Source: Schmidtea nova (lineage: Eukaryota). Taken from it: a stretch of DNA of 64,000 nucleotides. Below, in pieces: positions 1-64,000 of the stretch. The stretch is taken from the NCBI GenBank assembly GCA_044892505.1, contig CM097882.1:348068001-348132000 (forward strand), in the 5' to 3' direction. Position numbers and translations under genes: made by a program. Each line of letters begins with the position of its first letter. Positions within the stretch are counted from its first letter, which is position 1. Below the pieces are notes generated by a model. That model ran no database searches. It was not told where the DNA came from and saw only the letters and a list, made by a program, of their open reading frames with translations.

Positions 1-2682
1 ATGTAAATTGCTAGCTTTTCTGTACAATAAAATCCTAAAATTAGACATTATTCCTACAAGTTGGAAATCATTTAAAACGATACTAATCCCCAAACCAGAT
101 AAAAATGGCCAATATCATAAAATATATTCTTGGCGACCAATTGCCTTATTATCTGTCATTTACAAAGTCTTCGCTTCAGTTTTGGCAAATCGTCTAAGCT
201 TATGGATAAGAAATAATTCCATGTTACACATTGGCCAAAAGGGTGGTTCGGAGTACGAAGGATGTATTGAACACAACTCTATTCTTTCTGCTATCGTCGA
301 ACATTCAAAATACAGCAAGTCTTCACCTTTAACGATAGCTTGGCTAGACATCAAAGATGCCTTCGGAAGTGTTCCACATGACTACATGTGGACACTGTTA
401 AAACACATAAATTTTAGTGATAGGTTTGTAGGAATTTTAAAACTGCTCTATACTGATACAAGCTCGTTTTATTGTTGCAATAAAATGCAGACACCGGATA
501 TTCCAATAAAGAAAGGAGTTAAACAAGGTTGTCCGATCTCAATGATATTGTTTGCAATAGCTATTAACCCAGTACTTGAGTCTATTAACCTATCAAACGT
601 TAATCCTTTTACGATTGGAACGTCTCCGGTACAGGTGTTGGCTTATGCGGATGATATCGCACTTATCGCGACAAATACCTCTGATCTGCAAATACTCATA
701 AACGTTGCTGTAAACACCGCTAAAACAATTGGATTTGAATATCGTCCAGAAAAGTGCGCTTATATGCAATACCCTAAATCAGAAACTGTAAGCGAGATTT
801 CTGTCAACAACGTTCTTATCAAAAAGATTGCAACAAATGAATTTTACCAATACTTGGGAGTACCAATAGGTGACAATAATGATCAAAGTCCCTATGAAAT
901 TCTAAGCAAAGTAATTGAAGACACAAAGAAAATAGCAAATTCTGATCTTTACGGCTGGCAAAAACTTAAAGCGTATAAGGTCTTTCTGCATTCTCGCTTG
1001 ATTTTTCCATTTAGAACTAGGGAAATCAAAACAAGTTCTTTAGCTGATTCGAGTAAAAATTCAAAATTAAATGTAAATAATACGAGTATTTTGAGGAGTC
1101 ATCTTAGAAAAATATTGCACTTGCCACACTACTCTGAGATTAGCTATTTTTATAATTCTACTGAAAACGGCGGTGCAGGCTGCATAGACTTACTTGACGA
1201 GTATCATACACAGACAATCGTGTACTTTTTCCGCTTGTTAACATCAACGTGCGAATATTCGAAAAAGATAAATACTGACTCGCTTTTATTTGTCACAAGT
1301 CCGAGACTCGGAATCAAAAATCCAGTTCTTAAACAAAGTTTAGAATGGATAAATGGAAAAGAGAGCAAGAAAAACAACAGTGGTTGCAAAACTCGATTTT
1401 ATCGATTGCGATCATCCAATGCTTACTTTTCTAAAGTTCACAACATTAAATTGTTATTTGAAACAGTGAAAGGGAATCCTTCTATTCGGATAACCACTAC
1501 ACTTAAGGGAACACGTATATTATTACCAACATTAAGAAAAGCATTGTCAATGATTTTACATTCAGCTCTCCAGGATTCGTATCTCGAGAAATGGGAGAAT
1601 AGCAATCATAATAATCTGCTTGTATCTGCGATTAAACTCTGTCCACTTGTCAACAAGCTTATTTTCCGCAGTGATTTGACAGAATTTGAATGGAGATTCG
1701 TCCATCGAGCAAGAACGAATACATTATCAATATTTGCGAAGCCATATAAAACTGGCGAAAATCGTCTTTGTCGTAGATGTAAGCTTGGAGACGAGACTTT
1801 ATCACACGTTCTTCAAACTTGTAAAATGAACAAATCTTTGGCAACTTGTCGACATAACGCTTGCTTAGAAAAAATAAAAAGCGAGTTGAAAGATCCAAAC
1901 TTGTTAGTTGTTGCGGATCATAAATGTTCCCTAGTACCGACATCAACTGAACGCGTTGAATTAATAATAACCAATAATGATAAAAAGACCATATTATTGG
2001 TAGACATGAAATGCCCAATCGATTCGGTGCCCAACTTTGACTTGGCTGATAAAAAAAACATAGAAAAGTATGATAAACTAAAATCAGAAATTAAAATAGC
2101 CAAACCCGATTATAAAGTTGAGTTGTTTACCTGCATCATAGGCTCATTAGGATCCATTGAAATTAAAACACCTGATCTTTTAGTAAAAATGGGCGTAAAA
2201 GAAAATAAAGTAAAGCGTCTGATGAAAGAGTGTGCAATTAGCAATATTGCACACTCGGCCAAAATTTGGTACTTTCATACCAATGACTTTCTTCCAGATA
2301 ATATAAGACAAACTTGTAAATAAATAATTATATATATATATATATATATATTTGCTTTTTAAACTCTGTAAATAAAAATTAAAGTAAATATTTTGTAAAG
2401 TAATTTTTGTTTTAAATATCCAATCTTTTTATTCTGATAAATTGTCTTTGAGAGTTATTAAATTGGGAGACCAAGTATTCTGCGACGTATGTCATTTATT
2501 CTAGACTTATCAACTTCAAAAGAATACAGTCGCAAAGCTGGATGACGAAATCCAAAGAACCAGAAACTTCCATTCAGATTGAACAATTATATTTTGACTG
2601 TGATTGTTAAGGGACTAATCCATGTCGATTAGATAATCTGTAAAAAAAATATGTCAAACTTGTTATATTTAATAAATGTTTA
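1..2682 (+). mobile_element. RLE non-LTR retrotransposon copy E1 (3' part; cut by window start)
   Basis: RT-CCHC-RLE coding end plus 359-bp 3' UTR ending ...AATAAATGTTTA, joined to tRNA nt 19 (TTATCAC) at 2683. Confidence 0.95.
2..2323 (+). CDS. E1 ORF2, C-terminal part: reverse transcriptase, CCHC zinc knuckle, restriction-like endonuclease (5' partial)
   Basis: WRPIALL, LDIKDAFGSVPH, GVKQGCP, YADD, YLG, CRRC-x8-H-x4-C, RHN, DMK, KY, GSLG motifs. Frame is open from the window edge. Confidence 0.95.
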   Translation, partial: CKLLAFLYNKILKLDIIPTSWKSFKTILIPKPDKNGQYHKIYSWRPIALLSVIYKVFASVLANRLSLWIRNNSMLHIGQKGGSEYEGCIEHNSILSAIVEHSKYSKSSPLTIAWLDIKDAFGSVPHDYMWTLLKHINFSDRFVGILKLLYTDTSSFYCCNKMQTPDIPIKKGVKQGCPISMILFAIAINPVLESINLSNVNPFTIGTSPVQVLAYADDIALIATNTSDLQILINVAVNTAKTIGFEYRPEKCAYMQYPKSETVSEISVNNVLIKKIATNEFYQYLGVPIGDNNDQSPYEILSKVIEDTKKIANSDLYGWQKLKAYKVFLHSRLIFPFRTREIKTSSLADSSKNSKLNVNNTSILRSHLRKILHLPHYSEISYFYNSTENGGAGCIDLLDEYHTQTIVYFFRLLTSTCEYSKKINTDSLLFVTSPRLGIKNPVLKQSLEWINGKESKKNNSGCKTRFYRLRSSNAYFSKVHNIKLLFETVKGNPSIRITTTLKGTRILLPTLRKALSMILHSALQDSYLEKWENSNHNNLLVSAIKLCPLVNKLIFRSDLTEFEWRFVHRARTNTLSIFAKPYKTGENRLCRRCKLGDETLSHVLQTCKMNKSLATCRHNACLEKIKSELKDPNLLVVADHKCSLVPTSTERVELIITNNDKKTILLVDMKCPIDSVPNFDLADKKNIEKYDKLKSEIKIAKPDYKVELFTCIIGSLGSIEIKTPDLLVKMGVKENKVKRLMKECAISNIAHSAKIWYFHTNDFLPDNIRQTCK

Positions 2683-2737
2683 TTATCACGTCTGCTTCAC
2701 ACGCAGAAGGTCCCCGGTTCGATCCCGGGTCGAACCA
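2683..2737 (+). pseudogene. 3' part (nt 19-73) of tRNA-Val(CAC) interrupted by E1
   Basis: TTATCACGTCTGCTTCACACGCAGAAGGTCCCCGGTTCGATCCCGGGTCGAACCA; nt 1-18 absent at this junction. Confidence 0.95.
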
Positions 2738-2993
2738 TATTTTATTAATTAGAAACTTCCTAATCTTGATTTTTTCTCAATGGAACACCTTTCTCATATA
2801 TGTTACAATATTAAAAATGATTGAATAATCAGAGAAAAAAGTTAAAATTTCATTTTCATAAATGTAGTGTGTGAAAGCTTTCTATCCTTTTGCAATTTTA
2901 TGATTATTTTGTGCAGTGTTGTTTATTTAAATATGTAACTGTTGAAAAAAAGAATATTGGATATGAAAATGGATAAAGTATTGCAAGTGTTGA

Positions 2994-3001
2994 TATATAT
3001 A
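2994..3001 (+). promoter_or_regulatory. TATA-like (TA)n element at -41..-34 in spacer B (representative; present in every spacer B except the one before E3)
   Basis: TATATATA upstream of tRNA nt 1, with CAA immediately before nt 1. Position is compatible with a TFIIIB/TBP site, but the sequence is AT-rich so support is weak. Confidence 0.3.
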
Positions 3002-3034
3002 TTGTAAATTTTAACGATTGATAAATTCTTTCAA

Positions 3035-3043
3035 GGTTCGATG
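3035..3043 (+). pseudogene. 5' stub (nt 1-9, GGTTCGATG) of tRNA-Val interrupted by E2
   Basis: Spacer B end TTCTTTCAA + GGTTCGATG, then element sequence ACTCAATC. Confidence 0.9.
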
Positions 3044-5674
3044 ACTCAATCACCTGCTGCTCAGTCAACTGCTGCTGATGTAATGACTCAGTCTATTGCA
3101 AATCAGTCAACTGTGACGAAGCAATATGAATTAGAAAACATTCTCAAATATCAAATTTCCAGTTTGCAATGTTTTCAATCGATTTTAGATTATTTTTCTC
3201 AACTAAATGGTGGAAATCTCGCTACTGCCTCAGTTCTATCTGATGCGAATGCAAGTCAACGGAGTTCTTTCGATCAAGGATCTAAAATTTCTCCAAACCA
3301 ATCTGATAATATGCCACTTTCTTATGCTGATATTGAGACTAAATTCACTAAATCAAAGGATTTACTTATTGTCAAGCGCCTGGATTCATTGGAGTCTCAA
3401 TTTATGAATATGGCTGAAAAGTTAGATTATTTGGTTTCTTTGTTTAATGGCTCTGTTGATGATTTATCAGATTTTCCTAAAGTAAATGAAAATAATTTAA
3501 ATAATAATCCTTTCAATAAAAATAAAGTTTTTGATATCAAAGATAAATTAATTGTAAATAATGTAGTTTTAGATAAATCAAATATTTCAGAATTTATTGA
3601 AAATAATATTGCTAAAATTCCTAATAGTTTAATTGATGTAAATAATAAAATGTGTAATTCAAATAATAAATTTCTAAATAACCCTAATAAAGAGAATGTT
3701 AAACATTTTAATAATCCCAAAGATACATCTTCAATTGATTTGACTAACGATAAAATTATGCCAAATGAAAACATAGAAATAATTATTAAAAATAATAAAA
3801 AATCTGTTAAAATTATAGAACTTTATAAAACAACTAAACAGAAGTATGATAAATTTGAATTTAAAAGTCTGGTTCGTATTTTAACGAAAAGGGAACGCCA
3901 GAAAATCTTGAATGCCTTCCCTGCTTTAATACAACTAATTAAAAAGAAAGAATCACAGAGTAAATATTTTGAAATTAATAAATTTCTTTCGAGCAAAGAT
4001 TTTAATGTGAATCACTTGAATTTAATTAATTTTGATTATTTTTTCTATAGAAATTGTAATCTTTGTGTATCTTTAAAATTGAACAACGCTCCTGTCATTT
4101 CATCAGCACCAAAACCTGTTGTTTTAAAAACTATTAAATTAATTGACCATAATATCGTCAAAATAAATTCTGAAATCCCTGACTTTGTTCGAGCTCCAAT
4201 GTCAATTCGAAGATTTTTATTCAATCTTTCGCACGATCTTTCAAACACTGTTTCCATCAAGGATGAGAAACACAGGGGAAATAAAATAAATAACATTCTT
4301 ACTTCAATGAAACATAAACAACAATTACCAGATTATTTAATAAAATCAAACATTAAATACGAAAATGGTGAGTTCTTATTATTAGATTTGACTAACGATA
4401 AAATCAAATTGAACGACGATAATAACTTGATAAAATCAAATTTTTCTGAACTTACTAGAAGTCAGATTAAAAATCTTTACCATTCTTATCCTTCTCTTAA
4501 GGAAGTTTGTTTCGTTGAAAATCTTGAAACAAGATCATCATCCGTTAGTAAAATTATCGAATCTTTAAAGTTAATTAATGAATTTCCAAAAAATATCATT
4601 TTTAAAGAGGGTAAATTTTATCAGTCTGATAAAAGAACAATCTCACCTAGTAGTTCTCCTGACATAATGTTCAACCTTGGTCTTTTTAATTTAGCTAGTA
4701 TGAGTAGAAAAGATTGTGAATTAAAATCCATTTTAGAGAAGACTGGTTGTGACTTTAAAATAGTTGAAATAATATTCTACCTCAACTATTTAGGCTTGAC
4801 TCAATCTTTAGAATTTTGCAAAAATCAAACTTATTCTGATTATGTGAGGAATTACGTCTGCAATTGCTGCTTGATAAACTCACTCTGTAGTATTGCTGAT
4901 GTTGATTCGCTTTCATCTGAAGATTTTGAGGGTTGGGCGACCGAAATTGTTCAGAAAATCCCAGTTTCTTCCTATTACTTCAATAGCTGCCAGGAAAAGC
5001 TTTTAAAGCTGAAGCAATGGGACATTTCAACTAAAATCAAAAGAATCCATAACGTTATTTCACCTGAAATAATATCTTATTTAAATAACTTTCTTGACTC
5101 TGTAGACGTAAAATTTCCATCTAAGTCTCAACAACATAATATTCTAATTAAATTAATGAAAGCTATCAATGACATTAAAATTTTTGATGACATACACGGA
5201 AATAAAGCAAAAAGACTTGTTTACTTTTTGCTAAGAGATGCCAAGAAATATTTGAATAAAAATCAACGATTCAGATTATTTGAATCGAGCAATAAATATT
5301 GCACTTTAGAGATGGAGAATATAATTTCAGTAATAATTGAGAACCTTACCAAAGTTACTGACCATGAAGTTACTACTCCTGAAATCACAGTTGAAGAAAC
5401 GCCAATTGAAATAACTTGTGATCCTGAACCTATCGTCTTGATTAAGGAAATAAACTGTTTAAAATGCAACAATATCATCGAAAAATGCATTCTTGTTAGA
5501 GATGGAACAAACGTCAACATCTGTGAAAGCTGTCTATTTGACGCAATTACCTTTGAAAAGCCGATTCCTGAAGCTACTAATTCGGATATCGAAGAAAATA
5601 TAGAAACAAATTGTAAGAAATCTTGTCCAAGACCTAGAAAAACAGACAAGAAAACATCAACCAAAGCAAAATGA
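3041..5674 (+). CDS. E2 ORF1, 877 aa, Asn/Lys-rich, C-terminal C-x2-C-x18-C-x2-C zinc finger; function unknown
   Basis: Long ORF kept open in all 7 copies; no family recognisable by eye. Confidence 0.85.
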   Translation: MTQSPAAQSTAADVMTQSIANQSTVTKQYELENILKYQISSLQCFQSILDYFSQLNGGNLATASVLSDANASQRSSFDQGSKISPNQSDNMPLSYADIETKFTKSKDLLIVKRLDSLESQFMNMAEKLDYLVSLFNGSVDDLSDFPKVNENNLNNNPFNKNKVFDIKDKLIVNNVVLDKSNISEFIENNIAKIPNSLIDVNNKMCNSNNKFLNNPNKENVKHFNNPKDTSSIDLTNDKIMPNENIEIIIKNNKKSVKIIELYKTTKQKYDKFEFKSLVRILTKRERQKILNAFPALIQLIKKKESQSKYFEINKFLSSKDFNVNHLNLINFDYFFYRNCNLCVSLKLNNAPVISSAPKPVVLKTIKLIDHNIVKINSEIPDFVRAPMSIRRFLFNLSHDLSNTVSIKDEKHRGNKINNILTSMKHKQQLPDYLIKSNIKYENGEFLLLDLTNDKIKLNDDNNLIKSNFSELTRSQIKNLYHSYPSLKEVCFVENLETRSSSVSKIIESLKLINEFPKNIIFKEGKFYQSDKRTISPSSSPDIMFNLGLFNLASMSRKDCELKSILEKTGCDFKIVEIIFYLNYLGLTQSLEFCKNQTYSDYVRNYVCNCCLINSLCSIADVDSLSSEDFEGWATEIVQKIPVSSYYFNSCQEKLLKLKQWDISTKIKRIHNVISPEIISYLNNFLDSVDVKFPSKSQQHNILIKLMKAINDIKIFDDIHGNKAKRLVYFLLRDAKKYLNKNQRFRLFESSNKYCTLEMENIISVIIENLTKVTDHEVTTPEITVEETPIEITCDPEPIVLIKEINCLKCNNIIEKCILVRDGTNVNICESCLFDAITFEKPIPEATNSDIEENIETNCKKSCPRPRKTDKKTSTKAK

Positions 5675-8600
5675 AGATGTGTGCCTGCATCAGCTCAATC
5701 GTCTGCCATTCCCTCTAATGAGACTGATGCAGAGAGCACAACTAAAAATAATATTTCAACTATCGACAATCGTGATCCTGAAGTGTGGTTTTCTGATAAT
5801 GATATTGATTGGTATCTTGAAAACCACATTGATAATCCAATGCATGGATATATTAAATGCTTTATAGTAAATATCATCTGTTCTAACATCACAGAAGATA
5901 TTGTTGAAATTCCACCATCTATTAGCAATGCTGAAATTGTATTTTGTCCACTCAACATTAACAATTCGCACTGGATTCTTTTTGTTTATAGTAAGAAAAT
6001 GTTATCTTCTTACTTTATTGACCCAATCCTTGCAAACAGACAAAAGCCAATCAATAAACAAATGGCTCAGAGAATTAATCTAAAACTGAATAGATTTTTT
6101 AATCTAAATATATCTGTGTCCCGACATCCACACAAACATCTTGAATATCAGAATAACAGCTTTGACTGTGGCCCATTTACGTGTGCTTATGCTGTGATTA
6201 TCAGTAAAGATTTGAACAGCTTTCCAAATGGGTTCATAGAGAAAATTCGTACCAGTGTGCATGAAAATCAAAATCGTATGCAAATAACCGAATCCACCTT
6301 ATTCGCTGGTACTAACTCCAAGATGGACATGACCAAAATAAATATCAAGAAAGCCCTTGCAAAAAAGAAAGTCATCACCAACACCTCAGATATGACCAAA
6401 GTATTGAACACTCAAAAACCGTGTGTGTCATCAATAATTAGTAAATATTACGAAAGTAATTCTAAAATAACAGTCTTATCTGCCGAACTAACTTTAAACC
6501 TAATTGCACAAAATACCTCCTTCATAGCTGATAATGTCACTTTCAAGCAGTTCAAAGGAATCGATCATGTTATAAGTATCATTCCTAAATTTAACGATTG
6601 GTGTCTCTTTGTCTATTCGAATAAACTTGACAGGAGCTACATGTTCGACTTCAATTATCGAAACATTGATGAAAGGCTAATTGAAATTGGTGAAAAGATA
6701 ACTGAATATCTGAATCAATTCACTCTTGTTTCTAAAATAAAATTCACACCTCATCATAGAATTTCTCATCCAACATTTCATTCTTACGATGATCAATATT
6801 TTGCAAGTTCTTTTATTGTATTTTTTGAGAAACTTGTCTTTGAAAGAATACTGGACAATGATAAGGTTTATGACTCATTAAGTGCTCTAAAATATCAGTC
6901 TTGTAAAGATCTTTCTCCTAGCCTAAGTTTCATTAATGGTAAAATATCCGACAAAATTATTGAGGAATATTTTGCTAGCCTAAACTTATCGACCAAATAT
7001 ATTCTTCTAAACACAACAATGTGTACTGCGCTTTCAGATGATTGCACTGAATACTTGAAAGACTTTGTAAACATTGAGTGCATGATGAAGGCTACTATAA
7101 TCTTTGTAATCATTTCTCCTCCAAGAGCCAACGACTTGCTCATGGTTATTGATTACGACGCTGATGAGCACTATTTATTAAGCCCAGTCACTAATGACTT
7201 GTTCGTTATGACTGAAGGATTCTGCTATAAATTACTAATTAAAATTAATGAGATTAGAGAGAGCACAGGACGTTCCTTGAAATCGCGTAATTGTCGACAT
7301 GACGTTAAAGGTTCTGGCTTATTTAGTAGGTTATTAATCTGTGCCTTTATTAAATATTATGCATTTGACCGATCTCTAGAAAATATCAATCTTCATGAAA
7401 TTGGCAAAATTATCTACTCACTTGTGCCATTGGTTGATAAAAATGATAATGCTGAGGAAGAAAGACGACTAAAATCAAAAGCTGTAAACTCTTTAAAACT
7501 AAATTTAAAACAGCGAATAGAAAAAGCCAATAATCTTATAATTTCACTTGAACACGCCAGTATTGATGAAATCATAAGTGGCATTCTTTCAAATATTCCT
7601 CGTCTTAAAGATTTGAACACCGATCACATTCGTACACCATATTTAGGTACTAAAATAGAAAAAGCTAGAAAATTCAAAAATTCCACTGAGTTTCTGTCAA
7701 ACATGAAAAAGACTGTGTATAGGATTTTGGGTAACAACACAGAATCAATTGCACCTCCTTATCAGGAAATTATTGACACTTTCAGTCATCCTGATACATT
7801 ACCTAGAAATTGGGAAAACATCTTAAAATTCACTAAGAGTTCTAAATATAGTCTTGAATTAAATCCAATGACACCTAAAGAAATCCTTTCAAGTCTTTGC
7901 AAAGCTGACAACACTTCTCCAGGTCTTGATAATGTTTGTTATAAAGATCTTTTGTTATTAGACCCTGAATGTAAATTGCTAGCTTTTCTGTACAATAAAA
8001 TCCTAAAATTAGACATTATTCCTACAAGTTGGAAATCATTTAAAACGATACTAATCCCCAAACCAGATAAAAATGGCCAATATCATAAAATATATTCTTG
8101 GCGACCAATTGCCTTATTATCTGTCATTTACAAAGTCTTCGCTTCAGTTTTGGCAAATCGTCTAAGCTTATGGATAAGAAATAATTCCATGTTACACATT
8201 GGCCAAAAGGGTGGTTCGGAGTACGAAGGATGTATTGAACACAACTCTATTCTTTCTGCTATCGTCGAACATTCAAAATACAGCAAGTCTTCACCTTTAA
8301 CGATAGCTTGGCTAGACATCAAAGATGCCTTCGGAAGTGTTCCACATGACTACATGTGGACACTGTTAAAACACATAAATGTTAGTGATAGGTTTGTAGG
8401 AATTTTAAAACTGCTCTATACTGATACAAGCTCGTTTTACTGTTGCAATAAAATGCAGACACCGGATATTCCAATAAAGAAAGGAGTTAAACAAGGTTGT
8501 CCGATCTCAATGATATTGTTTGCAATAGCTATTAACCCAGTACTTGAGTCTATTAATCTATCAAACGTTAATCCTTTTACGATTGGAACATCTCCGGTAC

Positions 8601-10644
8601 AGGTGTTGGCTTATGCGGATGATATCGCACTTATCGCGACAAATACCTCTGATCTGCAAATACTCATAAACGTTGCTGTAAACACCGCTAAAACAATTGG
8701 ATTTGAATATCGTCCAGAAAAGTGCGCTTATATGCAATTCCCTAAAATAGAAACTGTAAGCGAGATTTCTGTCAACAACGTTCTTATCAAAAAGATTGCA
8801 ACAAATGAATTTTACCAATACTTGGGAGTACCAATAGGTGACAATAATGATCAAAGTCCCTATGAAATTCTAAGCAAAGTAATTGAAGACACAAAGAAAA
8901 TAGCAAATTCTGATCTTTACGGCTGGCAAAAACTTAAAGCGTATAAGGTCTTTCTGCATTCTCGCTTGATTTTTCCATTTAGAACTAGGGAAATCAAAAC
9001 AAGTTCTTTAGCTGATTCGAGTAAAAATTCAAAATTAAATGTAAATAATACGAGTATTTTGAGGAGTCATCTTAGAAAAATATTGCACTTGCCACACTAC
9101 TCTGAGATTAGCTATTTTTATAATTCTACTGAAAACGGCGGTGCAGGCTGCATAGACTTACTTGACGAGTATCATACACAGACAATCGTGTACTTTTTCC
9201 GTTTGTTAACATCAACGTGCGAATATTCGAAAAAGATAAATACTGACTCGCTTTTATTTGTCACAAGTCCGAGACTCGGAATCAAAAATCCAGTTCTTAA
9301 ACAAAGTTTAGAATGGATAAATGGAAAAGAGAGCAAGAAAAACAACAGTGGTTGCAAAACTCGATTTTATCGGTTGCGATCATCCATTGCTTACTTTTCT
9401 AAAGTTCACAACATTAAATTGTTATTTGAAACAGTGAAAGGGAATCCTTCTATCCGTATAACCACTACACTTAAGGGAACACGTATATTATTACCAACAT
9501 TAAGAAAAGCCTTGTCAATGATTTTACATTCAGCTCTCCAGGATTCGTATCTCGAGAAATGGGAGAATAGCAATCATAATAATCTGCTTGTATCTGCGAT
9601 AAAACTCTGTCCACTTGTCAACAAGCTTATTTTCCGCAGTGATTTGACAGAATTTGAATGGAGATTCGTCCATCGAGCAAGAACGAATACATTATCAATA
9701 TTTGCGAAGCCATATAAAACTGGCGAAAATCGTCTTTGTCGTAGATGTAAGCTTGAAGACGAGACTTTATCACACGTTCTTCAAACTTGTAAAATGAACA
9801 AATCTTTGGCAACTAGTCGACATAACGCTTGCTTAGAAAAAATAAAAAGCGAGTTGAAAGATCCAAACTTGTTAGTTGTTGCGGATCATAAATGTTCCCT
9901 AGTACCGACATCAACTGAACGCGTTGATTTAATAATAACCAATAATGATAAAAAGACCATATTATTGGTAGACATGAAATGCCCAATCGATTCGGTGCCC
10001 AACTTTGACTTGGCTGATAAAAAAAACATAGAAAAGTATGATAAACTAAAATCAGAAATTAAAATAGCCAAACCCGATTATAAAGTTGAGTTGTTTACCT
10101 GCATCATAGGCTCATTAGGATCCATTGAAATTAAAACACCTGATCTTTTAGTAAAAATGGGAGTAAAAGAAAATAAAGTAAAACGTCTGATGAAAGAGTG
10201 TGCAATTAGCAATATTGCGCACTCGGCCAAAATTTGGTACTTTCATACCAATGGCTTTCTTCCAGATAATATAAGACAAACTTGTAAATAAATAATTATA
10301 TATATATAAATATTTGCTTTTTAAACTCTGTAAATAAAATTTAAAGTAAATATTTTGTAAAGTAATTTTTGTTTTAAATATCAAATCTTTTTAATCTGAT
10401 AAATTGTCTTTGAGAGTTATTAAATTGGGAGACCAAGTATTCTGCGACGTATGTCACTTATTCTAGACTTATCAACTTCAAAATAATACAGTCGCAAAGC
10501 TGGATGACGAAATCCAAAGAACCAGAAACTTCCATTCAGATTGAACAATTATATTTTGACTGTGATTGTTTAGGCACTAATCCATGTTGATTAGATAATC
10601 TGTAAAAAAAATATGTCAAACTTGTTATATTTAATAAATGTTTA
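3044..10644 (+). mobile_element. RLE non-LTR retrotransposon copy E2 (7601 bp)
   Basis: ORF1 + ORF2 + 353-bp 3' UTR between tRNA nt 9 and nt 19. Confidence 0.96.
5681..10291 (+). CDS. E2 ORF2: Ulp1-like protease(s) - RT - CCHC - RLE (start uncertain; GTG is only the ORF-finder call)
   Basis: HW97-98/D114/QNNSFDCG163 Ulp1 triad; PGLDN, AFGSVPH, QGCP, YADD; CRRC..H..C; RHN; RVD..DMK..KY RLE. Confidence 0.95.
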   Translation: MPASAQSSAIPSNETDAESTTKNNISTIDNRDPEVWFSDNDIDWYLENHIDNPMHGYIKCFIVNIICSNITEDIVEIPPSISNAEIVFCPLNINNSHWILFVYSKKMLSSYFIDPILANRQKPINKQMAQRINLKLNRFFNLNISVSRHPHKHLEYQNNSFDCGPFTCAYAVIISKDLNSFPNGFIEKIRTSVHENQNRMQITESTLFAGTNSKMDMTKINIKKALAKKKVITNTSDMTKVLNTQKPCVSSIISKYYESNSKITVLSAELTLNLIAQNTSFIADNVTFKQFKGIDHVISIIPKFNDWCLFVYSNKLDRSYMFDFNYRNIDERLIEIGEKITEYLNQFTLVSKIKFTPHHRISHPTFHSYDDQYFASSFIVFFEKLVFERILDNDKVYDSLSALKYQSCKDLSPSLSFINGKISDKIIEEYFASLNLSTKYILLNTTMCTALSDDCTEYLKDFVNIECMMKATIIFVIISPPRANDLLMVIDYDADEHYLLSPVTNDLFVMTEGFCYKLLIKINEIRESTGRSLKSRNCRHDVKGSGLFSRLLICAFIKYYAFDRSLENINLHEIGKIIYSLVPLVDKNDNAEEERRLKSKAVNSLKLNLKQRIEKANNLIISLEHASIDEIISGILSNIPRLKDLNTDHIRTPYLGTKIEKARKFKNSTEFLSNMKKTVYRILGNNTESIAPPYQEIIDTFSHPDTLPRNWENILKFTKSSKYSLELNPMTPKEILSSLCKADNTSPGLDNVCYKDLLLLDPECKLLAFLYNKILKLDIIPTSWKSFKTILIPKPDKNGQYHKIYSWRPIALLSVIYKVFASVLANRLSLWIRNNSMLHIGQKGGSEYEGCIEHNSILSAIVEHSKYSKSSPLTIAWLDIKDAFGSVPHDYMWTLLKHINVSDRFVGILKLLYTDTSSFYCCNKMQTPDIPIKKGVKQGCPISMILFAIAINPVLESINLSNVNPFTIGTSPVQVLAYADDIALIATNTSDLQILINVAVNTAKTIGFEYRPEKCAYMQFPKIETVSEISVNNVLIKKIATNEFYQYLGVPIGDNNDQSPYEILSKVIEDTKKIANSDLYGWQKLKAYKVFLHSRLIFPFRTREIKTSSLADSSKNSKLNVNNTSILRSHLRKILHLPHYSEISYFYNSTENGGAGCIDLLDEYHTQTIVYFFRLLTSTCEYSKKINTDSLLFVTSPRLGIKNPVLKQSLEWINGKESKKNNSGCKTRFYRLRSSIAYFSKVHNIKLLFETVKGNPSIRITTTLKGTRILLPTLRKALSMILHSALQDSYLEKWENSNHNNLLVSAIKLCPLVNKLIFRSDLTEFEWRFVHRARTNTLSIFAKPYKTGENRLCRRCKLEDETLSHVLQTCKMNKSLATSRHNACLEKIKSELKDPNLLVVADHKCSLVPTSTERVDLIITNNDKKTILLVDMKCPIDSVPNFDLADKKNIEKYDKLKSEIKIAKPDYKVELFTCIIGSLGSIEIKTPDLLVKMGVKENKVKRLMKECAISNIAHSAKIWYFHTNGFLPDNIRQTCK

Positions 10645-10699
10645 TTATCACGTCTGCTTTACACGCAGAAGGTCCCCGGTTCGATCCCGGGTCGAACCA
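10645..10699 (+). pseudogene. 3' part of tRNA-Val(TAC) interrupted by E2
   Basis: tRNA nt 19-73, loop TT-TAC-AC, followed by spacer A. Confidence 0.95.
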
Positions 10700-10845
10700 A
10701 ATTTTTATTGTAAATTGTTAAATCTTGTTTACTATGTTTCCATTGTTTACTAGTGTTATTTTGTGTGTGTGTGTTTTATTAGTAAATCAGATCAATTTAT
10801 TAAGCTGAAAGTTGGTAACAAACGAAAATTTGAAAATATTTACAG

Positions 10846-10918
10846 GGTTCGATGGTGTAGCGGTTATCACGTCTGCTTCACACGCAGAAGGTCCCCGGTT
10901 CGATCCCGGGTCGAACCA
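10846..10918 (+). tRNA. tRNA-Val: tRNA-Val(CAC)
   Basis: Cloverleaf: acceptor GGTTCGA/TCGAACC, anticodon stem TCTGC/GCAGA, loop TT-CAC-AC, T arm CCCGG-TTCGATC-CCGGG, discriminator A; A and B boxes intact. Confidence 0.97.
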
Positions 10919-10920
10919 TA

Positions 10921-10924
10921 TTTT
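10921..10924 (+). terminator. Pol III oligo(T) terminator, T4 at start of spacer B (representative)
   Basis: A73-TA-TTTT after every gene followed by spacer B. Confidence 0.6.
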
Positions 10925-11167
10925 ATTAATTAGAAACTTCCTAATCTTGATTTTTTCTCAATGGAACACCTTTCTCATATATGTTACAATATTAAAAATG
11001 ATTGAATAATTAGAGAAAAAAGTTAAAATTTCATTTTCATAAATGTAGTGTGTGAAAGCTTTCTATCCTTTTGCAATTTTATGATTATTTTGTGCAGTGT
11101 TGTTTATTTAAATATGTAACTGTTGAAAAAAAGAATATTGGATATGAAAATGGATAAAGTATTGCAA

Positions 11168-11175
11168 GTTCGATG
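11168..11175 (+). pseudogene. 5' stub (nt 2-9) of tRNA-Val interrupted by E3; 49-bp upstream deletion
   Basis: ATTGCAA-GTTCGATG-ACTC; distance to the preceding gene is 49 bp shorter than in other copies. Confidence 0.88.
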
Positions 11176-13806
11176 ACTCAATCACCTGCTGCTCAGTCAA
11201 CTGCTGCTGATGTGATGACTCAGTCTATTGGAAATCAGTCAACTGTGACGAAGAAATATGAATTAGAAAACATTCTCAAGTATCAAATTTCCAGTTTGCA
11301 ATGTTTTCAATCGATTTTGGATTATTTTTCGCAACTAAATGGTGGAAATCTCGCTACTGCCTCAGTTCTTTCTGATGCGAATGCAAGTCAACGGAGTTCT
11401 TTCGATCAAGGATCTAAAATTTCTCAAAACCAATCTGATAATATGCCACTTTCTTATGCTGATATTGAGACTAAATTCACTAAATCAAAGGATTTACTGA
11501 TTGTCAAGCGCCTGGATTCATTGGAGTCTCAATTTATGAATATGGCTGAAAAGTTAGATTATTTGGTTTCTTTTTTTAATGGCTCTGTTGATGATTTATC
11601 AGATTTTCCTAAAGTAAATGAAAATAATTTAAATAATAATCCTTTCAATAAAAATAAAGTTTTTGATATCAAAGATAAATTAATTGTAAATAATGTAGTT
11701 TTAGATAAATCAAATATTTCAGAATTTATTGAAAATAATATTGCTAAAATTCCTAATAGTTTAATTGATGTAAATAATAAAATGTGTAATTCAAATAATA
11801 AATTTCTAAATAACCCTAATAAAGAGAATGTTAAACATTTTAATAATCCCAAAGAAACATCTTCAATTGATTTGACTAACGATAAAATTATGCCAAATGA
11901 AAACATAGAAATAATTATTAAAAATAATAAAAAATCTGTTAAAATTATAGAACCTAATAAAACAACTAAACAGAAGTATGATAAATTTGAATTTAAAAAT
12001 CTGGTTCGTATTTTAACGAAAAGGGAACGCCAGAAAATCTTGAATGCCTTCCCTGCTTTAATACAACTAATTAAAAAGAAAGAATCACAGAGTAAATATT
12101 TTGAAATTAATAAATTTCTTTCGAGCAAAGATTTTAATGTGAATCACTTGAATTTAAATAATTTTGATTATTTTTTCTATAGAAATTGTAATCTTTGTGT
12201 ATCTTTAAAATTGAACAACGCTCCTGTCATTTTATCAGCACCAAAACCTGTTGTTTTAAAAACTATTAAATTAATTGACCATAATATCGTCAAAATAAAT
12301 TCTGAAATCCCTGACTTTGTTCGAGCTCCAATGTCAATTCGAAGATTTTTATTCAATCTTTCGCACGATCTTTCAAACACTGTTTCCATCAAGGATGAGA
12401 AACACAGGGGAAATAAAATAAATAACATTCTTACTTCAATGAAACATAAACAACAATTACCAGATTATTTAATAAAATCAAACATTAAATACGAAAATGG
12501 TGAGTTCTTATTATTAGATTTGACTAACGATAAAATCAAATTGAACGACGATAATAACTTGATAAAATCAAATTTTTCTGAACTTACTAGAAGTCAGATT
12601 AAAAATCTTTACTATTCTTATCCTTCTCTTAAGGAAGTTTGTTTCGTTGAAAATCTTGAAACAAGATCATCATCCGTTAGTAAAATTATCGAATCTTTAA
12701 AGTTAATTAATGAATTTCCAAAAAATATCATTTTTAAAGAGGGTAAATTTTATCAGTCTGATAAAAGAACAATCTCACCTAGTAGTTCTCCTGACATAAT
12801 GTTCAACCTTGGTCTTTTTAATTTGGCTAGTATGAGTAGAAAAGATTGTGAATTAAAATCCATTTTAGAGAAGACTGGTTGTGACTTTAAAATAGTTGAA
12901 ATAATATTCTACCTCAACTATTTAGGCTTGACTCAATCTTTAGAATTTTGCAAAAATCAAACTTATTCTGATTATGTGAGGAATTACGTCTGTAATTGCT
13001 GCTTGATAAACTCACTCTGTAGTATTGCTGATGTTGATTCGCTTTCATCTGAAGATTTTGAGGGTTGGGCGACCGAAATTGTTCAGAAAATCCCAGTTTC
13101 TTCCTATTACTTCAATAGCTGCCAGGAAAAGCTTTTAAAGCTGAAGCAATGGGACATTTCAACTAAAATCAAAAGAATCCATAACGTTATTTCACCTGAA
13201 ATAATATCTTATTTAAATAACTTTCTTGACTCTGTAGACGTAAAATTTCCATCTAAGTCTCAACAACATAATATTCTAATTAAATTAATGAAAGCTATCA
13301 ATGACATTAAAATTTTTGATGACATACACGGAAATAAAGCAAAAAGACTTGTTTACTTTTTGCTAAGAGATGCCAAGAAATATTTGAATAAAAATCAACG
13401 ATTCAGATTATTTGAATCGAGCAATAAATATTGCACTTCAGAGATGGAGAATATAATTTCAGTAATAATTGAGAACCTTACCAAAGTTACTGACCATGAA
13501 GTTACTACTCCTGAAATCACAGTTGAAGAAACGCCAATTGAAATAACTTGTGATCCTGAACCTATCGTCTTGATTAAGGAAATAAACTGTTTAAAATGTA
13601 ACAATATCATCGAAAAATGCATTCTTGTTAGAGATGGAACAAACGTCAACATCTGTGAAAGCTGTCTATTTGACGCAATTACCTCTGAAAAGCCGATTCC
13701 TGAAGCTACTAATTCGGATACCGAAGAAAATATGGAAACAAATAGTAAGAAATCTTGTCCAAGACCTAGAAAAACAGACAAGAAAACATCAACCAAAGCG
13801 AAATGA
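11173..13806 (+). CDS. E3 ORF1 (877 aa)
   Basis: Near-identical to E2 ORF1. Confidence 0.85.
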   Translation: MTQSPAAQSTAADVMTQSIGNQSTVTKKYELENILKYQISSLQCFQSILDYFSQLNGGNLATASVLSDANASQRSSFDQGSKISQNQSDNMPLSYADIETKFTKSKDLLIVKRLDSLESQFMNMAEKLDYLVSFFNGSVDDLSDFPKVNENNLNNNPFNKNKVFDIKDKLIVNNVVLDKSNISEFIENNIAKIPNSLIDVNNKMCNSNNKFLNNPNKENVKHFNNPKETSSIDLTNDKIMPNENIEIIIKNNKKSVKIIEPNKTTKQKYDKFEFKNLVRILTKRERQKILNAFPALIQLIKKKESQSKYFEINKFLSSKDFNVNHLNLNNFDYFFYRNCNLCVSLKLNNAPVILSAPKPVVLKTIKLIDHNIVKINSEIPDFVRAPMSIRRFLFNLSHDLSNTVSIKDEKHRGNKINNILTSMKHKQQLPDYLIKSNIKYENGEFLLLDLTNDKIKLNDDNNLIKSNFSELTRSQIKNLYYSYPSLKEVCFVENLETRSSSVSKIIESLKLINEFPKNIIFKEGKFYQSDKRTISPSSSPDIMFNLGLFNLASMSRKDCELKSILEKTGCDFKIVEIIFYLNYLGLTQSLEFCKNQTYSDYVRNYVCNCCLINSLCSIADVDSLSSEDFEGWATEIVQKIPVSSYYFNSCQEKLLKLKQWDISTKIKRIHNVISPEIISYLNNFLDSVDVKFPSKSQQHNILIKLMKAINDIKIFDDIHGNKAKRLVYFLLRDAKKYLNKNQRFRLFESSNKYCTSEMENIISVIIENLTKVTDHEVTTPEITVEETPIEITCDPEPIVLIKEINCLKCNNIIEKCILVRDGTNVNICESCLFDAITSEKPIPEATNSDTEENMETNSKKSCPRPRKTDKKTSTKAK

Positions 13807-16800
13807 AGATGTGTGCCTGCATCAGCTCAATCGTCTGCCATTCCCTCTAATGAGACTGATGCAGAGAGCACAACTAAAAATAATATTTCAACTATCGACA
13901 ATCGTGATCCTGAAGTGTGGTTTTCTGATAATGATATTGATTGGTATCTTGAAAACCACATTGATAATCCAATGCATGGATATATTAAATGCTTTATAGT
14001 AAATATCATCTGTTCTAACATCACAGAAGATATTGTTGAAATTCCACCATCTATTAGCAATGCTGAAATTGTATTTTGTCCACTCAACATTAACAATTCG
14101 CACTGGATTCTTTTTGTTTATAGTAAGAAAATGTTATCTTCTTACTTTATTGACCCAATCCTTGCAAACAGACAAAAGCCAATCAATAAACAAATGGCTC
14201 AGAGAATTAACCTAAAACTGAATAGATTTTTTAATCTAAATATATCTGTGTCCCGACATCCACACAAACATCTTGAATATCAAAATAACAGCTTTGATTG
14301 TGGCCCATTTACGTGTGCTTATGCTGTGATTATCAGTAAAGATTTGAACAGCTTTCCAAATGGGTTCATAGAGAAAATTCGTACCAGTGTGCATGAAAAT
14401 CAAAATCGTATGCAAATAACCGAATCCACCTTATTCGCTGGTACTAACTCCAAGATGGACATGACCAAAATAAATATCAAGAAAGCCCTTGCAAAAAAGA
14501 AAGTCATCACCAACACCTCAGATATGACCAAAGTATTGAACACTCAAAAACCGTGTGTGTCATCAATAATTAGTAAATATTACGAAAGTAATTCTAAAAT
14601 AACAGTCTTATCTGCCGAACTAACTTTAAACCTAATTGCACAAAATACCTCCTTCATAGCTGATAATGTCACTTTCAAGCAGTTCAAAGGAATCGATCAT
14701 GTTATAAGTATCATTCCTAAATTTAACGATTGGTGTCTCTTTGTCTATTCGAATAAACTTGACAGGAGCTACATGTTCGACTTCAATTATCGAAACATTG
14801 ATGAAAGGCTAATTGAAATTGGTGAAAAGATAACTGAATATCTGAATCAATTCACTCTTGTTTCTAAAATAAAATTCACACCTCATCATAGAATTTCTCA
14901 TCCAACATTTCATTCTTACGATGATCAATATTTTGCAAGTTCTTTTATTGTATTTTTTGAGAAACTTGTCTTTGAAAGAATACTGGACAATGATAAGGTT
15001 TATGACTCATTAAGTGCTCTAAAATATCAGTCTTGTAAAGATCTTTCTCCTAGCCTAAGTTTCATTAATGGTAAAATATCCGACAAAATTATTGAGGAAT
15101 ATTTTGCTAGCCTAAACTTATCGACCAAATATATTCTTCTAAACACAACAATGTGTACTGCGCTTTCAGATGATTGCACTGAATACTTGAAAGACTTTGT
15201 AAACATTGAGTGCATGATGAAGGCTACTATAATCTTTGTAATCATTTCTCCTCCAAGAGCCAACGACTTGCTCATGGTTATTGATTACGACGCTGATGAG
15301 CACTATTTATTAAGCCCAGTCACTAATGACTTGTTCGTTATGACTGAAGGATTCTGCTATAAATTACTAATTAAAATTAATGAGATTAGAGAGAGCACAG
15401 GACGTTCCTTGAAATCGCGTAATTGTCGACATGACGTTAAAGGTTCTGGCTTATTTAGTAGGTTATTAATCTGTGCCTTTATTAAATATTATGCATTTGA
15501 CCGATCTCTAGAAAATATCAATCTTCATGAAATTGGCAAAATTATCTACTCACTTGTGCCATTAGTTGATAAAAATGATAATGCTGAGGAAGAAAGACGA
15601 CTAAAATCAAAAGCTGTAAACTCTTTAAAACTAAATTTAAAACAGCGAATAGAAAAAGCCAATAATCTTATAATTTCACTTGAACACGCCAGTATTGATG
15701 AAATCATAAGTGGCATTCTTTCAAATATTCCTCGTCTTAAAGATTTGAACACCGATCACATTCGTACACCATATTTAGGTACTAAAATAGAAAAAGCTAG
15801 AAAATTCAAAAATTCCACTGAATTTCTGTCAAACATGAAAAAGACTGTGTATAGGATTTTGGGTAATAACACAGAATCAATTGCACCTCCTTTTCAGGAA
15901 ATTATTGACACTTTCAGTCATCCTGATACATTACCTAGAAATTGGGAAAACATCTTAAAATTTACAAAAACTTCTAAAACTAGTCTTGAATTAAATCCAA
16001 TGACACCTAAAGAAATCATGTCAAGTCTTGGCAAAGCTGACAACACTTCTCCAGGTCTTGATAATGTCTGTTATAAAGATCTTTTGCTATTAGACCCTGA
16101 ATGTAAATTGTTAACTTTTCTATACAATAAAATCCTAAAATTAGATATTATTCCCACAAGTTGGAAATCATTTAAAACCATACTGATTCCAAAACCAGAT
16201 AAAAATGGCCAATATCATAAAATATCTTCTTGGCGACCAATTGCCTTATTATCTGTCATTTACAAAGTCTTCGCTTCAGTTTTGGCAAATCGTCTAAGCT
16301 TATGGATAAGAAATAATTCCATGTTACACATTGGCCAAAAGGGTGGTTCGGAGTACGAAGGATGTATTGAACACAACTCTATTCTTTCTGCTATCGTCGA
16401 ACATTCAAAATACAGCAAGTCTTTACCTTTAACGATAGCTTGGCTAGACATCAAAGATGCCTTAGGAAGTGTTCCACATGACTACATGTGGACACTGTTA
16501 AAACACATAAATGTTAGTGATAGGTTTGTAGGAATTTTAAAACTGCTCTATACTGATACAAGCTCGTTTTATTGTTGCAATAAAATGCAAACACCGGATA
16601 TTCCAATAAAGAAAGGAGTTAAACAAGGTTGTCCGATCTCAATGATATTGTTTGCAATAGCTATTAACCCAGTACTTGAGTCTATTAATCTATCAAACGT
16701 TAATCCTTTTACGATTGGAACATCTCCGGTACAGGTGTTGGCTTATGCGGATGATATCGCACTTATCGCGACAAATACCTCTGATCTGCAAATACTCATA

Positions 16801-18776
16801 AACGTTGCTGTAAACACCGCTAAAACTATTGGATTTGAATATCGTCCAGAAAAGTGCGCTTATATGCAATACCCTAAAATAGAAACTGTAAGCGAGATTT
16901 CTGTCAACAACGTTCTTATAAAAAAGATTGCAACAAATGAATTTTACCAATACTTGGGAGTACCAATAGGTGACAATAATGATCAAAGTCCCTATGAAAT
17001 TCTAAGCAAAGTAATTGAAGACACAAAGAAAATAGCAAATTCTGATCTTTACGGCTGGCAAAAACTTAAAGCGTATAAGGTCTTTCTGCATTCTCGCTTG
17101 ATTTTTCCATTTAGAACTAGGGAAATCAAAACAAGTTCTTTAGCTGATTCGAGTAAAAATTCAAAATTAAATGTAAATAATACGAGTATTTTGAGGAGTC
17201 ATCTTAGAAAAATATTGCACTTGCCACACTACTCTGAGATTAGCTATTTTTATAATTCTACTGAAAACGGCGGTGCAGGCTGCATAGACTTACTTGACGA
17301 GTATCATACACAGACAATCGTGTACTTTTTCCGTTTGTTAACATCAACGTGCGAATATTCGAAAAAGATAAATACTGACTCGCTTTTATTTGTCACAAGT
17401 CCGAGACTCGGAATCAAAAATCCAGTTCTTAAACAAAGTTTAGAATGGATAAATGGAAAAGAGAGCAAGAAAAACAACAGTGGTTGCAAAACTCGATTTT
17501 ATCGGTTGCGATCATCCATTGCTTACTTTTCTAAAGTTCACAACATTAAATTGTTATTTGAAACAGTGAAAGGGAATCCTTCTATCCGTATAACCACTAC
17601 ACTTAAGGGAACACGTATATTATTACCAACATTAAGAAAAGCCTTGTCAATGATTTTACATTCAGCTCTCCAGGATTCGTATCTCGAGAAATGGGAGAAT
17701 AGCAATCATAATAATCTGCTTGTATCTGCGATTAAACTCTGTCCACTGGTCAACAGGCTTATTTTCCGCAGTGATTTGACAGAATTTGAATGGAGATTCG
17801 TCCATCGAGCAAGAACGAATACATTATCAATATTTGCGAAGCCATATAAAACTGGCGAAAATCGTCTTTGTCGTAGATGTAAGCTTGAAGACGAGACTTT
17901 ATCACACGTTCTTCAAACTTGTAAAATGAACAAATCTTTGGCAACTAGTCGACATAACGCTTGCTTAGAAAAAATAAAAAGCGAGTTGAAAGATCCAAAC
18001 TTGTTAGTTGTTGCGGATCATAAATGTTCCCTAGTACCGACATCAACTGAACGCGTTGATTTAATAATAACCAATAATGATAAAAAGACCATATTATTGG
18101 TAGACATGAAATGCCCAATCGATTCGGTGCCCAACTTTGACTTGGCTGATAAAAAAAACATAGAAAAGTATGATAAACTAAAATCAGAAATTAAAATAGC
18201 CAAACCCGATTATAAAGTTGAGTTGTTTACCTGCATCATAGGCTCATTAGGATCCATTGAAATTAAAACACCTGATCTTTTAGTAAAAATGGGAGTAAAA
18301 GAAAATAAAGTAAAACGTCTGATGAAAGAGTGTGCAATTAGCAATATTGCGCACTCGGCCAAAATTTGGTACTTTCATACCAATGGCTTTCTTCCAGATA
18401 ATATAAGACAAACTTGTAAATAAATAATTATATATATATAAATATTTGCTTTTTAAACTCTGTAAATAAAATTTAAAGTAAATATTTTGTAAAGTAATTT
18501 TTGTTTTAAATATCAAATCTTTTTAATCTGATAAATTGTCTTTGAGAGTTATTAAATTGGGAGACCAAGTATTCTGCGACGTATGTCATTTATTCTAGAC
18601 TTATCAACTTCAAAAGAATACAGTCGCAAAGCTGGATGACGAAATCCAAAGAACCAGAAACTTCCATTCAGATTGAACAATTATATTTTGACTGTGATTG
18701 TTTAGGGACTAATCCATGTTGATTAGATAATCTGTAAAAAAAATATGTCAAACTTGTTATATTTAATAAATGTTTA
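11176..18776 (+). mobile_element. RLE non-LTR retrotransposon copy E3 (7601 bp)
   Basis: Same structure and 3' junction as E2. Confidence 0.96.
13813..18423 (+). CDS. E3 ORF2 (Ulp1-RT-CCHC-RLE); AFGSV changed to ALGSV
   Basis: Same motifs as E2. Confidence 0.95.
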   Translation: MPASAQSSAIPSNETDAESTTKNNISTIDNRDPEVWFSDNDIDWYLENHIDNPMHGYIKCFIVNIICSNITEDIVEIPPSISNAEIVFCPLNINNSHWILFVYSKKMLSSYFIDPILANRQKPINKQMAQRINLKLNRFFNLNISVSRHPHKHLEYQNNSFDCGPFTCAYAVIISKDLNSFPNGFIEKIRTSVHENQNRMQITESTLFAGTNSKMDMTKINIKKALAKKKVITNTSDMTKVLNTQKPCVSSIISKYYESNSKITVLSAELTLNLIAQNTSFIADNVTFKQFKGIDHVISIIPKFNDWCLFVYSNKLDRSYMFDFNYRNIDERLIEIGEKITEYLNQFTLVSKIKFTPHHRISHPTFHSYDDQYFASSFIVFFEKLVFERILDNDKVYDSLSALKYQSCKDLSPSLSFINGKISDKIIEEYFASLNLSTKYILLNTTMCTALSDDCTEYLKDFVNIECMMKATIIFVIISPPRANDLLMVIDYDADEHYLLSPVTNDLFVMTEGFCYKLLIKINEIRESTGRSLKSRNCRHDVKGSGLFSRLLICAFIKYYAFDRSLENINLHEIGKIIYSLVPLVDKNDNAEEERRLKSKAVNSLKLNLKQRIEKANNLIISLEHASIDEIISGILSNIPRLKDLNTDHIRTPYLGTKIEKARKFKNSTEFLSNMKKTVYRILGNNTESIAPPFQEIIDTFSHPDTLPRNWENILKFTKTSKTSLELNPMTPKEIMSSLGKADNTSPGLDNVCYKDLLLLDPECKLLTFLYNKILKLDIIPTSWKSFKTILIPKPDKNGQYHKISSWRPIALLSVIYKVFASVLANRLSLWIRNNSMLHIGQKGGSEYEGCIEHNSILSAIVEHSKYSKSLPLTIAWLDIKDALGSVPHDYMWTLLKHINVSDRFVGILKLLYTDTSSFYCCNKMQTPDIPIKKGVKQGCPISMILFAIAINPVLESINLSNVNPFTIGTSPVQVLAYADDIALIATNTSDLQILINVAVNTAKTIGFEYRPEKCAYMQYPKIETVSEISVNNVLIKKIATNEFYQYLGVPIGDNNDQSPYEILSKVIEDTKKIANSDLYGWQKLKAYKVFLHSRLIFPFRTREIKTSSLADSSKNSKLNVNNTSILRSHLRKILHLPHYSEISYFYNSTENGGAGCIDLLDEYHTQTIVYFFRLLTSTCEYSKKINTDSLLFVTSPRLGIKNPVLKQSLEWINGKESKKNNSGCKTRFYRLRSSIAYFSKVHNIKLLFETVKGNPSIRITTTLKGTRILLPTLRKALSMILHSALQDSYLEKWENSNHNNLLVSAIKLCPLVNRLIFRSDLTEFEWRFVHRARTNTLSIFAKPYKTGENRLCRRCKLEDETLSHVLQTCKMNKSLATSRHNACLEKIKSELKDPNLLVVADHKCSLVPTSTERVDLIITNNDKKTILLVDMKCPIDSVPNFDLADKKNIEKYDKLKSEIKIAKPDYKVELFTCIIGSLGSIEIKTPDLLVKMGVKENKVKRLMKECAISNIAHSAKIWYFHTNGFLPDNIRQTCK

Positions 18777-18831
18777 TTATCACGTCTGCTTTACACGCAG
18801 AAGGTCCCCGGTTCGATCCCGGGTCGAACCA
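18777..18831 (+). pseudogene. 3' part of tRNA-Val(TAC) interrupted by E3
   Basis: tRNA nt 19-73. Confidence 0.95.
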
Positions 18832-18977
18832 AATTTTTATTGTAAATTGTTAAATCTTGTTTACTATGTTTCCATTGTTTACTAGTGTTATTTTGTGTGT
18901 GTGTGTTTTATTAGTAAATCAGATCAATTTATTAAGCTGAAAGTTGGTAACAAACGAAAATTTGAAAATATTTACAG

Positions 18978-19050
18978 GGTTCGATGGTGTAGCGGTTATC
19001 ACGTCTGCTTCACACGCAGAAGGTCCCCGGTTCGATCCCGGGTCGAACCA
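18978..19050 (+). tRNA. tRNA-Val: tRNA-Val(CAC)
   Basis: Identical 73-nt cloverleaf. Confidence 0.97.
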
Positions 19051-19347
19051 TATTTTATTAATTAGAAACTTCCTAATCTTGATTTTTTCTCAATGGAACA
19101 CCTTTCTCATATATGTTACAATATTAAAAATGATTGAATAATTAGAGAAAAAAGTTAAAATTTCATTTTCATAAATGTAGTGTGTGAAAGCTTTCTATCC
19201 TTTTGCAATTTTATGATTATTTTGTGCAGTGTTGTTTATTTAAATATGTAACTGTTGAAAAAAAGAATATTGGATATGAAAATGGATAAAGTATTGCAAG
19301 TGTTGATATATATATTGTAAATTTTAACGATTGATAAATTCTTTCAA

Positions 19348-19420
19348 GGTTCGATGGTGTAGCGGTTATCACGTCTGCTTCACACGCAGAAGGTCCCCGG
19401 TTCGATCCCGGGTCGAACCA
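19348..19420 (+). tRNA. tRNA-Val: tRNA-Val(CAC), unusually followed by spacer A
   Basis: Identical cloverleaf; 3' flank AATTTTTATTGTAAATTG. Confidence 0.97.
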
Positions 19421-19568
19421 AATTTTTATTGTAAATTGTTAAATCTTGTTTACTATGTTTCCATTGTTTACTAGTGTTATTTTGTGTGTGTGTGTGTTTT
19501 ATTAGTAAATCAGATCAATTTATTTAGCTGAAAGTTGGTAACAAACGAAAATTTGAAAATATTTACAG

Positions 19569-19641
19569 GGTTCGATGGTGTAGCGGTTATCACGTCTGCT
19601 TCACACGCAGAAGGTCCCCGGTTCGATCCCGGGTCGAACCA
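19569..19641 (+). tRNA. tRNA-Val: tRNA-Val(CAC)
   Basis: Identical 73-nt cloverleaf. Confidence 0.97.
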
Positions 19642-19938
19642 TATTTTATTAATTAGAAACTTCCTAATCTTGATTTTTTCTCAATGGAACACCTTTCTCA
19701 TATATGTTACAATATTAAAAATGATTGAATAATTAGAGAAAAAAGTTAAAATTTCATTTTCATAAATGTAGTGTGTGAAAGCTTTCTATCCTTTTGCAAT
19801 TTTATGATTATTTTGTGCAATGTTGTTTATTTAAATATGTAACTGTTGAAAAAAAGAATATTGGATATGAAAATGGATAAAGTATTGCAAGTGTTGATAT
19901 ATATATTGTAAATTTTAACGATTGATAAATTCTTTCAA

Positions 19939-19947
19939 GGTTCGATG
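19939..19947 (+). pseudogene. 5' stub (nt 1-9) of tRNA-Val interrupted by E4
   Basis: GGTTCGATG then ACTC. Confidence 0.9.
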
Positions 19948-22578
19948 ACTCAATCACCTGCTGCTCAGTCAACTGCTGCTGATGTGATGACTCAGTCTAT
20001 TGGAAATCAGTCAACTGTGACGAAGAAATATGAATTAGAAAACATTCTCAAGTATCAAATTTCCAGTTTGCAATGTTTTCAATCGATTTTGGATTATTTT
20101 TCGCAACTAAATGGTGGAAATCTCGCTACTGCCTCAGTTCTTTCTGATGCGAATGCAAGTCAACGGAGTTCTTTCGATCAAGGATCTAAAATTTCTCAAA
20201 ACCAATCTGATAATATGCCACTTTCTTATGCTGATATTGAGACTAAATTCACTAAATCAAAGGATTTACTGATTGTCAAGCGCCTGGATTCATTGGAGTC
20301 TCAATTTATGAATATGGCTGAAAAGTTAGATTATTTGGTTTCTTTTTTTAATGGCTCTGTTGATGATTTATCAGATTTTCCTAAAGTAAATGAAAATAAT
20401 TTAAATAATAATCCTTTCAATAAAAATAAAGTTTTTGATATCAAAGATAAATTAATTGTAAATAATGTAGTTTTAGATAAATCAAATATTTCAGAATTTA
20501 TTGAAAATAATATTGCTAAAATTCCTAATAGTTTAATTGATGTAAATAATAAAATGTGTAATTCAAATAATAAATTTCTAAATAACCCTAATAAAGAGAA
20601 TGTTAAACATTTTAATAATCCCAAAGAAACATCTTCAATTGATTTGACTAACGATAAAATTATGCCAAATGAAAACATAGAAATAATTATTAAAAATAAT
20701 AAAAAATCTGTTAAAATTATAGAACCTAATAAAACAACTAAACAGAAGTATGATAAATTTGAATTTAAAAATCTGGTTCGTATTTTAACGAAAAGGGAAC
20801 GCCAGAAAATCTTGAATGCCTTCCCTGCTTTAATACAACTAATTAAAAAGAAAGAATCACAGAGTAAATATTTTGAAATTAATAAATTTCTTTCGAGCAA
20901 AGATTTTAATGTGAATCACTTGAATTTAATTAATTTTGATTATTTTTTCTATAGAAATTGTAATCTTTGTGTATCTTTAAAATTGAACAACGCTCCTGTC
21001 ATTTCATCAGCACCAAAACCTGTTGTTTTAAAATCTATTAAATTAATTGACCATAATATCGTCAAAATAAATTCTGAAATCCCTGACTTTGTTCGAGCTC
21101 CAATGTCAATTCGAAGATTTTTATTCAATCTTTCGCACGATCTTTCAAACACTGTTTCCATCAAGGATGAGAAACACAGGGGAAATAAAATAAATAACAT
21201 TCTTACTTCAATGAAACATAAACAACAATTACCAGATTATTTAATAAAATCAAACATTAAATACGAAAATGGTGAGTTCTTATTATTAGATTTGACTAAC
21301 GATAAAATCAAATTGAACGACGATAATAACTTGATAAAATCAAATTTTTCTGAACTTACTAGAAGTCAGATTAAAAATCTTTACTATTCTTATCCTTCTC
21401 TTAAGGAAGTTTGTTTCGTTGAAAATCTTGAAACAAGATCATCATCCGTTAGTAAAATTATCGAATCTTTAAAGTTAATTAATGAATTTCCAAAAAATAT
21501 CATTTTTAAAGAGGGTAAATTTTATCAGTCTGATAAAAGAACAATCTCACCTAGTAGTTCTCCTGACATAATGTTCAACCTAGGTCTTTTTAATTTGGCT
21601 AGTATGAGTAGAAAAGATTGTGAATTAAAATCCATTTTAGAGAAGACTGGTTGTGACTTTAAAATAGTTGAAATAATATTCTACCTCAACTATTTAGGCT
21701 TGACTCAATCTTTAGAATTTTGCAAAAATCAAACTTATTCCGATTATGTGAGGAATTACGTCTGTAATTGCTGCTTGATAAACTCACTCTGTAGTATTGC
21801 TGATGTTGATTCGCTTTCATCTGAAGATTTTGAGGGTTGGGCGACCGAAATTGTTCAGAAAATCCCAGTTTCTTCCTATTACTTCAATAGCTGCCAGGAA
21901 AAGCTTTTAAAGCTGAAGCAATGGGACATTTCAACTAAAATCAAAAGAATCCATAACGTTATTTCACCTGAAATAATATCTTATTTAAATAACTTTCTTG
22001 ACTCTGTAGACGTAAAATTTCCATCTAAGTCTCAACAACATAATATTCTAATTAAATTAATGAAAGCTATCAATGACATTAAAATTTTTGATGACATACA
22101 CGGAAATAAAGCAAAAAGACTTGTTTACTTTTTGCTAAGAGATGCCAAGAAATATTTGAATAAAAATCAACGATTCAGATTATTTGAATCGAGCAATAAA
22201 TATTGCACTTCAGAGATGGAGAATATAATTTCAGTAATAATTGAGAACCTTACCAAAGTTACTGACCATGAAGTTACTACTCCTGAAATCACAGTTGAAG
22301 AAACGCCAATTGAAATAACTTGTGATCCTGAACCTATCGTCTTGATTAAGGAAATAAACTGTTTAAAATGTAACAATATCATCGAAAAATGCATTCTTGT
22401 TAGAGATGGAACAAACGTCAACATCTGTGAAAGCTGTCTATTTGACGCAATTACCTTTGAAAAGCCGATTCCTGAAGCTACTAATTCGGATATCGAAGAA
22501 AATATAGAAACAAATTGTAAGAAATCTTGTCCAAGACCTAGAAAAACAGACAAGAAAACATCAACCAAAGCAAAATGA
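19945..22578 (+). CDS. E4 ORF1 (877 aa)
   Basis: Near-identical to the other copies. Confidence 0.85.
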   Translation: MTQSPAAQSTAADVMTQSIGNQSTVTKKYELENILKYQISSLQCFQSILDYFSQLNGGNLATASVLSDANASQRSSFDQGSKISQNQSDNMPLSYADIETKFTKSKDLLIVKRLDSLESQFMNMAEKLDYLVSFFNGSVDDLSDFPKVNENNLNNNPFNKNKVFDIKDKLIVNNVVLDKSNISEFIENNIAKIPNSLIDVNNKMCNSNNKFLNNPNKENVKHFNNPKETSSIDLTNDKIMPNENIEIIIKNNKKSVKIIEPNKTTKQKYDKFEFKNLVRILTKRERQKILNAFPALIQLIKKKESQSKYFEINKFLSSKDFNVNHLNLINFDYFFYRNCNLCVSLKLNNAPVISSAPKPVVLKSIKLIDHNIVKINSEIPDFVRAPMSIRRFLFNLSHDLSNTVSIKDEKHRGNKINNILTSMKHKQQLPDYLIKSNIKYENGEFLLLDLTNDKIKLNDDNNLIKSNFSELTRSQIKNLYYSYPSLKEVCFVENLETRSSSVSKIIESLKLINEFPKNIIFKEGKFYQSDKRTISPSSSPDIMFNLGLFNLASMSRKDCELKSILEKTGCDFKIVEIIFYLNYLGLTQSLEFCKNQTYSDYVRNYVCNCCLINSLCSIADVDSLSSEDFEGWATEIVQKIPVSSYYFNSCQEKLLKLKQWDISTKIKRIHNVISPEIISYLNNFLDSVDVKFPSKSQQHNILIKLMKAINDIKIFDDIHGNKAKRLVYFLLRDAKKYLNKNQRFRLFESSNKYCTSEMENIISVIIENLTKVTDHEVTTPEITVEETPIEITCDPEPIVLIKEINCLKCNNIIEKCILVRDGTNVNICESCLFDAITFEKPIPEATNSDIEENIETNCKKSCPRPRKTDKKTSTKAK

Positions 22579-25500
22579 AGATGTGTGCCTGCATCAGCTC
22601 AATCGTCTGCCATTCCCTCTAATGAGACTGATGCAGAGAGCACAACTAAAAATAATATTTCAACTATCGACAATCGTGATCCTGAAGTGTGGTTTTCTGA
22701 TAATGATATTGATTGGTATCTTGAAAACCACATTGATAATCCAATGCATGGATATATTAAATGCTTTATAGTAAATATCATCTGTTCTAACATCACAGAA
22801 GATATTGTTGAAATTCCACCATCTATTAGCAATGCTGAAATTGTATTTTGTCCACTCAACATTAACAATTCGCACTGGATTCTTTTTGTTTATAGTAAGA
22901 AAATGTTATCTTCTTACTTTATTGACCCAATCCTTGCAAACAGACAAAAGCCAATCAATAAACAAATGGCTCAGAGAATTAACCTAAAACTGAATAGATT
23001 TTTTAATCTAAATATATCTGTGTCCCGACATCCACACAAACATCTTGAATATCAAAATAACAGCTTTGATTGTGGCCCATTTACGTGTGCTTATGCTGTG
23101 ATTATCAGTAAAGATTTGAACAGCTTTCCAAATGGGTTCATAGAGAAAATTCGTACCAGTGTGCATGAAAATCAAAATCGTATGCAAATAACCGAATCCA
23201 CCTTATTCGCTGGTACTAACTCCAAGATGGACATGACCAAAATAAATATCAAGAAAGCCCTTGCAAAAAAGAAAGTCATCACCAACACCTCAGATATGAC
23301 CAAAGTATTGAACACTCAAAAACCGTGTGTGTCATCAATAATTAGTAAATATTACGAAAGTAATTCTAAAATAACAGTCTTATCTGCCGAACTAACTTTA
23401 AACCTAATTGCACAAAATACCTCCTTCATAGCTGATAATGTCACTTTCAAGCAGTTCAAAGGAATCGATCATGTTATAAGTATCATTCCTAAATTTAACG
23501 ATTGGTGTCTCTTTGTCTATTCGAATAAACTTGACAGGAGCTACATGTTCGACTTCAATTATCGAAACATTGATGAAAGGCTAATTGAAATTGGTGAAAA
23601 GATAACTGAATATCTGAATCAATTCACTCTTGTTTCTAAAATAAAATTCACACCTCATCATAGAATTTCTCATCCAACATTTCATTCTTACGATGATCAA
23701 TATTTTGCAAGTTCTTTTATTGTATTTTTTGAGAAACTTGTCTTTGAAAGAATACTGGACAATGATAAGGTTTATGACTCATTAAGTGCTCTAAAATATC
23801 AGTCTTGTAAAGATCTTTCTCCTAGCTTAAGTTTCATTAATGGTAAAATATCCGACAAAATTATTGAGGAATATTTTGCTAGCCTAAACTTATCGACCAA
23901 ATATATTCTTCTAAACACAACAATGTGTACTGCGCTTTCAGATGATTGCACTGAATACTTGAAAGACTTTGTAAACATTGAGTGCATGATGAAGGCTACT
24001 ATAATCTTTGTAATCATTTCTCCTCCAAGAGCCAACGACTTGCTCATGGTTATTGATTACGACGCTGATGAGCACTATTTATTAAGCCCAGTCACTAATG
24101 ACTTGTTCGTTATGACTGAAGGATTCTGCTATAAATTACTAATTAAAATTAATGAGATTAGAGAGAGCACAGGTCGTTCCTTGAAATCGCGTAATTGTCG
24201 ACATGACGTTAAAGGTTCTGGCTTATTTAGTAGGTTATTAATCTGTGCCTTTATTAAATATTATGCATTTGACCGATCTCTAGAAAATATCAATCTTCAT
24301 GAAATTGGCAAAATTATCTACTCACTTGTGCCATTAGTTGATAAAAATGATAATGCTGAGGAAGAAAGACGACTAAAATCAAAAGCTGTAAACTCTTTAA
24401 AACTAAATTTAAAACAGCGAATAGAAAAAGCCAATAATCTTATAATTTCACTTGAACACGCCAGTATTGATGAAATCATAAGTGGCATTCTTTCAAATAT
24501 TCCTCGTCTTAAAGATTTGAACACCGATCACATTCGTACACCATATTTAGGTACTAAAGTAGAAAAAGCTAGAAAATTCAAAAATTCCACTGAATTTCTG
24601 TCAAACATGAAAAAGACTGTGTATAGGATTTTGGGTAACAACACAGAATCAATTGCACCTCCTTTTCAGGAAATTATTGACACTTTCAGTCATCCTGATA
24701 CATTACCTAGAAATTGGGAAAACATCTTTAAATTCACTAAGAGTTCTAAATTTAGTCTTGAATTAAATCCAATGACACCTAAAGAAATCCTTTCAAGTCT
24801 TTGCAAAGCTGACAACACTTCTCCAGGTCTTGATAATGTTTGTTATAAAGATCTTTTGCTATTAGACCCTGAATGTAAATTGCTAGCTTTTCTGTACAAT
24901 AAAATCCTAAAATTAGACATTATTCCTACAAGTTGGAAATCATTTAAAACCATACTAATCCCTAAACCAGATAAAAATGGCCAATATCATAAAATATATT
25001 CTTGGCGACCAATTGCCTTATTATCTGTCATTTACAAAGTCTTCGCTTCAGTTTTGGCAAATCGTCTAAGCTTATGGATAAGAAATAATTCCATGTTACA
25101 CATTGGCCAAAAGGGTGGTTCGGAGTACGAAGGATGTATTGAACACAACTCTATTCTTTCTGCTATCGTCGAACATTCAAAATACAGCAAGTCTTCACCT
25201 TTAACAATAGCTTGGCTAGACATCAAAGATGCCTTCGGAAGTGTTCCACATGACTACATGTGGACACTGTTAAAACACATAAATGTTAGTGATAGGTTTG
25301 TAGGAATTTTAAAACTGCTCTATACTGATACAAGCTCGTTTTATTGTTGCAATAAAATGCAGACACCGGATATTCCAATAAAGAAAGGAGTTAAACAAGG
25401 TTGTCCGATCTCAATGATATTGTTTGCAATAGCTATTAACCCAGTACTTGAGTCTATTAATCTATCAAACGTTAATCCTTTTACGATTGGAACATCTCCG

Positions 25501-27550
25501 GTACAGGTGTTGGCTTATGCGGATGATATCGCACTTATCGCGACAAATACCTCTGATCTGCAAATACTCATAAACGTTGCTGTAAACACCGCTAAAACAA
25601 TTGGATTTGAATATCGTCCAGAAAAGTGCGCTTATATGCAATACCCTAAAATAGAAACTGTAAGCGAGATTTCTGTCAACAATGTTCTTATAAAAAAGAT
25701 TGCAACAAATGAATTTTACCAATACTTGGGAGTACCAATAGGTGACAATAATGACCAAAGTCCCTATGAAATTCTAAGCAAAGTAATTGAAGACACAAAG
25801 AAAATAGCAAATTCTGATCTTTACGGCTGGCAAAAACTTAAAGCGTATAAGGTCTTTCTGCATTCTCGCTTGATTTTTCCATTTAGAACTAGGGAAATCA
25901 AAACAAGTTCTTTAGCTGATTCGAGTAAAAATTCAAAATTAAATGTAAATAATACGAGTATTTTGAGGAGTCATCTTAGAAAAATATTGCACTTGCCACA
26001 CTACTCTGAGATTAGCTATTTTTATAATTCTACTGAAAACGGCGGTGCAGGCTGCATAGACTTACTTGACGAGTATCATACACAGACAATCGTGTACTTT
26101 TTCCGCTTGTTAACATCAACGTGCGAATATTCGAAAAAGATAAATACTGACTCGCTTTTATTTGTCACAAGTCCGAGACTCGGAATCAAAAATCCAGTTC
26201 TTAAACAAAGTTTAGAATGGATAAATGGAAAAGAGAGCAAGAAAAACAACAGTGGTTGCAAAACTCGATTTTATCGGTTGCGATCATCCATTGCTTACTT
26301 TTCTAAAGTTCACAACATTAAATTGTTATTTGAAACAGTGAAAGGGAATCCTTCTATCCGTATAACCACTACACTTAAGGGAACACGTATATTATTACCA
26401 ACATTAAGAAAAGCATTGTCAATGATTTTACATTCAGCTCTCCAGGATTCGTATCTCGAGAAATGGGAGAATAGCAACCATAATAATCTGCTTGTATCTG
26501 CGATTAAACTCTGTCCACTTGTCAACAAGCTTATTTTCCGCAGTGATTTGACAGAATTTGAATGGAGATTCGTCCATCGAGCAAGAACGAATACATTATC
26601 AATATTTGCGAAGCCATATAAAACTGGCGAAAATCGTCTTTGTCGTAGATGTAAGCTTGAAGACGAGACTTTATCACACGTTCTTCAAACTTGTAAAATG
26701 AACAAATCTTTGGCAACTAGTCAACATAACGCTTGCTTAGAAAAAATAAAAAGCGAGTTGAAAGATCCAAACTTGTTAGTTGTTGCGGATCATAAATGTT
26801 CCCTAGTACCGACATCAACTGAACGCGTTGATTTAATAATAACCAATAATGATAAAAAGACCATATTATTGGTAGACATGAAATGCCCAATCGATTCGGT
26901 GCCCAACTTTGACTTGGCTGATAAAAAAAACATAGAAAAGTATGATAAACTAAAATCGGAAATTAAAATAGCCAAACCCGATTATAAAGTTGAGTTGTTT
27001 ACCTGCATCATAGGCTCATTAGGATCCATTGAAATTAAAACACCTGATCTTTTAGTAAAAATGGGCGTAAAAGAAAATAAAGTAAAACGTCTGATGAAAG
27101 AGTGTGCAATTAGCAATATTGCGCACTCGGCCAAAATTTGGTACTTTCATACCAATGGCTTTCTTCCAGATAATATAAGACAAACTTTTAAATAAATAAT
27201 TATATATATATATAAATATTTGCTTTTTAAACTCTGTAAATAAAAATTAAAGTAAATATTTTGTAAAGTAATTTTTGTATTAAATATCCAATCTTTTTAA
27301 TCTGATAAATTGTCTTTGAGAGTTATTAAATTGGGAGACCAAGTATTCTGCAACGTATGTCACTTATTCTAGACTTATCAACTTCAAAAGAATACAGTCG
27401 CAAAGCTGGATGACGAAATCCAAAGAACCAGAAACTTCCATTCAGATTGAACAATTATATTTTGACTGTGATTGTTTAGGGACTAATCCATGTTGATTAG
27501 ATAATCTGTAAAAAAAATATGTCAAACTTGTTATATTTAATAAATGTTTA
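19948..27550 (+). mobile_element. RLE non-LTR retrotransposon copy E4 (7603 bp)
   Basis: Same structure and junctions. Confidence 0.96.
22585..27195 (+). CDS. E4 ORF2 (Ulp1-RT-CCHC-RLE); RHN changed to QHN
   Basis: Same motifs as E2. Confidence 0.95.
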   Translation: MPASAQSSAIPSNETDAESTTKNNISTIDNRDPEVWFSDNDIDWYLENHIDNPMHGYIKCFIVNIICSNITEDIVEIPPSISNAEIVFCPLNINNSHWILFVYSKKMLSSYFIDPILANRQKPINKQMAQRINLKLNRFFNLNISVSRHPHKHLEYQNNSFDCGPFTCAYAVIISKDLNSFPNGFIEKIRTSVHENQNRMQITESTLFAGTNSKMDMTKINIKKALAKKKVITNTSDMTKVLNTQKPCVSSIISKYYESNSKITVLSAELTLNLIAQNTSFIADNVTFKQFKGIDHVISIIPKFNDWCLFVYSNKLDRSYMFDFNYRNIDERLIEIGEKITEYLNQFTLVSKIKFTPHHRISHPTFHSYDDQYFASSFIVFFEKLVFERILDNDKVYDSLSALKYQSCKDLSPSLSFINGKISDKIIEEYFASLNLSTKYILLNTTMCTALSDDCTEYLKDFVNIECMMKATIIFVIISPPRANDLLMVIDYDADEHYLLSPVTNDLFVMTEGFCYKLLIKINEIRESTGRSLKSRNCRHDVKGSGLFSRLLICAFIKYYAFDRSLENINLHEIGKIIYSLVPLVDKNDNAEEERRLKSKAVNSLKLNLKQRIEKANNLIISLEHASIDEIISGILSNIPRLKDLNTDHIRTPYLGTKVEKARKFKNSTEFLSNMKKTVYRILGNNTESIAPPFQEIIDTFSHPDTLPRNWENIFKFTKSSKFSLELNPMTPKEILSSLCKADNTSPGLDNVCYKDLLLLDPECKLLAFLYNKILKLDIIPTSWKSFKTILIPKPDKNGQYHKIYSWRPIALLSVIYKVFASVLANRLSLWIRNNSMLHIGQKGGSEYEGCIEHNSILSAIVEHSKYSKSSPLTIAWLDIKDAFGSVPHDYMWTLLKHINVSDRFVGILKLLYTDTSSFYCCNKMQTPDIPIKKGVKQGCPISMILFAIAINPVLESINLSNVNPFTIGTSPVQVLAYADDIALIATNTSDLQILINVAVNTAKTIGFEYRPEKCAYMQYPKIETVSEISVNNVLIKKIATNEFYQYLGVPIGDNNDQSPYEILSKVIEDTKKIANSDLYGWQKLKAYKVFLHSRLIFPFRTREIKTSSLADSSKNSKLNVNNTSILRSHLRKILHLPHYSEISYFYNSTENGGAGCIDLLDEYHTQTIVYFFRLLTSTCEYSKKINTDSLLFVTSPRLGIKNPVLKQSLEWINGKESKKNNSGCKTRFYRLRSSIAYFSKVHNIKLLFETVKGNPSIRITTTLKGTRILLPTLRKALSMILHSALQDSYLEKWENSNHNNLLVSAIKLCPLVNKLIFRSDLTEFEWRFVHRARTNTLSIFAKPYKTGENRLCRRCKLEDETLSHVLQTCKMNKSLATSQHNACLEKIKSELKDPNLLVVADHKCSLVPTSTERVDLIITNNDKKTILLVDMKCPIDSVPNFDLADKKNIEKYDKLKSEIKIAKPDYKVELFTCIIGSLGSIEIKTPDLLVKMGVKENKVKRLMKECAISNIAHSAKIWYFHTNGFLPDNIRQTFK

Positions 27551-27605
27551 TTATCACGTCTGCTTCACACGCAGAAGGTCCCCGGTTCGATCCCGGGTCG
27601 AACCA
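27551..27605 (+). pseudogene. 3' part of tRNA-Val(CAC) interrupted by E4
   Basis: tRNA nt 19-73, followed by spacer B. Confidence 0.95.
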
Positions 27606-27902
27606 TATTTTATTAATTAGAAACTTCCTAATCTTGATTTTTTCTCAATGGAACACCTTTCTCATATATGTTACAATATTAAAAATGATTGAATAATCAG
27701 AGAAAAAAGTTAAAATTTCATTTTCATAAATGTAGTGTGTGAAAGCTTTCTATCCTTTTGCAATTTTATGATTATTTTGTGCAGTGTTGTTTATTTAAAT
27801 ATGTAACTGTTGAAAAAAAGAATATTGGATATGAAAATGGATAAAGTATTGCAAGTGTTGATATATATATTGTAAATTTTAACGATTGATAAATTCTTTC
27901 AA

Positions 27903-27975
27903 GGTTCGATGGTGTAGCGGTTATCACGTCTGCTTCACACGCAGAAGGTCCCCGGTTCGATCCCGGGTCGAACCA
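27903..27975 (+). tRNA. tRNA-Val: tRNA-Val(CAC)
   Basis: Identical 73-nt cloverleaf. Confidence 0.97.
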
Positions 27976-28272
27976 TATTTTATTAATTAGAAACTTCCTA
28001 ATCTTGATTTTTTCTCAATGGAACACCTTTCTCATATATGTTACAATATTAAAAATGATTGAATAATTAGAGAAAAAAGTTAAAATTTCATTTTCATAAA
28101 TGTAGTGTGTGAAAGCTTTCTATCCTTTTGCAATTTTATGATTATTTTGTGCAGTGTTGTTTATTTAAATATGTAACTGTTGAAAAAAAGAATATTGGAT
28201 ATGAAAATGGATAAAGTATTGCAAGTGTTGATATATATATTGTAAATTTTAACGATTGATAAATTCTTTCAA

Positions 28273-28345
28273 GGTTCGATGGTGTAGCGGTTATCACGTC
28301 TGCTTTACACGCAGAAGGTCCCCGGTTCGATCCCGGGTCGAACCA
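28273..28345 (+). tRNA. tRNA-Val: tRNA-Val(TAC)
   Basis: Same body, loop TT-TAC-AC. Confidence 0.97.
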
Positions 28346-28347
28346 AA

Positions 28348-28352
28348 TTTTT
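28348..28352 (+). terminator. Pol III oligo(T) terminator, T5 at start of spacer A (representative)
   Basis: A73-AA-TTTTT after every gene followed by spacer A. Confidence 0.7.
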
Positions 28353-28491
28353 ATTGTAAATTGTTAAATCTTGTTTACTATGTTTCCATTGTTTACTAGT
28401 GTTATTTTGTGTGTGTGTGTTTTATTAGTAAATCAGATCAATTTATTAAGCTGAAAGTTGGTAACAAACGAAAATTTGAAAATATTTACAG

Positions 28492-28564
28492 GGTTCGATG
28501 GTGTAGCGGTTATCACGTCTGCTTCACACGCAGAAGGTCCCCGGTTCGATCCCGGGTCGAACCA
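28492..28564 (+). tRNA. tRNA-Val: tRNA-Val(CAC)
   Basis: Identical 73-nt cloverleaf. Confidence 0.97.
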
Positions 28565-28861
28565 TATTTTATTAATTAGAAACTTCCTAATCTTGATTTT
28601 TTCTCAATGGAACACCTTTCTCATATATGTTACAATATTAAAAATGATTGAATAATCAGAGAAAAAAGTTAAAATTTCATTTTCATAAATGTAGTGTGTG
28701 AAAGCTTTCTATCCTTTTGCAATTTTATGATTATTTTGTGCAGTGTTGTTTATTTAAATATGTAACTGTTGAAAAAAAGAATATTGGATATGAAAATGGA
28801 TAAAGTATTGCAAGTGTTGATATATATATTGTAAATTTTAACGATTGATAAATTCTTTCAA

Positions 28862-28934
28862 GGTTCGATGGTGTAGCGGTTATCACGTCTGCTTTACACG
28901 CAGAAGGTCCCCGGTTCGATCCCGGGTCGAACCA
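28862..28934 (+). tRNA. tRNA-Val: tRNA-Val(TAC)
   Basis: Same body, loop TT-TAC-AC. Confidence 0.97.
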
Positions 28935-29084
28935 AATTTTTATTGTAAATTGTTAAATCTTGTTTACTATGTTTCCATTGTTTACTAGTGTTATTTTGTG
29001 TGTGTGTGTGTGTTTTATTAGTAAATCAGATCAATTTATTTAGCTGAAAGTTGGTAACAAACGAAAATTTGAAAATATTTACAG

Positions 29085-29157
29085 GGTTCGATGGTGTAGC
29101 GGTTATCACGTCTGCTTCACACGCAGAAGGTCCCCGGTTCGATCCCGGGTCGAACCA
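29085..29157 (+). tRNA. tRNA-Val: tRNA-Val(CAC)
   Basis: Identical 73-nt cloverleaf. Confidence 0.97.
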
Positions 29158-29454
29158 TATTTTATTAATTAGAAACTTCCTAATCTTGATTTTTTCTCAA
29201 TGGAACACCTTTCTCATATATGTTACAATATTAAAAATGATTGAATAATTAGAGAAAAAAGTTAAAATTTCATTTTCATAAATGTAGTGTGTGAAAGCTT
29301 TCTATCCTTTTGCAATTTTATGATTATTTTGTGCAGTGTTGTTTATTTAAATATGTAACTGTTGAAAAAAAGAATATTGGATATGAAAATGGATAAAGTA
29401 TTGCAAGTGTTGATATATATATTGTAAATTTTAACGATTGATAAATTCTTTCAA

Positions 29455-29463
29455 GGTTCGATG
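29455..29463 (+). pseudogene. 5' stub (nt 1-9) of tRNA-Val interrupted by E5
   Basis: GGTTCGATG then ACTC. Confidence 0.9.
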
Positions 29464-32094
29464 ACTCAATCACCTGCTGCTCAGTCAACTGCTGCTGATG
29501 TGATGACTCAGTCTATTGGAAATCAGTCAACTGTGACGAAGAAATATGAATTAGAAAACATTCTCAAGTATCAAATTTCCAGTTTGCAATGTTTTCAATC
29601 GATTTTGGATTATTTTTCGCAACTAAATGGTGGAAATCTCGCTACTGCCTCAGTTCTTTCTGATGCGAATGCAAGTCAACGGAGTTCTTTCGATCAAGGA
29701 TCTAAAATTTCTCAAAACCAATCTGATAATATGCCACTTTCTTATGCTGATATTGAGACTAAATTCACTAAATCAAAGGATTTACTGATTGTCAAGCGCC
29801 TGGATTCATTGGAGTCTCAATTTATGAATATGGCTGAAAAGTTAGATTATTTGGTTTCTTTTTTTAATGGCTCTGTTGATGATTTATCAGATTTTCCTAA
29901 AGTAAATGAAAATAATTTAAATAATAATCCTTTCAATAAAAATAAAGTTTTTGATATCAAAGATAAATTAATTGTAAATAATGTAGTTTTAGATAAATCA
30001 AATATTTCAGAATTTATTGAAAATAATATTGCTAAAATTCCTAATAGTTTAATTGATGTAAATAATAAAATGTGTAATTCAAATAATAAATTTCTAAATA
30101 ACCCTAATAAAGAGAATGTTAAACATTTTAATAATCCCAAAGAAACATCTTCAATTGATTTGACTAACGATAAAATTATGCCAAATGAAAACATAGAAAT
30201 AATTATTAAAAATAATAAAAAATCTGTTAAAATTATAGAACCTAATAAAACAACTAAACAGAAGTATGATAAATTTGAATTTAAAAATCTGGTTCGTATT
30301 TTAACGAAAAGGGAACGCCAGAAAATCTTGAATGCCTTCCCTGCTTTAATACAACTAATTAAAAAGAAAGAATCACAGAGTAAATATTTTGAAATTAATA
30401 AATTTCTTTCGAGCAAAGATTTTAATGTGAATCACTTGAATTTAATTAATTTTGATTATTTTTTCTATAGAAATTGTAATCTTTGTGTATCTTTAAAATT
30501 GAACAACGCTCCTGTCATTTCATCAGCACCAAAACCTGTTGTTTTAAAATCTATTAAATTAATTGACCATAATATCGTCAAAATAAATTCTGAAATCCCT
30601 GACTTTGTTCGAGCTCCAATGTCAATTCGAAGATTTTTATTCAATCTTTCGCACGATCTTTCAAACACTGTTTCCATCAAGGATGAGAAACACAGGGGAA
30701 ATAAAATAAATAACATTCTTACTTCAATGAAACATAAACAACAATTACCAGATTATTTAATAAAATCAAACATTAAATACGAAAATGGTGAGTTCTTATT
30801 ATTAGATTTGACTAACGATAAAATCAAATTGAACGACGATAATAACTTGATAAAATCAAATTTTTCTGAACTTACTAGAAGTCAGATTAAAAATCTTTAC
30901 TATTCTTATCCTTCTCTTAAGGAAGTTTGTTTCGTTGAAAATCTTGAAACAAGATCATCATCCGTTAGTAAAATTATCGAATCTTTAAAGTTAATTAATG
31001 AATTTCCAAAAAATATCATTTTTAAAGAGGGTAAATTTTATCAGTCTGATAAAAGAACAATCTCACCTAGTAGTTCTCCTGACATAATGTTCAACCTTGG
31101 TCTTTTTAATTTGGCTAGTATGAGTAGAAAAGATTGTGAATTAAAATCCATTTTAGAGAAGACTGGTTGTGACTTTAAAATAGTTGAAATAATATTCTAC
31201 CTCAACTATTTAGGCTTGACTCAATCTTTAGAATTTTGCAAAAATCAAACTTATTCCGATTATGTGAGGAATTACGTCTGTAATTGCTGCTTGATAAACT
31301 CACTCTGTAGTATTGCTGATGTTGATTCGCTTTCATCTGAAGATTTTGAGGGTTGGGCGACCGAAATTGTTCAGAAAATCCCAGTTTCTTCCTATTACTT
31401 CAATAGCTGCCAGGAAAAGCTTTTAAAGCTGAAGCAATGGGACATTTCAACTAAAATCAAAAGAATCCATAACGTTATTTCACCTGAAATAATATCTTAT
31501 TTAAATAACTTTCTTGACTCTGTAGACGTAAAATTTTCATCTAAGTCTCAACAACATAATATTCTAATTAAATTAATGAAAGCTATCAATGACATTAAAA
31601 TTTTTGATGACATACACGGAAATAAAGCAAAAAGACTTGTTTACTTTTTGCTAAGAGATGCCAAGAAATATTTGAATAAAAATCAACGATTCAGATTATT
31701 TGAATCGAGCAATAAATATTGCACTTCAGAGATGGAGAATATAATTTCAGTAATAATTGAGAACCTTACCAAAGTTACTGACCATGAAGTTACTACTCCT
31801 GAAATCACAGTTGAAGAAACGCCAATTGAAATAACTTGTGATCCTGAACCTATCGTCTTGATTAAGGAAATAAACTGTTTAAAATGTAACAATATCATCG
31901 AAAAATGCATTCTTGTTAGAGATGGAACAAACGTCAACATCTGTGAAAGCTGTCTATTTGACGCAATTACCTTTGAAAAGCCGATTCCTGAAGCTACTAA
32001 TTCGGATATCGAAGAAAATATAGAAACAAATTGTAAGAAATCTTGTCCAAGACCTAGAAAAACAGACAAGAAAACATCAACCAAAGCAAAATGA
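29461..32094 (+). CDS. E5 ORF1 (877 aa)
   Basis: Near-identical to the other copies. Confidence 0.85.
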   Translation: MTQSPAAQSTAADVMTQSIGNQSTVTKKYELENILKYQISSLQCFQSILDYFSQLNGGNLATASVLSDANASQRSSFDQGSKISQNQSDNMPLSYADIETKFTKSKDLLIVKRLDSLESQFMNMAEKLDYLVSFFNGSVDDLSDFPKVNENNLNNNPFNKNKVFDIKDKLIVNNVVLDKSNISEFIENNIAKIPNSLIDVNNKMCNSNNKFLNNPNKENVKHFNNPKETSSIDLTNDKIMPNENIEIIIKNNKKSVKIIEPNKTTKQKYDKFEFKNLVRILTKRERQKILNAFPALIQLIKKKESQSKYFEINKFLSSKDFNVNHLNLINFDYFFYRNCNLCVSLKLNNAPVISSAPKPVVLKSIKLIDHNIVKINSEIPDFVRAPMSIRRFLFNLSHDLSNTVSIKDEKHRGNKINNILTSMKHKQQLPDYLIKSNIKYENGEFLLLDLTNDKIKLNDDNNLIKSNFSELTRSQIKNLYYSYPSLKEVCFVENLETRSSSVSKIIESLKLINEFPKNIIFKEGKFYQSDKRTISPSSSPDIMFNLGLFNLASMSRKDCELKSILEKTGCDFKIVEIIFYLNYLGLTQSLEFCKNQTYSDYVRNYVCNCCLINSLCSIADVDSLSSEDFEGWATEIVQKIPVSSYYFNSCQEKLLKLKQWDISTKIKRIHNVISPEIISYLNNFLDSVDVKFSSKSQQHNILIKLMKAINDIKIFDDIHGNKAKRLVYFLLRDAKKYLNKNQRFRLFESSNKYCTSEMENIISVIIENLTKVTDHEVTTPEITVEETPIEITCDPEPIVLIKEINCLKCNNIIEKCILVRDGTNVNICESCLFDAITFEKPIPEATNSDIEENIETNCKKSCPRPRKTDKKTSTKAK

Positions 32095-35000
32095 AGATGT
32101 GTGCCTGCATCAGCTCAATCGTCTGCCATTCCCTCTAATGAGACTGATGCAGAGAGCACAACTAAAAATAATATTTCAACTATCGACAATCGTGATCCTG
32201 AAGTGTGGTTTTCTGATAATGATATTGATTGGTATCTTGAAAACCACATTGATAATCCAATGCATGGATATATTAAATGCTTTATAGTAAATATCATCTG
32301 TTCTAACATCACAGAAGATATTGTTGAAATTCCACCATCTATTAGCAATGCTGAAATTGTATTTTGTCCACTCAACATTAACAATTCGCACTGGATTCTT
32401 TTTGTTTATAGTAAGAAAATGTTATCTTCTTACTTTATTGACCCAATCCTTGCAAACAGACAAAAGCCAATCAATAAACAAATGGCTCAGAGAATTAACC
32501 TAAAACTGAATAGATTTTTTAATCTAAATATATCTGTGTCCCGACATCCACACAAACATCTTGAATATCAAAATAACAGCTTTGATTGTGGCCCATTTAC
32601 GTGTGCTTATGCTGTGATTATCAGTAAAGATTTGAACAGCTTTCCAAATGGGTTCATAGAGAAAATTCGTACCAGTGTGCATGAAAATCAAAATCGTATG
32701 CAAATAACCGAATCCACCTTATTCGCTGGTACTAACTCCAAGATGGACATGACCAAAATAAATATCAAGAAAGCCCTTGCAAAAAAGAAAGTCATCACCA
32801 ACACCTCAGATATGACCAAAGTATTGAACACTCAAAAACCGTGTGTGTCATCAATAATTAGTAAATATTACGAAAGTAATTCTAAAATAACAGTCTTATC
32901 TGCCGAACTAACTTTAAACCTAATTGCACAAAATACCTCCTTCATAGCTGATAATGTCACTTTCAAGCAGTTCAAAGGAATCGATCATGTTATAAGTATC
33001 ATTCCTAAATTTAACGATTGGTGTCTCTTTGTCTATTCGAATAAACTTGACAGGAGCTACATGTTCGACTTCAATTATCGAAACATTGATGAAAGGCTAA
33101 TTGAAATTGGTGAAAAGATAACTGAATATCTGAATCAATTCACTCTTGTTTCTAAAATAAAATTCACACCTCATCATAGAATTTCTCATCCAACATTTCA
33201 TTCTTACGATGATCAATATTTTGCAAGTTCTTTTATTGTATTTTTTGAGAAACTTGTCTTTGAAAGAATACTGGACAATGATAAGGTTTATGACTCATTA
33301 AGTGCTCTAAAATATCAGTCTTGTAAAGATCTTTCTCCTAGCTTAAGTTTCATTAATGGTAAAATATCCGACAAAATTATTGAGGAATATTTTGCTAGCC
33401 TAAACTTATCGACCAAATATATTCTTCTAAACACAACAATGTGTACTGCGCTTTCAGATGATTGCACTGAATACTTGAAAGACTTTGTAAACATTGAGTG
33501 CATGATGAAGGCTACTATAATCTTTGTAATCATTTCTCCTCCAAGAGCCAACGACTTGCTCATGGTTATTGATTACGACGCTGATGAGCACTATTTATTA
33601 AGCCCAGTCACTAATGACTTGTTCGTTATGACTGAAGGATTCTGCTATAAATTACTAATTAAAATTAATGAGATTAGAGAGAGCACAGGTCGTTCCTTGA
33701 AATCGCGTAATTGTCGACATGACGTTAAAGGTTCTGGCTTATTTAGTAGGTTATTAATCTGTGCCTTTATTAAATATTATGCATTTGACCGATCTCTAGA
33801 AAATATCAATCTTCATGAAATTGGCAAAATTATCTACTCACTTGTGCCATTAGTTGATAAAAATGATAATGCTGAGGAAGAAAGACGACTAAAATCAAAA
33901 GCTGTAAACTCTTTAAAACTAAATTTAAAACAGCGAATAGAAAAAGCCAATAATCTTATAATTTCACTTGAACACGCCAGTATTGATGAAATCATAAGTG
34001 GCATTCTTTCAAATATTCCTCGTCTTAAAGATTTGAACACCGATCACATTCGTACACCATATTTAGGTACTAAAGTAGAAAAAGCTAGAAAATTCAAAAA
34101 TTCCACTGAGTTTCTGTCAAACATGAAAAAGACTGTGTATAGGATTTTGGGTAACAACACAGAATCAATTGCACCTCCTTTTCAGGAAATTATTGACACT
34201 TTCAGTCATCCTGATACATTACCTAGAAATTGGGAAAACATCTTTAAATTCACTAAGAGTTCTAAATTTAGTCTTGAATTAAATCCAATGACACCTAAAG
34301 AAATCCTTTCAAGTCTTTGCAAAGCTGACAACACTTCTCCAGGTCTTGATAATGTTTGTTATAAAGATCTTTTGCTATTAGACCCTGAATGTAAATTGCT
34401 AGCTTTTCTGTACAATAAAATCCTAAAATTAGACATTATTCCTACAAGTTGGAAATCATTTAAAACCATACTAATCCCTAAACCAGATAAAAATGGCCAA
34501 TATCATAAAATATATTCTTGGCGACCAATTGCCTTATTATCTGTCATTTACAAAGTCTTCGCTTCAGTTTTGGCAAATCGTCTAAGCTTATGGATAAGAA
34601 ATAATTCCATGTTACACATTGGCCAAAAGGGTGGTTCGGAGTACGAAGGATGTATTGAACACAACTCTATTCTTTCTGCTATCGTCGAACATTCAAAATA
34701 CAGCAAGTCTTCACCTTTAACAATAGCTTGGCTAGACATCAAAGATGCCTTCGGAAGTGTTCCACATGACTACATGTGGACACTGTTAAAACACATAAAT
34801 GTTAGTGATAGGTTTGTAGGAATTTTAAAACTGCTCTATACTGATACAAGCTCGTTTTATTGTTGCAATAAAATGCAGACACCGGATATTCCAATAAAGA
34901 AAGGAGTTAAACAAGGTTGTCCGATCTCAATGATATTGTTTGCAATAGCTATTAACCCAGTACTTGAGTCTATTAATCTATCAAACGTTAATCCTTTTAC

Positions 35001-37066
35001 GATTGGAACATCTCCGGTACAGGTGTTGGCTTATGCGGATGATATCGCACTTATCGCGACAAATACCTCTGATCTGCAAATACTCATAAACGTTGCTGTA
35101 AACACCGCTAAAACAATTGGATTTGAATATCGTCCAGAAAAGTGCGCTTATATGCAATACCCTAAAATAGAAACTGTAAGCGAGATTTCTGTCAACAATG
35201 TTCTTATAAAAAAGATTGCAACAAATGAATTTTACCAATACTTGGGAGTACCAATAGGTGACAATAATGACCAAAGTCCCTATGAAATTCTAAGCAAAGT
35301 AATTGAAGACACAAAGAAAATAGCAAATTCTGATCTTTACGGCTGGCAAAAACTTAAAGCGTATAAGGTCTTTCTGCATTCTCGCTTGATTTTTCCATTT
35401 AGAACTAGGGAAATCAAAACAAGTTCTTTAGCTGATTCGAGTAAAAATTCAAAATTAAATGTAAATAATACGAGTATTTTGAGGAGTCATCTTAGAAAAA
35501 TATTGCACTTGCCACACTACTCTGAGATTAGCTATTTTTATAATTCTACTGAAAACGGCGGTGCAGGCTGCATAGACTTACTTGACGAGTATCATACACA
35601 GACAATCGTGTACTTTTTCCGCTTGTTAACATCAACGTGCGAATATTCGAAAAAGATAAATACTGACTCGCTTTTATTTGTCACAAGTCCGAGACTCGGA
35701 ATCAAAAATCCAGTTCTTAAACAAAGTTTAGAATGGATAAATGGAAAAGAGAGCAAGAAAAACAACAGTGGTTGCAAAACTCGATTTTATCGGTTGCGAT
35801 CATCCATTGCTTACTTTTCTAAAGTTCACAACATTAAATTGTTATTTGAAACAGTGAAAGGGAATCCTTCTATCCGTATAACCACTACACTTAAGGGAAC
35901 ACGTATATTATTACCAACATTAAGAAAAGCATTGTCAATGATTTTACATTCAGCTCTCCAGGATTCGTATCTCGAGAAATGGGAGAATAGCAACCATAAT
36001 AATCTGCTTGTATCTGCGATTAAACTCTGTCCACTTGTCAACAAGCTTATTTTCCGCAGTGATTTGACAGAATTTGAATGGAGATTCGTCCATCGAGCAA
36101 GAACGAATACATTATCAATATTTGCGAAGCCATATAAAACTGGCGAAAATCGTCTTTGTCGTAGATGTAAGCTTGAAGACGAGACTTTATCACACGTTCT
36201 TCAAACTTGTAAAATGAACAAATCTTTGGCAACTAGTCGACATAACGCTTGCTTAGAAAAAATAAAAAGCGAGTTGAAAGATCCAAACTTGTTAGTTGTT
36301 GCGGATCATAAATGTTCCCTAGTACCGACATCAACTGAACGCGTTGATTTAATAATAACCAATAATGATAAAAAGACCATATTATTGGTAGACATGAAAT
36401 GCCCAATCGATTCGGTGCCCAACTTTGACTTGGCTGATAAAAAAAACATAGAAAAGTATGATAAACTAAAATCGGAAATTAAAATAGCCAAACCCGATTA
36501 TAAAGTTGAGTTGTTTACCTGCATCATAGGCTCATTAGGATCCATTGAAATTAAAACACCTGATCTTTTAGTAAAAATGGGCGTAAAAGAAAATAAAGTA
36601 AAACGTCTGATGAAAGAGTGTGCAATTAGCAATATTGCGCACTCGGCCAAAATTTGGTACTTTCATACCAATGGCTTTCTTCCAGATAATATAAGACAAA
36701 CTTTTAAATAAATAATTATATATATATATAAATATTTGCTTTTTAAACTCTGTAAATAAAAATTAAAGTAAATATTTTGTAAAGTAATTTTTGTATTAAA
36801 TATCCAATCTTTTTAATCTGATAAATTGTCTTTGAGAGTTATTAAATTGGGAGACCAAGTATTCTGCAACGTATGTCACTTATTCTAGACTTATCAACTT
36901 CAAAAGAATACAGTCGCAAAGCTGGATGACGAAATCCAAAGAACCAGAAACTTCCATTCAGATTGAACAATTATATTTTGACTGTGATTGTTTAGGGACT
37001 AATCCATGTTGATTAGATAATCTGTAAAAAAAATATGTCAAACTTGTTATATTTAATAAATGTTTA
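29464..37066 (+). mobile_element. RLE non-LTR retrotransposon copy E5 (7603 bp)
   Basis: Same structure and junctions; almost identical to E4. Confidence 0.96.
32101..36711 (+). CDS. E5 ORF2 (Ulp1-RT-CCHC-RLE), all listed motifs consensus
   Basis: Same motifs as E2. Confidence 0.95.
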   Translation: MPASAQSSAIPSNETDAESTTKNNISTIDNRDPEVWFSDNDIDWYLENHIDNPMHGYIKCFIVNIICSNITEDIVEIPPSISNAEIVFCPLNINNSHWILFVYSKKMLSSYFIDPILANRQKPINKQMAQRINLKLNRFFNLNISVSRHPHKHLEYQNNSFDCGPFTCAYAVIISKDLNSFPNGFIEKIRTSVHENQNRMQITESTLFAGTNSKMDMTKINIKKALAKKKVITNTSDMTKVLNTQKPCVSSIISKYYESNSKITVLSAELTLNLIAQNTSFIADNVTFKQFKGIDHVISIIPKFNDWCLFVYSNKLDRSYMFDFNYRNIDERLIEIGEKITEYLNQFTLVSKIKFTPHHRISHPTFHSYDDQYFASSFIVFFEKLVFERILDNDKVYDSLSALKYQSCKDLSPSLSFINGKISDKIIEEYFASLNLSTKYILLNTTMCTALSDDCTEYLKDFVNIECMMKATIIFVIISPPRANDLLMVIDYDADEHYLLSPVTNDLFVMTEGFCYKLLIKINEIRESTGRSLKSRNCRHDVKGSGLFSRLLICAFIKYYAFDRSLENINLHEIGKIIYSLVPLVDKNDNAEEERRLKSKAVNSLKLNLKQRIEKANNLIISLEHASIDEIISGILSNIPRLKDLNTDHIRTPYLGTKVEKARKFKNSTEFLSNMKKTVYRILGNNTESIAPPFQEIIDTFSHPDTLPRNWENIFKFTKSSKFSLELNPMTPKEILSSLCKADNTSPGLDNVCYKDLLLLDPECKLLAFLYNKILKLDIIPTSWKSFKTILIPKPDKNGQYHKIYSWRPIALLSVIYKVFASVLANRLSLWIRNNSMLHIGQKGGSEYEGCIEHNSILSAIVEHSKYSKSSPLTIAWLDIKDAFGSVPHDYMWTLLKHINVSDRFVGILKLLYTDTSSFYCCNKMQTPDIPIKKGVKQGCPISMILFAIAINPVLESINLSNVNPFTIGTSPVQVLAYADDIALIATNTSDLQILINVAVNTAKTIGFEYRPEKCAYMQYPKIETVSEISVNNVLIKKIATNEFYQYLGVPIGDNNDQSPYEILSKVIEDTKKIANSDLYGWQKLKAYKVFLHSRLIFPFRTREIKTSSLADSSKNSKLNVNNTSILRSHLRKILHLPHYSEISYFYNSTENGGAGCIDLLDEYHTQTIVYFFRLLTSTCEYSKKINTDSLLFVTSPRLGIKNPVLKQSLEWINGKESKKNNSGCKTRFYRLRSSIAYFSKVHNIKLLFETVKGNPSIRITTTLKGTRILLPTLRKALSMILHSALQDSYLEKWENSNHNNLLVSAIKLCPLVNKLIFRSDLTEFEWRFVHRARTNTLSIFAKPYKTGENRLCRRCKLEDETLSHVLQTCKMNKSLATSRHNACLEKIKSELKDPNLLVVADHKCSLVPTSTERVDLIITNNDKKTILLVDMKCPIDSVPNFDLADKKNIEKYDKLKSEIKIAKPDYKVELFTCIIGSLGSIEIKTPDLLVKMGVKENKVKRLMKECAISNIAHSAKIWYFHTNGFLPDNIRQTFK

Positions 37067-37121
37067 TTATCACGTCTGCTTTACACGCAGAAGGTCCCCG
37101 GTTCGATCCCGGGTCGAACCA
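37067..37121 (+). pseudogene. 3' part of tRNA-Val(TAC) interrupted by E5
   Basis: tRNA nt 19-73, followed by spacer A. Confidence 0.95.
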
Positions 37122-37267
37122 AATTTTTATTGTAAATTGTTAAATCTTGTTTACTATGTTTCCATTGTTTACTAGTGTTATTTTGTGTGTGTGTGTTTTA
37201 TTAGTAAATCAGATCAATTTATTAAGCTGAAAGTTGGTAACAAACGAAAATTTGAAAATATTTACAG

Positions 37268-37340
37268 GGTTCGATGGTGTAGCGGTTATCACGTCTGCTT
37301 CACACGCAGAAGGTCCCCGGTTCGATCCCGGGTCGAACCA
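37268..37340 (+). tRNA. tRNA-Val: tRNA-Val(CAC)
   Basis: Identical 73-nt cloverleaf. Confidence 0.97.
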
Positions 37341-37637
37341 TATTTTATTAATTAGAAACTTCCTAATCTTGATTTTTTCTCAATGGAACACCTTTCTCAT
37401 ATATGTTACAATATTAAAAATGATTGAATAATCAGAGAAAAAAGTTAAAATTTCATTTTCATAAATGTAGTGTGTGAAAGCTTTCTATCCTTTTGCAATT
37501 TTATGATTATTTTGTGCAGTGTTGTTTATTTAAATATGTAACTGTTGAAAAAAAGAATATTGGATATGAAAATGGATAAAGTATTGCAAGTGTTGATATA
37601 TATATTGTAAATTTTAACGATTGATAAATTCTTTCAA

Positions 37638-37710
37638 GGTTCGATGGTGTAGCGGTTATCACGTCTGCTTTACACGCAGAAGGTCCCCGGTTCGATCCCG
37701 GGTCGAACCA
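37638..37710 (+). tRNA. tRNA-Val: tRNA-Val(TAC)
   Basis: Same body, loop TT-TAC-AC. Confidence 0.97.
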
Positions 37711-37860
37711 AATTTTTATTGTAAATTGTTAAATCTTGTTTACTATGTTTCCATTGTTTACTAGTGTTATTTTGTGTGTGTGTGTGTGTTTTATTAGTAA
37801 ATCAGATCAATTTATTTAGCTGAAAGTTGGTAACAAACGAAAATTTGAAAATATTTACAG

Positions 37861-37933
37861 GGTTCGATGGTGTAGCGGTTATCACGTCTGCTTCACACGC
37901 AGAAGGTCCCCGGTTCGATCCCGGGTCGAACCA
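37861..37933 (+). tRNA. tRNA-Val: tRNA-Val(CAC)
   Basis: Identical 73-nt cloverleaf. Confidence 0.97.
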
Positions 37934-38230
37934 TATTTTATTAATTAGAAACTTCCTAATCTTGATTTTTTCTCAATGGAACACCTTTCTCATATATGTT
38001 ACAATATTAAAAATGATTGAATAATCAGAGAAAAAAGTTAAAATTTCATTTTCATAAATGTAGTGTGTGAAAGCTTTCTATCCTTTTGCAATTTTATGAT
38101 TATTTTGTGCAGTGTTGTTTATTTAAATATGTAACTGTTGAAAAAAAGAATATTGGATATGAAAATGGATAAAGTATTGGAAGTGTTGATATATATATTG
38201 TAAATTTTAACGATTGATAAATTCTTTCAA

Positions 38231-38303
38231 GGTTCGATGGTGTAGCGGTTATCACGTCTGCTTCACACGCAGAAGGTCCCCGGTTCGATCCCGGGTCGAA
38301 CCA
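38231..38303 (+). tRNA. tRNA-Val: tRNA-Val(CAC)
   Basis: Identical 73-nt cloverleaf. Confidence 0.97.
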
Positions 38304-38600
38304 TATTTTATTAATTAGAAACTTCCTAATCTTGATTTTTTCTCAATGGAACACCTTTCTCATATATGTTACAATATTAAAAATGATTGAATAATCAGAG
38401 AAAAAAGTTAAAATTTCATTTTCATAAATGTAGTGTGTGAAAGCTTTCTATCCTTTTGCAATTTTATGATTATTTTGTGCAGTGTTGTTTATTTAAATAT
38501 GTAACTGTTGAAAAAAAGAATATTGGATATGAAAATGGATAAAGTATTGCAAGTGTTGATATATATATTGTAAATTTTAACGATTGATAAATTCTTTCAA

Positions 38601-38673
38601 GGTTCGATGGTGTAGCGGTTATCACGTCTGCTTTACACGCAGAAGGTCCCCGGTTCGATCCCGGGTCGAACCA
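38601..38673 (+). tRNA. tRNA-Val: tRNA-Val(TAC)
   Basis: Same body, loop TT-TAC-AC. Confidence 0.97.
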
Positions 38674-38823
38674 AATTTTTATTGTAAATTGTTAAATCTT
38701 GTTTACTATGTTTCCATTGTTTACTAGTGTTATTTTGTGTGTGTGTGTGTGTTTTATTAGTAAATCAGATCAATTTATTTAGCTGAAAGTTGGTAACAAA
38801 CGAAAATTTGAAAATATTTACAG

Positions 38824-38896
38824 GGTTCGATGGTGTAGCGGTTATCACGTCTGCTTCACACGCAGAAGGTCCCCGGTTCGATCCCGGGTCGAACCA
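38824..38896 (+). tRNA. tRNA-Val: tRNA-Val(CAC)
   Basis: Identical 73-nt cloverleaf. Confidence 0.97.
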
Positions 38897-39193
38897 TATT
38901 TTATTAATTAGAAACTTCCTAATCTTGATTTTTTCTCAATGGAACACCTTTCTCATATATGTTACAATATTAAAAATGATTGAATAATCAGAGAAAAAAG
39001 TTAAAATTTCATTTTCATAAATGTAGTGTGTGAAAGCTTTCTATCCTTTTGCAATTTTATGATTATTTTGTGCAGTGTTGTTTATTTAAATATGTAACTG
39101 TTGAAAAAAAGAATATTGGATATGAAAATGGATAAAGTATTGGAAGTGTTGATATATATATTGTAAATTTTAACGATTGATAAATTCTTTCAA

Positions 39194-39266
39194 GGTTCGA
39201 TGGTGTAGCGGTTATCACGTCTGCTTCACACGCAGAAGGTCCCCGGTTCGATCCCGGGTCGAACCA
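39194..39266 (+). tRNA. tRNA-Val: tRNA-Val(CAC)
   Basis: Identical 73-nt cloverleaf. Confidence 0.97.
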
Positions 39267-39563
39267 TATTTTATTAATTAGAAACTTCCTAATCTTGATT
39301 TTTTCTCAATGGAACACCTTTCTCATATATGTTACAATATTAAAAATGATTGAATAATCAGAGAAAAAAGTTAAAATTTCATTTTCATAAATGTAGTGTG
39401 TGAAAGCTTTCTATCCTTTTGCAATTTTATGATTATTTTGTGCAGTGTTGTTTATTTAAATATGTAACTGTTGAAAAAAAGAATATTGGATATGAAAATG
39501 GATAAAGTATTGCAAGTGTTGATATATATATTGTAAATTTTAACGATTGATAAATTCTTTCAA

Positions 39564-39572
39564 GGTTCGATG
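39564..39572 (+). pseudogene. 5' stub (nt 1-9) of tRNA-Val interrupted by E6
   Basis: GGTTCGATG then ACTC. Confidence 0.9.
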
Positions 39573-42203
39573 ACTCAATCACCTGCTGCTCAGTCAACTG
39601 CTGCTGATGTAATGACTCAGTCTATTGCAAATCAGTCAACTGTGACGAAGCAATATGAATTAGAAAACATTCTCAAATATCAAATTTCTAACTTGCAATA
39701 TTTTCAATCGATTTTGGATTATTTTTCTCAACTAAATGGTGGAAATCTCGCTACTGCCTCAGTTCTATCTGATGCGAATGCAAGTCAACGGAGTTCTTTC
39801 GATCAAGGATCTAAAATTTCTCAAAACCAATCTGATAATATGCCACTTTCTTATGCTGATATTGAGACAAAATTCACTAAATCAAAGGATTTACTGATTG
39901 TCAAGCGCCTGGATTCATTGGAGTCTCAATTTATGAATATGGCTGAAAAGTTAGATTATTTGGTTTCTTTTTTTAATGGCTCTGTTGATGATTTATCAGA
40001 TTTTCCTAAAGTAAATGAAAATAATTTAAATAATAATCCTTTTAATAAAAATAAAGTTTTTGATATCAAAGATAAATTAATTGTAAATAATGTAGTTTTA
40101 GATAAATCAAATATTTCAGAATTTATTGAAAATAATATTGCTAAAATTCCTAATAGTTTAATTGATGTAAATAATAAAATGTGTAATTCAAATAATAAAT
40201 TTCTAAATAACCCTAATAAAGAGAATGTTAAACATTTTAATAATCCCAAAGATACATCTTCAATTGATTTGACTAACGATAAAATTATGCCAAATGAAAA
40301 CATAGAAATAATTATTAAAAATAATAAAAAATCTGTTAAAATTATAGAACTTTATAAAACAACTAAAGAGAAGTATGATAAATTTGAATTTAAAAGTCTG
40401 GTTCGTATTTTAACGAAAAGGGAACGCCAGAAAATCTTGAATGCCTTCCCTGCTTTAATACAACTAATTAAAAAGAAAGAATCACAGAGTAAATATTTTG
40501 AAATTAATAAATTTCTTTCGAGCAAAGATTTTAATGTGAATCACTTGAATTTAAATAATTTTGATTATTTTTTCTATAGAAATTGTAATCTTTGTGTATC
40601 TTTAAAATTGAACAACGCTCCTGTCATTTTATCAGCACCAAAACCTGTTGTTTTAAAAACTATTAAATTAATTGACCATAATATCGTCAAAATAAATTCT
40701 GAAATCCCTGACTTTGTTCGAGCTCCAATGTCAATTCGAAGATTTTTATTCAATCTTTCGCACGATCTTTCAAACACTGTTTCCATCAAGGATGAGAAAC
40801 ACAGGGGAAATAAAATAAATAACATTCTTACTTCAATGAAACATAAACAACAATTACCAGATTATTTAATAAAATCAAACATTAAATACGAAAATGGTGA
40901 GTTCTTATTATTAGATTTGACTAACGATAAAATCAAATTGAACGACGATAATAACTTGATAAAATCAAATTTTTCTGAACTTACTAGAAGTCAGATTAAA
41001 AATCTTTACTATTCTTATCCTTCTCTTAAGGAAGTTTGTTTCGTTGAAAATCTTGAAACAAGATCATCATCCGTTAGTAAAATTATCGAATCTTTAAAGT
41101 TAATTAATGAATTTCCAAAAAATATCATTTTTAAAGAGGGTAAATTTTATCAGTCTGATAAAAGAACAATCTCACCTAGTAGTTCTCCTGACATAATGTT
41201 CAACCTTGGTCTTTTTAATTTGGCTAGTATGAGTAGAAAAGATTGTGAATTAAAATCCATTTTAGAGAAGACTGGTTGTGACTTTAAAATAGTTGAAATA
41301 ATATTCTACCTCAACTATTTAGGCTTGACTCAATCTTTAGAATTTTGCAAAAATCAAACTTATTCTGATTATGTGAGGAATTACGTCTGTAATTGCTGCT
41401 TGATAAACTCACTCTGTAGTATTGCTGATGTTGATTCGCTTTCATCTGAAGATTTTGAGGGTTGGGCGACCGAAATTGTTCAGAAAATCCCAGTTTCTTC
41501 CTATTACTTCAATAGCTGCCAGGAAAAGCTTTTAAAGCTGAAGCAATGGGACATTTCAACTAAAATCAAAAGAATCCATAACGTTATTTCACCTGAAATA
41601 ATATCTTATTTAAATAACTTTCTTGACTCTGTAGACGTAAAATTTCCATCTAAGTCTCAACAACATAATATTCTAATTAAATTAATGAAAGCTATCAATG
41701 ACATTAAAATTTTTGATGACATACACGGAAATAAAGCAAAAAGACTTGTTTACTTTTTGCTAAGAGATGCCAAGAAATATTTGAATAAAAATCAACGATT
41801 CAGATTATTTGAATCGAGCAATAAATATTGCACTTTAGAGATGGAGAATATAATTTCAGTAATAATTGAGAACCTTACCAAAGTTACTGACCATGAAGTT
41901 ACTACTCCTGAAATCACAGTTGAAGAAACGCCAATTGAAATAACTTGTGATCCTGAACCTATCGTCTTGATTAAGGAAATAAACTGTTTAAAATGTAACA
42001 ATATCATCGAAAAATGCATTCTTGTTAGAGATGGAACAAACGTCAACATCTGTGAAAGCTGTCTATTTGACGCAATTACCTTTGAAAAGCCGATTCCTGA
42101 AGCTACTAATTCGGATACCGAAGAAAATATGGAAACAAATAGTAAGAAATCTTGTCCAAGACCTAGAAAAACAGACAAGAAAACATCAACCAAAGCGAAA
42201 TGA
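39570..42203 (+). CDS. E6 ORF1 (877 aa)
   Basis: Near-identical to the other copies. Confidence 0.85.
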   Translation: MTQSPAAQSTAADVMTQSIANQSTVTKQYELENILKYQISNLQYFQSILDYFSQLNGGNLATASVLSDANASQRSSFDQGSKISQNQSDNMPLSYADIETKFTKSKDLLIVKRLDSLESQFMNMAEKLDYLVSFFNGSVDDLSDFPKVNENNLNNNPFNKNKVFDIKDKLIVNNVVLDKSNISEFIENNIAKIPNSLIDVNNKMCNSNNKFLNNPNKENVKHFNNPKDTSSIDLTNDKIMPNENIEIIIKNNKKSVKIIELYKTTKEKYDKFEFKSLVRILTKRERQKILNAFPALIQLIKKKESQSKYFEINKFLSSKDFNVNHLNLNNFDYFFYRNCNLCVSLKLNNAPVILSAPKPVVLKTIKLIDHNIVKINSEIPDFVRAPMSIRRFLFNLSHDLSNTVSIKDEKHRGNKINNILTSMKHKQQLPDYLIKSNIKYENGEFLLLDLTNDKIKLNDDNNLIKSNFSELTRSQIKNLYYSYPSLKEVCFVENLETRSSSVSKIIESLKLINEFPKNIIFKEGKFYQSDKRTISPSSSPDIMFNLGLFNLASMSRKDCELKSILEKTGCDFKIVEIIFYLNYLGLTQSLEFCKNQTYSDYVRNYVCNCCLINSLCSIADVDSLSSEDFEGWATEIVQKIPVSSYYFNSCQEKLLKLKQWDISTKIKRIHNVISPEIISYLNNFLDSVDVKFPSKSQQHNILIKLMKAINDIKIFDDIHGNKAKRLVYFLLRDAKKYLNKNQRFRLFESSNKYCTLEMENIISVIIENLTKVTDHEVTTPEITVEETPIEITCDPEPIVLIKEINCLKCNNIIEKCILVRDGTNVNICESCLFDAITFEKPIPEATNSDTEENMETNSKKSCPRPRKTDKKTSTKAK

Positions 42204-45200
42204 AGATGTGTGCCTGCATCAGCTCAATCGTCTGCCATTCCCTCTAATGAGACTGATGCAGAGAGCACAACTAAAAATAATATTTCAACTATCGACAATC
42301 GTGATCCTGAAGTGTGGTTTTCTGATAATGATATTGATTGGTATCTTGAAAACCACATTGATAATCCAATGCATGGATATATTAAATGCTTTATAGTAAA
42401 TATCATCTGTTCTAACATCACAGAAGATATTGTTGAAATTCCACCATCTATTAGCAATGCTGAAATTGTATTTTGTCCACTCAACATTAACAATTCGCAC
42501 TGGATTCTTTTTGTTTATAGTAAGAAAATGTTATCTTCTTACTTTATTGACCCAATCCTTGCAAACAGACAAAAGCCAATCAATAAACAAATGGCTCAGA
42601 GAATTAACCTAAAACTGAATAGATTTTTTAATCTAAATATATCTGTGTCCCGACATCCACACAAACATCTTGAATATCAAAATAACAGCTTTGATTGTGG
42701 CCCATTTACGTGTGCTTATGCTGTGATTATCAGTAAAGATTTGAACAGCTTTCCAAATGGGTTCATAGAGAAAATTCGTACCAGTGTGCATGAAAATCAA
42801 AATCGTATGCAAATAACCGAATCCACCTTATTCGCTGGTACTAACTCCAAGATGGACATGACCAAAATAAATATCAAGAAAGCCCTTGCAAAAAAGAAAG
42901 TCATCACCAACACCTCAGATATGACCAAAGTATTGAACACTCAAAAACCGTGTGTGTCATCAATAATTAGTAAATATTACGAAAGTAATTCTAAAATAAC
43001 AGTCTTATCTGCCGAACTAACTTTAAACCTAATTGCACAAAATACCTCCTTCATAGCTGATAATGTCACTTTCAAGCAGTTCAAAGGAATCGATCATGTT
43101 ATAAGTATCATTCCTAAATTTAACGATTGGTGTCTCTTTGTCTATTCGAATAAACTTGACAGGAGCTACATGTTCGACTTCAATTATCGAAACATTGATG
43201 AAAGGCTAATTGAAATTGGTGAAAAGATAACTGAATATCTGAATCAATTCACTCTTGTTTCTAAAATAAAATTCACACCTCATCATAGAATTTCTCATCC
43301 AACATTTCATTCTTACGATGATCAATATTTTGCAAGTTCTTTTATTGTATTTTTTGAGAAACTTGTCTTTGAAAGAATACTGGACAATGATAAGGTTTAT
43401 GACTCATTAAGTGCTCTAAAATATCAGTCTTGTAAAGATCTTTCTCCTAGCCTAAGTTTCATTAATGGTAAAATATCCGACAAAATTATTGAGGAATATT
43501 TTGCTAGCCTAAACTTATCGACCAAATATATTCTTCTAAACACAACAATGTGTACTGCGCTTTCAGATGATTGCACTGAATACTTGAAAGACTTTGTAAA
43601 CATTGAGTGCATGATGAAGGCTACTATAATCTTTGTAATCATTTCTCCTCCAAGAGCCAACGACTTGCTCATGGTTATTGATTACGACGCTGATGAGCAC
43701 TATTTATTAAGCCCAGTCACTAATGACTTGTTCGTTATGACTGAAGGATTCTGCTATAAATTACTAATTAAAATTAATGAGATTAGAGAGAGCACAGGAC
43801 GTTCCTTGAAATCGCGTAATTGTCGACATGACGTTAAAGGTTCTGGCTTATTTAGTAGGTTATTAATCTGTGCCTTTATTAAATATTATGCATTTGACCG
43901 ATCTCTAGAAAATATCAATCTTCATGAAATTGGCAAAATTATCTACTCACTTGTGCCATTGGTTGATAAAAATGATAATGCTGAGGAAGAAAGACGACTA
44001 AAATCAAAAGCTGTAAACTCTTTAAAACTAAATTTAAAACAGCGAATAGAAAAAGCCAATAATCTTATAATTTCACTTGAACACGCCAGTATTGATGAAA
44101 TCATAAGTGGCATTCTTTCAAATATTCCTCGTCTTAAAGATTTGAACACCGATCACATTCGTACACCATATTTAGGTACTAAAATAGAAAAAGCTAGAAA
44201 ATTCAAAAATTCCACTGAGTTTCTGTCAAACATGAAAAAGACTGTGTATAGGATTTTGGGTAACAACACAGAATCAATTGCACCTCCTTATCAGGAAATT
44301 ATTGACACTTTCAGTCATCCTGATACATTACCTAGAAATTGGGAAAACATCTTAAAATTCACTAAGAGTTCTAAATATAGTCTTGAATTAAATCCAATGA
44401 CACCTAAAGAAATCCTTTCAAGTCTTTGCAAAGCTGACAACACTTCTCCAGGTCTTGATAATGTTTGTTATAAAGATCTTTTGTTATTAGACCCTGAATG
44501 TAAATTGCTAGCTTTTCTGTACAATAAAATCCTAAAATTAGACATTATTCCTACAAGTTGGAAATCATTTAAAACCATACTAATCCCCAAACCAGATAAA
44601 AATGGCCAATATCATAAAATATATTCTTGGCGACCAATTGCCTTATTATCTGTCATTTACAAAGTCTTCGCTTCAGTTTTGGCAAATCGTCTAAGCTTAT
44701 GGATAAGAAATAATTCCATGTTACACATTGGCCAAAAGGGTGGTTCGGAGTACGAAGGATGTATTGAACACAACTCTATTCTTTCTGCTATCGTCGAACA
44801 TTCAAAATACAGCAAGTCTTCACCTTTAACGATAGCTTGGCTAGACATCAAAGATGCCTTCGGAAGTGTTCCACATGACTACATGTGGACACTGTTAAAA
44901 CACATAAATGTTAGTGATAGGTTTGTAGGAATTTTAAAACTGCTCTATACTGATACAAGCTCGTTTTATTGTTGCAATAAAATGCAGACACCGGATATTC
45001 CAATAAAGAAAGGAGTTAAACAAGGTTGTCCGATCTCAATGATATTGTTTGCAATAGCTATTAACCCAGTACTTGAGTCTATTAATCTATCAAACGTCAA
45101 TCCTTTTACGATTGGAACATCTCCGGTACAGGTTTTGGCTTATGCGGATGATATCGCACTTATCGCGACAAATACCTCTGATCTGCAAATACTCATAAAC

Positions 45201-47175
45201 GTTGCTGTAAACACCGCTAAAACAATTGGATTTGAATATCGTCCAGAAAAGTGCGCTTATATGCAATACCCTAAAATAGAAACTGTAAGCGAGATTTCTG
45301 TCAACAACGTTCTTATAAAAAAGATTGCAACAAATGAATTTTACCAATACTTGGGAGTACCAATAGGTGACAATAATGATCAAAGTCCCTATGAAATTCT
45401 AAGCAAAGTAATTGAAGACACAAAGAAAATAGCAAATTCTGATCTTTACGGCTGGCAAAAACTTAAAGCGTATAAGGTCTTTCTGCATTCTCGCTTGATT
45501 TTTCCATTTAGAACTAGGGAAATCAAAACAAGTTCTTTAGCTGATTCGAGTAAAAATTCAAAATTAAATGTAAATAATACGAGTATTTTGAGGAGTCATC
45601 TTAGAAAAATATTGCACTTGCCACACTACTCTGAGATTAGCTATTTTTATAATTCTACTGAAAACGGCGGTGCAGGCTGCATAGACTTACTTGACGAGTA
45701 TCATACACAGACAATCGTGTACTTTTTCCGTTTGTTAACATCAACGTGCGAATATTCGAAAAAGATAAATACAGACTCGCTTTTATTTGTCACAAGTCCG
45801 AGACTCGGAATCAAAAATCCAGTTCTTAAACAAAGTTTAGAATGGATAAATGGAAAAGACAGCAAGAAAAACAACAGTGGTTGCAAAACTCGATTTTATC
45901 GGTTGCGATCATCCATTGCTTACTTTTCTAAAGTTCACAACATTAAATTGTTATTTGAAACAGTGAAAGGGAATCCTTCTATCCGGATAACCACTACACT
46001 TAAGGGAACACGTATATTATTACCAACATTAAGAAAAGCCTTGTCAATGATTTTACATTCAGCTCTCCAGGATTCGTATCTCGAGAAATGGGAGAATAGC
46101 AATCATAATAATCTGCTTGTATCTGCGATTAAACTCTGTCCACTGGTCAACAGGCTTATTTTCCGCAGTGATTTGACAGAATTTGAATGGAGATTCGTCC
46201 ATCGAGCAAGAACGAATACATTATCAATATTTGCGAAGCCATATAAAACTGGCGAAAATCGTCTTTGTCGTAGATGTAAGCTTGAAGACGAGACTTTATC
46301 ACACGTTCTTCAAACTTGTAAAATGAACAAATCTTTGGCAACTAGTCGACATAACGCTTGCTTAGAAAAAATAAAAAGCGAGTTGAAAGATCCAAACTTG
46401 TTAGTTGTTGCGGATCATAAATGTTCCCTAGTACCGACATCAACTGAACGCGTTGATTTAATAATAACCAATAATGATAAAAAGACCATATTATTGGTAG
46501 ACATGAAATGCCCAATCGATTCGGTGCCCAACTTTGACTTGGCTGATAAAAAAAACATAGAAAAGTATGATAAACTAAAATCAGAAATTAAAATAGCCAA
46601 ACCCGATTATAAAGTTGAGTTGTTTACCTGCATCATAGGCTCATTAGGATCCATTGAAATTAAAACACCTGATCTTTTAGTAAAAATGGGAGTAAAAGAA
46701 AATAAAGTAAAACGTCTGATGAAAGAGTGTGCAATTAGCAATATTGCGCACTCGGCCAAAATTTGGTACTTTCATACCAATGGCTTTCTTCCAGATAATA
46801 TAAGACAAACTTGTAAATAAATAATTATATATATATATAAATATTTGCTTTTTAAACTCTGTAAATAAAATTTAAAGTAAATATTTTGTAAAGTAATTTT
46901 TGTATTAAATATCAAATCTTTTTAATCTGATAAATTGTCTTTGAGAGTTATTAAATTGGGAGACCAAGTATTCTGCAACGTATGTCACTTATTCTAGACT
47001 TATCAACTTCAAAATAATACAGTCGCAAAGCTGGATGACGAAATCCAAAGAACCAGAAACTTCCATTCAGATTGAACAATTATATTTTGACTGTGATTGT
47101 TTAGGCACTAATCCATGTTGATTAGATAATCTGTAAAAAAAATATGTCAAACTTGTTATATTTAATAAATGTTTA
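39573..47175 (+). mobile_element. RLE non-LTR retrotransposon copy E6 (7603 bp)
   Basis: Same structure and junctions. Confidence 0.96.
42210..46820 (+). CDS. E6 ORF2 (Ulp1-RT-CCHC-RLE)
   Basis: Same motifs as E2. Confidence 0.95.
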   Translation: MPASAQSSAIPSNETDAESTTKNNISTIDNRDPEVWFSDNDIDWYLENHIDNPMHGYIKCFIVNIICSNITEDIVEIPPSISNAEIVFCPLNINNSHWILFVYSKKMLSSYFIDPILANRQKPINKQMAQRINLKLNRFFNLNISVSRHPHKHLEYQNNSFDCGPFTCAYAVIISKDLNSFPNGFIEKIRTSVHENQNRMQITESTLFAGTNSKMDMTKINIKKALAKKKVITNTSDMTKVLNTQKPCVSSIISKYYESNSKITVLSAELTLNLIAQNTSFIADNVTFKQFKGIDHVISIIPKFNDWCLFVYSNKLDRSYMFDFNYRNIDERLIEIGEKITEYLNQFTLVSKIKFTPHHRISHPTFHSYDDQYFASSFIVFFEKLVFERILDNDKVYDSLSALKYQSCKDLSPSLSFINGKISDKIIEEYFASLNLSTKYILLNTTMCTALSDDCTEYLKDFVNIECMMKATIIFVIISPPRANDLLMVIDYDADEHYLLSPVTNDLFVMTEGFCYKLLIKINEIRESTGRSLKSRNCRHDVKGSGLFSRLLICAFIKYYAFDRSLENINLHEIGKIIYSLVPLVDKNDNAEEERRLKSKAVNSLKLNLKQRIEKANNLIISLEHASIDEIISGILSNIPRLKDLNTDHIRTPYLGTKIEKARKFKNSTEFLSNMKKTVYRILGNNTESIAPPYQEIIDTFSHPDTLPRNWENILKFTKSSKYSLELNPMTPKEILSSLCKADNTSPGLDNVCYKDLLLLDPECKLLAFLYNKILKLDIIPTSWKSFKTILIPKPDKNGQYHKIYSWRPIALLSVIYKVFASVLANRLSLWIRNNSMLHIGQKGGSEYEGCIEHNSILSAIVEHSKYSKSSPLTIAWLDIKDAFGSVPHDYMWTLLKHINVSDRFVGILKLLYTDTSSFYCCNKMQTPDIPIKKGVKQGCPISMILFAIAINPVLESINLSNVNPFTIGTSPVQVLAYADDIALIATNTSDLQILINVAVNTAKTIGFEYRPEKCAYMQYPKIETVSEISVNNVLIKKIATNEFYQYLGVPIGDNNDQSPYEILSKVIEDTKKIANSDLYGWQKLKAYKVFLHSRLIFPFRTREIKTSSLADSSKNSKLNVNNTSILRSHLRKILHLPHYSEISYFYNSTENGGAGCIDLLDEYHTQTIVYFFRLLTSTCEYSKKINTDSLLFVTSPRLGIKNPVLKQSLEWINGKDSKKNNSGCKTRFYRLRSSIAYFSKVHNIKLLFETVKGNPSIRITTTLKGTRILLPTLRKALSMILHSALQDSYLEKWENSNHNNLLVSAIKLCPLVNRLIFRSDLTEFEWRFVHRARTNTLSIFAKPYKTGENRLCRRCKLEDETLSHVLQTCKMNKSLATSRHNACLEKIKSELKDPNLLVVADHKCSLVPTSTERVDLIITNNDKKTILLVDMKCPIDSVPNFDLADKKNIEKYDKLKSEIKIAKPDYKVELFTCIIGSLGSIEIKTPDLLVKMGVKENKVKRLMKECAISNIAHSAKIWYFHTNGFLPDNIRQTCK

Positions 47176-47230
47176 TTATCACGTCTGCTTCACACGCAGA
47201 AGGTCCCCGGTTCGATCCCGGGTCGAACCA
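47176..47230 (+). pseudogene. 3' part of tRNA-Val(CAC) interrupted by E6
   Basis: tRNA nt 19-73, followed by spacer B. Confidence 0.95.
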
Positions 47231-47527
47231 TATTTTATTAATTAGAAACTTCCTAATCTTGATTTTTTCTCAATGGAACACCTTTCTCATATATGTTACA
47301 ATATTAAAAATGATTGAATAATCAGAGAAAAAAGTTAAAATTTCATTTTCATAAATGTAGTGTGTGAAAGCTTTCTATCCTTTTGCAATTTTATGATTAT
47401 TTTGTGCAGTGTTGTTTATTTAAATATGTAACTGTTGAAAAAAAGAATATTGGATATGAAAATGGATAAAGTATTGGAAGTGTTGATATATATATTGTAA
47501 ATTTTAACGATTGATAAATTCTTTCAA

Positions 47528-47600
47528 GGTTCGATGGTGTAGCGGTTATCACGTCTGCTTCACACGCAGAAGGTCCCCGGTTCGATCCCGGGTCGAACCA
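47528..47600 (+). tRNA. tRNA-Val: tRNA-Val(CAC)
   Basis: Identical 73-nt cloverleaf. Confidence 0.97.
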
Positions 47601-47897
47601 TATTTTATTAATTAGAAACTTCCTAATCTTGATTTTTTCTCAATGGAACACCTTTCTCATATATGTTACAATATTAAAAATGATTGAATAATCAGAGAAA
47701 AAAGTTAAAATTTCATTTTCATAAATGTAGTGTGTGAAAGCTTTCTATCCTTTTGCAATTTTATGATTATTTTGTGCAGTGTTGTTTATTTAAATATGTA
47801 ACTGTTGAAAAAAAGAATATTGGATATGAAAATGGATAAAGTATTGCAAGTGTTGATATATATATTGTAAATTTTAACGATTGATAAATTCTTTCAA

Positions 47898-47970
47898 GGT
47901 TCGATGGTGTAGCGGTTATCACGTCTGCTTTACACGCAGAAGGTCCCCGGTTCGATCCCGGGTCGAACCA
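47898..47970 (+). tRNA. tRNA-Val: tRNA-Val(TAC)
   Basis: Same body, loop TT-TAC-AC. Confidence 0.97.
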
Positions 47971-48120
47971 AATTTTTATTGTAAATTGTTAAATCTTGTT
48001 TACTATGTTTCCATTGTTTACTAGTGTTATTTTGTGTGTGTGTGTGTGTTTTATTAGTAAATCAGATCAATTTATTTAGCTGAAAGTTGGTAACAAACGA
48101 AAATTTGAAAATATTTACAG

Positions 48121-48193
48121 GGTTCGATGGTGTAGCGGTTATCACGTCTGCTTCACACGCAGAAGGTCCCCGGTTCGATCCCGGGTCGAACCA
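48121..48193 (+). tRNA. tRNA-Val: tRNA-Val(CAC)
   Basis: Identical 73-nt cloverleaf. Confidence 0.97.
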
Positions 48194-48490
48194 TATTTTA
48201 TTAATTAGAAACTTCCTAATCTTGATTTTTTCTCAATGGAACACCTTTCTCATATATGTTACAATATTAAAAATGATTGAATAATCAGAGAAAAAAGTTA
48301 AAATTTCATTTTCATAAATGTAGTGTGTGAAAGCTTTCTATCCTTTTGCAATTTTATGATTATTTTGTGCAGTGTTGTTTATTTAAATATGTAACTGTTG
48401 AAAAAAAGAATATTGGATATGAAAATGGATAAAGTATTGGAAGTGTTGATATATATATTGTAAATTTTAACGATTGATAAATTCTTTCAA

Positions 48491-48563
48491 GGTTCGATGG
48501 TGTAGCGGTTATCACGTCTGCTTCACACGCAGAAGGTCCCCGGTTCGATCCCGGGTCGAACCA
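48491..48563 (+). tRNA. tRNA-Val: tRNA-Val(CAC)
   Basis: Identical 73-nt cloverleaf. Confidence 0.97.
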
Positions 48564-48860
48564 TATTTTATTAATTAGAAACTTCCTAATCTTGATTTTT
48601 TCTCAATGGAACACCTTTCTCATATATGTTACAATATTAAAAATGATTGAATAATCAGAGAAAAAAGTTAAAATTTCATTTTCATAAATGTAGTGTGTGA
48701 AAGCTTTCTATCCTTTTGCAATTTTATGATTATTTTGTGCAGTGTTGTTTATTTAAATATGTAACTGTTGAAAAAAAGAATATTGGATATGAAAATGGAT
48801 AAAGTATTGGAAGTGTTGATATATATATTGTAAATTTTAACGATTGATAAATTCTTTCAA

Positions 48861-48933
48861 GGTTCGATGGTGTAGCGGTTATCACGTCTGCTTCACACGC
48901 AGAAGGTCCCCGGTTCGATCCCGGGTCGAACCA
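48861..48933 (+). tRNA. tRNA-Val: tRNA-Val(CAC)
   Basis: Identical 73-nt cloverleaf. Confidence 0.97.
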
Positions 48934-49230
48934 TATTTTATTAATTAGAAACTTCCTAATCTTGATTTTTTCTCAATGGAACACCTTTCTCATATATGTT
49001 ACAATATTAAAAATGATTGAATAATCAGAGAAAAAAGTTAAAATTTCATTTTCATAAATGTAGTGTGTGAAAGCTTTCTATCCTTTTGCAATTTTATGAT
49101 TATTTTGTGCAGTGTTGTTTATTTAAATATGTAACTGTTGAAAAAAAGAATATTGGATATGAAAATGGATAAAGTATTGGAAGTGTTGATATATATATTG
49201 TAAATTTTAACGATTGATAAATTCTTTCAA

Positions 49231-49303
49231 GGTTCGATGGTGTAGCGGTTATCACGTCTGCTTCACACGCAGAAGGTCCCCGGTTCGATCCCGGGTCGAA
49301 CCA
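49231..49303 (+). tRNA. tRNA-Val: tRNA-Val(CAC)
   Basis: Identical 73-nt cloverleaf. Confidence 0.97.
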
Positions 49304-49600
49304 TATTTTATTAATTAGAAACTTCCTAATCTTGATTTTTTCTCAATGGAACACCTTTCTCATATATGTTACAATATTAAAAATGATTGAATAATCAGAG
49401 AAAAAAGTTAAAATTTCATTTTCATAAATGTAGTGTGTGAAAGCTTTCTATCCTTTTGCAATTTTATGATTATTTTGTGCAGTGTTGTTTATTTAAATAT
49501 GTAACTGTTGAAAAAAAGAATATTGGATATGAAAATGGATAAAGTATTGCAAGTGTTGATATATATATTGTAAATTTTAACGATTGATAAATTCTTTCAA

Positions 49601-49609
49601 GGTTCGATG
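49601..49609 (+). pseudogene. 5' stub (nt 1-9) of tRNA-Val interrupted by E7
   Basis: GGTTCGATG then ACTC. Confidence 0.9.
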
Positions 49610-52240
49610 ACTCAATCACCTGCTGCTCAGTCAACTGCTGCTGATGTAATGACTCAGTCTATTGCAAATCAGTCAACTGTGACGAAGCAATATGAATTAG
49701 AAAACATTCTCAAATATCAAATTTCTAACTTGCAATATTTTCAATCGATTTTGGATTATTTTTCTCAACTAAATGGTGGAAATCTCGCTACTGCCTCAGT
49801 TCTATCTGATGCGAATGCAAGTCAACGGAGTTCTTTCGATCAAGGATCTAAAATTTCTCAAAACCAATCTGATAATATGCCACTTTCTTATGCTGATATT
49901 GAGACAAAATTCACTAAATCAAAGGATTTACTGATTGTCAAGCGCCTGGATTCATTGGAGTCTCAATTTATGAATATGGCTGAAAAGTTAGATTATTTGG
50001 TTTCTTTTTTTAATGGCTCTGTTGATGATTTATCAGATTTTCCTAAAGTAAATGAAAATAATTTAAATAATAATCCTTTTAATAAAAATAAAGTTTTTGA
50101 TATCAAAGATAAATTAATTGTAAATAATGTAGTTTTAGATAAATCAAATATTTCAGAATTTATTGAAAATAATATTGCTAAAATTCCTAATAGTTTAATT
50201 GATGTAAATAATAAAATGTGTAATTCAAATAATAAATTTCTAAATAACCCTAATAAAGAGAATGTTAAACATTTTAATAATCCCAAAGATACATCTTCAA
50301 TTGATTTGACTAACGATAAAATTATGCCAAATGAAAACATAGAAATAATTATTAAAAATAATAAAAAATCTGTTAAAATTATAGAACCTTATAAAACAAC
50401 TAAAGAGAAGTATGATAAATTTGAATTTAAAAGTCTGGTTCGTATTTTAACGAAAAGGGAACGCCAGAAAATCTTGAATGCCTTCCCTGCTTTAATACAA
50501 CTAATTAAAAAGAAAGAATCACAGAGTAAATATTTTGAAATTAATAAATTTCTTTCGAGCAAAGATTTTAATGTGAATCACTTGAATTTAAATAATTTTG
50601 ATTATTTTTTCTATAGAAATTGTAATCTTTGTGTATCTTTAAAATTGAACAACGCTCCTGTCATTTTATCAGCACCAAAACCTGTTGTTTTAAAAACTAT
50701 TAAATTAATTGACCATAATATCGTCAAAATAAATTCTGAAATCCCTGACTTTGTTCGAGCTCCAATGTCAATTCGAAGATTTTTATTCAATCTTTCGCAC
50801 GATCTTTCAAACACTGTTTCCATCAAGGATGAGAAACACAGGGGAAATAAAATAAATAACATTCTTACTTCAATGAAACATAAACAACAATTACCAGATT
50901 ATTTAATAAAATCAAACATTAAATACGAAAATGGTGAGTTCTTATTATTAGATTTGACTAACGATAAAATCAAATTGAACGACGATAATAACTTGATAAA
51001 ATCAAATTTTTCTGAACTTACTAGAAGTCAGATTAAAAATCTTTACTATTCTTATCCTTCTCTTAAGGAAGTTTGTTTCGTTGAAAATCTTGAAACAAGA
51101 TCATCATCCGTTAGTAAAATTATCGAATCTTTAAAGTTAATTAATGAATTTCCAAAAAATATCATTTTTAAAGAGGGTAAATTTTATCAGTCTGATAAAA
51201 GAACAATCTCACCTAGTAGTTCTCCTGACATAATGTTCAACCTTGGTCTTTTTAATTTGGCTAGTATGAGTAGAAAAGATTGTGAATTAAAATCCATTTT
51301 AGAGAAGACTGGTTGTGACTTTAAAATAGTTGAAATAATATTCTACCTCAACTATTTAGGCTTGACTCAATCTTTAGAATTTTGCAAAAATCAAACTTAT
51401 TCTGATTATGTGAGGAATTACGTCTGTAATTGCTGCTTGATAAACTCACTCTGTAGTATTGCTGATGTTGATTCGCTTTCATCTGAAGATTTTGAGGGTT
51501 GGGCGACCGAAATTGTTCAGAAAATCCCAGTTTCTTCCTATTACTTCAATAGCTGCCAGGAAAAGCTTTTAAAGCTGAAGCAATGGGACATTTCAACTAA
51601 AATCAAAAGAATCCATAACGTTATTTCACCTGAAATAATATCTTATTTAAATAACTTTCTTGACTCTGTAGACGTAAAATTTCCATCTAAGTCTCAACAA
51701 CATAATATTCTAATTAAATTAATGAAAGCTATCAATGACATTAAAATTTTTGATGACATACACGGAAATAAAGCAAAAAGACTTGTTTACTTTTTGCTAA
51801 GAGATGCCAAGAAATATTTGAATAAAAATCAACGATTCAGATTATTTGAATCGAGCAATAAATATTGCACTTCAGAGATGGAGAATATAATTTCAGTAAT
51901 AATTGAGAACCTTACCAAAGTTACTGACCATGAAGTTACTACTCCTGAAATCACAGTTGAAGAAACGCCAATTGAAATAACTTGTGATCCTGAACCTATC
52001 GTCTTGATTAAGGAAATAAACTGTTTAAAATGTAACAATATCATCGAAAAATGCATTCTTGTTAGAGATGGAACAAACGTCAACATCTGTGAAAGCTGTC
52101 TATTTGACGCAATTACCTTTGAAAAGCCGATTCCTGAAGCTACTAATTCGGATACCGAAGAAAATACGGAAACAAATAGTAAGAAATCTTGTCCAAGACC
52201 TAGAAAAACAGACAAGAAAACATCAACCAAAGCGAAATGA
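49607..52240 (+). CDS. E7 ORF1 (877 aa)
   Basis: Near-identical to the other copies. Confidence 0.85.
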   Translation: MTQSPAAQSTAADVMTQSIANQSTVTKQYELENILKYQISNLQYFQSILDYFSQLNGGNLATASVLSDANASQRSSFDQGSKISQNQSDNMPLSYADIETKFTKSKDLLIVKRLDSLESQFMNMAEKLDYLVSFFNGSVDDLSDFPKVNENNLNNNPFNKNKVFDIKDKLIVNNVVLDKSNISEFIENNIAKIPNSLIDVNNKMCNSNNKFLNNPNKENVKHFNNPKDTSSIDLTNDKIMPNENIEIIIKNNKKSVKIIEPYKTTKEKYDKFEFKSLVRILTKRERQKILNAFPALIQLIKKKESQSKYFEINKFLSSKDFNVNHLNLNNFDYFFYRNCNLCVSLKLNNAPVILSAPKPVVLKTIKLIDHNIVKINSEIPDFVRAPMSIRRFLFNLSHDLSNTVSIKDEKHRGNKINNILTSMKHKQQLPDYLIKSNIKYENGEFLLLDLTNDKIKLNDDNNLIKSNFSELTRSQIKNLYYSYPSLKEVCFVENLETRSSSVSKIIESLKLINEFPKNIIFKEGKFYQSDKRTISPSSSPDIMFNLGLFNLASMSRKDCELKSILEKTGCDFKIVEIIFYLNYLGLTQSLEFCKNQTYSDYVRNYVCNCCLINSLCSIADVDSLSSEDFEGWATEIVQKIPVSSYYFNSCQEKLLKLKQWDISTKIKRIHNVISPEIISYLNNFLDSVDVKFPSKSQQHNILIKLMKAINDIKIFDDIHGNKAKRLVYFLLRDAKKYLNKNQRFRLFESSNKYCTSEMENIISVIIENLTKVTDHEVTTPEITVEETPIEITCDPEPIVLIKEINCLKCNNIIEKCILVRDGTNVNICESCLFDAITFEKPIPEATNSDTEENTETNSKKSCPRPRKTDKKTSTKAK

Positions 52241-55200
52241 AGATGTGTGCCTGCATCAGCTCAATCGTCTGCCATTCCCTCTAATGAGACTGATGCAGAG
52301 AGCACAACTAAAAATAATATTTCAACTATCGACAATCGTGATCCTGAAGTGTGGTTTTCTGATAATGATATTGATTGGTATCTTGAAAACCACATTGATA
52401 ATCCAATGCATGGATATATTAAATGCTTTATAGTAAATATCATCTGTTCTAACATCACAGAAGATATTGTTGAAATTCCACCATCTATTAGCAATGCTGA
52501 AATTGTATTTTGTCCACTCAACATTAACAATTCGCACTGGATTCTTTTTGTTTATAGTAAGAAAATGTTATCTTCTTACTTTATTGACCCAATCCTTGCA
52601 AACAGACAAAAGCCAATCAATAAACAAATGGCTCAGAGAATTAACCTAAAACTGAATAGATTTTTTAATCTAAATATATCTGTGTCCCGACATCCACACA
52701 AACATCTTGAATATCAAAATAACAGCTTTGATTGTGGCCCATTTACGTGTGCTTATGCTGTGATTATCAGTAAAGATTTGAACAGCTTTCCAAATGGGTT
52801 CATAGAGAAAATTCGTACCAGTGTGCATGAAAATCAAAATCGTATGCAAATAACCGAATCCACCTTATTCGCTGGTACTAACTCCAAGATGGACATGACC
52901 AAAATAAATATCAAGAAAGCCCTTGCAAAAAAGAAAGTCATCACCAACACCTCAGATATGACCAAAGTATTGAACACTCAAAAACCGTGTGTGTCATCAA
53001 TAATTAGTAAATATTACGAAAGTAATTCTAAAATAACAGTCTTATCTGCCGAACTAACTTTAAACCTAATTGCACAAAATACCTCCTTCATAGCTGATAA
53101 TGTCACTTTCAAGCAGTTCAAAGGAATCGATCATGTTATAAGTATCATTCCTAAATTTAACGATTGGTGTCTCTTTGTCTATTCGAATAAACTTGACAGG
53201 AGCTACATGTTCGACTTCAATTATCGAAACATTGATGAAAGGCTAATTGAAATTGGTGAAAAGATAACTGAATATCTGAATCAATTCACTCTTGTTTCTA
53301 AAATAAAATTCACACCTCATCATAGAATTTCTCATCCAACATTTCATTCTTACGATGATCAATATTTTGCAAGTTCTTTTATTGTATTTTTTGAGAAACT
53401 TGTCTTTGAAAGAATACTGGACAATGATAAGGTTTATGACTCATTAAGTGCTCTAAAATATCAGTCTTGTAAAGATCTTTCTCCTAGCCTAAGTTTCATT
53501 AATGGTAAAATATCCGACAAAATTATTGAGGAATATTTTGCTAGCCTAAACTTATCGACCAAATATATTCTTCTAAACACAACAATGTGTACTGCGCTTT
53601 CAGATGATTGCACTGAATACTTGAAAGACTTTGTAAACATTGAGTGCATGATGAAGGCTACTATAATCTTTGTAATCATTTCTCCTCCAAGAGCCAACGA
53701 CTTGCTCATGGTTATTGATTACGACGCTGATGAGCACTATTTATTAAGCCCAGTCACTAATGACTTGTTCGTTATGACTGAAGGATTCTGCTATAAATTA
53801 CTAATTAAAATTAATGAGATTAGAGAGAGCACAGGACGTTCCTTGAAATCGCGTAATTGTCGACATGACGTTAAAGGTTCTGGCTTATTTAGTAGGTTAT
53901 TAATCTGTGCCTTTATTAAATATTATGCATTTGACCGATCTCTAGAAAATATCAATCTTCATGAAATTGGCAAAATTATCTACTCACTTGTGCCATTAGT
54001 TGATAAAAATGATAATGCTGAGGAAGAAAGACGACTAAAATCAAAAGCTGTAAACTCTTTAAAACTAAATTTAAAACAGCGAATAGAAAAAGCCAATAAT
54101 CTTATAATTTCACTTGAACACGCCAGTATTGATGAAATCATAAGTGGCATTCTTTCAAATATTCCTCGTCTTAAAGATTTGAACACCGATCACATTCGTA
54201 CACCATATTTAGGTACTAAAATAGAAAAAGCTAGAAAATTCAAAAATTCCACTGAATTTCTGTCAAACATGAAAAAGACTGTGTATAGGATTTTGGGTAA
54301 TAACACAGAATCAATTGCACCTCCTTTTCAGGAAATTATTGACACTTTCAGTCATCCTGATACATTACCTAGAAATTGGGAAAACATCTTAAAATTTACA
54401 AAAACTTCTAAAACTAGTCTTGAATTAAATCCAATGACACCTAAAGAAATCATGTCAAGTCTTGGCAAAGCTGACAACACTTCTCCAGGTCTTGATAATG
54501 TCTGTTATAAAGATCTTTTGCTATTAGACCCTGAATGTAAATTGTTAACTTTTCTATACAATAAAATCCTAAAATTAGATATTATTCCCACAAGTTGGAA
54601 ATCATTTAAAACCATACTGATTCCAAAACCAGATAAAAATGGCCAATATCATAAAATATCTTCTTGGCGACCAATTGCCTTATTATCTGTCATTTACAAA
54701 GTCTTCGCTTCAGTTTTGGCAAATCGTCTAAGCTTATGGATAAGAAATAATTCCATGTTACACATTGGCCAAAAGGGTGGTTCGGAGTACGAAGGATGTA
54801 TTGAACACAACTCTATTCTTTCTGCTATCGTCGAACATTCAAAATACAGCAAGTCTTTACCTTTAACGATAGCTTGGCTAGACATCAAAGATGCCTTCGG
54901 AAGTGTTCCACATGACTACATGTGGACACTGTTAAAACACATAAATGTTAGTGATAGGTTTGTAGGAATTTTAAAACTGCTCTATACTGATACAAGCTCG
55001 TTTTATTGTTGCAATAAAATGCAAACACCGGATATTCCAATAAAGAAAGGAGTTAAACAAGGTTGTCCGATCTCAATGATATTGTTTGCAATAGCTATTA
55101 ACCCAGTACTTGAGTCTATTAATCTATCAAACGTTAATCCTTTTACGATTGGAACATCTCCGGTACAGGTGTTGGCTTATGCGGATGATATCGCACTTAT

Positions 55201-57210
55201 CGCGACAAATACCTCTGATCTGCAAATACTCATAAACGTTGCTGTAAACACCGCTAAAACTATTGGATTTGAATATCGTCCAGAAAAGTGCGCTTATATG
55301 CAATACCCTAAAATAGAAACTGTAAGCGAGATTTCTGTCAACAACGTTCTTATAAAAAAGATTGCAACAAATGAATTTTACCAATACTTGGGAGTACCAA
55401 TAGGTGACAATAATGATCAAAGTCCCTATGAAATTCTAAGCAAAGTAATTGAAGACACAAAGAAAATAGCAAATTCTGATCTTTACGGCTGGCAAAAACT
55501 TAAAGCGTATAAGGTCTTTCTGCATTCTCGCTTGATTTTTCCATTTAGAACTAGGGAAATCAAAACAAGTTCTTTAGCTGATTCGAGTAAAAATTCAAAA
55601 TTAAATGTAAATAATACGAGTATTTTGAGGAGTCATCTTAGAAAAATATTGCACTTGCCACACTACTCTGAGATTAGCTATTTTTATAATTCTACTGAAA
55701 ACGGCGGTGCAGGCTGCATAGACTTACTTGACGAGTATCATACACAGACAATCGTGTACTTTTTCCGTTTGTTAACATCAACGTGCGAATATTCGAAAAA
55801 GATAAATACTGACTCGCTTTTATTTGTCACAAGTCCGAGACTCGGAATCAAAAATCCAGTTCTTAAACAAAGTTTAGAATGGATAAATGGAAAAGAGAGC
55901 AAGAAAAACAACAGTGGTTGCAAAACTCGATTTTATCGGTTGCGATCATCCATTGCTTACTTTTCTAAAGTTCACAACATTAAATTGTTATTTGAAACAG
56001 TGAAAGGGAATCCTTCTATCCGTATAACCACTACACTTAAGGGAACACGTATATTATTACCAACATTAAGAAAAGCCTTGTCAATGATTTTACATTCAGC
56101 TCTCCAGGATTCGTATCTCGAGAAATGGGAGAATAGCAATCATAATAATCTGCTTGTATCTGCGATTAAACTCTGTCCACTGGTCAACAGGCTTATTTTC
56201 CGCAGTGATTTGACAGAATTTGAATGGAGATTCGTCCATCGAGCAAGAACGAATACATTATCAATATTTGCGAAGCCATATAAAACTGGCGAAAATCGTC
56301 TTTGTCGTAGATGTAAGCTTGAAGACGAGACTTTATCACACGTTCTTCAAACTTGTAAAATGAACAAATCTTTGGCAACTAGTCGACATAACGCTTGCTT
56401 AGAAAAAATAAAAAGCGAGTTGAAAGATCCAAACTTGTTAGTTGTTGCGGATCATAAATGTTCCCTAGTACCGACATCAACTGAACGCGTTGATTTAATA
56501 ATAACCAATAATGATAAAAAGACCATATTATTGGTAGACATGAAATGCCCAATCGATTCGGTGCCCAACTTTGACTTGGCTGATAAAAAAAACATAGAAA
56601 AGTATGATAAACTAAAATCAGAAATTAAAATAGCCAAACCCGATTATAAAGTTGAGTTGTTTACCTGCATCATAGGCTCATTAGGATCCATTGAAATTAA
56701 AACACCTGATCTTTTAGTAAAAATGGGAGTAAAAGAAAATAAAGTAAAACGTCTGATGAAAGAGTGTGCAATTAGCAATATTGCGCACTCGGCCAAAATT
56801 TGGTACTTTCATACCAATGGCTTTCTTCCAGATAATATAAGACAAACTTGTAAATAAATAATTATATATATATAAATATTTGCTTTTTAAACTCTGTAAA
56901 TAAAATTTAAAGTAAATATTTTGTAAAGTAATTTTTGTTTTAAATATCAAATCTTTTTAATCTGATAAATTGTCTTTGAGAGTTATTAAATTGGGAGACC
57001 AAGTATTCTGCGACGTATGTCATTTATTCTAGACTTATCAACTTCAAAAGAATACAGTCGCAAAGCTGGATGACGAAATCCAAAGAACCAGAAACTTCCA
57101 TTCAGATTGAACAATTATATTTTGACTGTGATTGTTTAGGGACTAATCCATGTTGATTAGATAATCTGTAAAAAAAATATGTCAAACTTGTTATATTTAA
57201 TAAATGTTTA
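49610..57210 (+). mobile_element. RLE non-LTR retrotransposon copy E7 (7601 bp)
   Basis: Same structure and junctions. Confidence 0.96.
52247..56857 (+). CDS. E7 ORF2 (Ulp1-RT-CCHC-RLE)
   Basis: Same motifs as E2; shares a divergent patch with E3. Confidence 0.95.
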   Translation: MPASAQSSAIPSNETDAESTTKNNISTIDNRDPEVWFSDNDIDWYLENHIDNPMHGYIKCFIVNIICSNITEDIVEIPPSISNAEIVFCPLNINNSHWILFVYSKKMLSSYFIDPILANRQKPINKQMAQRINLKLNRFFNLNISVSRHPHKHLEYQNNSFDCGPFTCAYAVIISKDLNSFPNGFIEKIRTSVHENQNRMQITESTLFAGTNSKMDMTKINIKKALAKKKVITNTSDMTKVLNTQKPCVSSIISKYYESNSKITVLSAELTLNLIAQNTSFIADNVTFKQFKGIDHVISIIPKFNDWCLFVYSNKLDRSYMFDFNYRNIDERLIEIGEKITEYLNQFTLVSKIKFTPHHRISHPTFHSYDDQYFASSFIVFFEKLVFERILDNDKVYDSLSALKYQSCKDLSPSLSFINGKISDKIIEEYFASLNLSTKYILLNTTMCTALSDDCTEYLKDFVNIECMMKATIIFVIISPPRANDLLMVIDYDADEHYLLSPVTNDLFVMTEGFCYKLLIKINEIRESTGRSLKSRNCRHDVKGSGLFSRLLICAFIKYYAFDRSLENINLHEIGKIIYSLVPLVDKNDNAEEERRLKSKAVNSLKLNLKQRIEKANNLIISLEHASIDEIISGILSNIPRLKDLNTDHIRTPYLGTKIEKARKFKNSTEFLSNMKKTVYRILGNNTESIAPPFQEIIDTFSHPDTLPRNWENILKFTKTSKTSLELNPMTPKEIMSSLGKADNTSPGLDNVCYKDLLLLDPECKLLTFLYNKILKLDIIPTSWKSFKTILIPKPDKNGQYHKISSWRPIALLSVIYKVFASVLANRLSLWIRNNSMLHIGQKGGSEYEGCIEHNSILSAIVEHSKYSKSLPLTIAWLDIKDAFGSVPHDYMWTLLKHINVSDRFVGILKLLYTDTSSFYCCNKMQTPDIPIKKGVKQGCPISMILFAIAINPVLESINLSNVNPFTIGTSPVQVLAYADDIALIATNTSDLQILINVAVNTAKTIGFEYRPEKCAYMQYPKIETVSEISVNNVLIKKIATNEFYQYLGVPIGDNNDQSPYEILSKVIEDTKKIANSDLYGWQKLKAYKVFLHSRLIFPFRTREIKTSSLADSSKNSKLNVNNTSILRSHLRKILHLPHYSEISYFYNSTENGGAGCIDLLDEYHTQTIVYFFRLLTSTCEYSKKINTDSLLFVTSPRLGIKNPVLKQSLEWINGKESKKNNSGCKTRFYRLRSSIAYFSKVHNIKLLFETVKGNPSIRITTTLKGTRILLPTLRKALSMILHSALQDSYLEKWENSNHNNLLVSAIKLCPLVNRLIFRSDLTEFEWRFVHRARTNTLSIFAKPYKTGENRLCRRCKLEDETLSHVLQTCKMNKSLATSRHNACLEKIKSELKDPNLLVVADHKCSLVPTSTERVDLIITNNDKKTILLVDMKCPIDSVPNFDLADKKNIEKYDKLKSEIKIAKPDYKVELFTCIIGSLGSIEIKTPDLLVKMGVKENKVKRLMKECAISNIAHSAKIWYFHTNGFLPDNIRQTCK

Positions 57211-57265
57211 TTATCACGTCTGCTTTACACGCAGAAGGTCCCCGGTTCGATCCCGGGTCGAACCA
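57211..57265 (+). pseudogene. 3' part of tRNA-Val(TAC) interrupted by E7
   Basis: tRNA nt 19-73, followed by spacer A. Confidence 0.95.
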
Positions 57266-57415
57266 AATTTTTATTGTAAATTGTTAAATCTTGTTTACTA
57301 TGTTTCCATTGTTTACTAGTGTTATTTTGTGTGTGTGTGTGTGTTTTATTAGTAAATCAGATCAATTTATTTAGCTGAAAGTTGGTAACAAACGAAAATT
57401 TGAAAATATTTACAG

Positions 57416-57488
57416 GGTTCGATGGTGTAGCGGTTATCACGTCTGCTTCACACGCAGAAGGTCCCCGGTTCGATCCCGGGTCGAACCA
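57416..57488 (+). tRNA. tRNA-Val: tRNA-Val(CAC)
   Basis: Identical 73-nt cloverleaf. Confidence 0.97.
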
Positions 57489-57785
57489 TATTTTATTAAT
57501 TAGAAACTTCCTAATCTTGATTTTTTCTCAATGGAACACCTTTCTCATATATGTTACAATATTAAAAATGATTGAATAATCAGAGAAAAAAGTTAAAATT
57601 TCATTTTCATAAATGTAGTGTGTGAAAGCTTTCTATCCTTTTGCAATTTTATGATTATTTTGTGCAGTGTTGTTTATTTAAATATGTAACTGTTGAAAAA
57701 AAGAATATTGGATATGAAAATGGATAAAGTATTGGAAGTGTTGATATATATATTGTAAATTTTAACGATTGATAAATTCTTTCAA

Positions 57786-57858
57786 GGTTCGATGGTGTAG
57801 CGGTTATCACGTCTGCTTCACACGCAGAAGGTCCCCGGTTCGATCCCGGGTCGAACCA
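57786..57858 (+). tRNA. tRNA-Val: tRNA-Val(CAC)
   Basis: Identical 73-nt cloverleaf. Confidence 0.97.
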
Positions 57859-58155
57859 TATTTTATTAATTAGAAACTTCCTAATCTTGATTTTTTCTCA
57901 ATGGAACACCTTTCTCATATATGTTACAATATTAAAAATGATTGAATAATCAGAGAAAAAAGTTAAAATTTCATTTTCATAAATGTAGTGTGTGAAAGCT
58001 TTCTATCCTTTTGCAATTTTATGATTATTTTGTGCAGTGTTGTTTATTTAAATATGTAACTGTTGAAAAAAAGAATATTGGATATGAAAATGGATAAAGT
58101 ATTGCAAGTGTTGATATATATATTGTAAATTTTAACGATTGATAAATTCTTTCAA

Positions 58156-58164
58156 GGTTCGATG
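58156..58164 (+). pseudogene. 5' stub (nt 1-9) of tRNA-Val interrupted by E8
   Basis: GGTTCGATG then ACTC. Confidence 0.9.
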
Positions 58165-60795
58165 ACTCAATCACCTGCTGCTCAGTCAACTGCTGCTGAT
58201 GTAATGACTCAGTCTATTGCAAATCAGTCAACTGTGACGAAGCAATATGAATTAGAAAACATTCTCAAATATCAAATTTCTAACTTGCAATATTTTCAAT
58301 CGATTTTGGATTATTTTTCTCAACTAAATGGTGGAAATCTCGCTACTGCCTCAGTTCTATCTGATGCGAATGCAAGTCAACGGAGTTCTTTCGATCAAGG
58401 ATCTAAAATTTCTCAAAACCAATCTGATAATATGCCACTTTCTTATGCTGATATTGAGACAAAATTCACTAAATCAAAGGATTTACTGATTGTCAAGCGC
58501 CTGGATTCATTGGAGTCTCAATTTATGAATATGGCTGAAAAGTTAGATTATTTGGTTTCTTTTTTTAATGGCTCTGTTGATGATTTATCAGATTTTCCTA
58601 AAGTAAATGAAAATAATTTAAATAATAATCCTTTTAATAAAAATAAAGTTTTTGATATCAAAGATAAATTAATTGTAAATAATGTAGTTTTAGATAAATC
58701 AAATATTTCAGAATTTATTGAAAATAATATTGCTAAAATTCCTAATAGTTTAATTGATGTAAATAATAAAATGTGTAATTCAAATAATAAATTTCTAAAT
58801 AACCCTAATAAAGAGAATGTTAAACATTTTAATAATCCCAAAGATACATCTTCAATTGATTTGACTAACGATAAAATTATGCCAAATGAAAACATAGAAA
58901 TAATTATTAAAAATAATAAAAAATCTGTTAAAATTATAGAACCTTATAAAACAACTAAAGAGAAGTATGATAAATTTGAATTTAAAAGTCTGGTTCGTAT
59001 TTTAACGAAAAGGGAACGCCAGAAAATCTTGAATGCCTTCCCTGCTTTAATACAACTAATTAAAAAGAAAGAATCACAGAGTAAATATTTTGAAATTAAT
59101 AAATTTCTTTCGAGCAAAGATTTTAATGTGAATCACTTGAATTTAAATAATTTTGATTATTTTTTCTATAGAAATTGTAATCTTTGTGTATCTTTAAAAT
59201 TGAACAACGCTCCTGTCATTTTATCAGCACCAAAACCTGTTGTTTTAAAAACTATTAAATTAATTGACCATAATATCGTCAAAATAAATTCTGAAATCCC
59301 TGACTTTGTTCGAGCTCCAATGTCAATTCGAAGATTTTTATTCAATCTTTCGCACGATCTTTCAAACACTGTTTCCATCAAGGATGAGAAACACAGGGGA
59401 AATAAAATAAATAACATTCTTACTTCAATGAAACATAAACAACAATTACCAGATTATTTAATAAAATCAAACATTAAATACGAAAATGGTGAGTTCTTAT
59501 TATTAGATTTGACTAACGATAAAATCAAATTGAACGACGATAATAACTTGATAAAATCAAATTTTTCTGAACTTACTAGAAGTCAGATTAAAAATCTTTA
59601 CTATTCTTATCCTTCTCTTAAGGAAGTTTGTTTCGTTGAAAATCTTGAAACAAGATCATCATCCGTTAGTAAAATTATCGAATCTTTAAAGTTAATTAAT
59701 GAATTTCCAAAAAATATCATTTTTAAAGAGGGTAAATTTTATCAGTCTGATAAAAGAACAATCTCACCTAGTAGTTCTCCTGACATAATGTTCAACCTTG
59801 GTCTTTTTAATTTGGCTAGTATGAGTAGAAAAGATTGTGAATTAAAATCCATTTTAGAGAAGACTGGTTGTGACTTTAAAATAGTTGAAATAATATTCTA
59901 CCTCAACTATTTAGGCTTGACTCAATCTTTAGAATTTTGCAAAAATCAAACTTATTCCGATTATGTGAGGAATTACGTCTGTAATTGCTGCTTGATAAAC
60001 TCACTCTGTAGTATTGCTGATGTTGATTCGCTTTCATCTGAAGATTTTGAGGGTTGGGCGACCGAAATTGTTCAGAAAATCCCAGTTTCTTCCTATTACT
60101 TCAATAGCTGCCAGGAAAAGCTTTTAAAGCTGAAGCAATGGGACATTTCAACTAAAGTCAAAAGAATCCATAACGTTATTTCACCTGAAATAATATCTTA
60201 TTTAAATAACTTTCTTGACTCTGTAGACGTAAAATTTCCATCTAAGTCTCAACAACATAATATTCTAATTAAATTAATGAAAGCTATCAATGACATTAAA
60301 ATTTTTGATGACATACACGGAAATAAAGCAAAAAGACTTGTTTACTTTTTGCTAAGAGATGCCAAGAAATATTTGAATAAAAATCAACGATTCAGATTAT
60401 TTGAATCGAGCAATAAATATTGCACTTCAGAGATGGAGAATATAATTTCAGTAATAATTGAGAACCTTACCAAAGTTACTGACCATGAAGTTACTACTCC
60501 TGAAATCACAGTTGAAGAAACGCCAATTGAAATAACTTGTGATCCTGAACCTATCGTCTTGATTAAGGAAATAAACTGTTTAAAATGTAACAATATCATC
60601 GAAAAATGCATTCTTGTTAGAGATGGAACAAACGTCAACATCTGTGAAAGCTGTCTATTTGACGCAATTACCTTTGAAAAGCCGATTCCTGAAGCTACTA
60701 ATTCGGATACCGAAGAAAATATGGAAACAAATAGTAAGAAATCTTGTCCAAGACCTAGAAAAACAGACAAGAAAACATCAACCAAAGCGAAATGA
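58162..60795 (+). CDS. E8 ORF1 (877 aa)
   Basis: Near-identical to the other copies. Confidence 0.85.
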   Translation: MTQSPAAQSTAADVMTQSIANQSTVTKQYELENILKYQISNLQYFQSILDYFSQLNGGNLATASVLSDANASQRSSFDQGSKISQNQSDNMPLSYADIETKFTKSKDLLIVKRLDSLESQFMNMAEKLDYLVSFFNGSVDDLSDFPKVNENNLNNNPFNKNKVFDIKDKLIVNNVVLDKSNISEFIENNIAKIPNSLIDVNNKMCNSNNKFLNNPNKENVKHFNNPKDTSSIDLTNDKIMPNENIEIIIKNNKKSVKIIEPYKTTKEKYDKFEFKSLVRILTKRERQKILNAFPALIQLIKKKESQSKYFEINKFLSSKDFNVNHLNLNNFDYFFYRNCNLCVSLKLNNAPVILSAPKPVVLKTIKLIDHNIVKINSEIPDFVRAPMSIRRFLFNLSHDLSNTVSIKDEKHRGNKINNILTSMKHKQQLPDYLIKSNIKYENGEFLLLDLTNDKIKLNDDNNLIKSNFSELTRSQIKNLYYSYPSLKEVCFVENLETRSSSVSKIIESLKLINEFPKNIIFKEGKFYQSDKRTISPSSSPDIMFNLGLFNLASMSRKDCELKSILEKTGCDFKIVEIIFYLNYLGLTQSLEFCKNQTYSDYVRNYVCNCCLINSLCSIADVDSLSSEDFEGWATEIVQKIPVSSYYFNSCQEKLLKLKQWDISTKVKRIHNVISPEIISYLNNFLDSVDVKFPSKSQQHNILIKLMKAINDIKIFDDIHGNKAKRLVYFLLRDAKKYLNKNQRFRLFESSNKYCTSEMENIISVIIENLTKVTDHEVTTPEITVEETPIEITCDPEPIVLIKEINCLKCNNIIEKCILVRDGTNVNICESCLFDAITFEKPIPEATNSDTEENMETNSKKSCPRPRKTDKKTSTKAK

Positions 60796-63700
60796 AGATG
60801 TGTGCCTGCATCAGCTCAATCGTCTGCCATTCCCTCTAATGAGACTGATGCAGAGAGCACAACTAAAAATAATATTTCAACTATCGACAATCGTGATCCT
60901 GAAGTGTGGTTTTCTGATAATGATATTGATTGGTATCTTGAAAACCACATTGATAATCCAATGCATGGATATATTAAATGCTTTATAGTAAATATCATCT
61001 GTTCTAACATCACAGAAGATATTGTTGAAATTCCACCATCTATTAGCAATGCTGAAATTGTATTTTGTCCACTCAACATTAACAATTCGCACTGGATTCT
61101 TTTTGTTTATAGTAAGAAAATGTTATCTTCTTACTTTATTGACCCAATCCTTGCAAACAGACAAAAGCCAATCAATAAACAAATGGCTCAGAGAATTAAC
61201 CTAAAACTGAATAGATTTTTTAATCTAAATATATCTGTGTCCCGACATCCACACAAACATCTTGAATATCAAAATAACAGCTTTGATTGTGGCCCATTTA
61301 CGTGTGCTTATGCTGTGATTATCAGTAAAGATTTGAACAGCTTTCCAAATGGGTTCATAGAGAAAATTCGTACCAGTGTGCATGAAAATCAAAATCGTAT
61401 GCAAATAACCGAATCCACCTTATTCGCTGGTACTAACTCCAAGATGGACATGACCAAAATAAATATCAAGAAAGCCCTTGCAAAAAAGAAAGTCATCACC
61501 AACACCTCAGATATGACCAAAGTATTGAACACTCAAAAACCGTGTGTGTCATCAATAATTAGTAAATATTACGAAAGTAATTCTAAAATAACAGTCTTAT
61601 CTGCCGAACTAACTTTAAACCTAATTGCACAAAATACCTCCTTCATAGCTGATAATGTCACTTTCAAGCAGTTCAAAGGAATCGATCATGTTATAAGTAT
61701 CATTCCTAAATTTAACGATTGGTGTCTCTTTGTCTATTCGAATAAACTTGACAGGAGCTACATGTTCGACTTCAATTATCGAAACATTGATGAAAGGCTA
61801 ATTGAAATTGGTGAAAAGATAACTGAATATCTGAATCAATTCACTCTTGTTTCTAAAATAAAATTCACACCTCATCATAGAATTTCTCATCCAACATTTC
61901 ATTCTTACGATGATCAATATTTTGCAAGTTCTTTTATTGTATTTTTTGAGAAACTTGTCTTTGAAAGAATACTGGACAATGATAAGGTTTATGACTCATT
62001 AAGTGCTCTAAAATATCAGTCTTGTAAAGATCTTTCTCCTAGCCTAAGTTTCATTAATGGTAAAATATCCGACAAAATTATTGAGGAATATTTTGCTAGC
62101 CTAAACTTATCGACCAAATATATTCTTCTAAACACAACAATGTGTACTGCGCTTTCAGATGATTGCACTGAATACTTGAAAGACTTTGTAAACATTGAGT
62201 GCATGATGAAGGCTACTATAATCTTTGTAATCATTTCTCCTCCAAGAGCCAACGACTTGCTCATGGTTATTGATTACGACGCTGATGAGCACTATTTATT
62301 AAGCCCAGTCACTAATGACTTGTTCGTTATGACTGAAGGATTCTGCTATAAATTACTAATTAAAATTAATGAGATTAGAGAGAGCACAGGACGTTCCTTG
62401 AAATCGCGTAATTGTCGACATGACGTTAAAGGTTCTGGCTTATTTAGTAGGTTATTAATCTGTGCCTTTATTAAATATTATGCATTTGACCGATCTCTAG
62501 AAAATATCAATCTTCATGAAATTGGCAAAATTATCTACTCACTTGTGCCATTAGTTGATAAAAATGATAATGCTGAGGAAGAAAGACGACTAAAATCAAA
62601 AGCTGTAAACTCTTTAAAACTAAATTTAAAACAGCGAATAGAAAAAGCCAATAATCTTATAATTTCACTTGAACACGCCAGTATTGATGAAATCATAAGT
62701 GGCATTCTTTCAAATATTCCTCGTCTTAAAGATTTGAACACCGATCACATTCGTACACCATATTTAGGTACTAAAATAGAAAAAGCTAGAAAATTCAAAA
62801 ATTCCACTGAGTTTCTGTCAAACATGAAAAAGACTGTGTATAGGATTTTGGGTAACAACACAGAATCAATTGCACCTCCTTATCAGGAAATTATTGACAC
62901 TTTCAGTCATCCTGATACATTACCTAGAAATTGGGAAAACATCTTAAAATTCACTAAGAGTTCTAAATATAGTCTTGTATTAAATCCAATGACACCTAAA
63001 GAAATCCTTTCAAGTCTTTGCAAAGCTGACAACACTTCTCCAGGTCTTGATAATGTTTGTTATAAAGATCTTTTGTTATTAGACCCTGAATGTAAATTGC
63101 TAGCTTTTCTGTACAATAAAATCCTAAAATTAGACATTATTCCTACAAGTTGGAAATCATTTAAAACGATACTAATCCCCAAACCAGATAAAAATGGCCA
63201 ATATCATAAAATATATTCTTGGCGACCAATTGCCTTATTATCTGTCATTTACAAAGTCTTCGCTTCAGTTTTGGCAAATCGTCTAAGCTTATGGATAAGA
63301 AATAATTCCATGTTACACATTGGCCAAAAGGGTGGTTCGGAGTACGAAGGATGTATTGAACACAACTCTATTCTTTCTGCTATCGTCGAACATTCAAAAT
63401 ACAGCAAGTCTTCACCTTTAACGATAGCTTGGCTAGACATCAAAGATGCCTTCGGAAGTGTTCCACATGACTACATGTGGACACTGTTAAAACACATAAA
63501 TTTTAGTGATAGGTTTGTAGGAATTTTAAAACTGCTCTATACTGATACAAGCTCGTTTTATTGTTGCAATAAAATGCAGACACCGGATATTCCAATAAAG
63601 AAAGGAGTTAAACAAGGTTGTCCGATCTCAATGATATTGTTTGCAATAGCTATTAACCCAGTACTTGAGTCTATTAACCTATCAAACGTTAATCCTTTTA

Positions 63701-64000
63701 CGATTGGAACGTCTCCGGTACAGGTGTTGGCTTATGCGGATGATATCGCACTTATCGCGACAAATACCTCTGATCTGCAAATACTCATAAACGTTGCTGT
63801 AAACACCGCTAAAACAATTGGATTTGAATATCGTCCAGAAAAGTGCGCTTATATGCAATACCCTAAAATAGAAACTGTAAGCGAGATTTCTGTCAACAAT
63901 GTTCTTATAAAAAAGATTGCAACAAATGAATTTTACCAATACTTGGGAGTACCAATAGGTGACAATAATGACCAAAGTCCCTATGAAATTCTAAGCAAAG
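58165..64000 (+). mobile_element. RLE non-LTR retrotransposon copy E8 (cut by window end)
   Basis: Same 5' junction, ORF1 and 5' part of ORF2. Confidence 0.95.
60802..64000 (+). CDS. E8 ORF2, 3' partial (Ulp1 domains and RT through YADD and YLG); missing from the ORF track because no stop lies in the window
   Basis: Collinear with the other ORF2 copies to the window end; no indel noticed. Confidence 0.88.
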   Translation, partial: MPASAQSSAIPSNETDAESTTKNNISTIDNRDPEVWFSDNDIDWYLENHIDNPMHGYIKCFIVNIICSNITEDIVEIPPSISNAEIVFCPLNINNSHWILFVYSKKMLSSYFIDPILANRQKPINKQMAQRINLKLNRFFNLNISVSRHPHKHLEYQNNSFDCGPFTCAYAVIISKDLNSFPNGFIEKIRTSVHENQNRMQITESTLFAGTNSKMDMTKINIKKALAKKKVITNTSDMTKVLNTQKPCVSSIISKYYESNSKITVLSAELTLNLIAQNTSFIADNVTFKQFKGIDHVISIIPKFNDWCLFVYSNKLDRSYMFDFNYRNIDERLIEIGEKITEYLNQFTLVSKIKFTPHHRISHPTFHSYDDQYFASSFIVFFEKLVFERILDNDKVYDSLSALKYQSCKDLSPSLSFINGKISDKIIEEYFASLNLSTKYILLNTTMCTALSDDCTEYLKDFVNIECMMKATIIFVIISPPRANDLLMVIDYDADEHYLLSPVTNDLFVMTEGFCYKLLIKINEIRESTGRSLKSRNCRHDVKGSGLFSRLLICAFIKYYAFDRSLENINLHEIGKIIYSLVPLVDKNDNAEEERRLKSKAVNSLKLNLKQRIEKANNLIISLEHASIDEIISGILSNIPRLKDLNTDHIRTPYLGTKIEKARKFKNSTEFLSNMKKTVYRILGNNTESIAPPYQEIIDTFSHPDTLPRNWENILKFTKSSKYSLVLNPMTPKEILSSLCKADNTSPGLDNVCYKDLLLLDPECKLLAFLYNKILKLDIIPTSWKSFKTILIPKPDKNGQYHKIYSWRPIALLSVIYKVFASVLANRLSLWIRNNSMLHIGQKGGSEYEGCIEHNSILSAIVEHSKYSKSSPLTIAWLDIKDAFGSVPHDYMWTLLKHINFSDRFVGILKLLYTDTSSFYCCNKMQTPDIPIKKGVKQGCPISMILFAIAINPVLESINLSNVNPFTIGTSPVQVLAYADDIALIATNTSDLQILINVAVNTAKTIGFEYRPEKCAYMQYPKIETVSEISVNNVLIKKIATNEFYQYLGVPIGDNNDQSPYEILSK

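What the first reader, a model, noticed from the sequence alone, without database searches (positions are those of the whole stretch)
3035..3050. No 5' UTR: the ORF1 start codon coincides with host tRNA nt 7-9
Seen: GGTTCG-ATG-ACT-CAA. A7-T8-G9 of the tRNA is the first codon of ORF1 in all copies, so there is no element-specific leader, promoter or 5' ribozyme. Inference: the element depends on the array for transcription start and leader, as R2 depends on the rRNA transcript. Caveat: the ATG could equally belong to the element, as microhomology at a 5' truncation.
Basis: partly seen in the sequence, partly recalled or inferred. Interest (0 to 1): 0.7.

Follow-up and report, generated by a model that had tools for sequence, protein, structure and literature searches.

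The report
Leaderless retrotransposon inside tRNA-Val array
A site-specific jumping gene sits in many copies inside a tandem array of valine tRNA genes with its first protein codon lying on three letters of the host tRNA itself, and it probably borrows the start of its RNA from the host DNA in front of it rather than being a broken copy.

Summary
Observation holds in 6 of 7 copies with a visible 5' end; the seventh keeps only GTTCG+ATG after a 49-nt upstream deletion. The element is a 7.6-kb two-ORF NeSL-clade (R5/LIN-like) retrotransposon (Ulp1 protease, RT, restriction-like endonuclease) replacing tRNA-Val nt 10-18/19. It is not a dead truncation: ORF1 is as long as its homologues (one also starts MTQS), differences among copies are under purifying selection down to codons 1-100, and the same 5' junction sits on two different 3' tRNA alleles. 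The ATG is probably the element's own start codon, shared with the tRNA by 3-nt microhomology. Best reading (0.5): the template RNA starts in host DNA (Pol II, spacer A or tRNA nt 1-2) and its host letters re-anneal at each insertion, as in R2 lineages with uniform junctions. The literal R2 analogy fails: Pol III cannot read the element (T5 at +153, A/B boxes lost), and no ribozyme was found. A real rival (0.25) is an internal initiator-type promoter inside codons 1-23, with codon-15 ATG as start. No RNA data or whole genome were available. Also found: a conserved hairpin right after the in-frame ORF1 stop.

The parts
2738..3034 (+). Spacer A of the tRNA-Val array (297 nt); the only spacer type found in front of an element (7 of 7)
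   Evidence: 14 of 24 intact tRNAs have spacer A, 10 have spacer B
2994..3000 (+). TATA-like run at -41 in spacer A (absent from the last 80 nt of spacer B); candidate host promoter element
   Evidence: consensus match only
2987..3035 (+). 49-nt segment missing in front of copy 11173; in one of three registers it begins GT and ends AG, with a branch-point-like TTAAC and a pyrimidine run (acceptor is the rarer AAG)
3035..3043 (+). tRNA-Val nt 1-9 left at the 5' junction; nt 7-9 are the ATG
3041..5674 (+). ORF1, 877 aa, no Pfam/PDB match, conserved core (about aa 275-775) and C-terminal CxxC..CxxC; ends in TGA in frame with ORF2
3041..3124 (+). Two copies of a 42-nt unit (27 of 42 identical), each starting ATG ACT CA; second ATG (codon 15, 3083-3085) has a purine at -3, the first has T
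3046..3108 (+). Cluster of initiator-like motifs (TCAGTC at 3061, 3088, 3103; TCAATC at 3046), invariant in 7 of 7 copies
   Evidence: consensus TCAKTY from PMC4581360 Table 1
5675..5743 (+). RNA hairpin directly after the ORF1 stop, overlapping a GTG (5681) where homologues start ORF2
   Evidence: (z -2.1; 3 of 200 shuffles as good), amino-acid covariation in homologues
5681..10291 (+). ORF2: Ulp1/C48 protease, RT, CCHC knuckle, RHN and PD..D-K restriction-like endonuclease motifs
10292..10645 (+). 3' UTR (354 nt) ending in AATAAA + 7 nt; last 38 nt match planarian LIN25_SM 3' end at 33 of 38 (by eye)
10646..10699 (+). tRNA-Val nt 20-73 (TAC allele here) at the 3' junction
11160..11175 (+). 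Variant 5' junction of copy 2: spacer A joined at -49 to tRNA nt 2-9 and the same ATG

Best explanation
The element is an active, full-length NeSL-clade retrotransposon whose present-day lineage has no 5' UTR of its own. SHOWN: fixed 5' junction at the ORF1 ATG, full-length ORF1, purifying selection, at least two independent 3' integrations. INFERRED: (1) the ATG is the element's own start codon, joined to tRNA nt 7-9 by 3-nt microhomology in an ancestral insertion that also removed tRNA nt 10-18/19; (2) a Pol II transcript starts in host DNA just upstream (spacer A or tRNA nt 1-2) and ends at the element's AATAAA, so host letters form the leader; (3) ORF2 protein nicks a new tRNA-Val gene at nt 19/20 and copies the RNA; (4) the cDNA end, carrying tRNA nt 1/2-9 and perhaps spacer, anneals upstream and primes the second strand, regenerating the same leaderless junction and the same deletion each time, as proposed for R2 lineages with uniform junctions; (5) with so short a leader and a weak first context, part of translation probably starts at the duplicated ATG of codon 15.
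For: Junction identical in 6 of 7 copies, same element start in 7 of 7. Variable sites among copies: ORF2 42 synonymous/19 replacement (p 1e-15), ORF1 16/23 (p 0.002), codons 1-100 8/5 (p 0.003); no frameshift in either ORF of the 6 complete copies or in the sequenced part of the seventh. ORF1 homologues of 814-960 aa have 151-368 residues before the first invariant Arg against 279 here (second longest of 7); P0126 begins MTQS (chance about 0.0015 over 8 homologues). 3' flanks are CAC+spacer A in 3 and TAC+spacer B in 4 of 7, with the anticodon only 14 nt from the junction; copies 19945 and 29461 differ at 4 of 7607 nt yet have different 3' flanks. The 11173 junction keeps tRNA nt 2-9 while losing 49 nt upstream, as expected if the cDNA ended in host letters (microhomology priming, or a spliced leader: GT-AG ends occur in 16 of 3776 possible deletions ending near the junction, 16 of 379 of those with >=2-nt microhomology). 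All 7 elements sit on one upstream haplotype carried by 7 of 24 intact tRNAs (p 0.0013, copies not independent). Precedent: uniform R2 junctions with fixed target deletions when RNA carries host sequence (PMC3774820, passages); NeSL-1 proposed to use the SL1 promoter (PMC7650587, passage); in LIN9_SM 5' junctions (PMC4640811 S6 Fig) 12 of 12 rows keep a target-derived ATG 14 codons upstream and in frame with the only frame open across the visible element letters (my reading by eye, not noted in the passages I searched).
Against: No RNA evidence: no RNA run listed, contigs only. In the four DNA runs the spacer A contig runs unbroken into the intact tRNA and no contig across the element junction was among the rows shown (244 loose ends and 966 pieces not shown), so the junction was not confirmed outside this window. 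A uniform junction with a small deletion can also come from a fixed second-strand cut (NeSL-1_TV shows a uniform 4-nt deletion, by eye). Copies are mosaics, so selected variation could have been imported by recombination from UTR-bearing copies elsewhere. The TATA-like run lies inside the 49-nt segment, so the 'TATA start' and 'spliced leader' sub-models cannot both describe one transcript; the acceptor is AAG, not the UUNYAG reported for flatworm SL sites (PMC12582326). Initiator-like motifs inside the element point to an internal promoter.
Confidence: 0.5

Rival explanations
1. Self-contained element with an internal Pol II promoter written into ORF1 codons 1-23 (initiator-like repeats); the first 42 nt act as promoter and leader, protein starts at codon 15, and the uniform junction comes from a fixed second-strand cut plus the ATG microhomology. 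The host supplies at most three shared letters.
For: 3 of the 8 TCAGTY motifs of the 7605-nt element lie in its first 70 nt, invariant in 7 of 7 copies; protein-preserving recoding gives >=3 in 117 of 20000. Motifs at element nt 21 and 48 are spaced like Inr and DPE (4 of 6 DPE letters by eye against PMC4581360 Table 1). Second ATG has the better -3 context. The conserved MTQS could reflect the DNA motif rather than the peptide.
Against: The motifs arose by duplication and are not independent; the consensus is Drosophila's and the host is not known. A start at any of these motifs would drop element nt 1-7 or 1-22 from new copies, yet all 7 copies keep them. It does not explain the host letters kept at the 11173 junction.
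Confidence: 0.25
2. All copies descend from one or two 5'-truncated insertions that lost the UTR at an ATG microhomology and were multiplied by unequal crossing-over in the array; the working copies, with their own 5' UTR, lie elsewhere.
For: Copies are 0.05-1.5% apart and mosaic; all share one upstream haplotype; the ATG looks element-born; no whole genome could be searched.
Against: Landing exactly on codon 1 is about 1 in 125 ATG sites; passive duplicates should show neutral variation and frameshifts, not pN/pS 0.12-0.35; two 3' tRNA alleles need at least two integrations. Weak hint only: in four other DNA runs contigs of the ORF1 5' part (depth 152, 113, 91, 85) are about as deep as the 3' UTR region (150, 105, 124, 127), and contigs holding paired ORF1+ORF2 homologues leave only 605 and 1239 nt for both UTRs and flanks.
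Confidence: 0.18
3. Literal R2 analogy: the element is cut out of a long array co-transcript made by Pol III read-through from the upstream tRNA genes.
For: Element lies in the sense orientation of the tRNA genes.
Against: 56 runs of >=4 T and 18 of >=5 T on the sense strand, the first T5 at +153; no A- or B-box match in the first 370 nt; each upstream tRNA is followed by a T run; no ribozyme to release the RNA.
Confidence: 0.04

Closest known systems
Planarian LIN families of the R5/LIN lineage, NeSL clade (LIN25_SM, tRNA-Glu; LIN15_SM, tRNA-Arg; LIN9_SM, 28S), Kojima & Jurka 2015, PMC4640811 (passages, section 10, S6 Fig parts 1-2 read)
   Same: RLE non-LTR element inside tRNA genes; last 38 nt match LIN25_SM at 33 positions with AATAAA 7 nt before the junction (by eye); LIN9_SM 5' junctions also show no UTR and an in-frame target ATG (by eye).
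   Different: Target is tRNA-Val nt 19/20 (LIN25_SM: tRNA-Glu after nt 4; LIN15_SM: tRNA-Arg). S6 Fig gives no 5' boundary for LIN25_SM. No LIN protein was available, so the lineage was not tested by tree.
NeSL-1 of C. elegans (Malik & Eickbush 2000; not held; known through PMC4640811 and a passage in PMC7650587)
   Same: Ulp1-like protease before the RT, RLE at the end, site-specific in a small-RNA gene, proposed to need no promoter of its own.
   Different: NeSL-1's target SL1 is a Pol II gene and it has one ORF (recalled); here the target is a Pol III gene, there are two in-frame ORFs, and the start codon itself overlaps the target.
R2 lineages with uniform 5' junctions (Eickbush et al. 2013, PMC3774820, abstract and passages)
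   Same: Uniform junction with a fixed target deletion (springtail 7 bp), explained by host sequence on the RNA annealing upstream; RT region matches R2 structures.
   Different: R2 has a long 5' UTR with an HDV-like ribozyme, a Pol I co-transcript and no required AUG (PMC13580325, passages); this element has no UTR or ribozyme and a cap-type AUG start at the junction.
NeSL-1_TV (Trichomonas, tRNA-Pro)
   Same: NeSL-related, inside a tRNA gene, uniform 5' junction with small target deletion.
   Different: Junction is followed by element sequence with no ATG at the junction in the rows shown; site is in the T arm.

Membership tests
RLE (R2-group) non-LTR retrotransposons | RT domain of non-LTR type | tested here: met
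   PF00078 E 1.8e-29; best solved relatives are R2 proteins, E 3e-87
RLE (R2-group) non-LTR retrotransposons | C-terminal CCHC knuckle, RHN/RHD, PD..D-K and KY motifs | tested here: met
   all four patterns found after residue 1300 of ORF2 (patterns recalled)
RLE (R2-group) non-LTR retrotransposons | Fixed 3' insertion site in a multicopy gene | tested here: met
   7 of 7 3' junctions at tRNA-Val nt 19/20
NeSL clade | Ulp1-like cysteine protease N-terminal of the RT | tested here: met
   PF02902 E 6e-7; His, Asp, Gln, Cys invariant in 9 of 9 aligned sequences
NeSL clade / R5-LIN lineage | RT phylogeny groups it with R5/LIN | not testable with these tools
   No R5 or LIN protein was returned by any search (one search lists none by name); only the 3'-end likeness to LIN25_SM
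R5-LIN lineage | Two ORFs (recalled for R5; paper not held) | tested here: inconclusive
   Two ORFs here and in homologues, but the R5 arrangement itself is from memory
R2 clade proper | 5' UTR with HDV-like self-cleaving ribozyme | tested here: not met
   no UTR; no Rfam hit, no HDV-type core
R2 clade proper | Co-transcription with the host gene by the host gene's own polymerase | tested here: not met
   sequence rules out Pol III read-through; actual polymerase not testable
Host-promoter-dependent elements (NeSL-1 model) | Transcript starts in host DNA upstream of the junction | not testable with these tools
   no RNA run; indirect signs only

The most novel reading that the evidence does not exclude
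A lineage of tRNA-targeting retrotransposons has given up its 5' UTR altogether: it is transcribed by Pol II from the flank of a Pol III gene (with a cryptic intron in that flank, caught as a retro-copy at 11173), its start codon is re-supplied by tRNA nt 7-9 at every insertion, and target-derived start codons are a general trait of the R5/LIN lineage (as the LIN9_SM junctions hint); ORF2 is then reached through a conserved hairpin at the in-frame ORF1 stop.
Probability: 0.3. Interest if true: 0.75.

Novelty: new variant of a known kind. Interest (0 to 1): 0.52.

Why it matters
How RLE retrotransposons that sit in Pol III genes are transcribed and translated is open; the R2 answer (Pol I co-transcript plus ribozyme) and the NeSL-1 answer (Pol II snRNA promoter) do not apply. 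An element with zero UTR whose start codon overlaps the target makes the question directly testable with one CAGE or 5' RACE experiment, ties target choice to expression (only tRNAs with ATG at 7-9 and the right flank would make new active copies), and shows a minimal 5' module that is relevant to engineering site-specific insertion. The conserved hairpin at the ORF1 stop is a second testable recoding signal.

Tried and rejected
Whole-genome search: no genome held. Sequencing runs: 4 DNA-type contig sets of one study, no RNA holder listed; laying them did not resolve the 5' junction (24 loose ends shown, 244 not; the spacer A contig runs on into the intact tRNA, which graph simplification can cause); depths used only as a weak hint. 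DNA around relatives: 33 metagenome loci and 3 genome loci are distant RT matches with no ORF1-type or ORF2 N-terminal hit; viral contigs gave none; a 3'-end motif gave 0 matches in genome contigs. Word-index searches for ORF1 found nothing at near length or as a fused longer protein (weak evidence); the exhaustive search found 18. ORF1 function: no Pfam above cut-off, no Atlas hit, model mean pLDDT 56.6 and no PDB match at E<=0.001. 5' RNA structure: fold of 2985-3185 not unusual (z -1.4). Bacterial promoter scan uninformative. SL trans-splicing at the AG before tRNA G2 considered and rated low: acceptor does not fit UUNYAG and the host is only inferred to be a flatworm; a search for the tRNA start in papers found none. 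Likeness of the start unit to the hairpin loop (25 of 42) is within the background (24, 23) and was dropped. Literature: searches found no description of a target-supplied start codon or of this ORF1-stop hairpin; R5 and NeSL-1 original papers are not held, Repbase entries could not be seen, and S6 Fig part 3 and the other nine supplements of PMC4640811 were not read. Earlier scan notes: nothing relevant.

Full report
Setting. The window is a tandem array of tRNA-Val genes (24 intact, CAC and TAC alleles, two spacer types) broken by eight copies of a 7.6-kb element, seven with a visible 5' end and seven with a visible 3' end. ORF2 carries a Ulp1-type protease, an RT and the CCHC, RHN, PD..D-K and KY motifs of a restriction-like endonuclease. 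The last 38 nt match the 3' end of planarian LIN25_SM at 33 positions, by eye, with AATAAA 7 nt before the junction in both. It is therefore a NeSL-clade element, probably of the flatworm R5/LIN lineage described in PMC4640811 (section 10); lineage and host were not tested by tree, and the host is an inference.

The observation. tRNA nt 1-9 are followed directly by element sequence, and nt 7-9 form the first codon of the 877-aa ORF1. Six of seven copies have exactly this junction. The seventh (11173) has the same element start but lacks 49 nt upstream and keeps tRNA nt 2-9. At 7 of 7 3' junctions the tRNA resumes at nt 19/20, so nt 10-18/19 are deleted. No ribozyme was found by Rfam or by a loose recalled HDV-type pattern.

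Is it a broken copy? Probably not. (a) ORF1 is full length: the exhaustive search returned 18 relatives; the six of 814-960 aa have 151, 238, 248, 257, 265 and 368 residues before the first invariant Arg against 279 here, and P0126 starts with the same MTQS (chance about 0.0015 over the 8 aligned homologues). (b) Variation among the copies is selected: 42 synonymous to 19 replacement sites in ORF2, 16 to 23 in ORF1 and 8 to 5 in codons 1-100 (p 1e-15, 0.002, 0.003), and both ORFs are intact wherever sequenced. (c) The same 5' junction sits on two 3' contexts (CAC+spacer A in 3, TAC+spacer B in 4), with the anticodon only 14 nt from the junction, so at least two integrations are needed; copies 19945 and 29461 differ at 4 of 7607 nt but have different 3' flanks. 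(d) A chance truncation joined at an ATG would hit codon 1 about once in 125. Against: copies are mosaics, so recombination with unseen UTR-bearing copies could import selected variation, and no genome could be searched.

Whose ATG? Both. The first 42 nt are repeated once inside the element (27 of 42 identical, the best match in the element), and the second unit has its own ATG at codon 15; with the MTQS homologue this makes the codon look element-born and shared with the tRNA by 3-nt microhomology.

Where could the RNA start? Not by Pol III read-through: the A box is cut, no B box follows, and the sense strand has 56 runs of four or more T and 18 of five or more, the first T5 at +153. The AATAAA at the 3' end points to Pol II. 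Two signs favour a start in host DNA. First, the 11173 junction loses 49 nt upstream but keeps tRNA nt 2-9, as expected if the cDNA ended in host letters; in one of its three registers the missing piece is bounded by GT and AG with a branch-point-like TTAAC (16 of 3776 possible deletions ending near the junction have such ends, 16 of 379 among those with 2-nt microhomology; post hoc, and the acceptor is the rarer AAG). Second, all 7 elements follow one upstream haplotype (spacer A, C at -51) carried by 7 of 24 intact tRNAs, while their downstream flanks vary (copies are not independent, and protein recognition of the spacer or a founder effect could also do this). Spacer A, not B, has a TATA-like run at -41, but it lies inside the 49-nt piece, so the two sub-models exclude each other for a given transcript. 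R2 offers the mechanism: where the template keeps upstream host sequence, junctions are uniform and a once-made deletion is propagated (PMC3774820, passages).

The main rival. The first 70 nt hold 3 of the element's 8 TCAGTY motifs plus a TCAATC, invariant in 7 of 7 copies; recoding that keeps the protein gives three or more in 117 of 20000 trials (the motifs are duplicates, so this overstates the case). TCAKTY is the Drosophila initiator (PMC4581360 Table 1), and the codon-15 ATG has a purine at -3 where codon 1 has T. The element may thus carry an internal promoter inside its coding sequence. Its weakness is that starts at these motifs would drop nt 1-7 or 1-22 from new copies, which all copies keep. 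A uniform junction can also come from a fixed second cut: NeSL-1_TV has a uniform 4-nt deletion (by eye).

Comparison. Host dependence has been proposed for NeSL-1 in SL1 genes (passage in PMC7650587 citing Malik & Eickbush 2000; original not held) and shown for R2, which however has a ribozyme-bearing UTR and needs no AUG. In S6 Fig of PMC4640811 the 12 listed LIN9_SM 5' junctions all keep a target-derived ATG 14 codons upstream, in frame with the only frame open across the 64 visible element letters (my reading by eye; whether this is LIN9's true start is unknown, and the main text has no passage on start codons). Ten literature searches found no description of a target-supplied start codon; subscription papers and Repbase were not visible.

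Other reads. Four DNA contig sets of one study hold the element. They show a second subfamily about 90% alike in the RT region and extra depth over 5649-5912, but the rows shown do not include a contig across the 5' junction. No RNA holder was listed, which is no evidence either way.

Found on the way. ORF1 and ORF2 are in one frame, separated by a single TGA in 7 of 7 copies. A hairpin follows at once (5675-5743; z -2.1). Of the 10 close ORF2 homologues examined, 9 were called from the matching position with an MPA/MPV/MHA start, and the residues encoded by the two arms covary: Ser with Asp in five sequences including this one, Pro with Gly in four, Thr with Gly in one. ORF1 homologues end at about the same place, and three share contig lengths with ORF2 homologues. 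This is a conserved recoding or re-initiation signal.

Verdict. The feature is real and most likely functional: a new variant of host-dependent 5' ends in site-specific retrotransposons. Host-started RNA 0.5, internal promoter 0.25, founder truncation 0.18, Pol III co-transcript 0.04. Interest 0.52; the transcription step is wholly inferred.

Noticed in passing
window 5672-5743 (and the six other copies): ORF1 and ORF2 are in the same frame, separated by one TGA followed at once by a hairpin that overlaps a GTG; homologous ORF2 proteins start at the same place and show Ser/Asp versus Pro/Gly covariation across the arms. Likely programmed read-through or GUG re-initiation; no variable site in codons 879-933 among the copies.
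   Followed up: partly
window 11120-11175: 49-nt deletion in front of copy 2 has GT-AG ends in one register and removes the TATA-like run; possibly a retro-copy of a spliced leader.
   Followed up: partly
window 3041-5674: ORF1 defines an unnamed protein family (18 relatives, 814-960 aa when whole) with a confidently modelled core at about aa 275-775, an internal repeat-like alpha/beta unit and a C-terminal CxxC..CxxC; no Pfam, Atlas or PDB match.
   Followed up: partly
window 5681-7600: ORF2 has about 640 aa before the RT region, far more than the single Ulp1 domain needs; later segments resemble degenerate protease-like repeats by eye (not tested).
   Followed up: no
runs X1-X4 on window 5649-5912 and 8980-10237: A second subfamily about 90% alike in the RT/endonuclease region, and other families that match only around the hairpin and Ulp1 start, exist in the same organism.
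   Followed up: no
window 10846-57858: Array is built of CAC-spacer A-TAC-spacer B dimers and CAC-spacer A monomers; no element follows spacer B (0 of 7, against 10 of 24 intact genes).
   Followed up: partly
PMC4640811 S6 Fig, LIN9_SM 5' boundaries: By eye, the element frame is open up to the junction and in frame with an ATG 14 codons upstream in the 28S target, kept in 12 of 12 rows while deletions fall only upstream of it.
   Followed up: no
window 2326-2350 and equivalents: A (TA)n run just after the ORF2 stop varies in length among copies; it is the only indel site among the elements.
   Followed up: no

What the first reader, a model, noticed from the sequence alone, without database searches (positions are those of the whole stretch)
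3035..10699. RLE non-LTR retrotransposon that inserts specifically inside tRNA-Val genes
Seen: all 7 visible 3' junctions are ...AATAAATGTTTA|TTATCAC (tRNA nt 19) and all 7 visible 5' junctions are (G)GTTCGATG|ACTCAATC. All copies share one orientation and none lies in a spacer. Known: RLE elements are typically specific for multicopy RNA genes (R2 28S rDNA, NeSL SL1, Utopia U2), and NeSL-1 carries a Ulp1-like protease before RT as here. Inference: a NeSL/Utopia/R2-related family whose niche is the D-arm of tandem tRNA-Val genes. I do not recognise it as a described family.
Basis: partly seen in the sequence, partly recalled or inferred. Interest (0 to 1): 0.9.

Follow-up and report, generated by a model that had tools for sequence, protein, structure and literature searches.

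The report
Retrotransposon that inserts into tRNA-Val genes
A 7.6-kb, fully intact non-LTR retrotransposon with a restriction-like endonuclease sits at exactly the same nucleotide inside eight of 32 tandem tRNA-Val genes; this kind of tRNA-gene-specific element is already known, but this family, its tRNA target and its gene layout appear to be undescribed.

Summary
The window is a tandem tRNA-Val array of 24 intact genes. It carries 6 full copies (7601-7603 bp) and 2 window-cut copies of one element, all in the tRNA orientation. All 7 visible 5' junctions and all 7 visible 3' junctions are identical to the base. tRNA nt 10-18 (5' D-stem and D-loop) are missing at each insertion.

The element encodes ORF1 (877 aa, no known fold), one in-frame UGA and ORF2 (1536 aa). 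ORF2 holds three Ulp1-like modules, of which only the first keeps the catalytic residues. These are followed by a reverse transcriptase, a CCHC motif and a restriction-like endonuclease, with R2 proteins as the best solved match. No reading frame is broken in any copy. Differences between copies are mostly synonymous (pN/pS 0.16 in ORF2).

Relatives from environmental assemblies (35-52% identical over ORF2) also sit in tRNA D-loops: tRNA-Val again, tRNA-Phe, and probably a third tRNA.

tRNA-gene-specific NeSL-related elements are already published (tRNA-Pro, Arg, Glu), so I file this as a new member of a known kind. Two features may be new: a conserved UGA-plus-stem-loop readthrough signal, and retargeting between tRNAs within one clade. 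Genome-wide specificity, the host and Repbase status could not be tested.

The parts
3035..3043 (+). 5' remnant of the interrupted tRNA-Val gene (nt 1-9). Its last three bases (ATG, 3041-3043) are shared with the element's start codon.
   Evidence: Comparison with the intact gene at 10846-10918.
3044..10644 (+). Focal full-length element copy: 7601 bp, or 7604 bp if the shared ATG is counted. It has no LTR, no terminal inverted repeat, no poly(A) tail and no target-site duplication.
3041..5674 (+). ORF1, 877 aa, intact, ending in TGA. It has a helical N-terminus, a confidently modelled core at aa 275-780 with no PDB fold match, and a CxxC...CxxC knuckle at aa 806-831 that only part of the clade shares.
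3041..3113 (+). Imperfect 31-nt direct duplication of the element's 5' end (3041-3071 and 3083-3113, 77% identical). Each unit begins with an ATG in the ORF1 frame.
5672..5739 (+). Proposed readthrough signal. It is an in-frame UGA (5672-5674), a 6-nt spacer, and a 13-bp stem with a 3-nt bulge (arms 5681-5693 and 5724-5739).
   Evidence: 98.9% of cells are paired across 7 lineages and 3 pairs show compensatory changes. Slid controls give 11-40% paired. The fold z-score is -3.4.
5675..10291 (+). ORF2 (1536 aa counted from 5681), intact and in the same frame as ORF1. Its first in-frame ATG lies downstream of conserved residues.
5786..6295 (+). Ulp1/SENP-like cysteine protease module 1 (ORF2 aa 36-205). 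His97, Asp114, Gln157 and Cys163 are invariant in all relatives.
   Evidence: Pfam PF02902, alignments, Foldseek top hits SENP5, SENP2, Ulp1 and NEDP1.
6413..7435 (+). Two further modules with the same predicted secondary-structure pattern (ORF2 aa 245-412 and 420-585). In the window copy they lack the catalytic His and Cys.
   Evidence: Model secondary structure. hhalign probabilities: d1-d2 69%, d1-d3 84%, d2-d3 93%.
8054..8833 (+). Reverse transcriptase core (ORF2 aa 792-1051; the match to R2 proteins spans aa 684-1162). The YADD motif is invariant.
9737..9979 (+). CCHC zinc motif (aa 1353-1370) and restriction-like endonuclease core with R1414, D1416, D1431 and K1433.
   Evidence: Invariant columns. 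Alignment to the R2 protein 9nl2.
10292..10644 (+). 3' UTR of 353 nt. It ends in an AATAAA-containing tail that resembles the tails of relatives L001 and L003.
10645..10699 (+). 3' remnant of the interrupted tRNA-Val gene (nt 19-73). In this copy the anticodon is TAC.
1..2682 (+). Copy cut by the left edge of the window. Its 3' junction lies in a CAC gene.
11176..18776 (+). Full copy of 7601 bp with both ORFs intact. Its 5' flank carries an extra deletion of about 49 bp. The 3' half of the tRNA is TAC.
19948..27550 (+). Full copy of 7603 bp with both ORFs intact. The 3' half of the tRNA is CAC.
29464..37066 (+). Full copy of 7603 bp with both ORFs intact. The 3' half of the tRNA is TAC. It differs at 4 sites from the copy at 19948.
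39573..47175 (+). Full copy of 7603 bp with both ORFs intact. The 3' half of the tRNA is CAC.
49610..57210 (+). Full copy of 7601 bp with both ORFs intact. The 3' half of the tRNA is TAC.
58165..64000 (+). Copy cut by the right edge of the window. ORF1 is intact.
10846..10918 (+). An intact tRNA-Val(CAC) gene, which serves as the empty target site. It is one of 24 in the window, identical except at the anticodon (18 CAC, 6 TAC).

Best explanation
This is an autonomous non-LTR retrotransposon of the restriction-like-endonuclease (R2/NeSL-type) group, and it is probably still active. Its target is one position in the D-arm of tRNA-Val genes.

Shown: 8 of the 32 tRNA-Val genes in this tandem array carry a copy in the tRNA orientation. 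The 3' junction always lies between tRNA nt 18 and 19, and the 5' junction always lies after nt 9. All reading frames are open and under purifying selection.

Inferred from what is established for R2:
1. The C-terminal endonuclease nicks the bottom strand at nt 18/19.
2. The freed 3' end primes reverse transcription from the 3' UTR of the element RNA.
3. The top strand is cut about 9 bp upstream.
4. The new cDNA end is joined there, possibly helped by the 3-nt ATG microhomology. tRNA nt 10-18 are lost and no target duplication is made.

Insertion removes the A-box region, so the hit gene is dead. The array of identical genes buffers this loss.

Inferred from conserved sequence: the proteins are made like a retroviral gag-pol. 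Ribosomes usually stop at the UGA that ends ORF1. A conserved stem-loop 6 nt downstream lets a fraction read through and make an ORF1-ORF2 fusion. The one catalytically complete Ulp1-like protease module may then cut that fusion.

Speculative: target choice resides in ORF1 and the N-terminal part of ORF2, because these differ most between the Val-specific and Phe-specific relatives.

Copies are also shuffled and spread within the array by unequal crossover or gene conversion.
For: Junctions: 7 of 7 exact at each end, against 0.01-0.03 expected by chance. The empty site is defined by 24 intact genes.

Protein domains:
- RVT_1 at 1.8e-29 and Peptidase_C48.
- R2 proteins are the best solved relatives, E 3e-53.
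- The C-terminus aligns to the R2 CCHC and RLE region.
- YADD, CCHC and R.D...D.K are invariant in 12 sequences.
- No LTR or terminal inverted repeat.

Activity: all 6 full copies have an intact 877-aa and an intact 1536-aa ORF. Copies are 99.1-99.95% identical. Among 122 variable sites, pN/pS is 0.16 in ORF2 (P = 2e-14) and 0.39 in ORF1 (P = 0.005).

More than one insertion event: copies sit in both CAC and TAC genes and in three downstream unit types, and one copy has a different 5' flank.

Specificity in relatives:
- L004 (P0008; 35% identical over ORF2, 43% over RT to C-terminus) has its 3' junction in the D-loop of a tRNA-Val-AAC gene, followed by Val AAC, CAC and TAC genes.
- L006 (P0009) sits in the D-loop of a tRNA with a GAA anticodon.
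- L001 (P0001; 50% over ORF2, 58% over RT to C-terminus) ends in a D-arm-like string.

Readthrough: an in-frame TGA is present in all 10 lineages examined. In 8 of 10 there is no in-frame ATG before the conserved WFxD motif. The stem-loop is supported by covariation and by a z-score of -3.4.

Protease: the His-Asp-Gln-Cys residues are invariant and the model matches the SENP/Ulp1 fold.

Array dynamics: the haplotypes are mosaic.
Against: - Only one 64-kb window of the genome is available, so copies outside tRNA-Val genes cannot be excluded.
- The array itself is homogenised (spacer diversity 0.3%) and the copies are recombinant. Part of the copy number may therefore come from array duplication rather than new insertions.
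- No transcription start, promoter or 5' ribozyme was found. ORF1's ATG sits at the very first bases of the element, so how the RNA is made and translated is open.
- Readthrough, protease processing, the order of strand cleavage and the location of target recognition are inferences.
- ORF1 has no recognisable fold.
- The RT tree had no curated R2, R4, NeSL, Utopia, HERO, CRE or R5/LIN references.
Confidence: 0.8

Rival explanations
1. The apparent specificity is an illusion of the array. One old insertion, or very few, into a tRNA-Val gene was copied along with its flanks by unequal crossover and gene conversion in the tandem array. The identical junctions would then be copies of one event, not repeated targeting.
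For: The array is strongly homogenised: twenty 297-bp spacers differ by 0.3% and the short spacers are identical. The element haplotypes are clearly mosaic, which shows recombination between copies. All junctions are identical.
Against: - Copies lie in CAC and TAC genes with three different downstream spacers (297, 146 and 150 bp), and one has a different 5' flank.
- The two most similar copies (4 differences) lie in different unit types.
- Element diversity (up to 0.9%) exceeds spacer diversity and is strongly biased to synonymous sites. That fits lineages selected for function, not passive DNA.
- Independent lineages in other assemblies sit in tRNA-Val and tRNA-Phe D-loops.
Confidence: 0.1
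2. Targeting works by tethering to the RNA polymerase III machinery on tRNA genes (TFIIIC on the A box, or TFIIIB), as in Ty3 or the Dictyostelium TRE elements. On this view the endonuclease does not read the tRNA-Val DNA sequence.
For: Relatives enter different tRNAs within the same D-loop/A-box region, at Sprinzl positions of roughly 14-20. One relative lies just downstream of a 7SL (SRP) RNA gene, another Pol III gene.
Against: - The junctions are exact to the nucleotide in 7 of 7 copies and lie inside the gene.
- The window family is seen only in tRNA-Val, and each relative whose flank is readable sits in a single tRNA type.
- One relative (L003) sits in a satellite of about 183 bp with no recognisable RNA gene.
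- R2-type RLE proteins are known to be sequence-specific.
Confidence: 0.08
3. The element is simply a member of an already catalogued family, for example one of the planarian R5/LIN families or another Repbase NeSL/Utopia entry. Nothing about it would then be new.
For: Kojima and Jurka (PMC4640811) describe NeSL-related LIN families of planaria in tRNA-Arg and tRNA-Glu genes, and NeSL-1_TV in tRNA-Pro. The LIN 3' tails shown there resemble those here in being AT-rich with an AATAA-type motif. The window is AT-rich (about 31% GC), as planarian genomes are (my own knowledge).
Against: - No tRNA-Val-specific family appears in that paper or its supplements, nor in four further literature searches.
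- The LIN junctions lie elsewhere in the tRNA, at about nt 24-26 or near the 5' end, and LIN15 appears to make a long duplication rather than a short deletion.
- The closest proteins in 5.8 billion are 50-52% identical over ORF2 and unnamed.
- Repbase and Dfam could not be searched.
Confidence: 0.2

Closest known systems
NeSL-1 (Caenorhabditis) and Utopia-1_TSP (Trichinella), NeSL clade
   Same: Both are RLE non-LTR retrotransposons specific for a multicopy small-RNA gene. Both carry a Ulp1-like cysteine protease N-terminal to the RT, then a CCHC motif and an RLE at the C-terminus (PMC4640811).
   Different: Their targets are spliced-leader or U2 genes. They are described as encoding one protein with N-terminal zinc fingers. 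Here there are two ORFs joined by a UGA, three Ulp1-like modules and no N-terminal C2H2 finger by Pfam. In my NJ tree this clade does not group with the Caenorhabditis sequences.
LIN15_SM, LIN25_SM (planaria) and NeSL-1_TV (Trichomonas)
   Same: These are NeSL-related RLE elements that insert inside tRNA genes (Arg, Glu, Pro). Their 3' ends are AT-rich and lack a poly(A) tail (PMC4640811 and its S6 Fig).
   Different: They use other tRNAs and other positions in the tRNA. LIN15's 5' and 3' junctions imply a long target duplication, whereas here 9 nt are deleted. Sequence relatedness could not be tested because no reference sequences were available to the tools.
R2 (28S rDNA-specific)
   Same: R2 proteins are the best solved structural relatives (E 3e-53). 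The RT-CCHC-RLE order is the same. Both have an exact target site in a tandem multicopy RNA gene, make a small target deletion, lack a poly(A) tail, and are shuffled by array recombination.
   Different: R2 has a single ORF with N-terminal zinc-finger and Myb DNA-binding domains, targets 28S rDNA, and is co-transcribed and released by a 5' ribozyme (my own knowledge). Here no ribozyme was found, no Myb or ZF was found, and ORF1 and the protease modules are extra.
Dada DNA transposons; Ty3 and Dictyostelium TRE
   Same: They exploit tRNA genes as safe, multicopy landing sites (PMC8869645; the Ty3 and TRE behaviour is from my own knowledge).
   Different: Dada elements are DNA transposons. Ty3 and TRE insert next to tRNA genes, not inside them, by tethering to Pol III factors. 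Their enzymology is unrelated.
Retroviral gag-pol stop-codon readthrough (the murine leukaemia virus type, named from my own knowledge)
   Same: An in-frame stop between a structural ORF and the enzymatic ORF is followed after a short spacer by a conserved RNA structure.
   Different: The element is a non-LTR element, the stop is UGA, and the structure as predicted is a simple bulged stem-loop. Readthrough is not demonstrated.

Membership tests
Non-LTR retrotransposons with restriction-like endonuclease (R2/NeSL/R4/HERO/CRE group) | LINE-type reverse transcriptase | tested here: met
   Pfam RVT_1 at 1.8e-29. R2 and LINE-1 ORF2 proteins are the best PDB hits. YADD is invariant.
Non-LTR retrotransposons with restriction-like endonuclease (R2/NeSL/R4/HERO/CRE group) | CCHC motif and PD-(D/E)XK-type endonuclease C-terminal to the RT, with no AP endonuclease | tested here: met
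   C1353, C1356, H1365 and C1370 are invariant, as are R1414, D1416, D1431 and K1433. The region aligns to that of R2 protein 9nl2. There is no Exo_endo_phos hit.
Non-LTR retrotransposons with restriction-like endonuclease (R2/NeSL/R4/HERO/CRE group) | No terminal repeats; 3' end joined directly to the nicked target | tested here: met
   No LTR or terminal inverted repeat. The 3' junctions are exact in 7 of 7 copies.
NeSL clade (NeSL-1, Utopia, R5/LIN) | Ulp1-like cysteine protease N-terminal to the RT (present in NeSL-1 and Utopia-1_TSP) | tested here: met
   PF02902. The catalytic residues are invariant. The model matches the SENP/Ulp1 fold.
NeSL clade (NeSL-1, Utopia, R5/LIN) | RT phylogeny places the element with NeSL-1, Utopia or R5 | tested here: inconclusive
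   The NJ tree puts the element in a 92-94% supported clade made only of unnamed sequences, apart from the branch holding the Caenorhabditis proteins. No curated NeSL, Utopia, R5, R2, R4, HERO or CRE references were available.
NeSL clade (NeSL-1, Utopia, R5/LIN) | One protein with N-terminal zinc fingers | tested here: not met
   There are two ORFs separated by a UGA. Pfam finds no zinc-finger family in ORF1 or the N-terminal part of ORF2. The only candidate is a CxxC...CxxC knuckle at the end of ORF1, present in part of the clade.
R2 clade | Insertion at the conserved 28S rDNA site; single ORF with N-terminal ZF and Myb | tested here: not met
   The target is tRNA-Val. There are two ORFs and no Myb or ZF by Pfam. 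The bit score to solved R2 proteins (184) is lower than to many unnamed or arthropod and nematode proteins (300-1100).
tRNA-gene-specific NeSL-related families (LIN15_SM, LIN25_SM, NeSL-1_TV) | Copies interrupt one kind of tRNA gene at a fixed position | tested here: met
   8 of 8 copies in the window meet this. Relatives do so in tRNA-Val and tRNA-Phe.
tRNA-gene-specific NeSL-related families (LIN15_SM, LIN25_SM, NeSL-1_TV) | Sequence relatedness to those families | not testable with these tools
Only junction strings are printed in the paper's supplement.
Programmed stop-codon readthrough signals | In-frame stop at a conserved place, conserved downstream RNA structure after a short spacer, and a downstream ORF with no start codon of its own | tested here: met
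   Actual readthrough is not testable here.

The most novel reading that the evidence does not exclude
The window element belongs to an undescribed clade of animal RLE retrotransposons with three distinctive traits. They are expressed gag-pol-style through a structured UGA readthrough signal. They carry a triplicated Ulp1-like module. Their closely related lineages have repeatedly retargeted between different Pol III genes (tRNA-Val, tRNA-Phe, another tRNA, possibly 7SL) while keeping the D-loop as the entry point. Under this reading the fast-evolving ORF1 and N-terminal region is the exchangeable target-recognition module.
Probability: 0.35. Interest if true: 0.75.

Novelty: new member of a known kind. 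Interest (0 to 1): 0.6.

Why it matters
Site-specific retrotransposons that land in multicopy RNA genes are the model for how a mobile element can persist with little harm to its host. R2 relatives are also being studied as tools for placing DNA at defined safe sites.

This window shows an intact family of that type in a target not yet reported for the group: tRNA-Val, at nt 18/19. The empty sites and occupied sites lie side by side. The relatives show that the same protein scaffold has moved between tRNA-Val and tRNA-Phe at only 65% versus about 80% identity in different parts of ORF2. That makes the clade a natural comparison set for asking which part of an RLE retrotransposon reads the target.

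The conserved UGA plus stem-loop also suggests a way of setting the ORF1:ORF2 ratio that, to my knowledge, is unusual for non-LTR elements.

Tried and rejected
- ORF1 word-based homology search: no hits. The full HMMER search found only 18 relatives, all unnamed.
- ORF1 fold search against the PDB: nothing significant.
- Search for a 5' ribozyme or any other Rfam family in the element: none.
- JGI metagenome scan for relatives with flanks: only distant relatives, 25-45% identical over short stretches.
- Exact-pattern scans of viral and prokaryote-genome collections for the junction or tail: none.
- Literature look-up of the sample accessions to identify the host: none found.
- Contigs of six further relatives (L007, L008, L009, L010, L011, L040): they ended before a readable 3' junction or gave no clear one.
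- First attempt at the tree: timed out. I redid it on trimmed RT segments.
- Two malformed paper queries.
- UGA as a sense codon in a variant genetic code: rejected. There is exactly one in-frame TGA in 2417 codons, at a conserved place, and two relatives end ORF2 with TGA.
- The sigma-70 promoter scan is not meaningful for a eukaryote and is not used.

1. tRNA identities in this report rest on ARAGORN and Rfam output.
2. My script printed hhalign result blocks that include the program's own consensus lines for parts of the protease-like modules. Alignment tools also printed consensus lines. I used none of them.


Full report
**1.

ARAGORN finds 24 intact tRNA-Val genes in the window, all on the + strand. 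They are identical except at the anticodon: 18 are CAC and 6 are TAC. The 3' junction string occurs 7 times without a mismatch, against 0.01 expected by chance. The 5' junction string also occurs 7 times, against 0.03 expected.

Comparison with an intact gene (10846-10918) shows what each insertion does:
- tRNA nt 1-9 lie 5' of the element.
- tRNA nt 19-73 lie 3' of it.
- nt 10-18 are lost. These are the 5' strand of the D-stem and most of the D-loop.

There are six full copies of 7601-7603 bp and two copies cut by the window edges, all in the tRNA orientation. Everything between copies is tRNA genes plus spacers. Eight of 32 gene units are therefore occupied, and no copy lies in a spacer.

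**2. What the element encodes**

One reading frame runs from the ATG at 3041 to 10291 and is interrupted by a single TGA at 5672-5674. This gives ORF1 of 877 aa and ORF2 of 1536 aa. All six full copies have both ORFs open, and the right-hand cut copy has ORF1 open. There are no breaks to count.

ORF2 has the following features:
- Pfam finds Peptidase_C48 (Ulp1) and RVT_1.
- Its best solved relatives are R2 retrotransposon proteins (E 3e-53), ahead of LINE-1 ORF2p.
- Its C-terminal 170 residues align to the CCHC and endonuclease region of R2.
- Across 12 family members the YADD box, the CCHC residues and the R.D...D.K endonuclease residues never vary.
- A model of the first 700 residues (pLDDT 72) shows the same secondary-structure pattern three times. 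It matches SENP, Ulp1 and NEDP1 proteases.
- Profile comparison supports the triplication moderately, at 69-93% probability.
- Only the first module keeps the invariant His-Asp-Gln-Cys set.

ORF1 has just 18 detectable relatives among 1.84 billion representative proteins. Its core is confidently modelled at aa 275-780, but it has no structural match in the PDB. The element has no LTRs, inverted terminal repeats, poly(A) tail or target duplication.

**3. Is it active, or just array DNA?**

The copies are 99.1-99.95% identical. The array is itself homogenised, with 0.3% diversity in the 297-bp spacers. The copies are plainly recombinant mosaics. High identity therefore does not prove recent insertion.

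Three things argue against a single amplified insertion:
- Copies lie in both CAC and TAC genes and in three downstream unit types (297-, 146- and 150-bp spacers). One copy has a different 5' flank, and the two most similar copies lie in different unit types.
- The 122 variable sites are strongly biased to synonymous changes. pN/pS is 0.16 in ORF2 (P = 2e-14) and 0.39 in ORF1 (P = 0.005). The lineages have therefore been selected for working proteins.
- Independent relatives show the same behaviour (section 4).

**4. Relatives**

The closest proteins among 5.8 billion are ORF2s from unnamed contigs of environmental or read-set assemblies. They are 33-52% identical to the window ORF2 over its whole length, or 40-59% over the RT-to-C-terminus region that was searched. 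All have the same layout of ORF1, TGA and ORF2. Where a 3' flank is readable:

| Locus (protein) | ORF2 identity to window: whole length / RT to C-terminus | What flanks the element |
|---|---|---|
| L004 (P0008) | 35% / 43% | Abuts a tRNA-Val-AAC gene from about nt 15, followed by intact Val AAC, CAC and TAC genes |
| L006 (P0009) | 35% / 42% | Abuts a tRNA with anticodon GAA (Phe) from about position 17 |
| L001 (P0001) | 50% / 58% | Ends at the contig edge in a D-arm-like string |
| L003 (P0006) | 38% / 45% | Sits in a satellite of about 183 bp |
| L005 (P0007) | 35% / 44% | Lies about 200 bp downstream of the 3' part of a metazoan-type SRP RNA gene |

The clade thus favours Pol III genes, and the tRNA D-loop in particular. 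In L003, ORF1 begins with the same four residues as here, directly at the junction with unrelated DNA. The ATG shared with tRNA nt 7-9 is therefore most likely element sequence, a 3-nt microhomology.

The Val element P0008 and the Phe element P0009 are 65% identical overall. They are about 80% identical in the RT but only 40-50% in the first protease modules and 42% in ORF1. This is the basis for my guess that target choice lies in ORF1 and the N-terminal part of ORF2.

**5. Expression signal**

In all ten lineages examined, ORF1 ends in TGA and ORF2 continues in frame. In eight of the ten, the first in-frame ATG lies beyond a conserved motif of ORF2. Six nucleotides after the TGA begins a 13-bp bulged stem that is conserved at the nucleotide level, although the surrounding protein sequence is not.

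Evidence for the stem:
- Across seven lineages 98.9% of pair cells are standard pairs.
- Three pairs show changes on both sides.
- Sliding the partner columns drops pairing to 11-40%.
- The window sequence folds with z = -3.4.

I read this as programmed UGA readthrough that gives a minor ORF1-ORF2 fusion, which the Ulp1-like module may process. Termination-reinitiation remains an alternative. None of this is shown experimentally.

How the RNA is transcribed is unknown. The insertion removes the A-box region, no ribozyme was detected, and ORF1 starts at the element's first bases.

**6. Comparison with what is known**

Kojima and Jurka 2015 (PMC4640811) already report NeSL-related RLE elements inside tRNA genes: NeSL-1_TV in tRNA-Pro, and the planarian LIN15_SM and LIN25_SM in tRNA-Arg and tRNA-Glu. 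They also report Ulp1-like proteases in NeSL-1 and Utopia-1_TSP. The kind is therefore known.

I found no tRNA-Val-specific family in that paper, in its supplements, or in four other literature searches.

In a neighbour-joining RT tree, the window element falls in a 94%-supported clade of 13 unnamed sequences. That clade sits inside a 92%-supported clade of 22 unnamed sequences, apart from the branch with Caenorhabditis, Plectus and arthropod proteins. Without curated references I cannot say whether this is the R5/LIN group, another NeSL branch or something new. Repbase and Dfam were not available.

**7. Verdict**

The element is a site-specific RLE retrotransposon of tRNA-Val genes, intact and under selection. 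It is a new member of a known kind. Its additional features (readthrough signal, triplicated protease-like modules, an ORF1 of unknown fold, retargeting among tRNAs) would raise it to a new variant if curated comparison confirms that they are undescribed.

Genome-wide specificity and host identity remain open. The host is probably an AT-rich metazoan: the window is about 31% GC, and a relative's contig carries a metazoan-type SRP RNA.

Noticed in passing
window 5672-5739 (and the same place in L001-L007, L009, L040): A single in-frame UGA lies between ORF1 and ORF2. After 6 nt it is followed by a 13-bp bulged stem-loop that is conserved and covaries across lineages whose ORF2s are only 35-52% identical to the window's. 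ORF2 mostly lacks its own ATG. This looks like a gag-pol-style readthrough signal in a non-LTR element.
   Followed up: yes
L005:1-115: The contig of relative P0007 begins with the 3' part (model positions 185-299) of a metazoan-type SRP (7SL) RNA gene, about 200 bp upstream of the element's ORF1. This hints that the host is a metazoan and that this lineage sits beside another Pol III gene.
   Followed up: partly
L003:1-140 and 7518-8223: Relative P0006 is embedded in a tandem repeat of about 183 bp with no Rfam match. About 80 bp of the repeat unit appears on both sides of the element. This is either a long target duplication or a partial-unit deletion.
   Followed up: partly
window 3041-3071 and 3083-3113: The first 31 nt of the element are duplicated imperfectly 42 nt downstream. 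Each unit starts with an ATG in the ORF1 frame. This is possibly a trace of 5'-end formation, or an alternative start codon.
   Followed up: no
window 10919-11175: The spacer upstream of the copy at 11176 is 249 bp instead of 297 bp, and tRNA nt 1 is missing. The deletion of about 49 bp lies between short CAAG repeats. It is the only variant junction.
   Followed up: partly
window, all eight copies (haplotype matrix): Variable sites form blocks shared between different sets of copies. For example, the copy at 11176 shares its 5' part with the copies at 19948 and 29464 and its 3' part with the copy at 49610. This is recombination or gene conversion between copies in the array.
   Followed up: yes
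window 19348-19568: One CAC gene is followed by a short (148-bp) spacer of the kind that otherwise follows TAC genes. It is a hybrid unit and evidence of conversion within the tRNA array.
   Followed up: no
window 6413-7435: Two extra Ulp1-like modules follow the catalytically complete one. The window copy lacks the catalytic His and Cys in both. Their role is unknown; they might act in binding rather than cutting.
   Followed up: partly
L004 versus L006 (ERZ27257134): The same assembly holds at least six distinct lineages of this clade (P0004, P0007, P0008, P0009, P0010, P0012). The tRNA-Val-specific and tRNA-Phe-specific ones are close relatives: about 80% identical in the RT and about 42% in ORF1. 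The two Val-specific lineages (window and L004) are not sisters in the RT tree.
   Followed up: partly
L002:6480-6790: The 3' UTR of relative P0003 contains an internal duplication of about 130 nt. I could not locate its 3' junction.
   Followed up: no

Follow-up and report, generated by a model that had tools for sequence, protein, structure and literature searches.

A candidate UGA readthrough junction with a downstream hairpin between the two ORFs of a tRNA-Val-targeting non-LTR retrotransposon

The 64-kb stretch of DNA analysed here (the window) is a tRNA-Val array with seven copies of a two-ORF non-LTR retrotransposon, whose coding content includes a Ulp1-like protease, a reverse transcriptase (RT) and a restriction-like endonuclease (RLE). 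The insertion site in tRNA-Val is common to all copies (5′ junctions, 7/7; 3′ junctions, 7/7) and the target gap lies between nt 9 and 19 of the tRNA. In the first copy, the 5′ piece of the target gene (nt 1–9; same junction in 7/7 copies) occupies positions 3035–3043 and its nt 7–9 supply the ATG of ORF1 (3041–5674); ORF2 (5675–10291) and the 3′ UTR (10292–10644) follow, then the 3′ piece of the tRNA gene (nt 19–73) at 10645–10699. These and all other features described below are on the forward strand. In copy 2 the first tRNA bases were lost through a spacer deletion. The copies are >99% identical to one another, mosaic and share one junction, which is the pattern that recombination within the array would be expected to give. 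Their ORF1 stop codons end at 5674, 13806, 22578, 32094, 42203, 52240 and 60795, and the stop with its downstream hairpin is found at 13804–13872, 22576–22644, 32092–32160, 42201–42269, 52238–52306 and 60793–60861 in copies 2–7, respectively (ORF2 of copy 7 leaves the window).

ORF1 codes for a conserved protein of 877 aa, counted from its first ATG, and ends with TGA. No match was obtained for it in Pfam at the cut-off or in the ESM Atlas search; its predicted model (mean pLDDT 60) gave nothing in Foldseek at E ≤ 0.001, and the best VIA result (Z 6.0) fell on generic helices. A C-terminal CxxC...CxxC zinc-ribbon-like motif (5456–5533) is located 46 residues before the stop and is present in 5 of 10 ORF1 homologues, at 37–57 residues from their C-terminus. 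These homologues are separate proteins, one of which (P0025) ends at the last residue of the window ORF1. Among the copies, variable codons are synonymous in 15 cases and non-synonymous in 22 for ORF1 (pN/pS 0.36, P = 0.003), and 41 vs 18 for ORF2 (pN/pS 0.12, P = 1e-15); the lineages sharing the stop were therefore under selection.

ORF2 consists of 1538 codons and a TAA. Its first domain is a Ulp1/SENP-like cysteine protease (aa 34–203; 5774–6283; Pfam Peptidase_C48, E = 6e-7), for which residues H99, D116, Q159 and C165 are invariant in 7/7 aligned ORF2s and the predicted model (pLDDT mostly >90) finds SENP/Ulp1 structures in Foldseek. Two extra domains with a protease-like secondary-structure pattern (6419–7474; predicted model and sequence inspection) may be inactive repeats of it, the catalytic motif being absent on inspection. 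They are followed by the RT (aa 794–1053; 8054–8833; Pfam RVT_1, E = 2e-29), for which R2 proteins take the top 3 of 10 places in the PDB search (E = 3e-53 to 6e-41), and by a CCHC zinc knuckle with a D...D-x-K restriction-like endonuclease motif (9737–9982), both at invariant columns in the aligned ORF2s. The first in-frame ATG is at 5840. The original prediction was right that ORF2 has no early ATG and that the protease tryptophan precedes it; counted from the post-stop codon, they are codons 56 and 38, and the numbers 54 and 36 given there fit a count from the GTG. M56 is not conserved in P0001 and is placed inside the predicted protease fold (helix 41–51, WFxD motif), so that an ORF2 started there would have a truncated protease.

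The non-LTR type of the RT, the C-terminal CCHC knuckle with a PD-(D/E)xK-like endonuclease and the sequence-specific insertion into a multicopy gene place the element among RLE (R2-group) elements, and no APE family was found in a Pfam scan of the element. The Ulp1-like cysteine protease upstream of the RT is a trait of the NeSL clade. The N-terminal zinc fingers typical of, though not strictly defining for, a NeSL RT ORF are absent; the sole N-side Cys motif is the C-terminal one of ORF1, which precedes the stop, and it would be on the RT chain only after readthrough. No named NeSL, R5, LIN or Utopia sequence was among the matches and all rows of the RT tree are unnamed.

The junction reads AAA-TGA-AGA-TGT-GTG-CCT (5669–5686), with the TGA at 5672–5674 and an identical stop context, AAA-UGA-AGA (5669–5677), in 7/7 copies. 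As originally claimed, ORF2 lies in the frame of ORF1 behind this one stop in all seven copies, as expected of a readthrough site, and the fusion would be 2416 aa long (877 aa, the stop and 1538 codons). The region is a disordered linker in predicted models (pLDDT <50). The sequence after the stop (UGA-AGA-UGU) matches neither stop-CARYYA nor UGA-CUA/CGG, the latter being described as the common leaky context (PMC3159437); the UGA is followed by A, where C is usual. A 10-nt spacer (5675–5684), the 3′ part of which belongs to a weak lower stem, separates the stop from a strong stem.

The core of the predicted hairpin consists of a 5′ arm (5685–5697; 9 + 4 bp) coding for P-A-S-A-Q, a 21-nt loop (5698–5718) whose peptide is not conserved in relatives, and a 3′ arm (5719–5740; core 5719–5732, lower stem 5736–5740) coding for E-T-D-A-E-S-T. 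The core stems of the original prediction (5685–93/5724–32 and 5694–97/5719–22) were recovered with pair probabilities of 0.85–1.0 in a 301-nt context. Its lower stem (5680–84/5736–40) turned out to be only one of two registers (probability about 0.36, −22.7 kcal/mol), the shifted one (5678–82/5736–40; about 0.6) being that of the MFE structure. The hairpin is close behind the stop, with a weak extension from 3–5 nt and the strong 13-bp core from 10 nt; a functional spacer of about 10 nt is more probable than the proposed 5 and falls, by prediction, in the range of about 7–12 nt for a stable stem 3′ of a readthrough stop. The hairpin has a folding energy of −25.1 kcal/mol (z = −3.34) and 2 of 200 dinucleotide shuffles were equally good. 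Among 783 70-nt windows of the element it is second in stability and, at 49%, joint highest in GC content, bearing out the GC richness noted at the outset. Only 5 of 5000 synonymous recodings were as stable, and its z-score was the best of 199 coding windows, with the runner-up close (−3.5 vs −3.2). The 90 nt downstream of the stop are identical in 7/7 copies; this is no evidence for selection on the hairpin, because the probability of finding no variable site in 72 nt is 0.37.

Relatives were compared as proteins (protease 24–55% identical), so that the stop, the frame and the base pairs in them are read from protein. Both arm peptides are kept in 6 of 16 tested ORF2 relatives and the motif is absent from the other 10; in five of the six, a 9-residue loop of unrelated sequence is found, as long as that of the window. 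In the seven motif rows (window plus six relatives), which were picked after inspection, 45 of the 49 base pairs that could be determined fit pairing by this protein-level proxy, vs 41.0 for permuted arms. Permutation of the arms of these post-inspection rows gave values as high in 92 of 5040 cases, and in 36 of 5040 when only Watson–Crick pairs were counted (p 0.007–0.018); with G-U allowed, omission of one motif row lifts p to as much as 0.094. No signal was obtained for six slid registers of the arm pairing (p 0.57–1.0). Per-row stem scores exceeded a best-of-14-windows null in only three of the seven motif rows (p = 0.011). An initial score of the stem, based on 7 pairs with the loop length left free, gave a weak signal (p no better than 0.037–0.043, in 3 of 17 rows) and was not relied on by itself. 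Read as base pairs, the amino-acid changes in the arm peptides of relatives look compensatory. The hairpin seems to be conserved in distant relatives, its conservation and covariation being supported indirectly.

In one relative, P0038, the ORF1 zinc ribbon runs into VPASV...DADST in one frame, with a Ser three codons before the V, at the position of the window's stop; the catalytic W and C are lost and this sequence looks decayed. A full-length ORF1-ORF2 fusion was found neither among 65 matches (longest 1540 aa) nor in protein searches reaching about 2690 aa. The motif rows do not form one clade in the poorly resolved protease tree (4 changes, a number as low in 32 of 500 shuffles); all seven fall within a weakly supported group of 12 rows, the other five of which are without the motif and have predicted starts that may fall inside or past the hairpin. 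A scan of GTDB genomes gave 75 loci, each of them a distant RT contaminant (22–34% identity in the best segment), with no protease or ORF1 homologue at any of them, and the junction had no match among phage records. A word-based protein search yielded only P0001, none of 5579 candidates was retained among shorter proteins, and a further search gave 23 unrelated RT proteins.

Stop-codon readthrough is, on balance, the probable reading of the junction, because a single stop interrupts one frame and a hairpin, seemingly conserved in distant relatives, lies behind it. What the sequences show is the frame, the single stop, a predicted hairpin, selection on both ORFs and the separate ORF1 proteins of relatives. 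The comparison supports this anatomy: the ORF1 end is shared with relatives, the arm peptides are kept in some of them, one relative is in frame, and the first AUG lies inside the predicted protease fold. We infer readthrough itself, its rate and polyprotein cleavage, as follows. A single mRNA would bear both ORFs and most ribosomes would halt at the UGA, giving free ORF1 protein. About 11–12 nt 3′ of the A-site codon are described as filling the mRNA entry channel (PMC13517186), and the strong stem core, 10 nt downstream, would sit at that channel and slow ribosomes. A minority of them would insert a near-cognate amino acid at the UGA and make a 2416-aa ORF1-protease-RT-endonuclease polyprotein. 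Readthrough would hold ORF1 at a high ratio to ORF2, in the manner of gammaretroviral gag-pro-pol, and the Ulp1-like protease just past the stop may release the enzyme part by cutting the disordered linker.

A doubtful alternative is structure-aided termination-reinitiation at codon 3 (GUG here; some relatives may have AUG), 6 nt past the UGA, which would give a separate 1536-aa ORF2 protein. A start at this codon leaves the protease whole, and in five relatives the predicted start codon falls exactly in the codon-3 column, although only 15 of 114 Val codons here are GTG. Gene callers accept only ATG, GTG or TTG starts, and the rows that show the motif are therefore biased. Codon 3 is, however, Val in both rows where it is read internally (window and P0038), and these two rows also keep ORF1 and ORF2 in one frame, which reinitiation would not require. 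The in-frame GUG of the spacer (5681–83, +7) has a U at −3 and a C at +4, within the lower stem. Two out-of-frame AUGs, each with an A at its own −3, flank the stop more closely (5671, overlapping it, at −3, and 5677, at +3) and would be in competition with a restart at the GUG; the frames that they open are only 13–15 codons long, and the first AUG of ORF2 is 166 nt downstream. The downstream structure that serves reinitiation in SART1 (PMC5972666) and the unconventional reinitiation described for LINE-1 ORF2 (PMC5009743) are precedents; a SART1-like arrangement, with the AUG of ORF2 close to or across the ORF1 stop, is absent here, the GUG at +7 being a possible substitute.

It is quite unlikely that a minor spliced mRNA drops the stop, for example by an in-frame intron of 81 nt (GTAAGA at 5613, CAG at 5693), in which case the stem would curb use of the acceptor. 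In all, 26 in-frame GT-AG combinations bracket the stop; the best of them has a consensus-like donor and a YAG acceptor, and the C and G of this acceptor CAG fit the residues of 7/7 motif rows. Against this, the 9-bp stem encloses the acceptor (p about 1.0), AT-rich DNA is expected to contain GT-AG pairs by chance and P0025 shows no visible conservation of the donor. Spliced segments tend to disappear from elements that are copied from their own RNA, yet all seven copies retain this one. Still less probable, taken together, are selenocysteine at the UGA, host-wide UGA reassignment and initiation at M56 from an internal promoter. The codon is indeed UGA, and a minor junction promoter is described for Tca2 (PMC2194720), but no SECIS or Rfam match besides tRNA was found in 2600–11000 at E ≤ 1, the site is a predicted disordered linker, UGA occurs once in 2416 codons vs 17 TGG and relatives terminate there, and an M56 start would truncate the protease. 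Finally, that the UGA is an inactivating mutation of one ancestor, spread by unequal crossing-over next to an incidental hairpin, fits the near-identical, mosaic copies with one junction, as from array recombination, but is hardly credible and largely refuted: purifying selection acts on ORF1 as well as ORF2, so that the stop is not a dead one; the relatives have their ORF1 end and ORF2 start at this position too; and no full-length fusion was seen in the searches above.

A wider proposal, about as likely as not, is that a whole tRNA-targeting, protease-bearing RLE lineage independently evolved a retrovirus-like gag-stop-pro-pol arrangement, with hairpin-stimulated UGA readthrough setting the ORF1:enzyme ratio, maturation of the polyprotein by its own Ulp1-like protease, a hairpin conserved at about 25–35% protease identity and, in this element, a tRNA-supplied ORF1 start. 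Translation of the RT ORF in bicistronic non-LTR elements is only partly understood, the reviewed cases being reinitiation (SART1, LINE-1), frameshifting (HeT-A) and 2A skipping. Readthrough is known from viruses; the literature searched contained no account of it for non-LTR retrotransposons, though Repbase entries and the supplements of PMC4640811 could describe a similar two-ORF junction. If true, it would add a mechanism to the class, converging on retroviral gag-pro-pol logic, would assign the NeSL-type protease an evident role and would provide a compact (about 70 nt), easily tested UGA-A readthrough cassette; a GUG restart under a hairpin would be likewise unusual. Annotation from the first ORF2 AUG would remove the protease, and engineers of such site-specific elements need the true protein.

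The element differs from NeSL-clade elements in its three protease-like folds and in its tRNA-Val target between nt 9 and 19. R5 elements have two ORFs. As described in PMC4640811, NeSL-1, Utopia-1_TSP and R5/LIN likewise combine RT, C-terminal zinc finger and RLE, NeSL and Utopia-1_TSP have a Ulp1-like protease upstream of the RT, and tRNA genes are targets in the NeSL group (LIN15_SM, tRNA-Arg; LIN25_SM, tRNA-Glu; NeSL-1_TV, tRNA-Pro); Utopia is generally one protein there, in contrast to the separate 877-aa ORF1 before an in-frame UGA. SART1 and LINE-1 are also bicistronic, and SART1 needs a structure downstream of its junction, but their ORFs yield separate proteins, with an AUG at the junction (UAAUG overlap; 63-nt spacer; PMC5972666), whereas the window ORF2 has no AUG for 55 codons. 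Tca2 of Candida albicans is a retrotransposon with an in-frame gag-UGA-pol and a predicted 3′ structure, but an LTR element, and its UGA junction alone is reported to give no readthrough in yeast (PMC2194720).

Readthrough sites typically have a 7–9-nt spacer before the stem (PMC3159437), and those described for alphaviruses, furoviruses, coltiviruses and Drosophila kelch and dfr resemble the present junction in having such a spacer followed by an 11–14-bp stem (PMC3159437, PMC13170385). kelch also uses UGA-A (PMC3159437), and adenines 5′ of the stop are common at such sites; the viral sites differ in having UGA-C, the loops are often much longer, and none of the sites in these accounts is a retrotransposon ORF junction (PMC3159437, PMC13170385). 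MuLV gag-UAG-pro-pol is alike in its structural ORF, one in-frame stop and the RT and nuclease that follow, and also in that a structure about 8–10 nt downstream codes for the start of the protease region; it is a retrovirus with UAG, an H-type pseudoknot and an aspartic protease (PMC13517186, PMC3159437), whereas the element of the window is a non-LTR one with UGA, a predicted simple stem-loop and a cysteine protease.

The window (27–35% GC) is an AT-rich eukaryotic tandem array in which 24 intact tRNA-Val genes, with anticodons CAC and TAC, are interspersed with seven two-ORF copies of a 7.6-kb element (copy 7 is cut by the window end); an eighth copy is represented by its 3' part only. All 5' junctions (7/7) and 3' junctions (7/7) lie at a single tRNA-Val site, with tRNA nt 1–9 before the element, nt 19–73 after it and nt 10–18 missing. 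In all seven copies the ORF1 ATG is tRNA-Val nt 7–9 (tRNA piece 3035–3043 in copy 1; other copies at 11173, 19945, 29461, 39570, 49607 and 58162). Since this ATG is inside the target, no 5' UTR belonging to the element itself can be seen; start codon and promoter may be supplied by the target and the upstream spacer. The ORF1 homologue P0014 likewise starts MTQS. A long spacer type is found upstream of all seven insertions (2740–3034 and equivalents) and of 14 of the 24 intact tRNA genes; this placement and the uniform 9-nt target deletion suggest that host sequence lying upstream is either co-transcribed or recognised. The spacer upstream of copy 2 has lost ~50 nt, and a TATA-like run with them. 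The CAC and TAC genes (10846–57858) differ solely at the anticodon wobble base, and each is linked to its own downstream spacer type.

ORF2 matches an Ulp1-family protease (Peptidase_C48, E = 6e-7) and a reverse transcriptase (RT; E = 2e-29), and also holds a CCHC knuckle and a D...DxK endonuclease motif; its closest solved structures are R2 proteins. The element is a site-specific RLE non-LTR retrotransposon. Its domain set matches that described for the NeSL clade, which holds further tRNA-targeting families (PMC4640811). Three tandem domains at the ORF2 start (5774–7474) share a predicted protease-like secondary-structure pattern, with the catalytic H/D/Q/C confined to the first. ORF1 (3041–5671) belongs to a conserved protein family with no Pfam, PDB or Atlas match; its model shows three strand-3 helices-strands repeats (aa 276–346, 382–448 and 468–529) and a helical domain, besides a C-terminal zinc ribbon that some relatives lack. 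An antisense 194-codon frame within ORF1 in three of seven copies (11559–12143, 20331–20915 and 29847–30431, minus strand) has no Pfam match and is likely incidental. Differences between copies are concentrated just upstream of the RT (~7760–8060, ORF2 codons 695–790) and shared in a mosaic manner, suggesting recombination or conversion among element lineages. The element's strongest local structure is a double hairpin at the ORF2 3' end (10196–10256; −27.4 kcal/mol, z = −6.5), identical across six of seven 3' ends and possibly an RNA signal bound by the RT. Many GTDB bins have contigs with eukaryotic-type non-LTR RT genes (75 loci, L001–L075), some matching as far as the RLE region (e.g. L002–L009); these contigs are probable eukaryotic contamination.

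The original prediction placed ORF2 in the ORF1 frame behind one UGA (5672–5674), and this holds in all seven copies; the first in-frame ORF2 AUG, put there at codon 54, is codon 56 (M56) when counted from the stop. The strong hairpin expected behind the stop was recovered (−25.1 kcal/mol, z = −3.34; 2 of 200 shuffles as good). It ranks second in stability among 783 element windows, and only 5 of 5000 synonymous recodings match it. The proposed core stems (9 + 4 bp, 5685–97/5719–32) stood, with pair probabilities of 0.85–1.0, but the proposed register of the lower stem, which extends to 5740, proved the less likely of two competing ones (about 0.36 versus 0.6). With the lower stem split between registers and the core firm, the robust stem begins 10 nt past the UGA. 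One AUG, which overlaps the stop (AUGA), begins a 15-codon frame closing in the hairpin loop at UAAUG (5671–5718), where a 49-codon frame opens; these short frames are probably due to chance.

A junction-spanning protein search, with X at the stop position, led to 65 proteins, among which ORF1-type and ORF2-type matches are separate and the longest is ≤1540 aa. The C-terminus of P0025 lines up exactly with the last ORF1 residue of the window element. Five of the 10 ORF1 homologues listed end 37–57 residues past a terminal CxxC (46 in the window ORF1), a motif absent in the remaining five. Word-based searches of low sensitivity, covering lengths to about 2690 aa, returned no ORF1–ORF2 fusion protein. 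In P0038 the ORF1 zinc ribbon leads by way of Ser-Gln-Ser-Val-Pro-Ala-Ser-Val into the protease, all in a single frame (identity 27% across 255 columns). Its CxxC-to-V distance is 40 residues (37 + one codon + 2), a spacing with which the 37-residue ORF1 tails of P0014 and P0019 agree. P0038 appears decayed, and its Ser may be a mutated stop. By its protein sequence, this single distant relative has both ORFs in a common frame and spacing.

Hairpin conservation was gauged by a protein proxy, the relatives' residues being read as codons in the window register. Sixteen of the 65 proteins were used: 15 with an N-terminus ahead of the protease WFxD motif, plus P0038; those left out were ORF1-type, started inside the domain or looked cellular. 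Both arm peptides (V/M-P-A-S-type and T/S/A-D/G-A/V-E/D-S-T) are kept in 6 of the 16, in rows that are 24–55% identical in the protease. The loop has nine residues of unrelated sequence, the same length as in the window, in five of these six (five residues in P0010). Pro opposite Gly in P0010 gives C-G in place of U-A, and Thr opposite Val in P0021 gives A-U in place of G-C; at the next pair Asp/Ser alternates with Val/Thr or Val/Ala, which is compensatory when read as codons. The window element, P0005, P0015 and P0038 have one core mismatch apiece. Matched arms gave 45/49 compatible pairs versus 41.0 when permuted (92/5040 permutations as high), or 43 versus 37.3 for Watson–Crick pairs only (36/5040), in mutually related rows chosen after motif inspection, with third positions invisible and Ser/Leu/Arg codons picked favourably. 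The result holds when a pair added after inspection is dropped (48/5040 and 12/5040); leave-one-out P ranged over 0.006–0.028 (Watson–Crick) and 0.011–0.094 (G-U allowed), and six slid registers gave P = 0.57–1.0. The motif was not seen in 10 of the 16 relatives; five of these belong to the opposite half of the protease tree; the start called for the remaining five may lie inside or past the hairpin. There is thus moderate support for conservation of an RNA stem right behind the ORF1 end. We take the junction to be a genuine and probably conserved signal of recoding type.

How might ORF2 be made? A start at M56 was rejected: in a model of ORF2 residues 1–620, residues 1–33 are disordered and the protease, which matches SENP/Ulp1 structures, is confident at 34–203, helix 41–51 included, so that this start would break the predicted fold, whose catalytic residues are invariant in all seven aligned ORF2s. 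With M56 excluded, readthrough, a non-AUG restart or splicing remain. We consider readthrough of the UGA the most likely route: ribosomes would pass the stop in the shared frame, with the stem 10 nt downstream as stimulator. In its favour are the common frame of the ORFs, the spacer of 10 nt, adenines on the 5' side of the stop and the MuLV-like gene order. Stems 7–9 nt past the stop boost readthrough in alphaviruses, furoviruses and kelch (PMC3159437), stem distance and stability both count in dfr readthrough (PMC13170385), and the mRNA entry channel is filled by 11–12 nt (PMC13517186). Counting against readthrough, the stop context is not UGA-C; the similar-looking Tca2 junction gave no readthrough in reporters (PMC2194720).

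The serious rival, though an unlikely one, is reinitiation at codon 3, an in-frame GUG (5681–5683). Five relatives are called from this column, though GTG accounts for 15 of the 114 Val codons here, and SART1 restarts via a downstream structure (PMC5972666); however, the column is Val in every internal reading, lower-stem pairing could account for the kept GTG, the GUG has a poor context, and two AUGs outside the frame lie closer to the stop. Splicing of an 81-nt in-frame intron across the stop (5613–5693) is distinctly improbable: it is the best of 26 candidate pairs, but its acceptor would be sequestered in the stem. Other routes, taken together, seem slightly less probable still. That the UGA is a dead, inactivating mutation is hardly credible, given the separate ORF1- and ORF2-type relatives and the selection on both ORFs among copies differing from copy 1 at 36–64 sites (variable codons: ORF2, 41 synonymous and 18 non-synonymous, pN/pS 0.12, P = 1e-15; ORF1, 15 and 22, pN/pS 0.36, P = 0.003).

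Structure-stimulated readthrough is familiar from viruses and cellular genes, and the LTR element SIRE1 has an in-frame stop. Such a stop is also present in the LTR element Tca2 (PMC2194720). In the literature searched, which covered few subscription papers and neither the R5 paper nor Repbase, so that an earlier mention is possible, we found no report of readthrough between non-LTR ORFs nor, with the same limits, of a tRNA-Val-targeted family like this one. Passages of two reviews that treat non-LTR translation (PMC5972666 and PMC5009743) name only reinitiation, frameshifting, bypassing and 2A skipping; in a text search, 'retrotranspos' was absent from two readthrough papers (PMC13517186 and PMC3159437), and passages of PMC13708176 have nothing on readthrough in non-LTR elements. 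The stop–protease–RT order of the element is the same as in MuLV, and its stop is UGA-A, as in kelch (PMC3159437).
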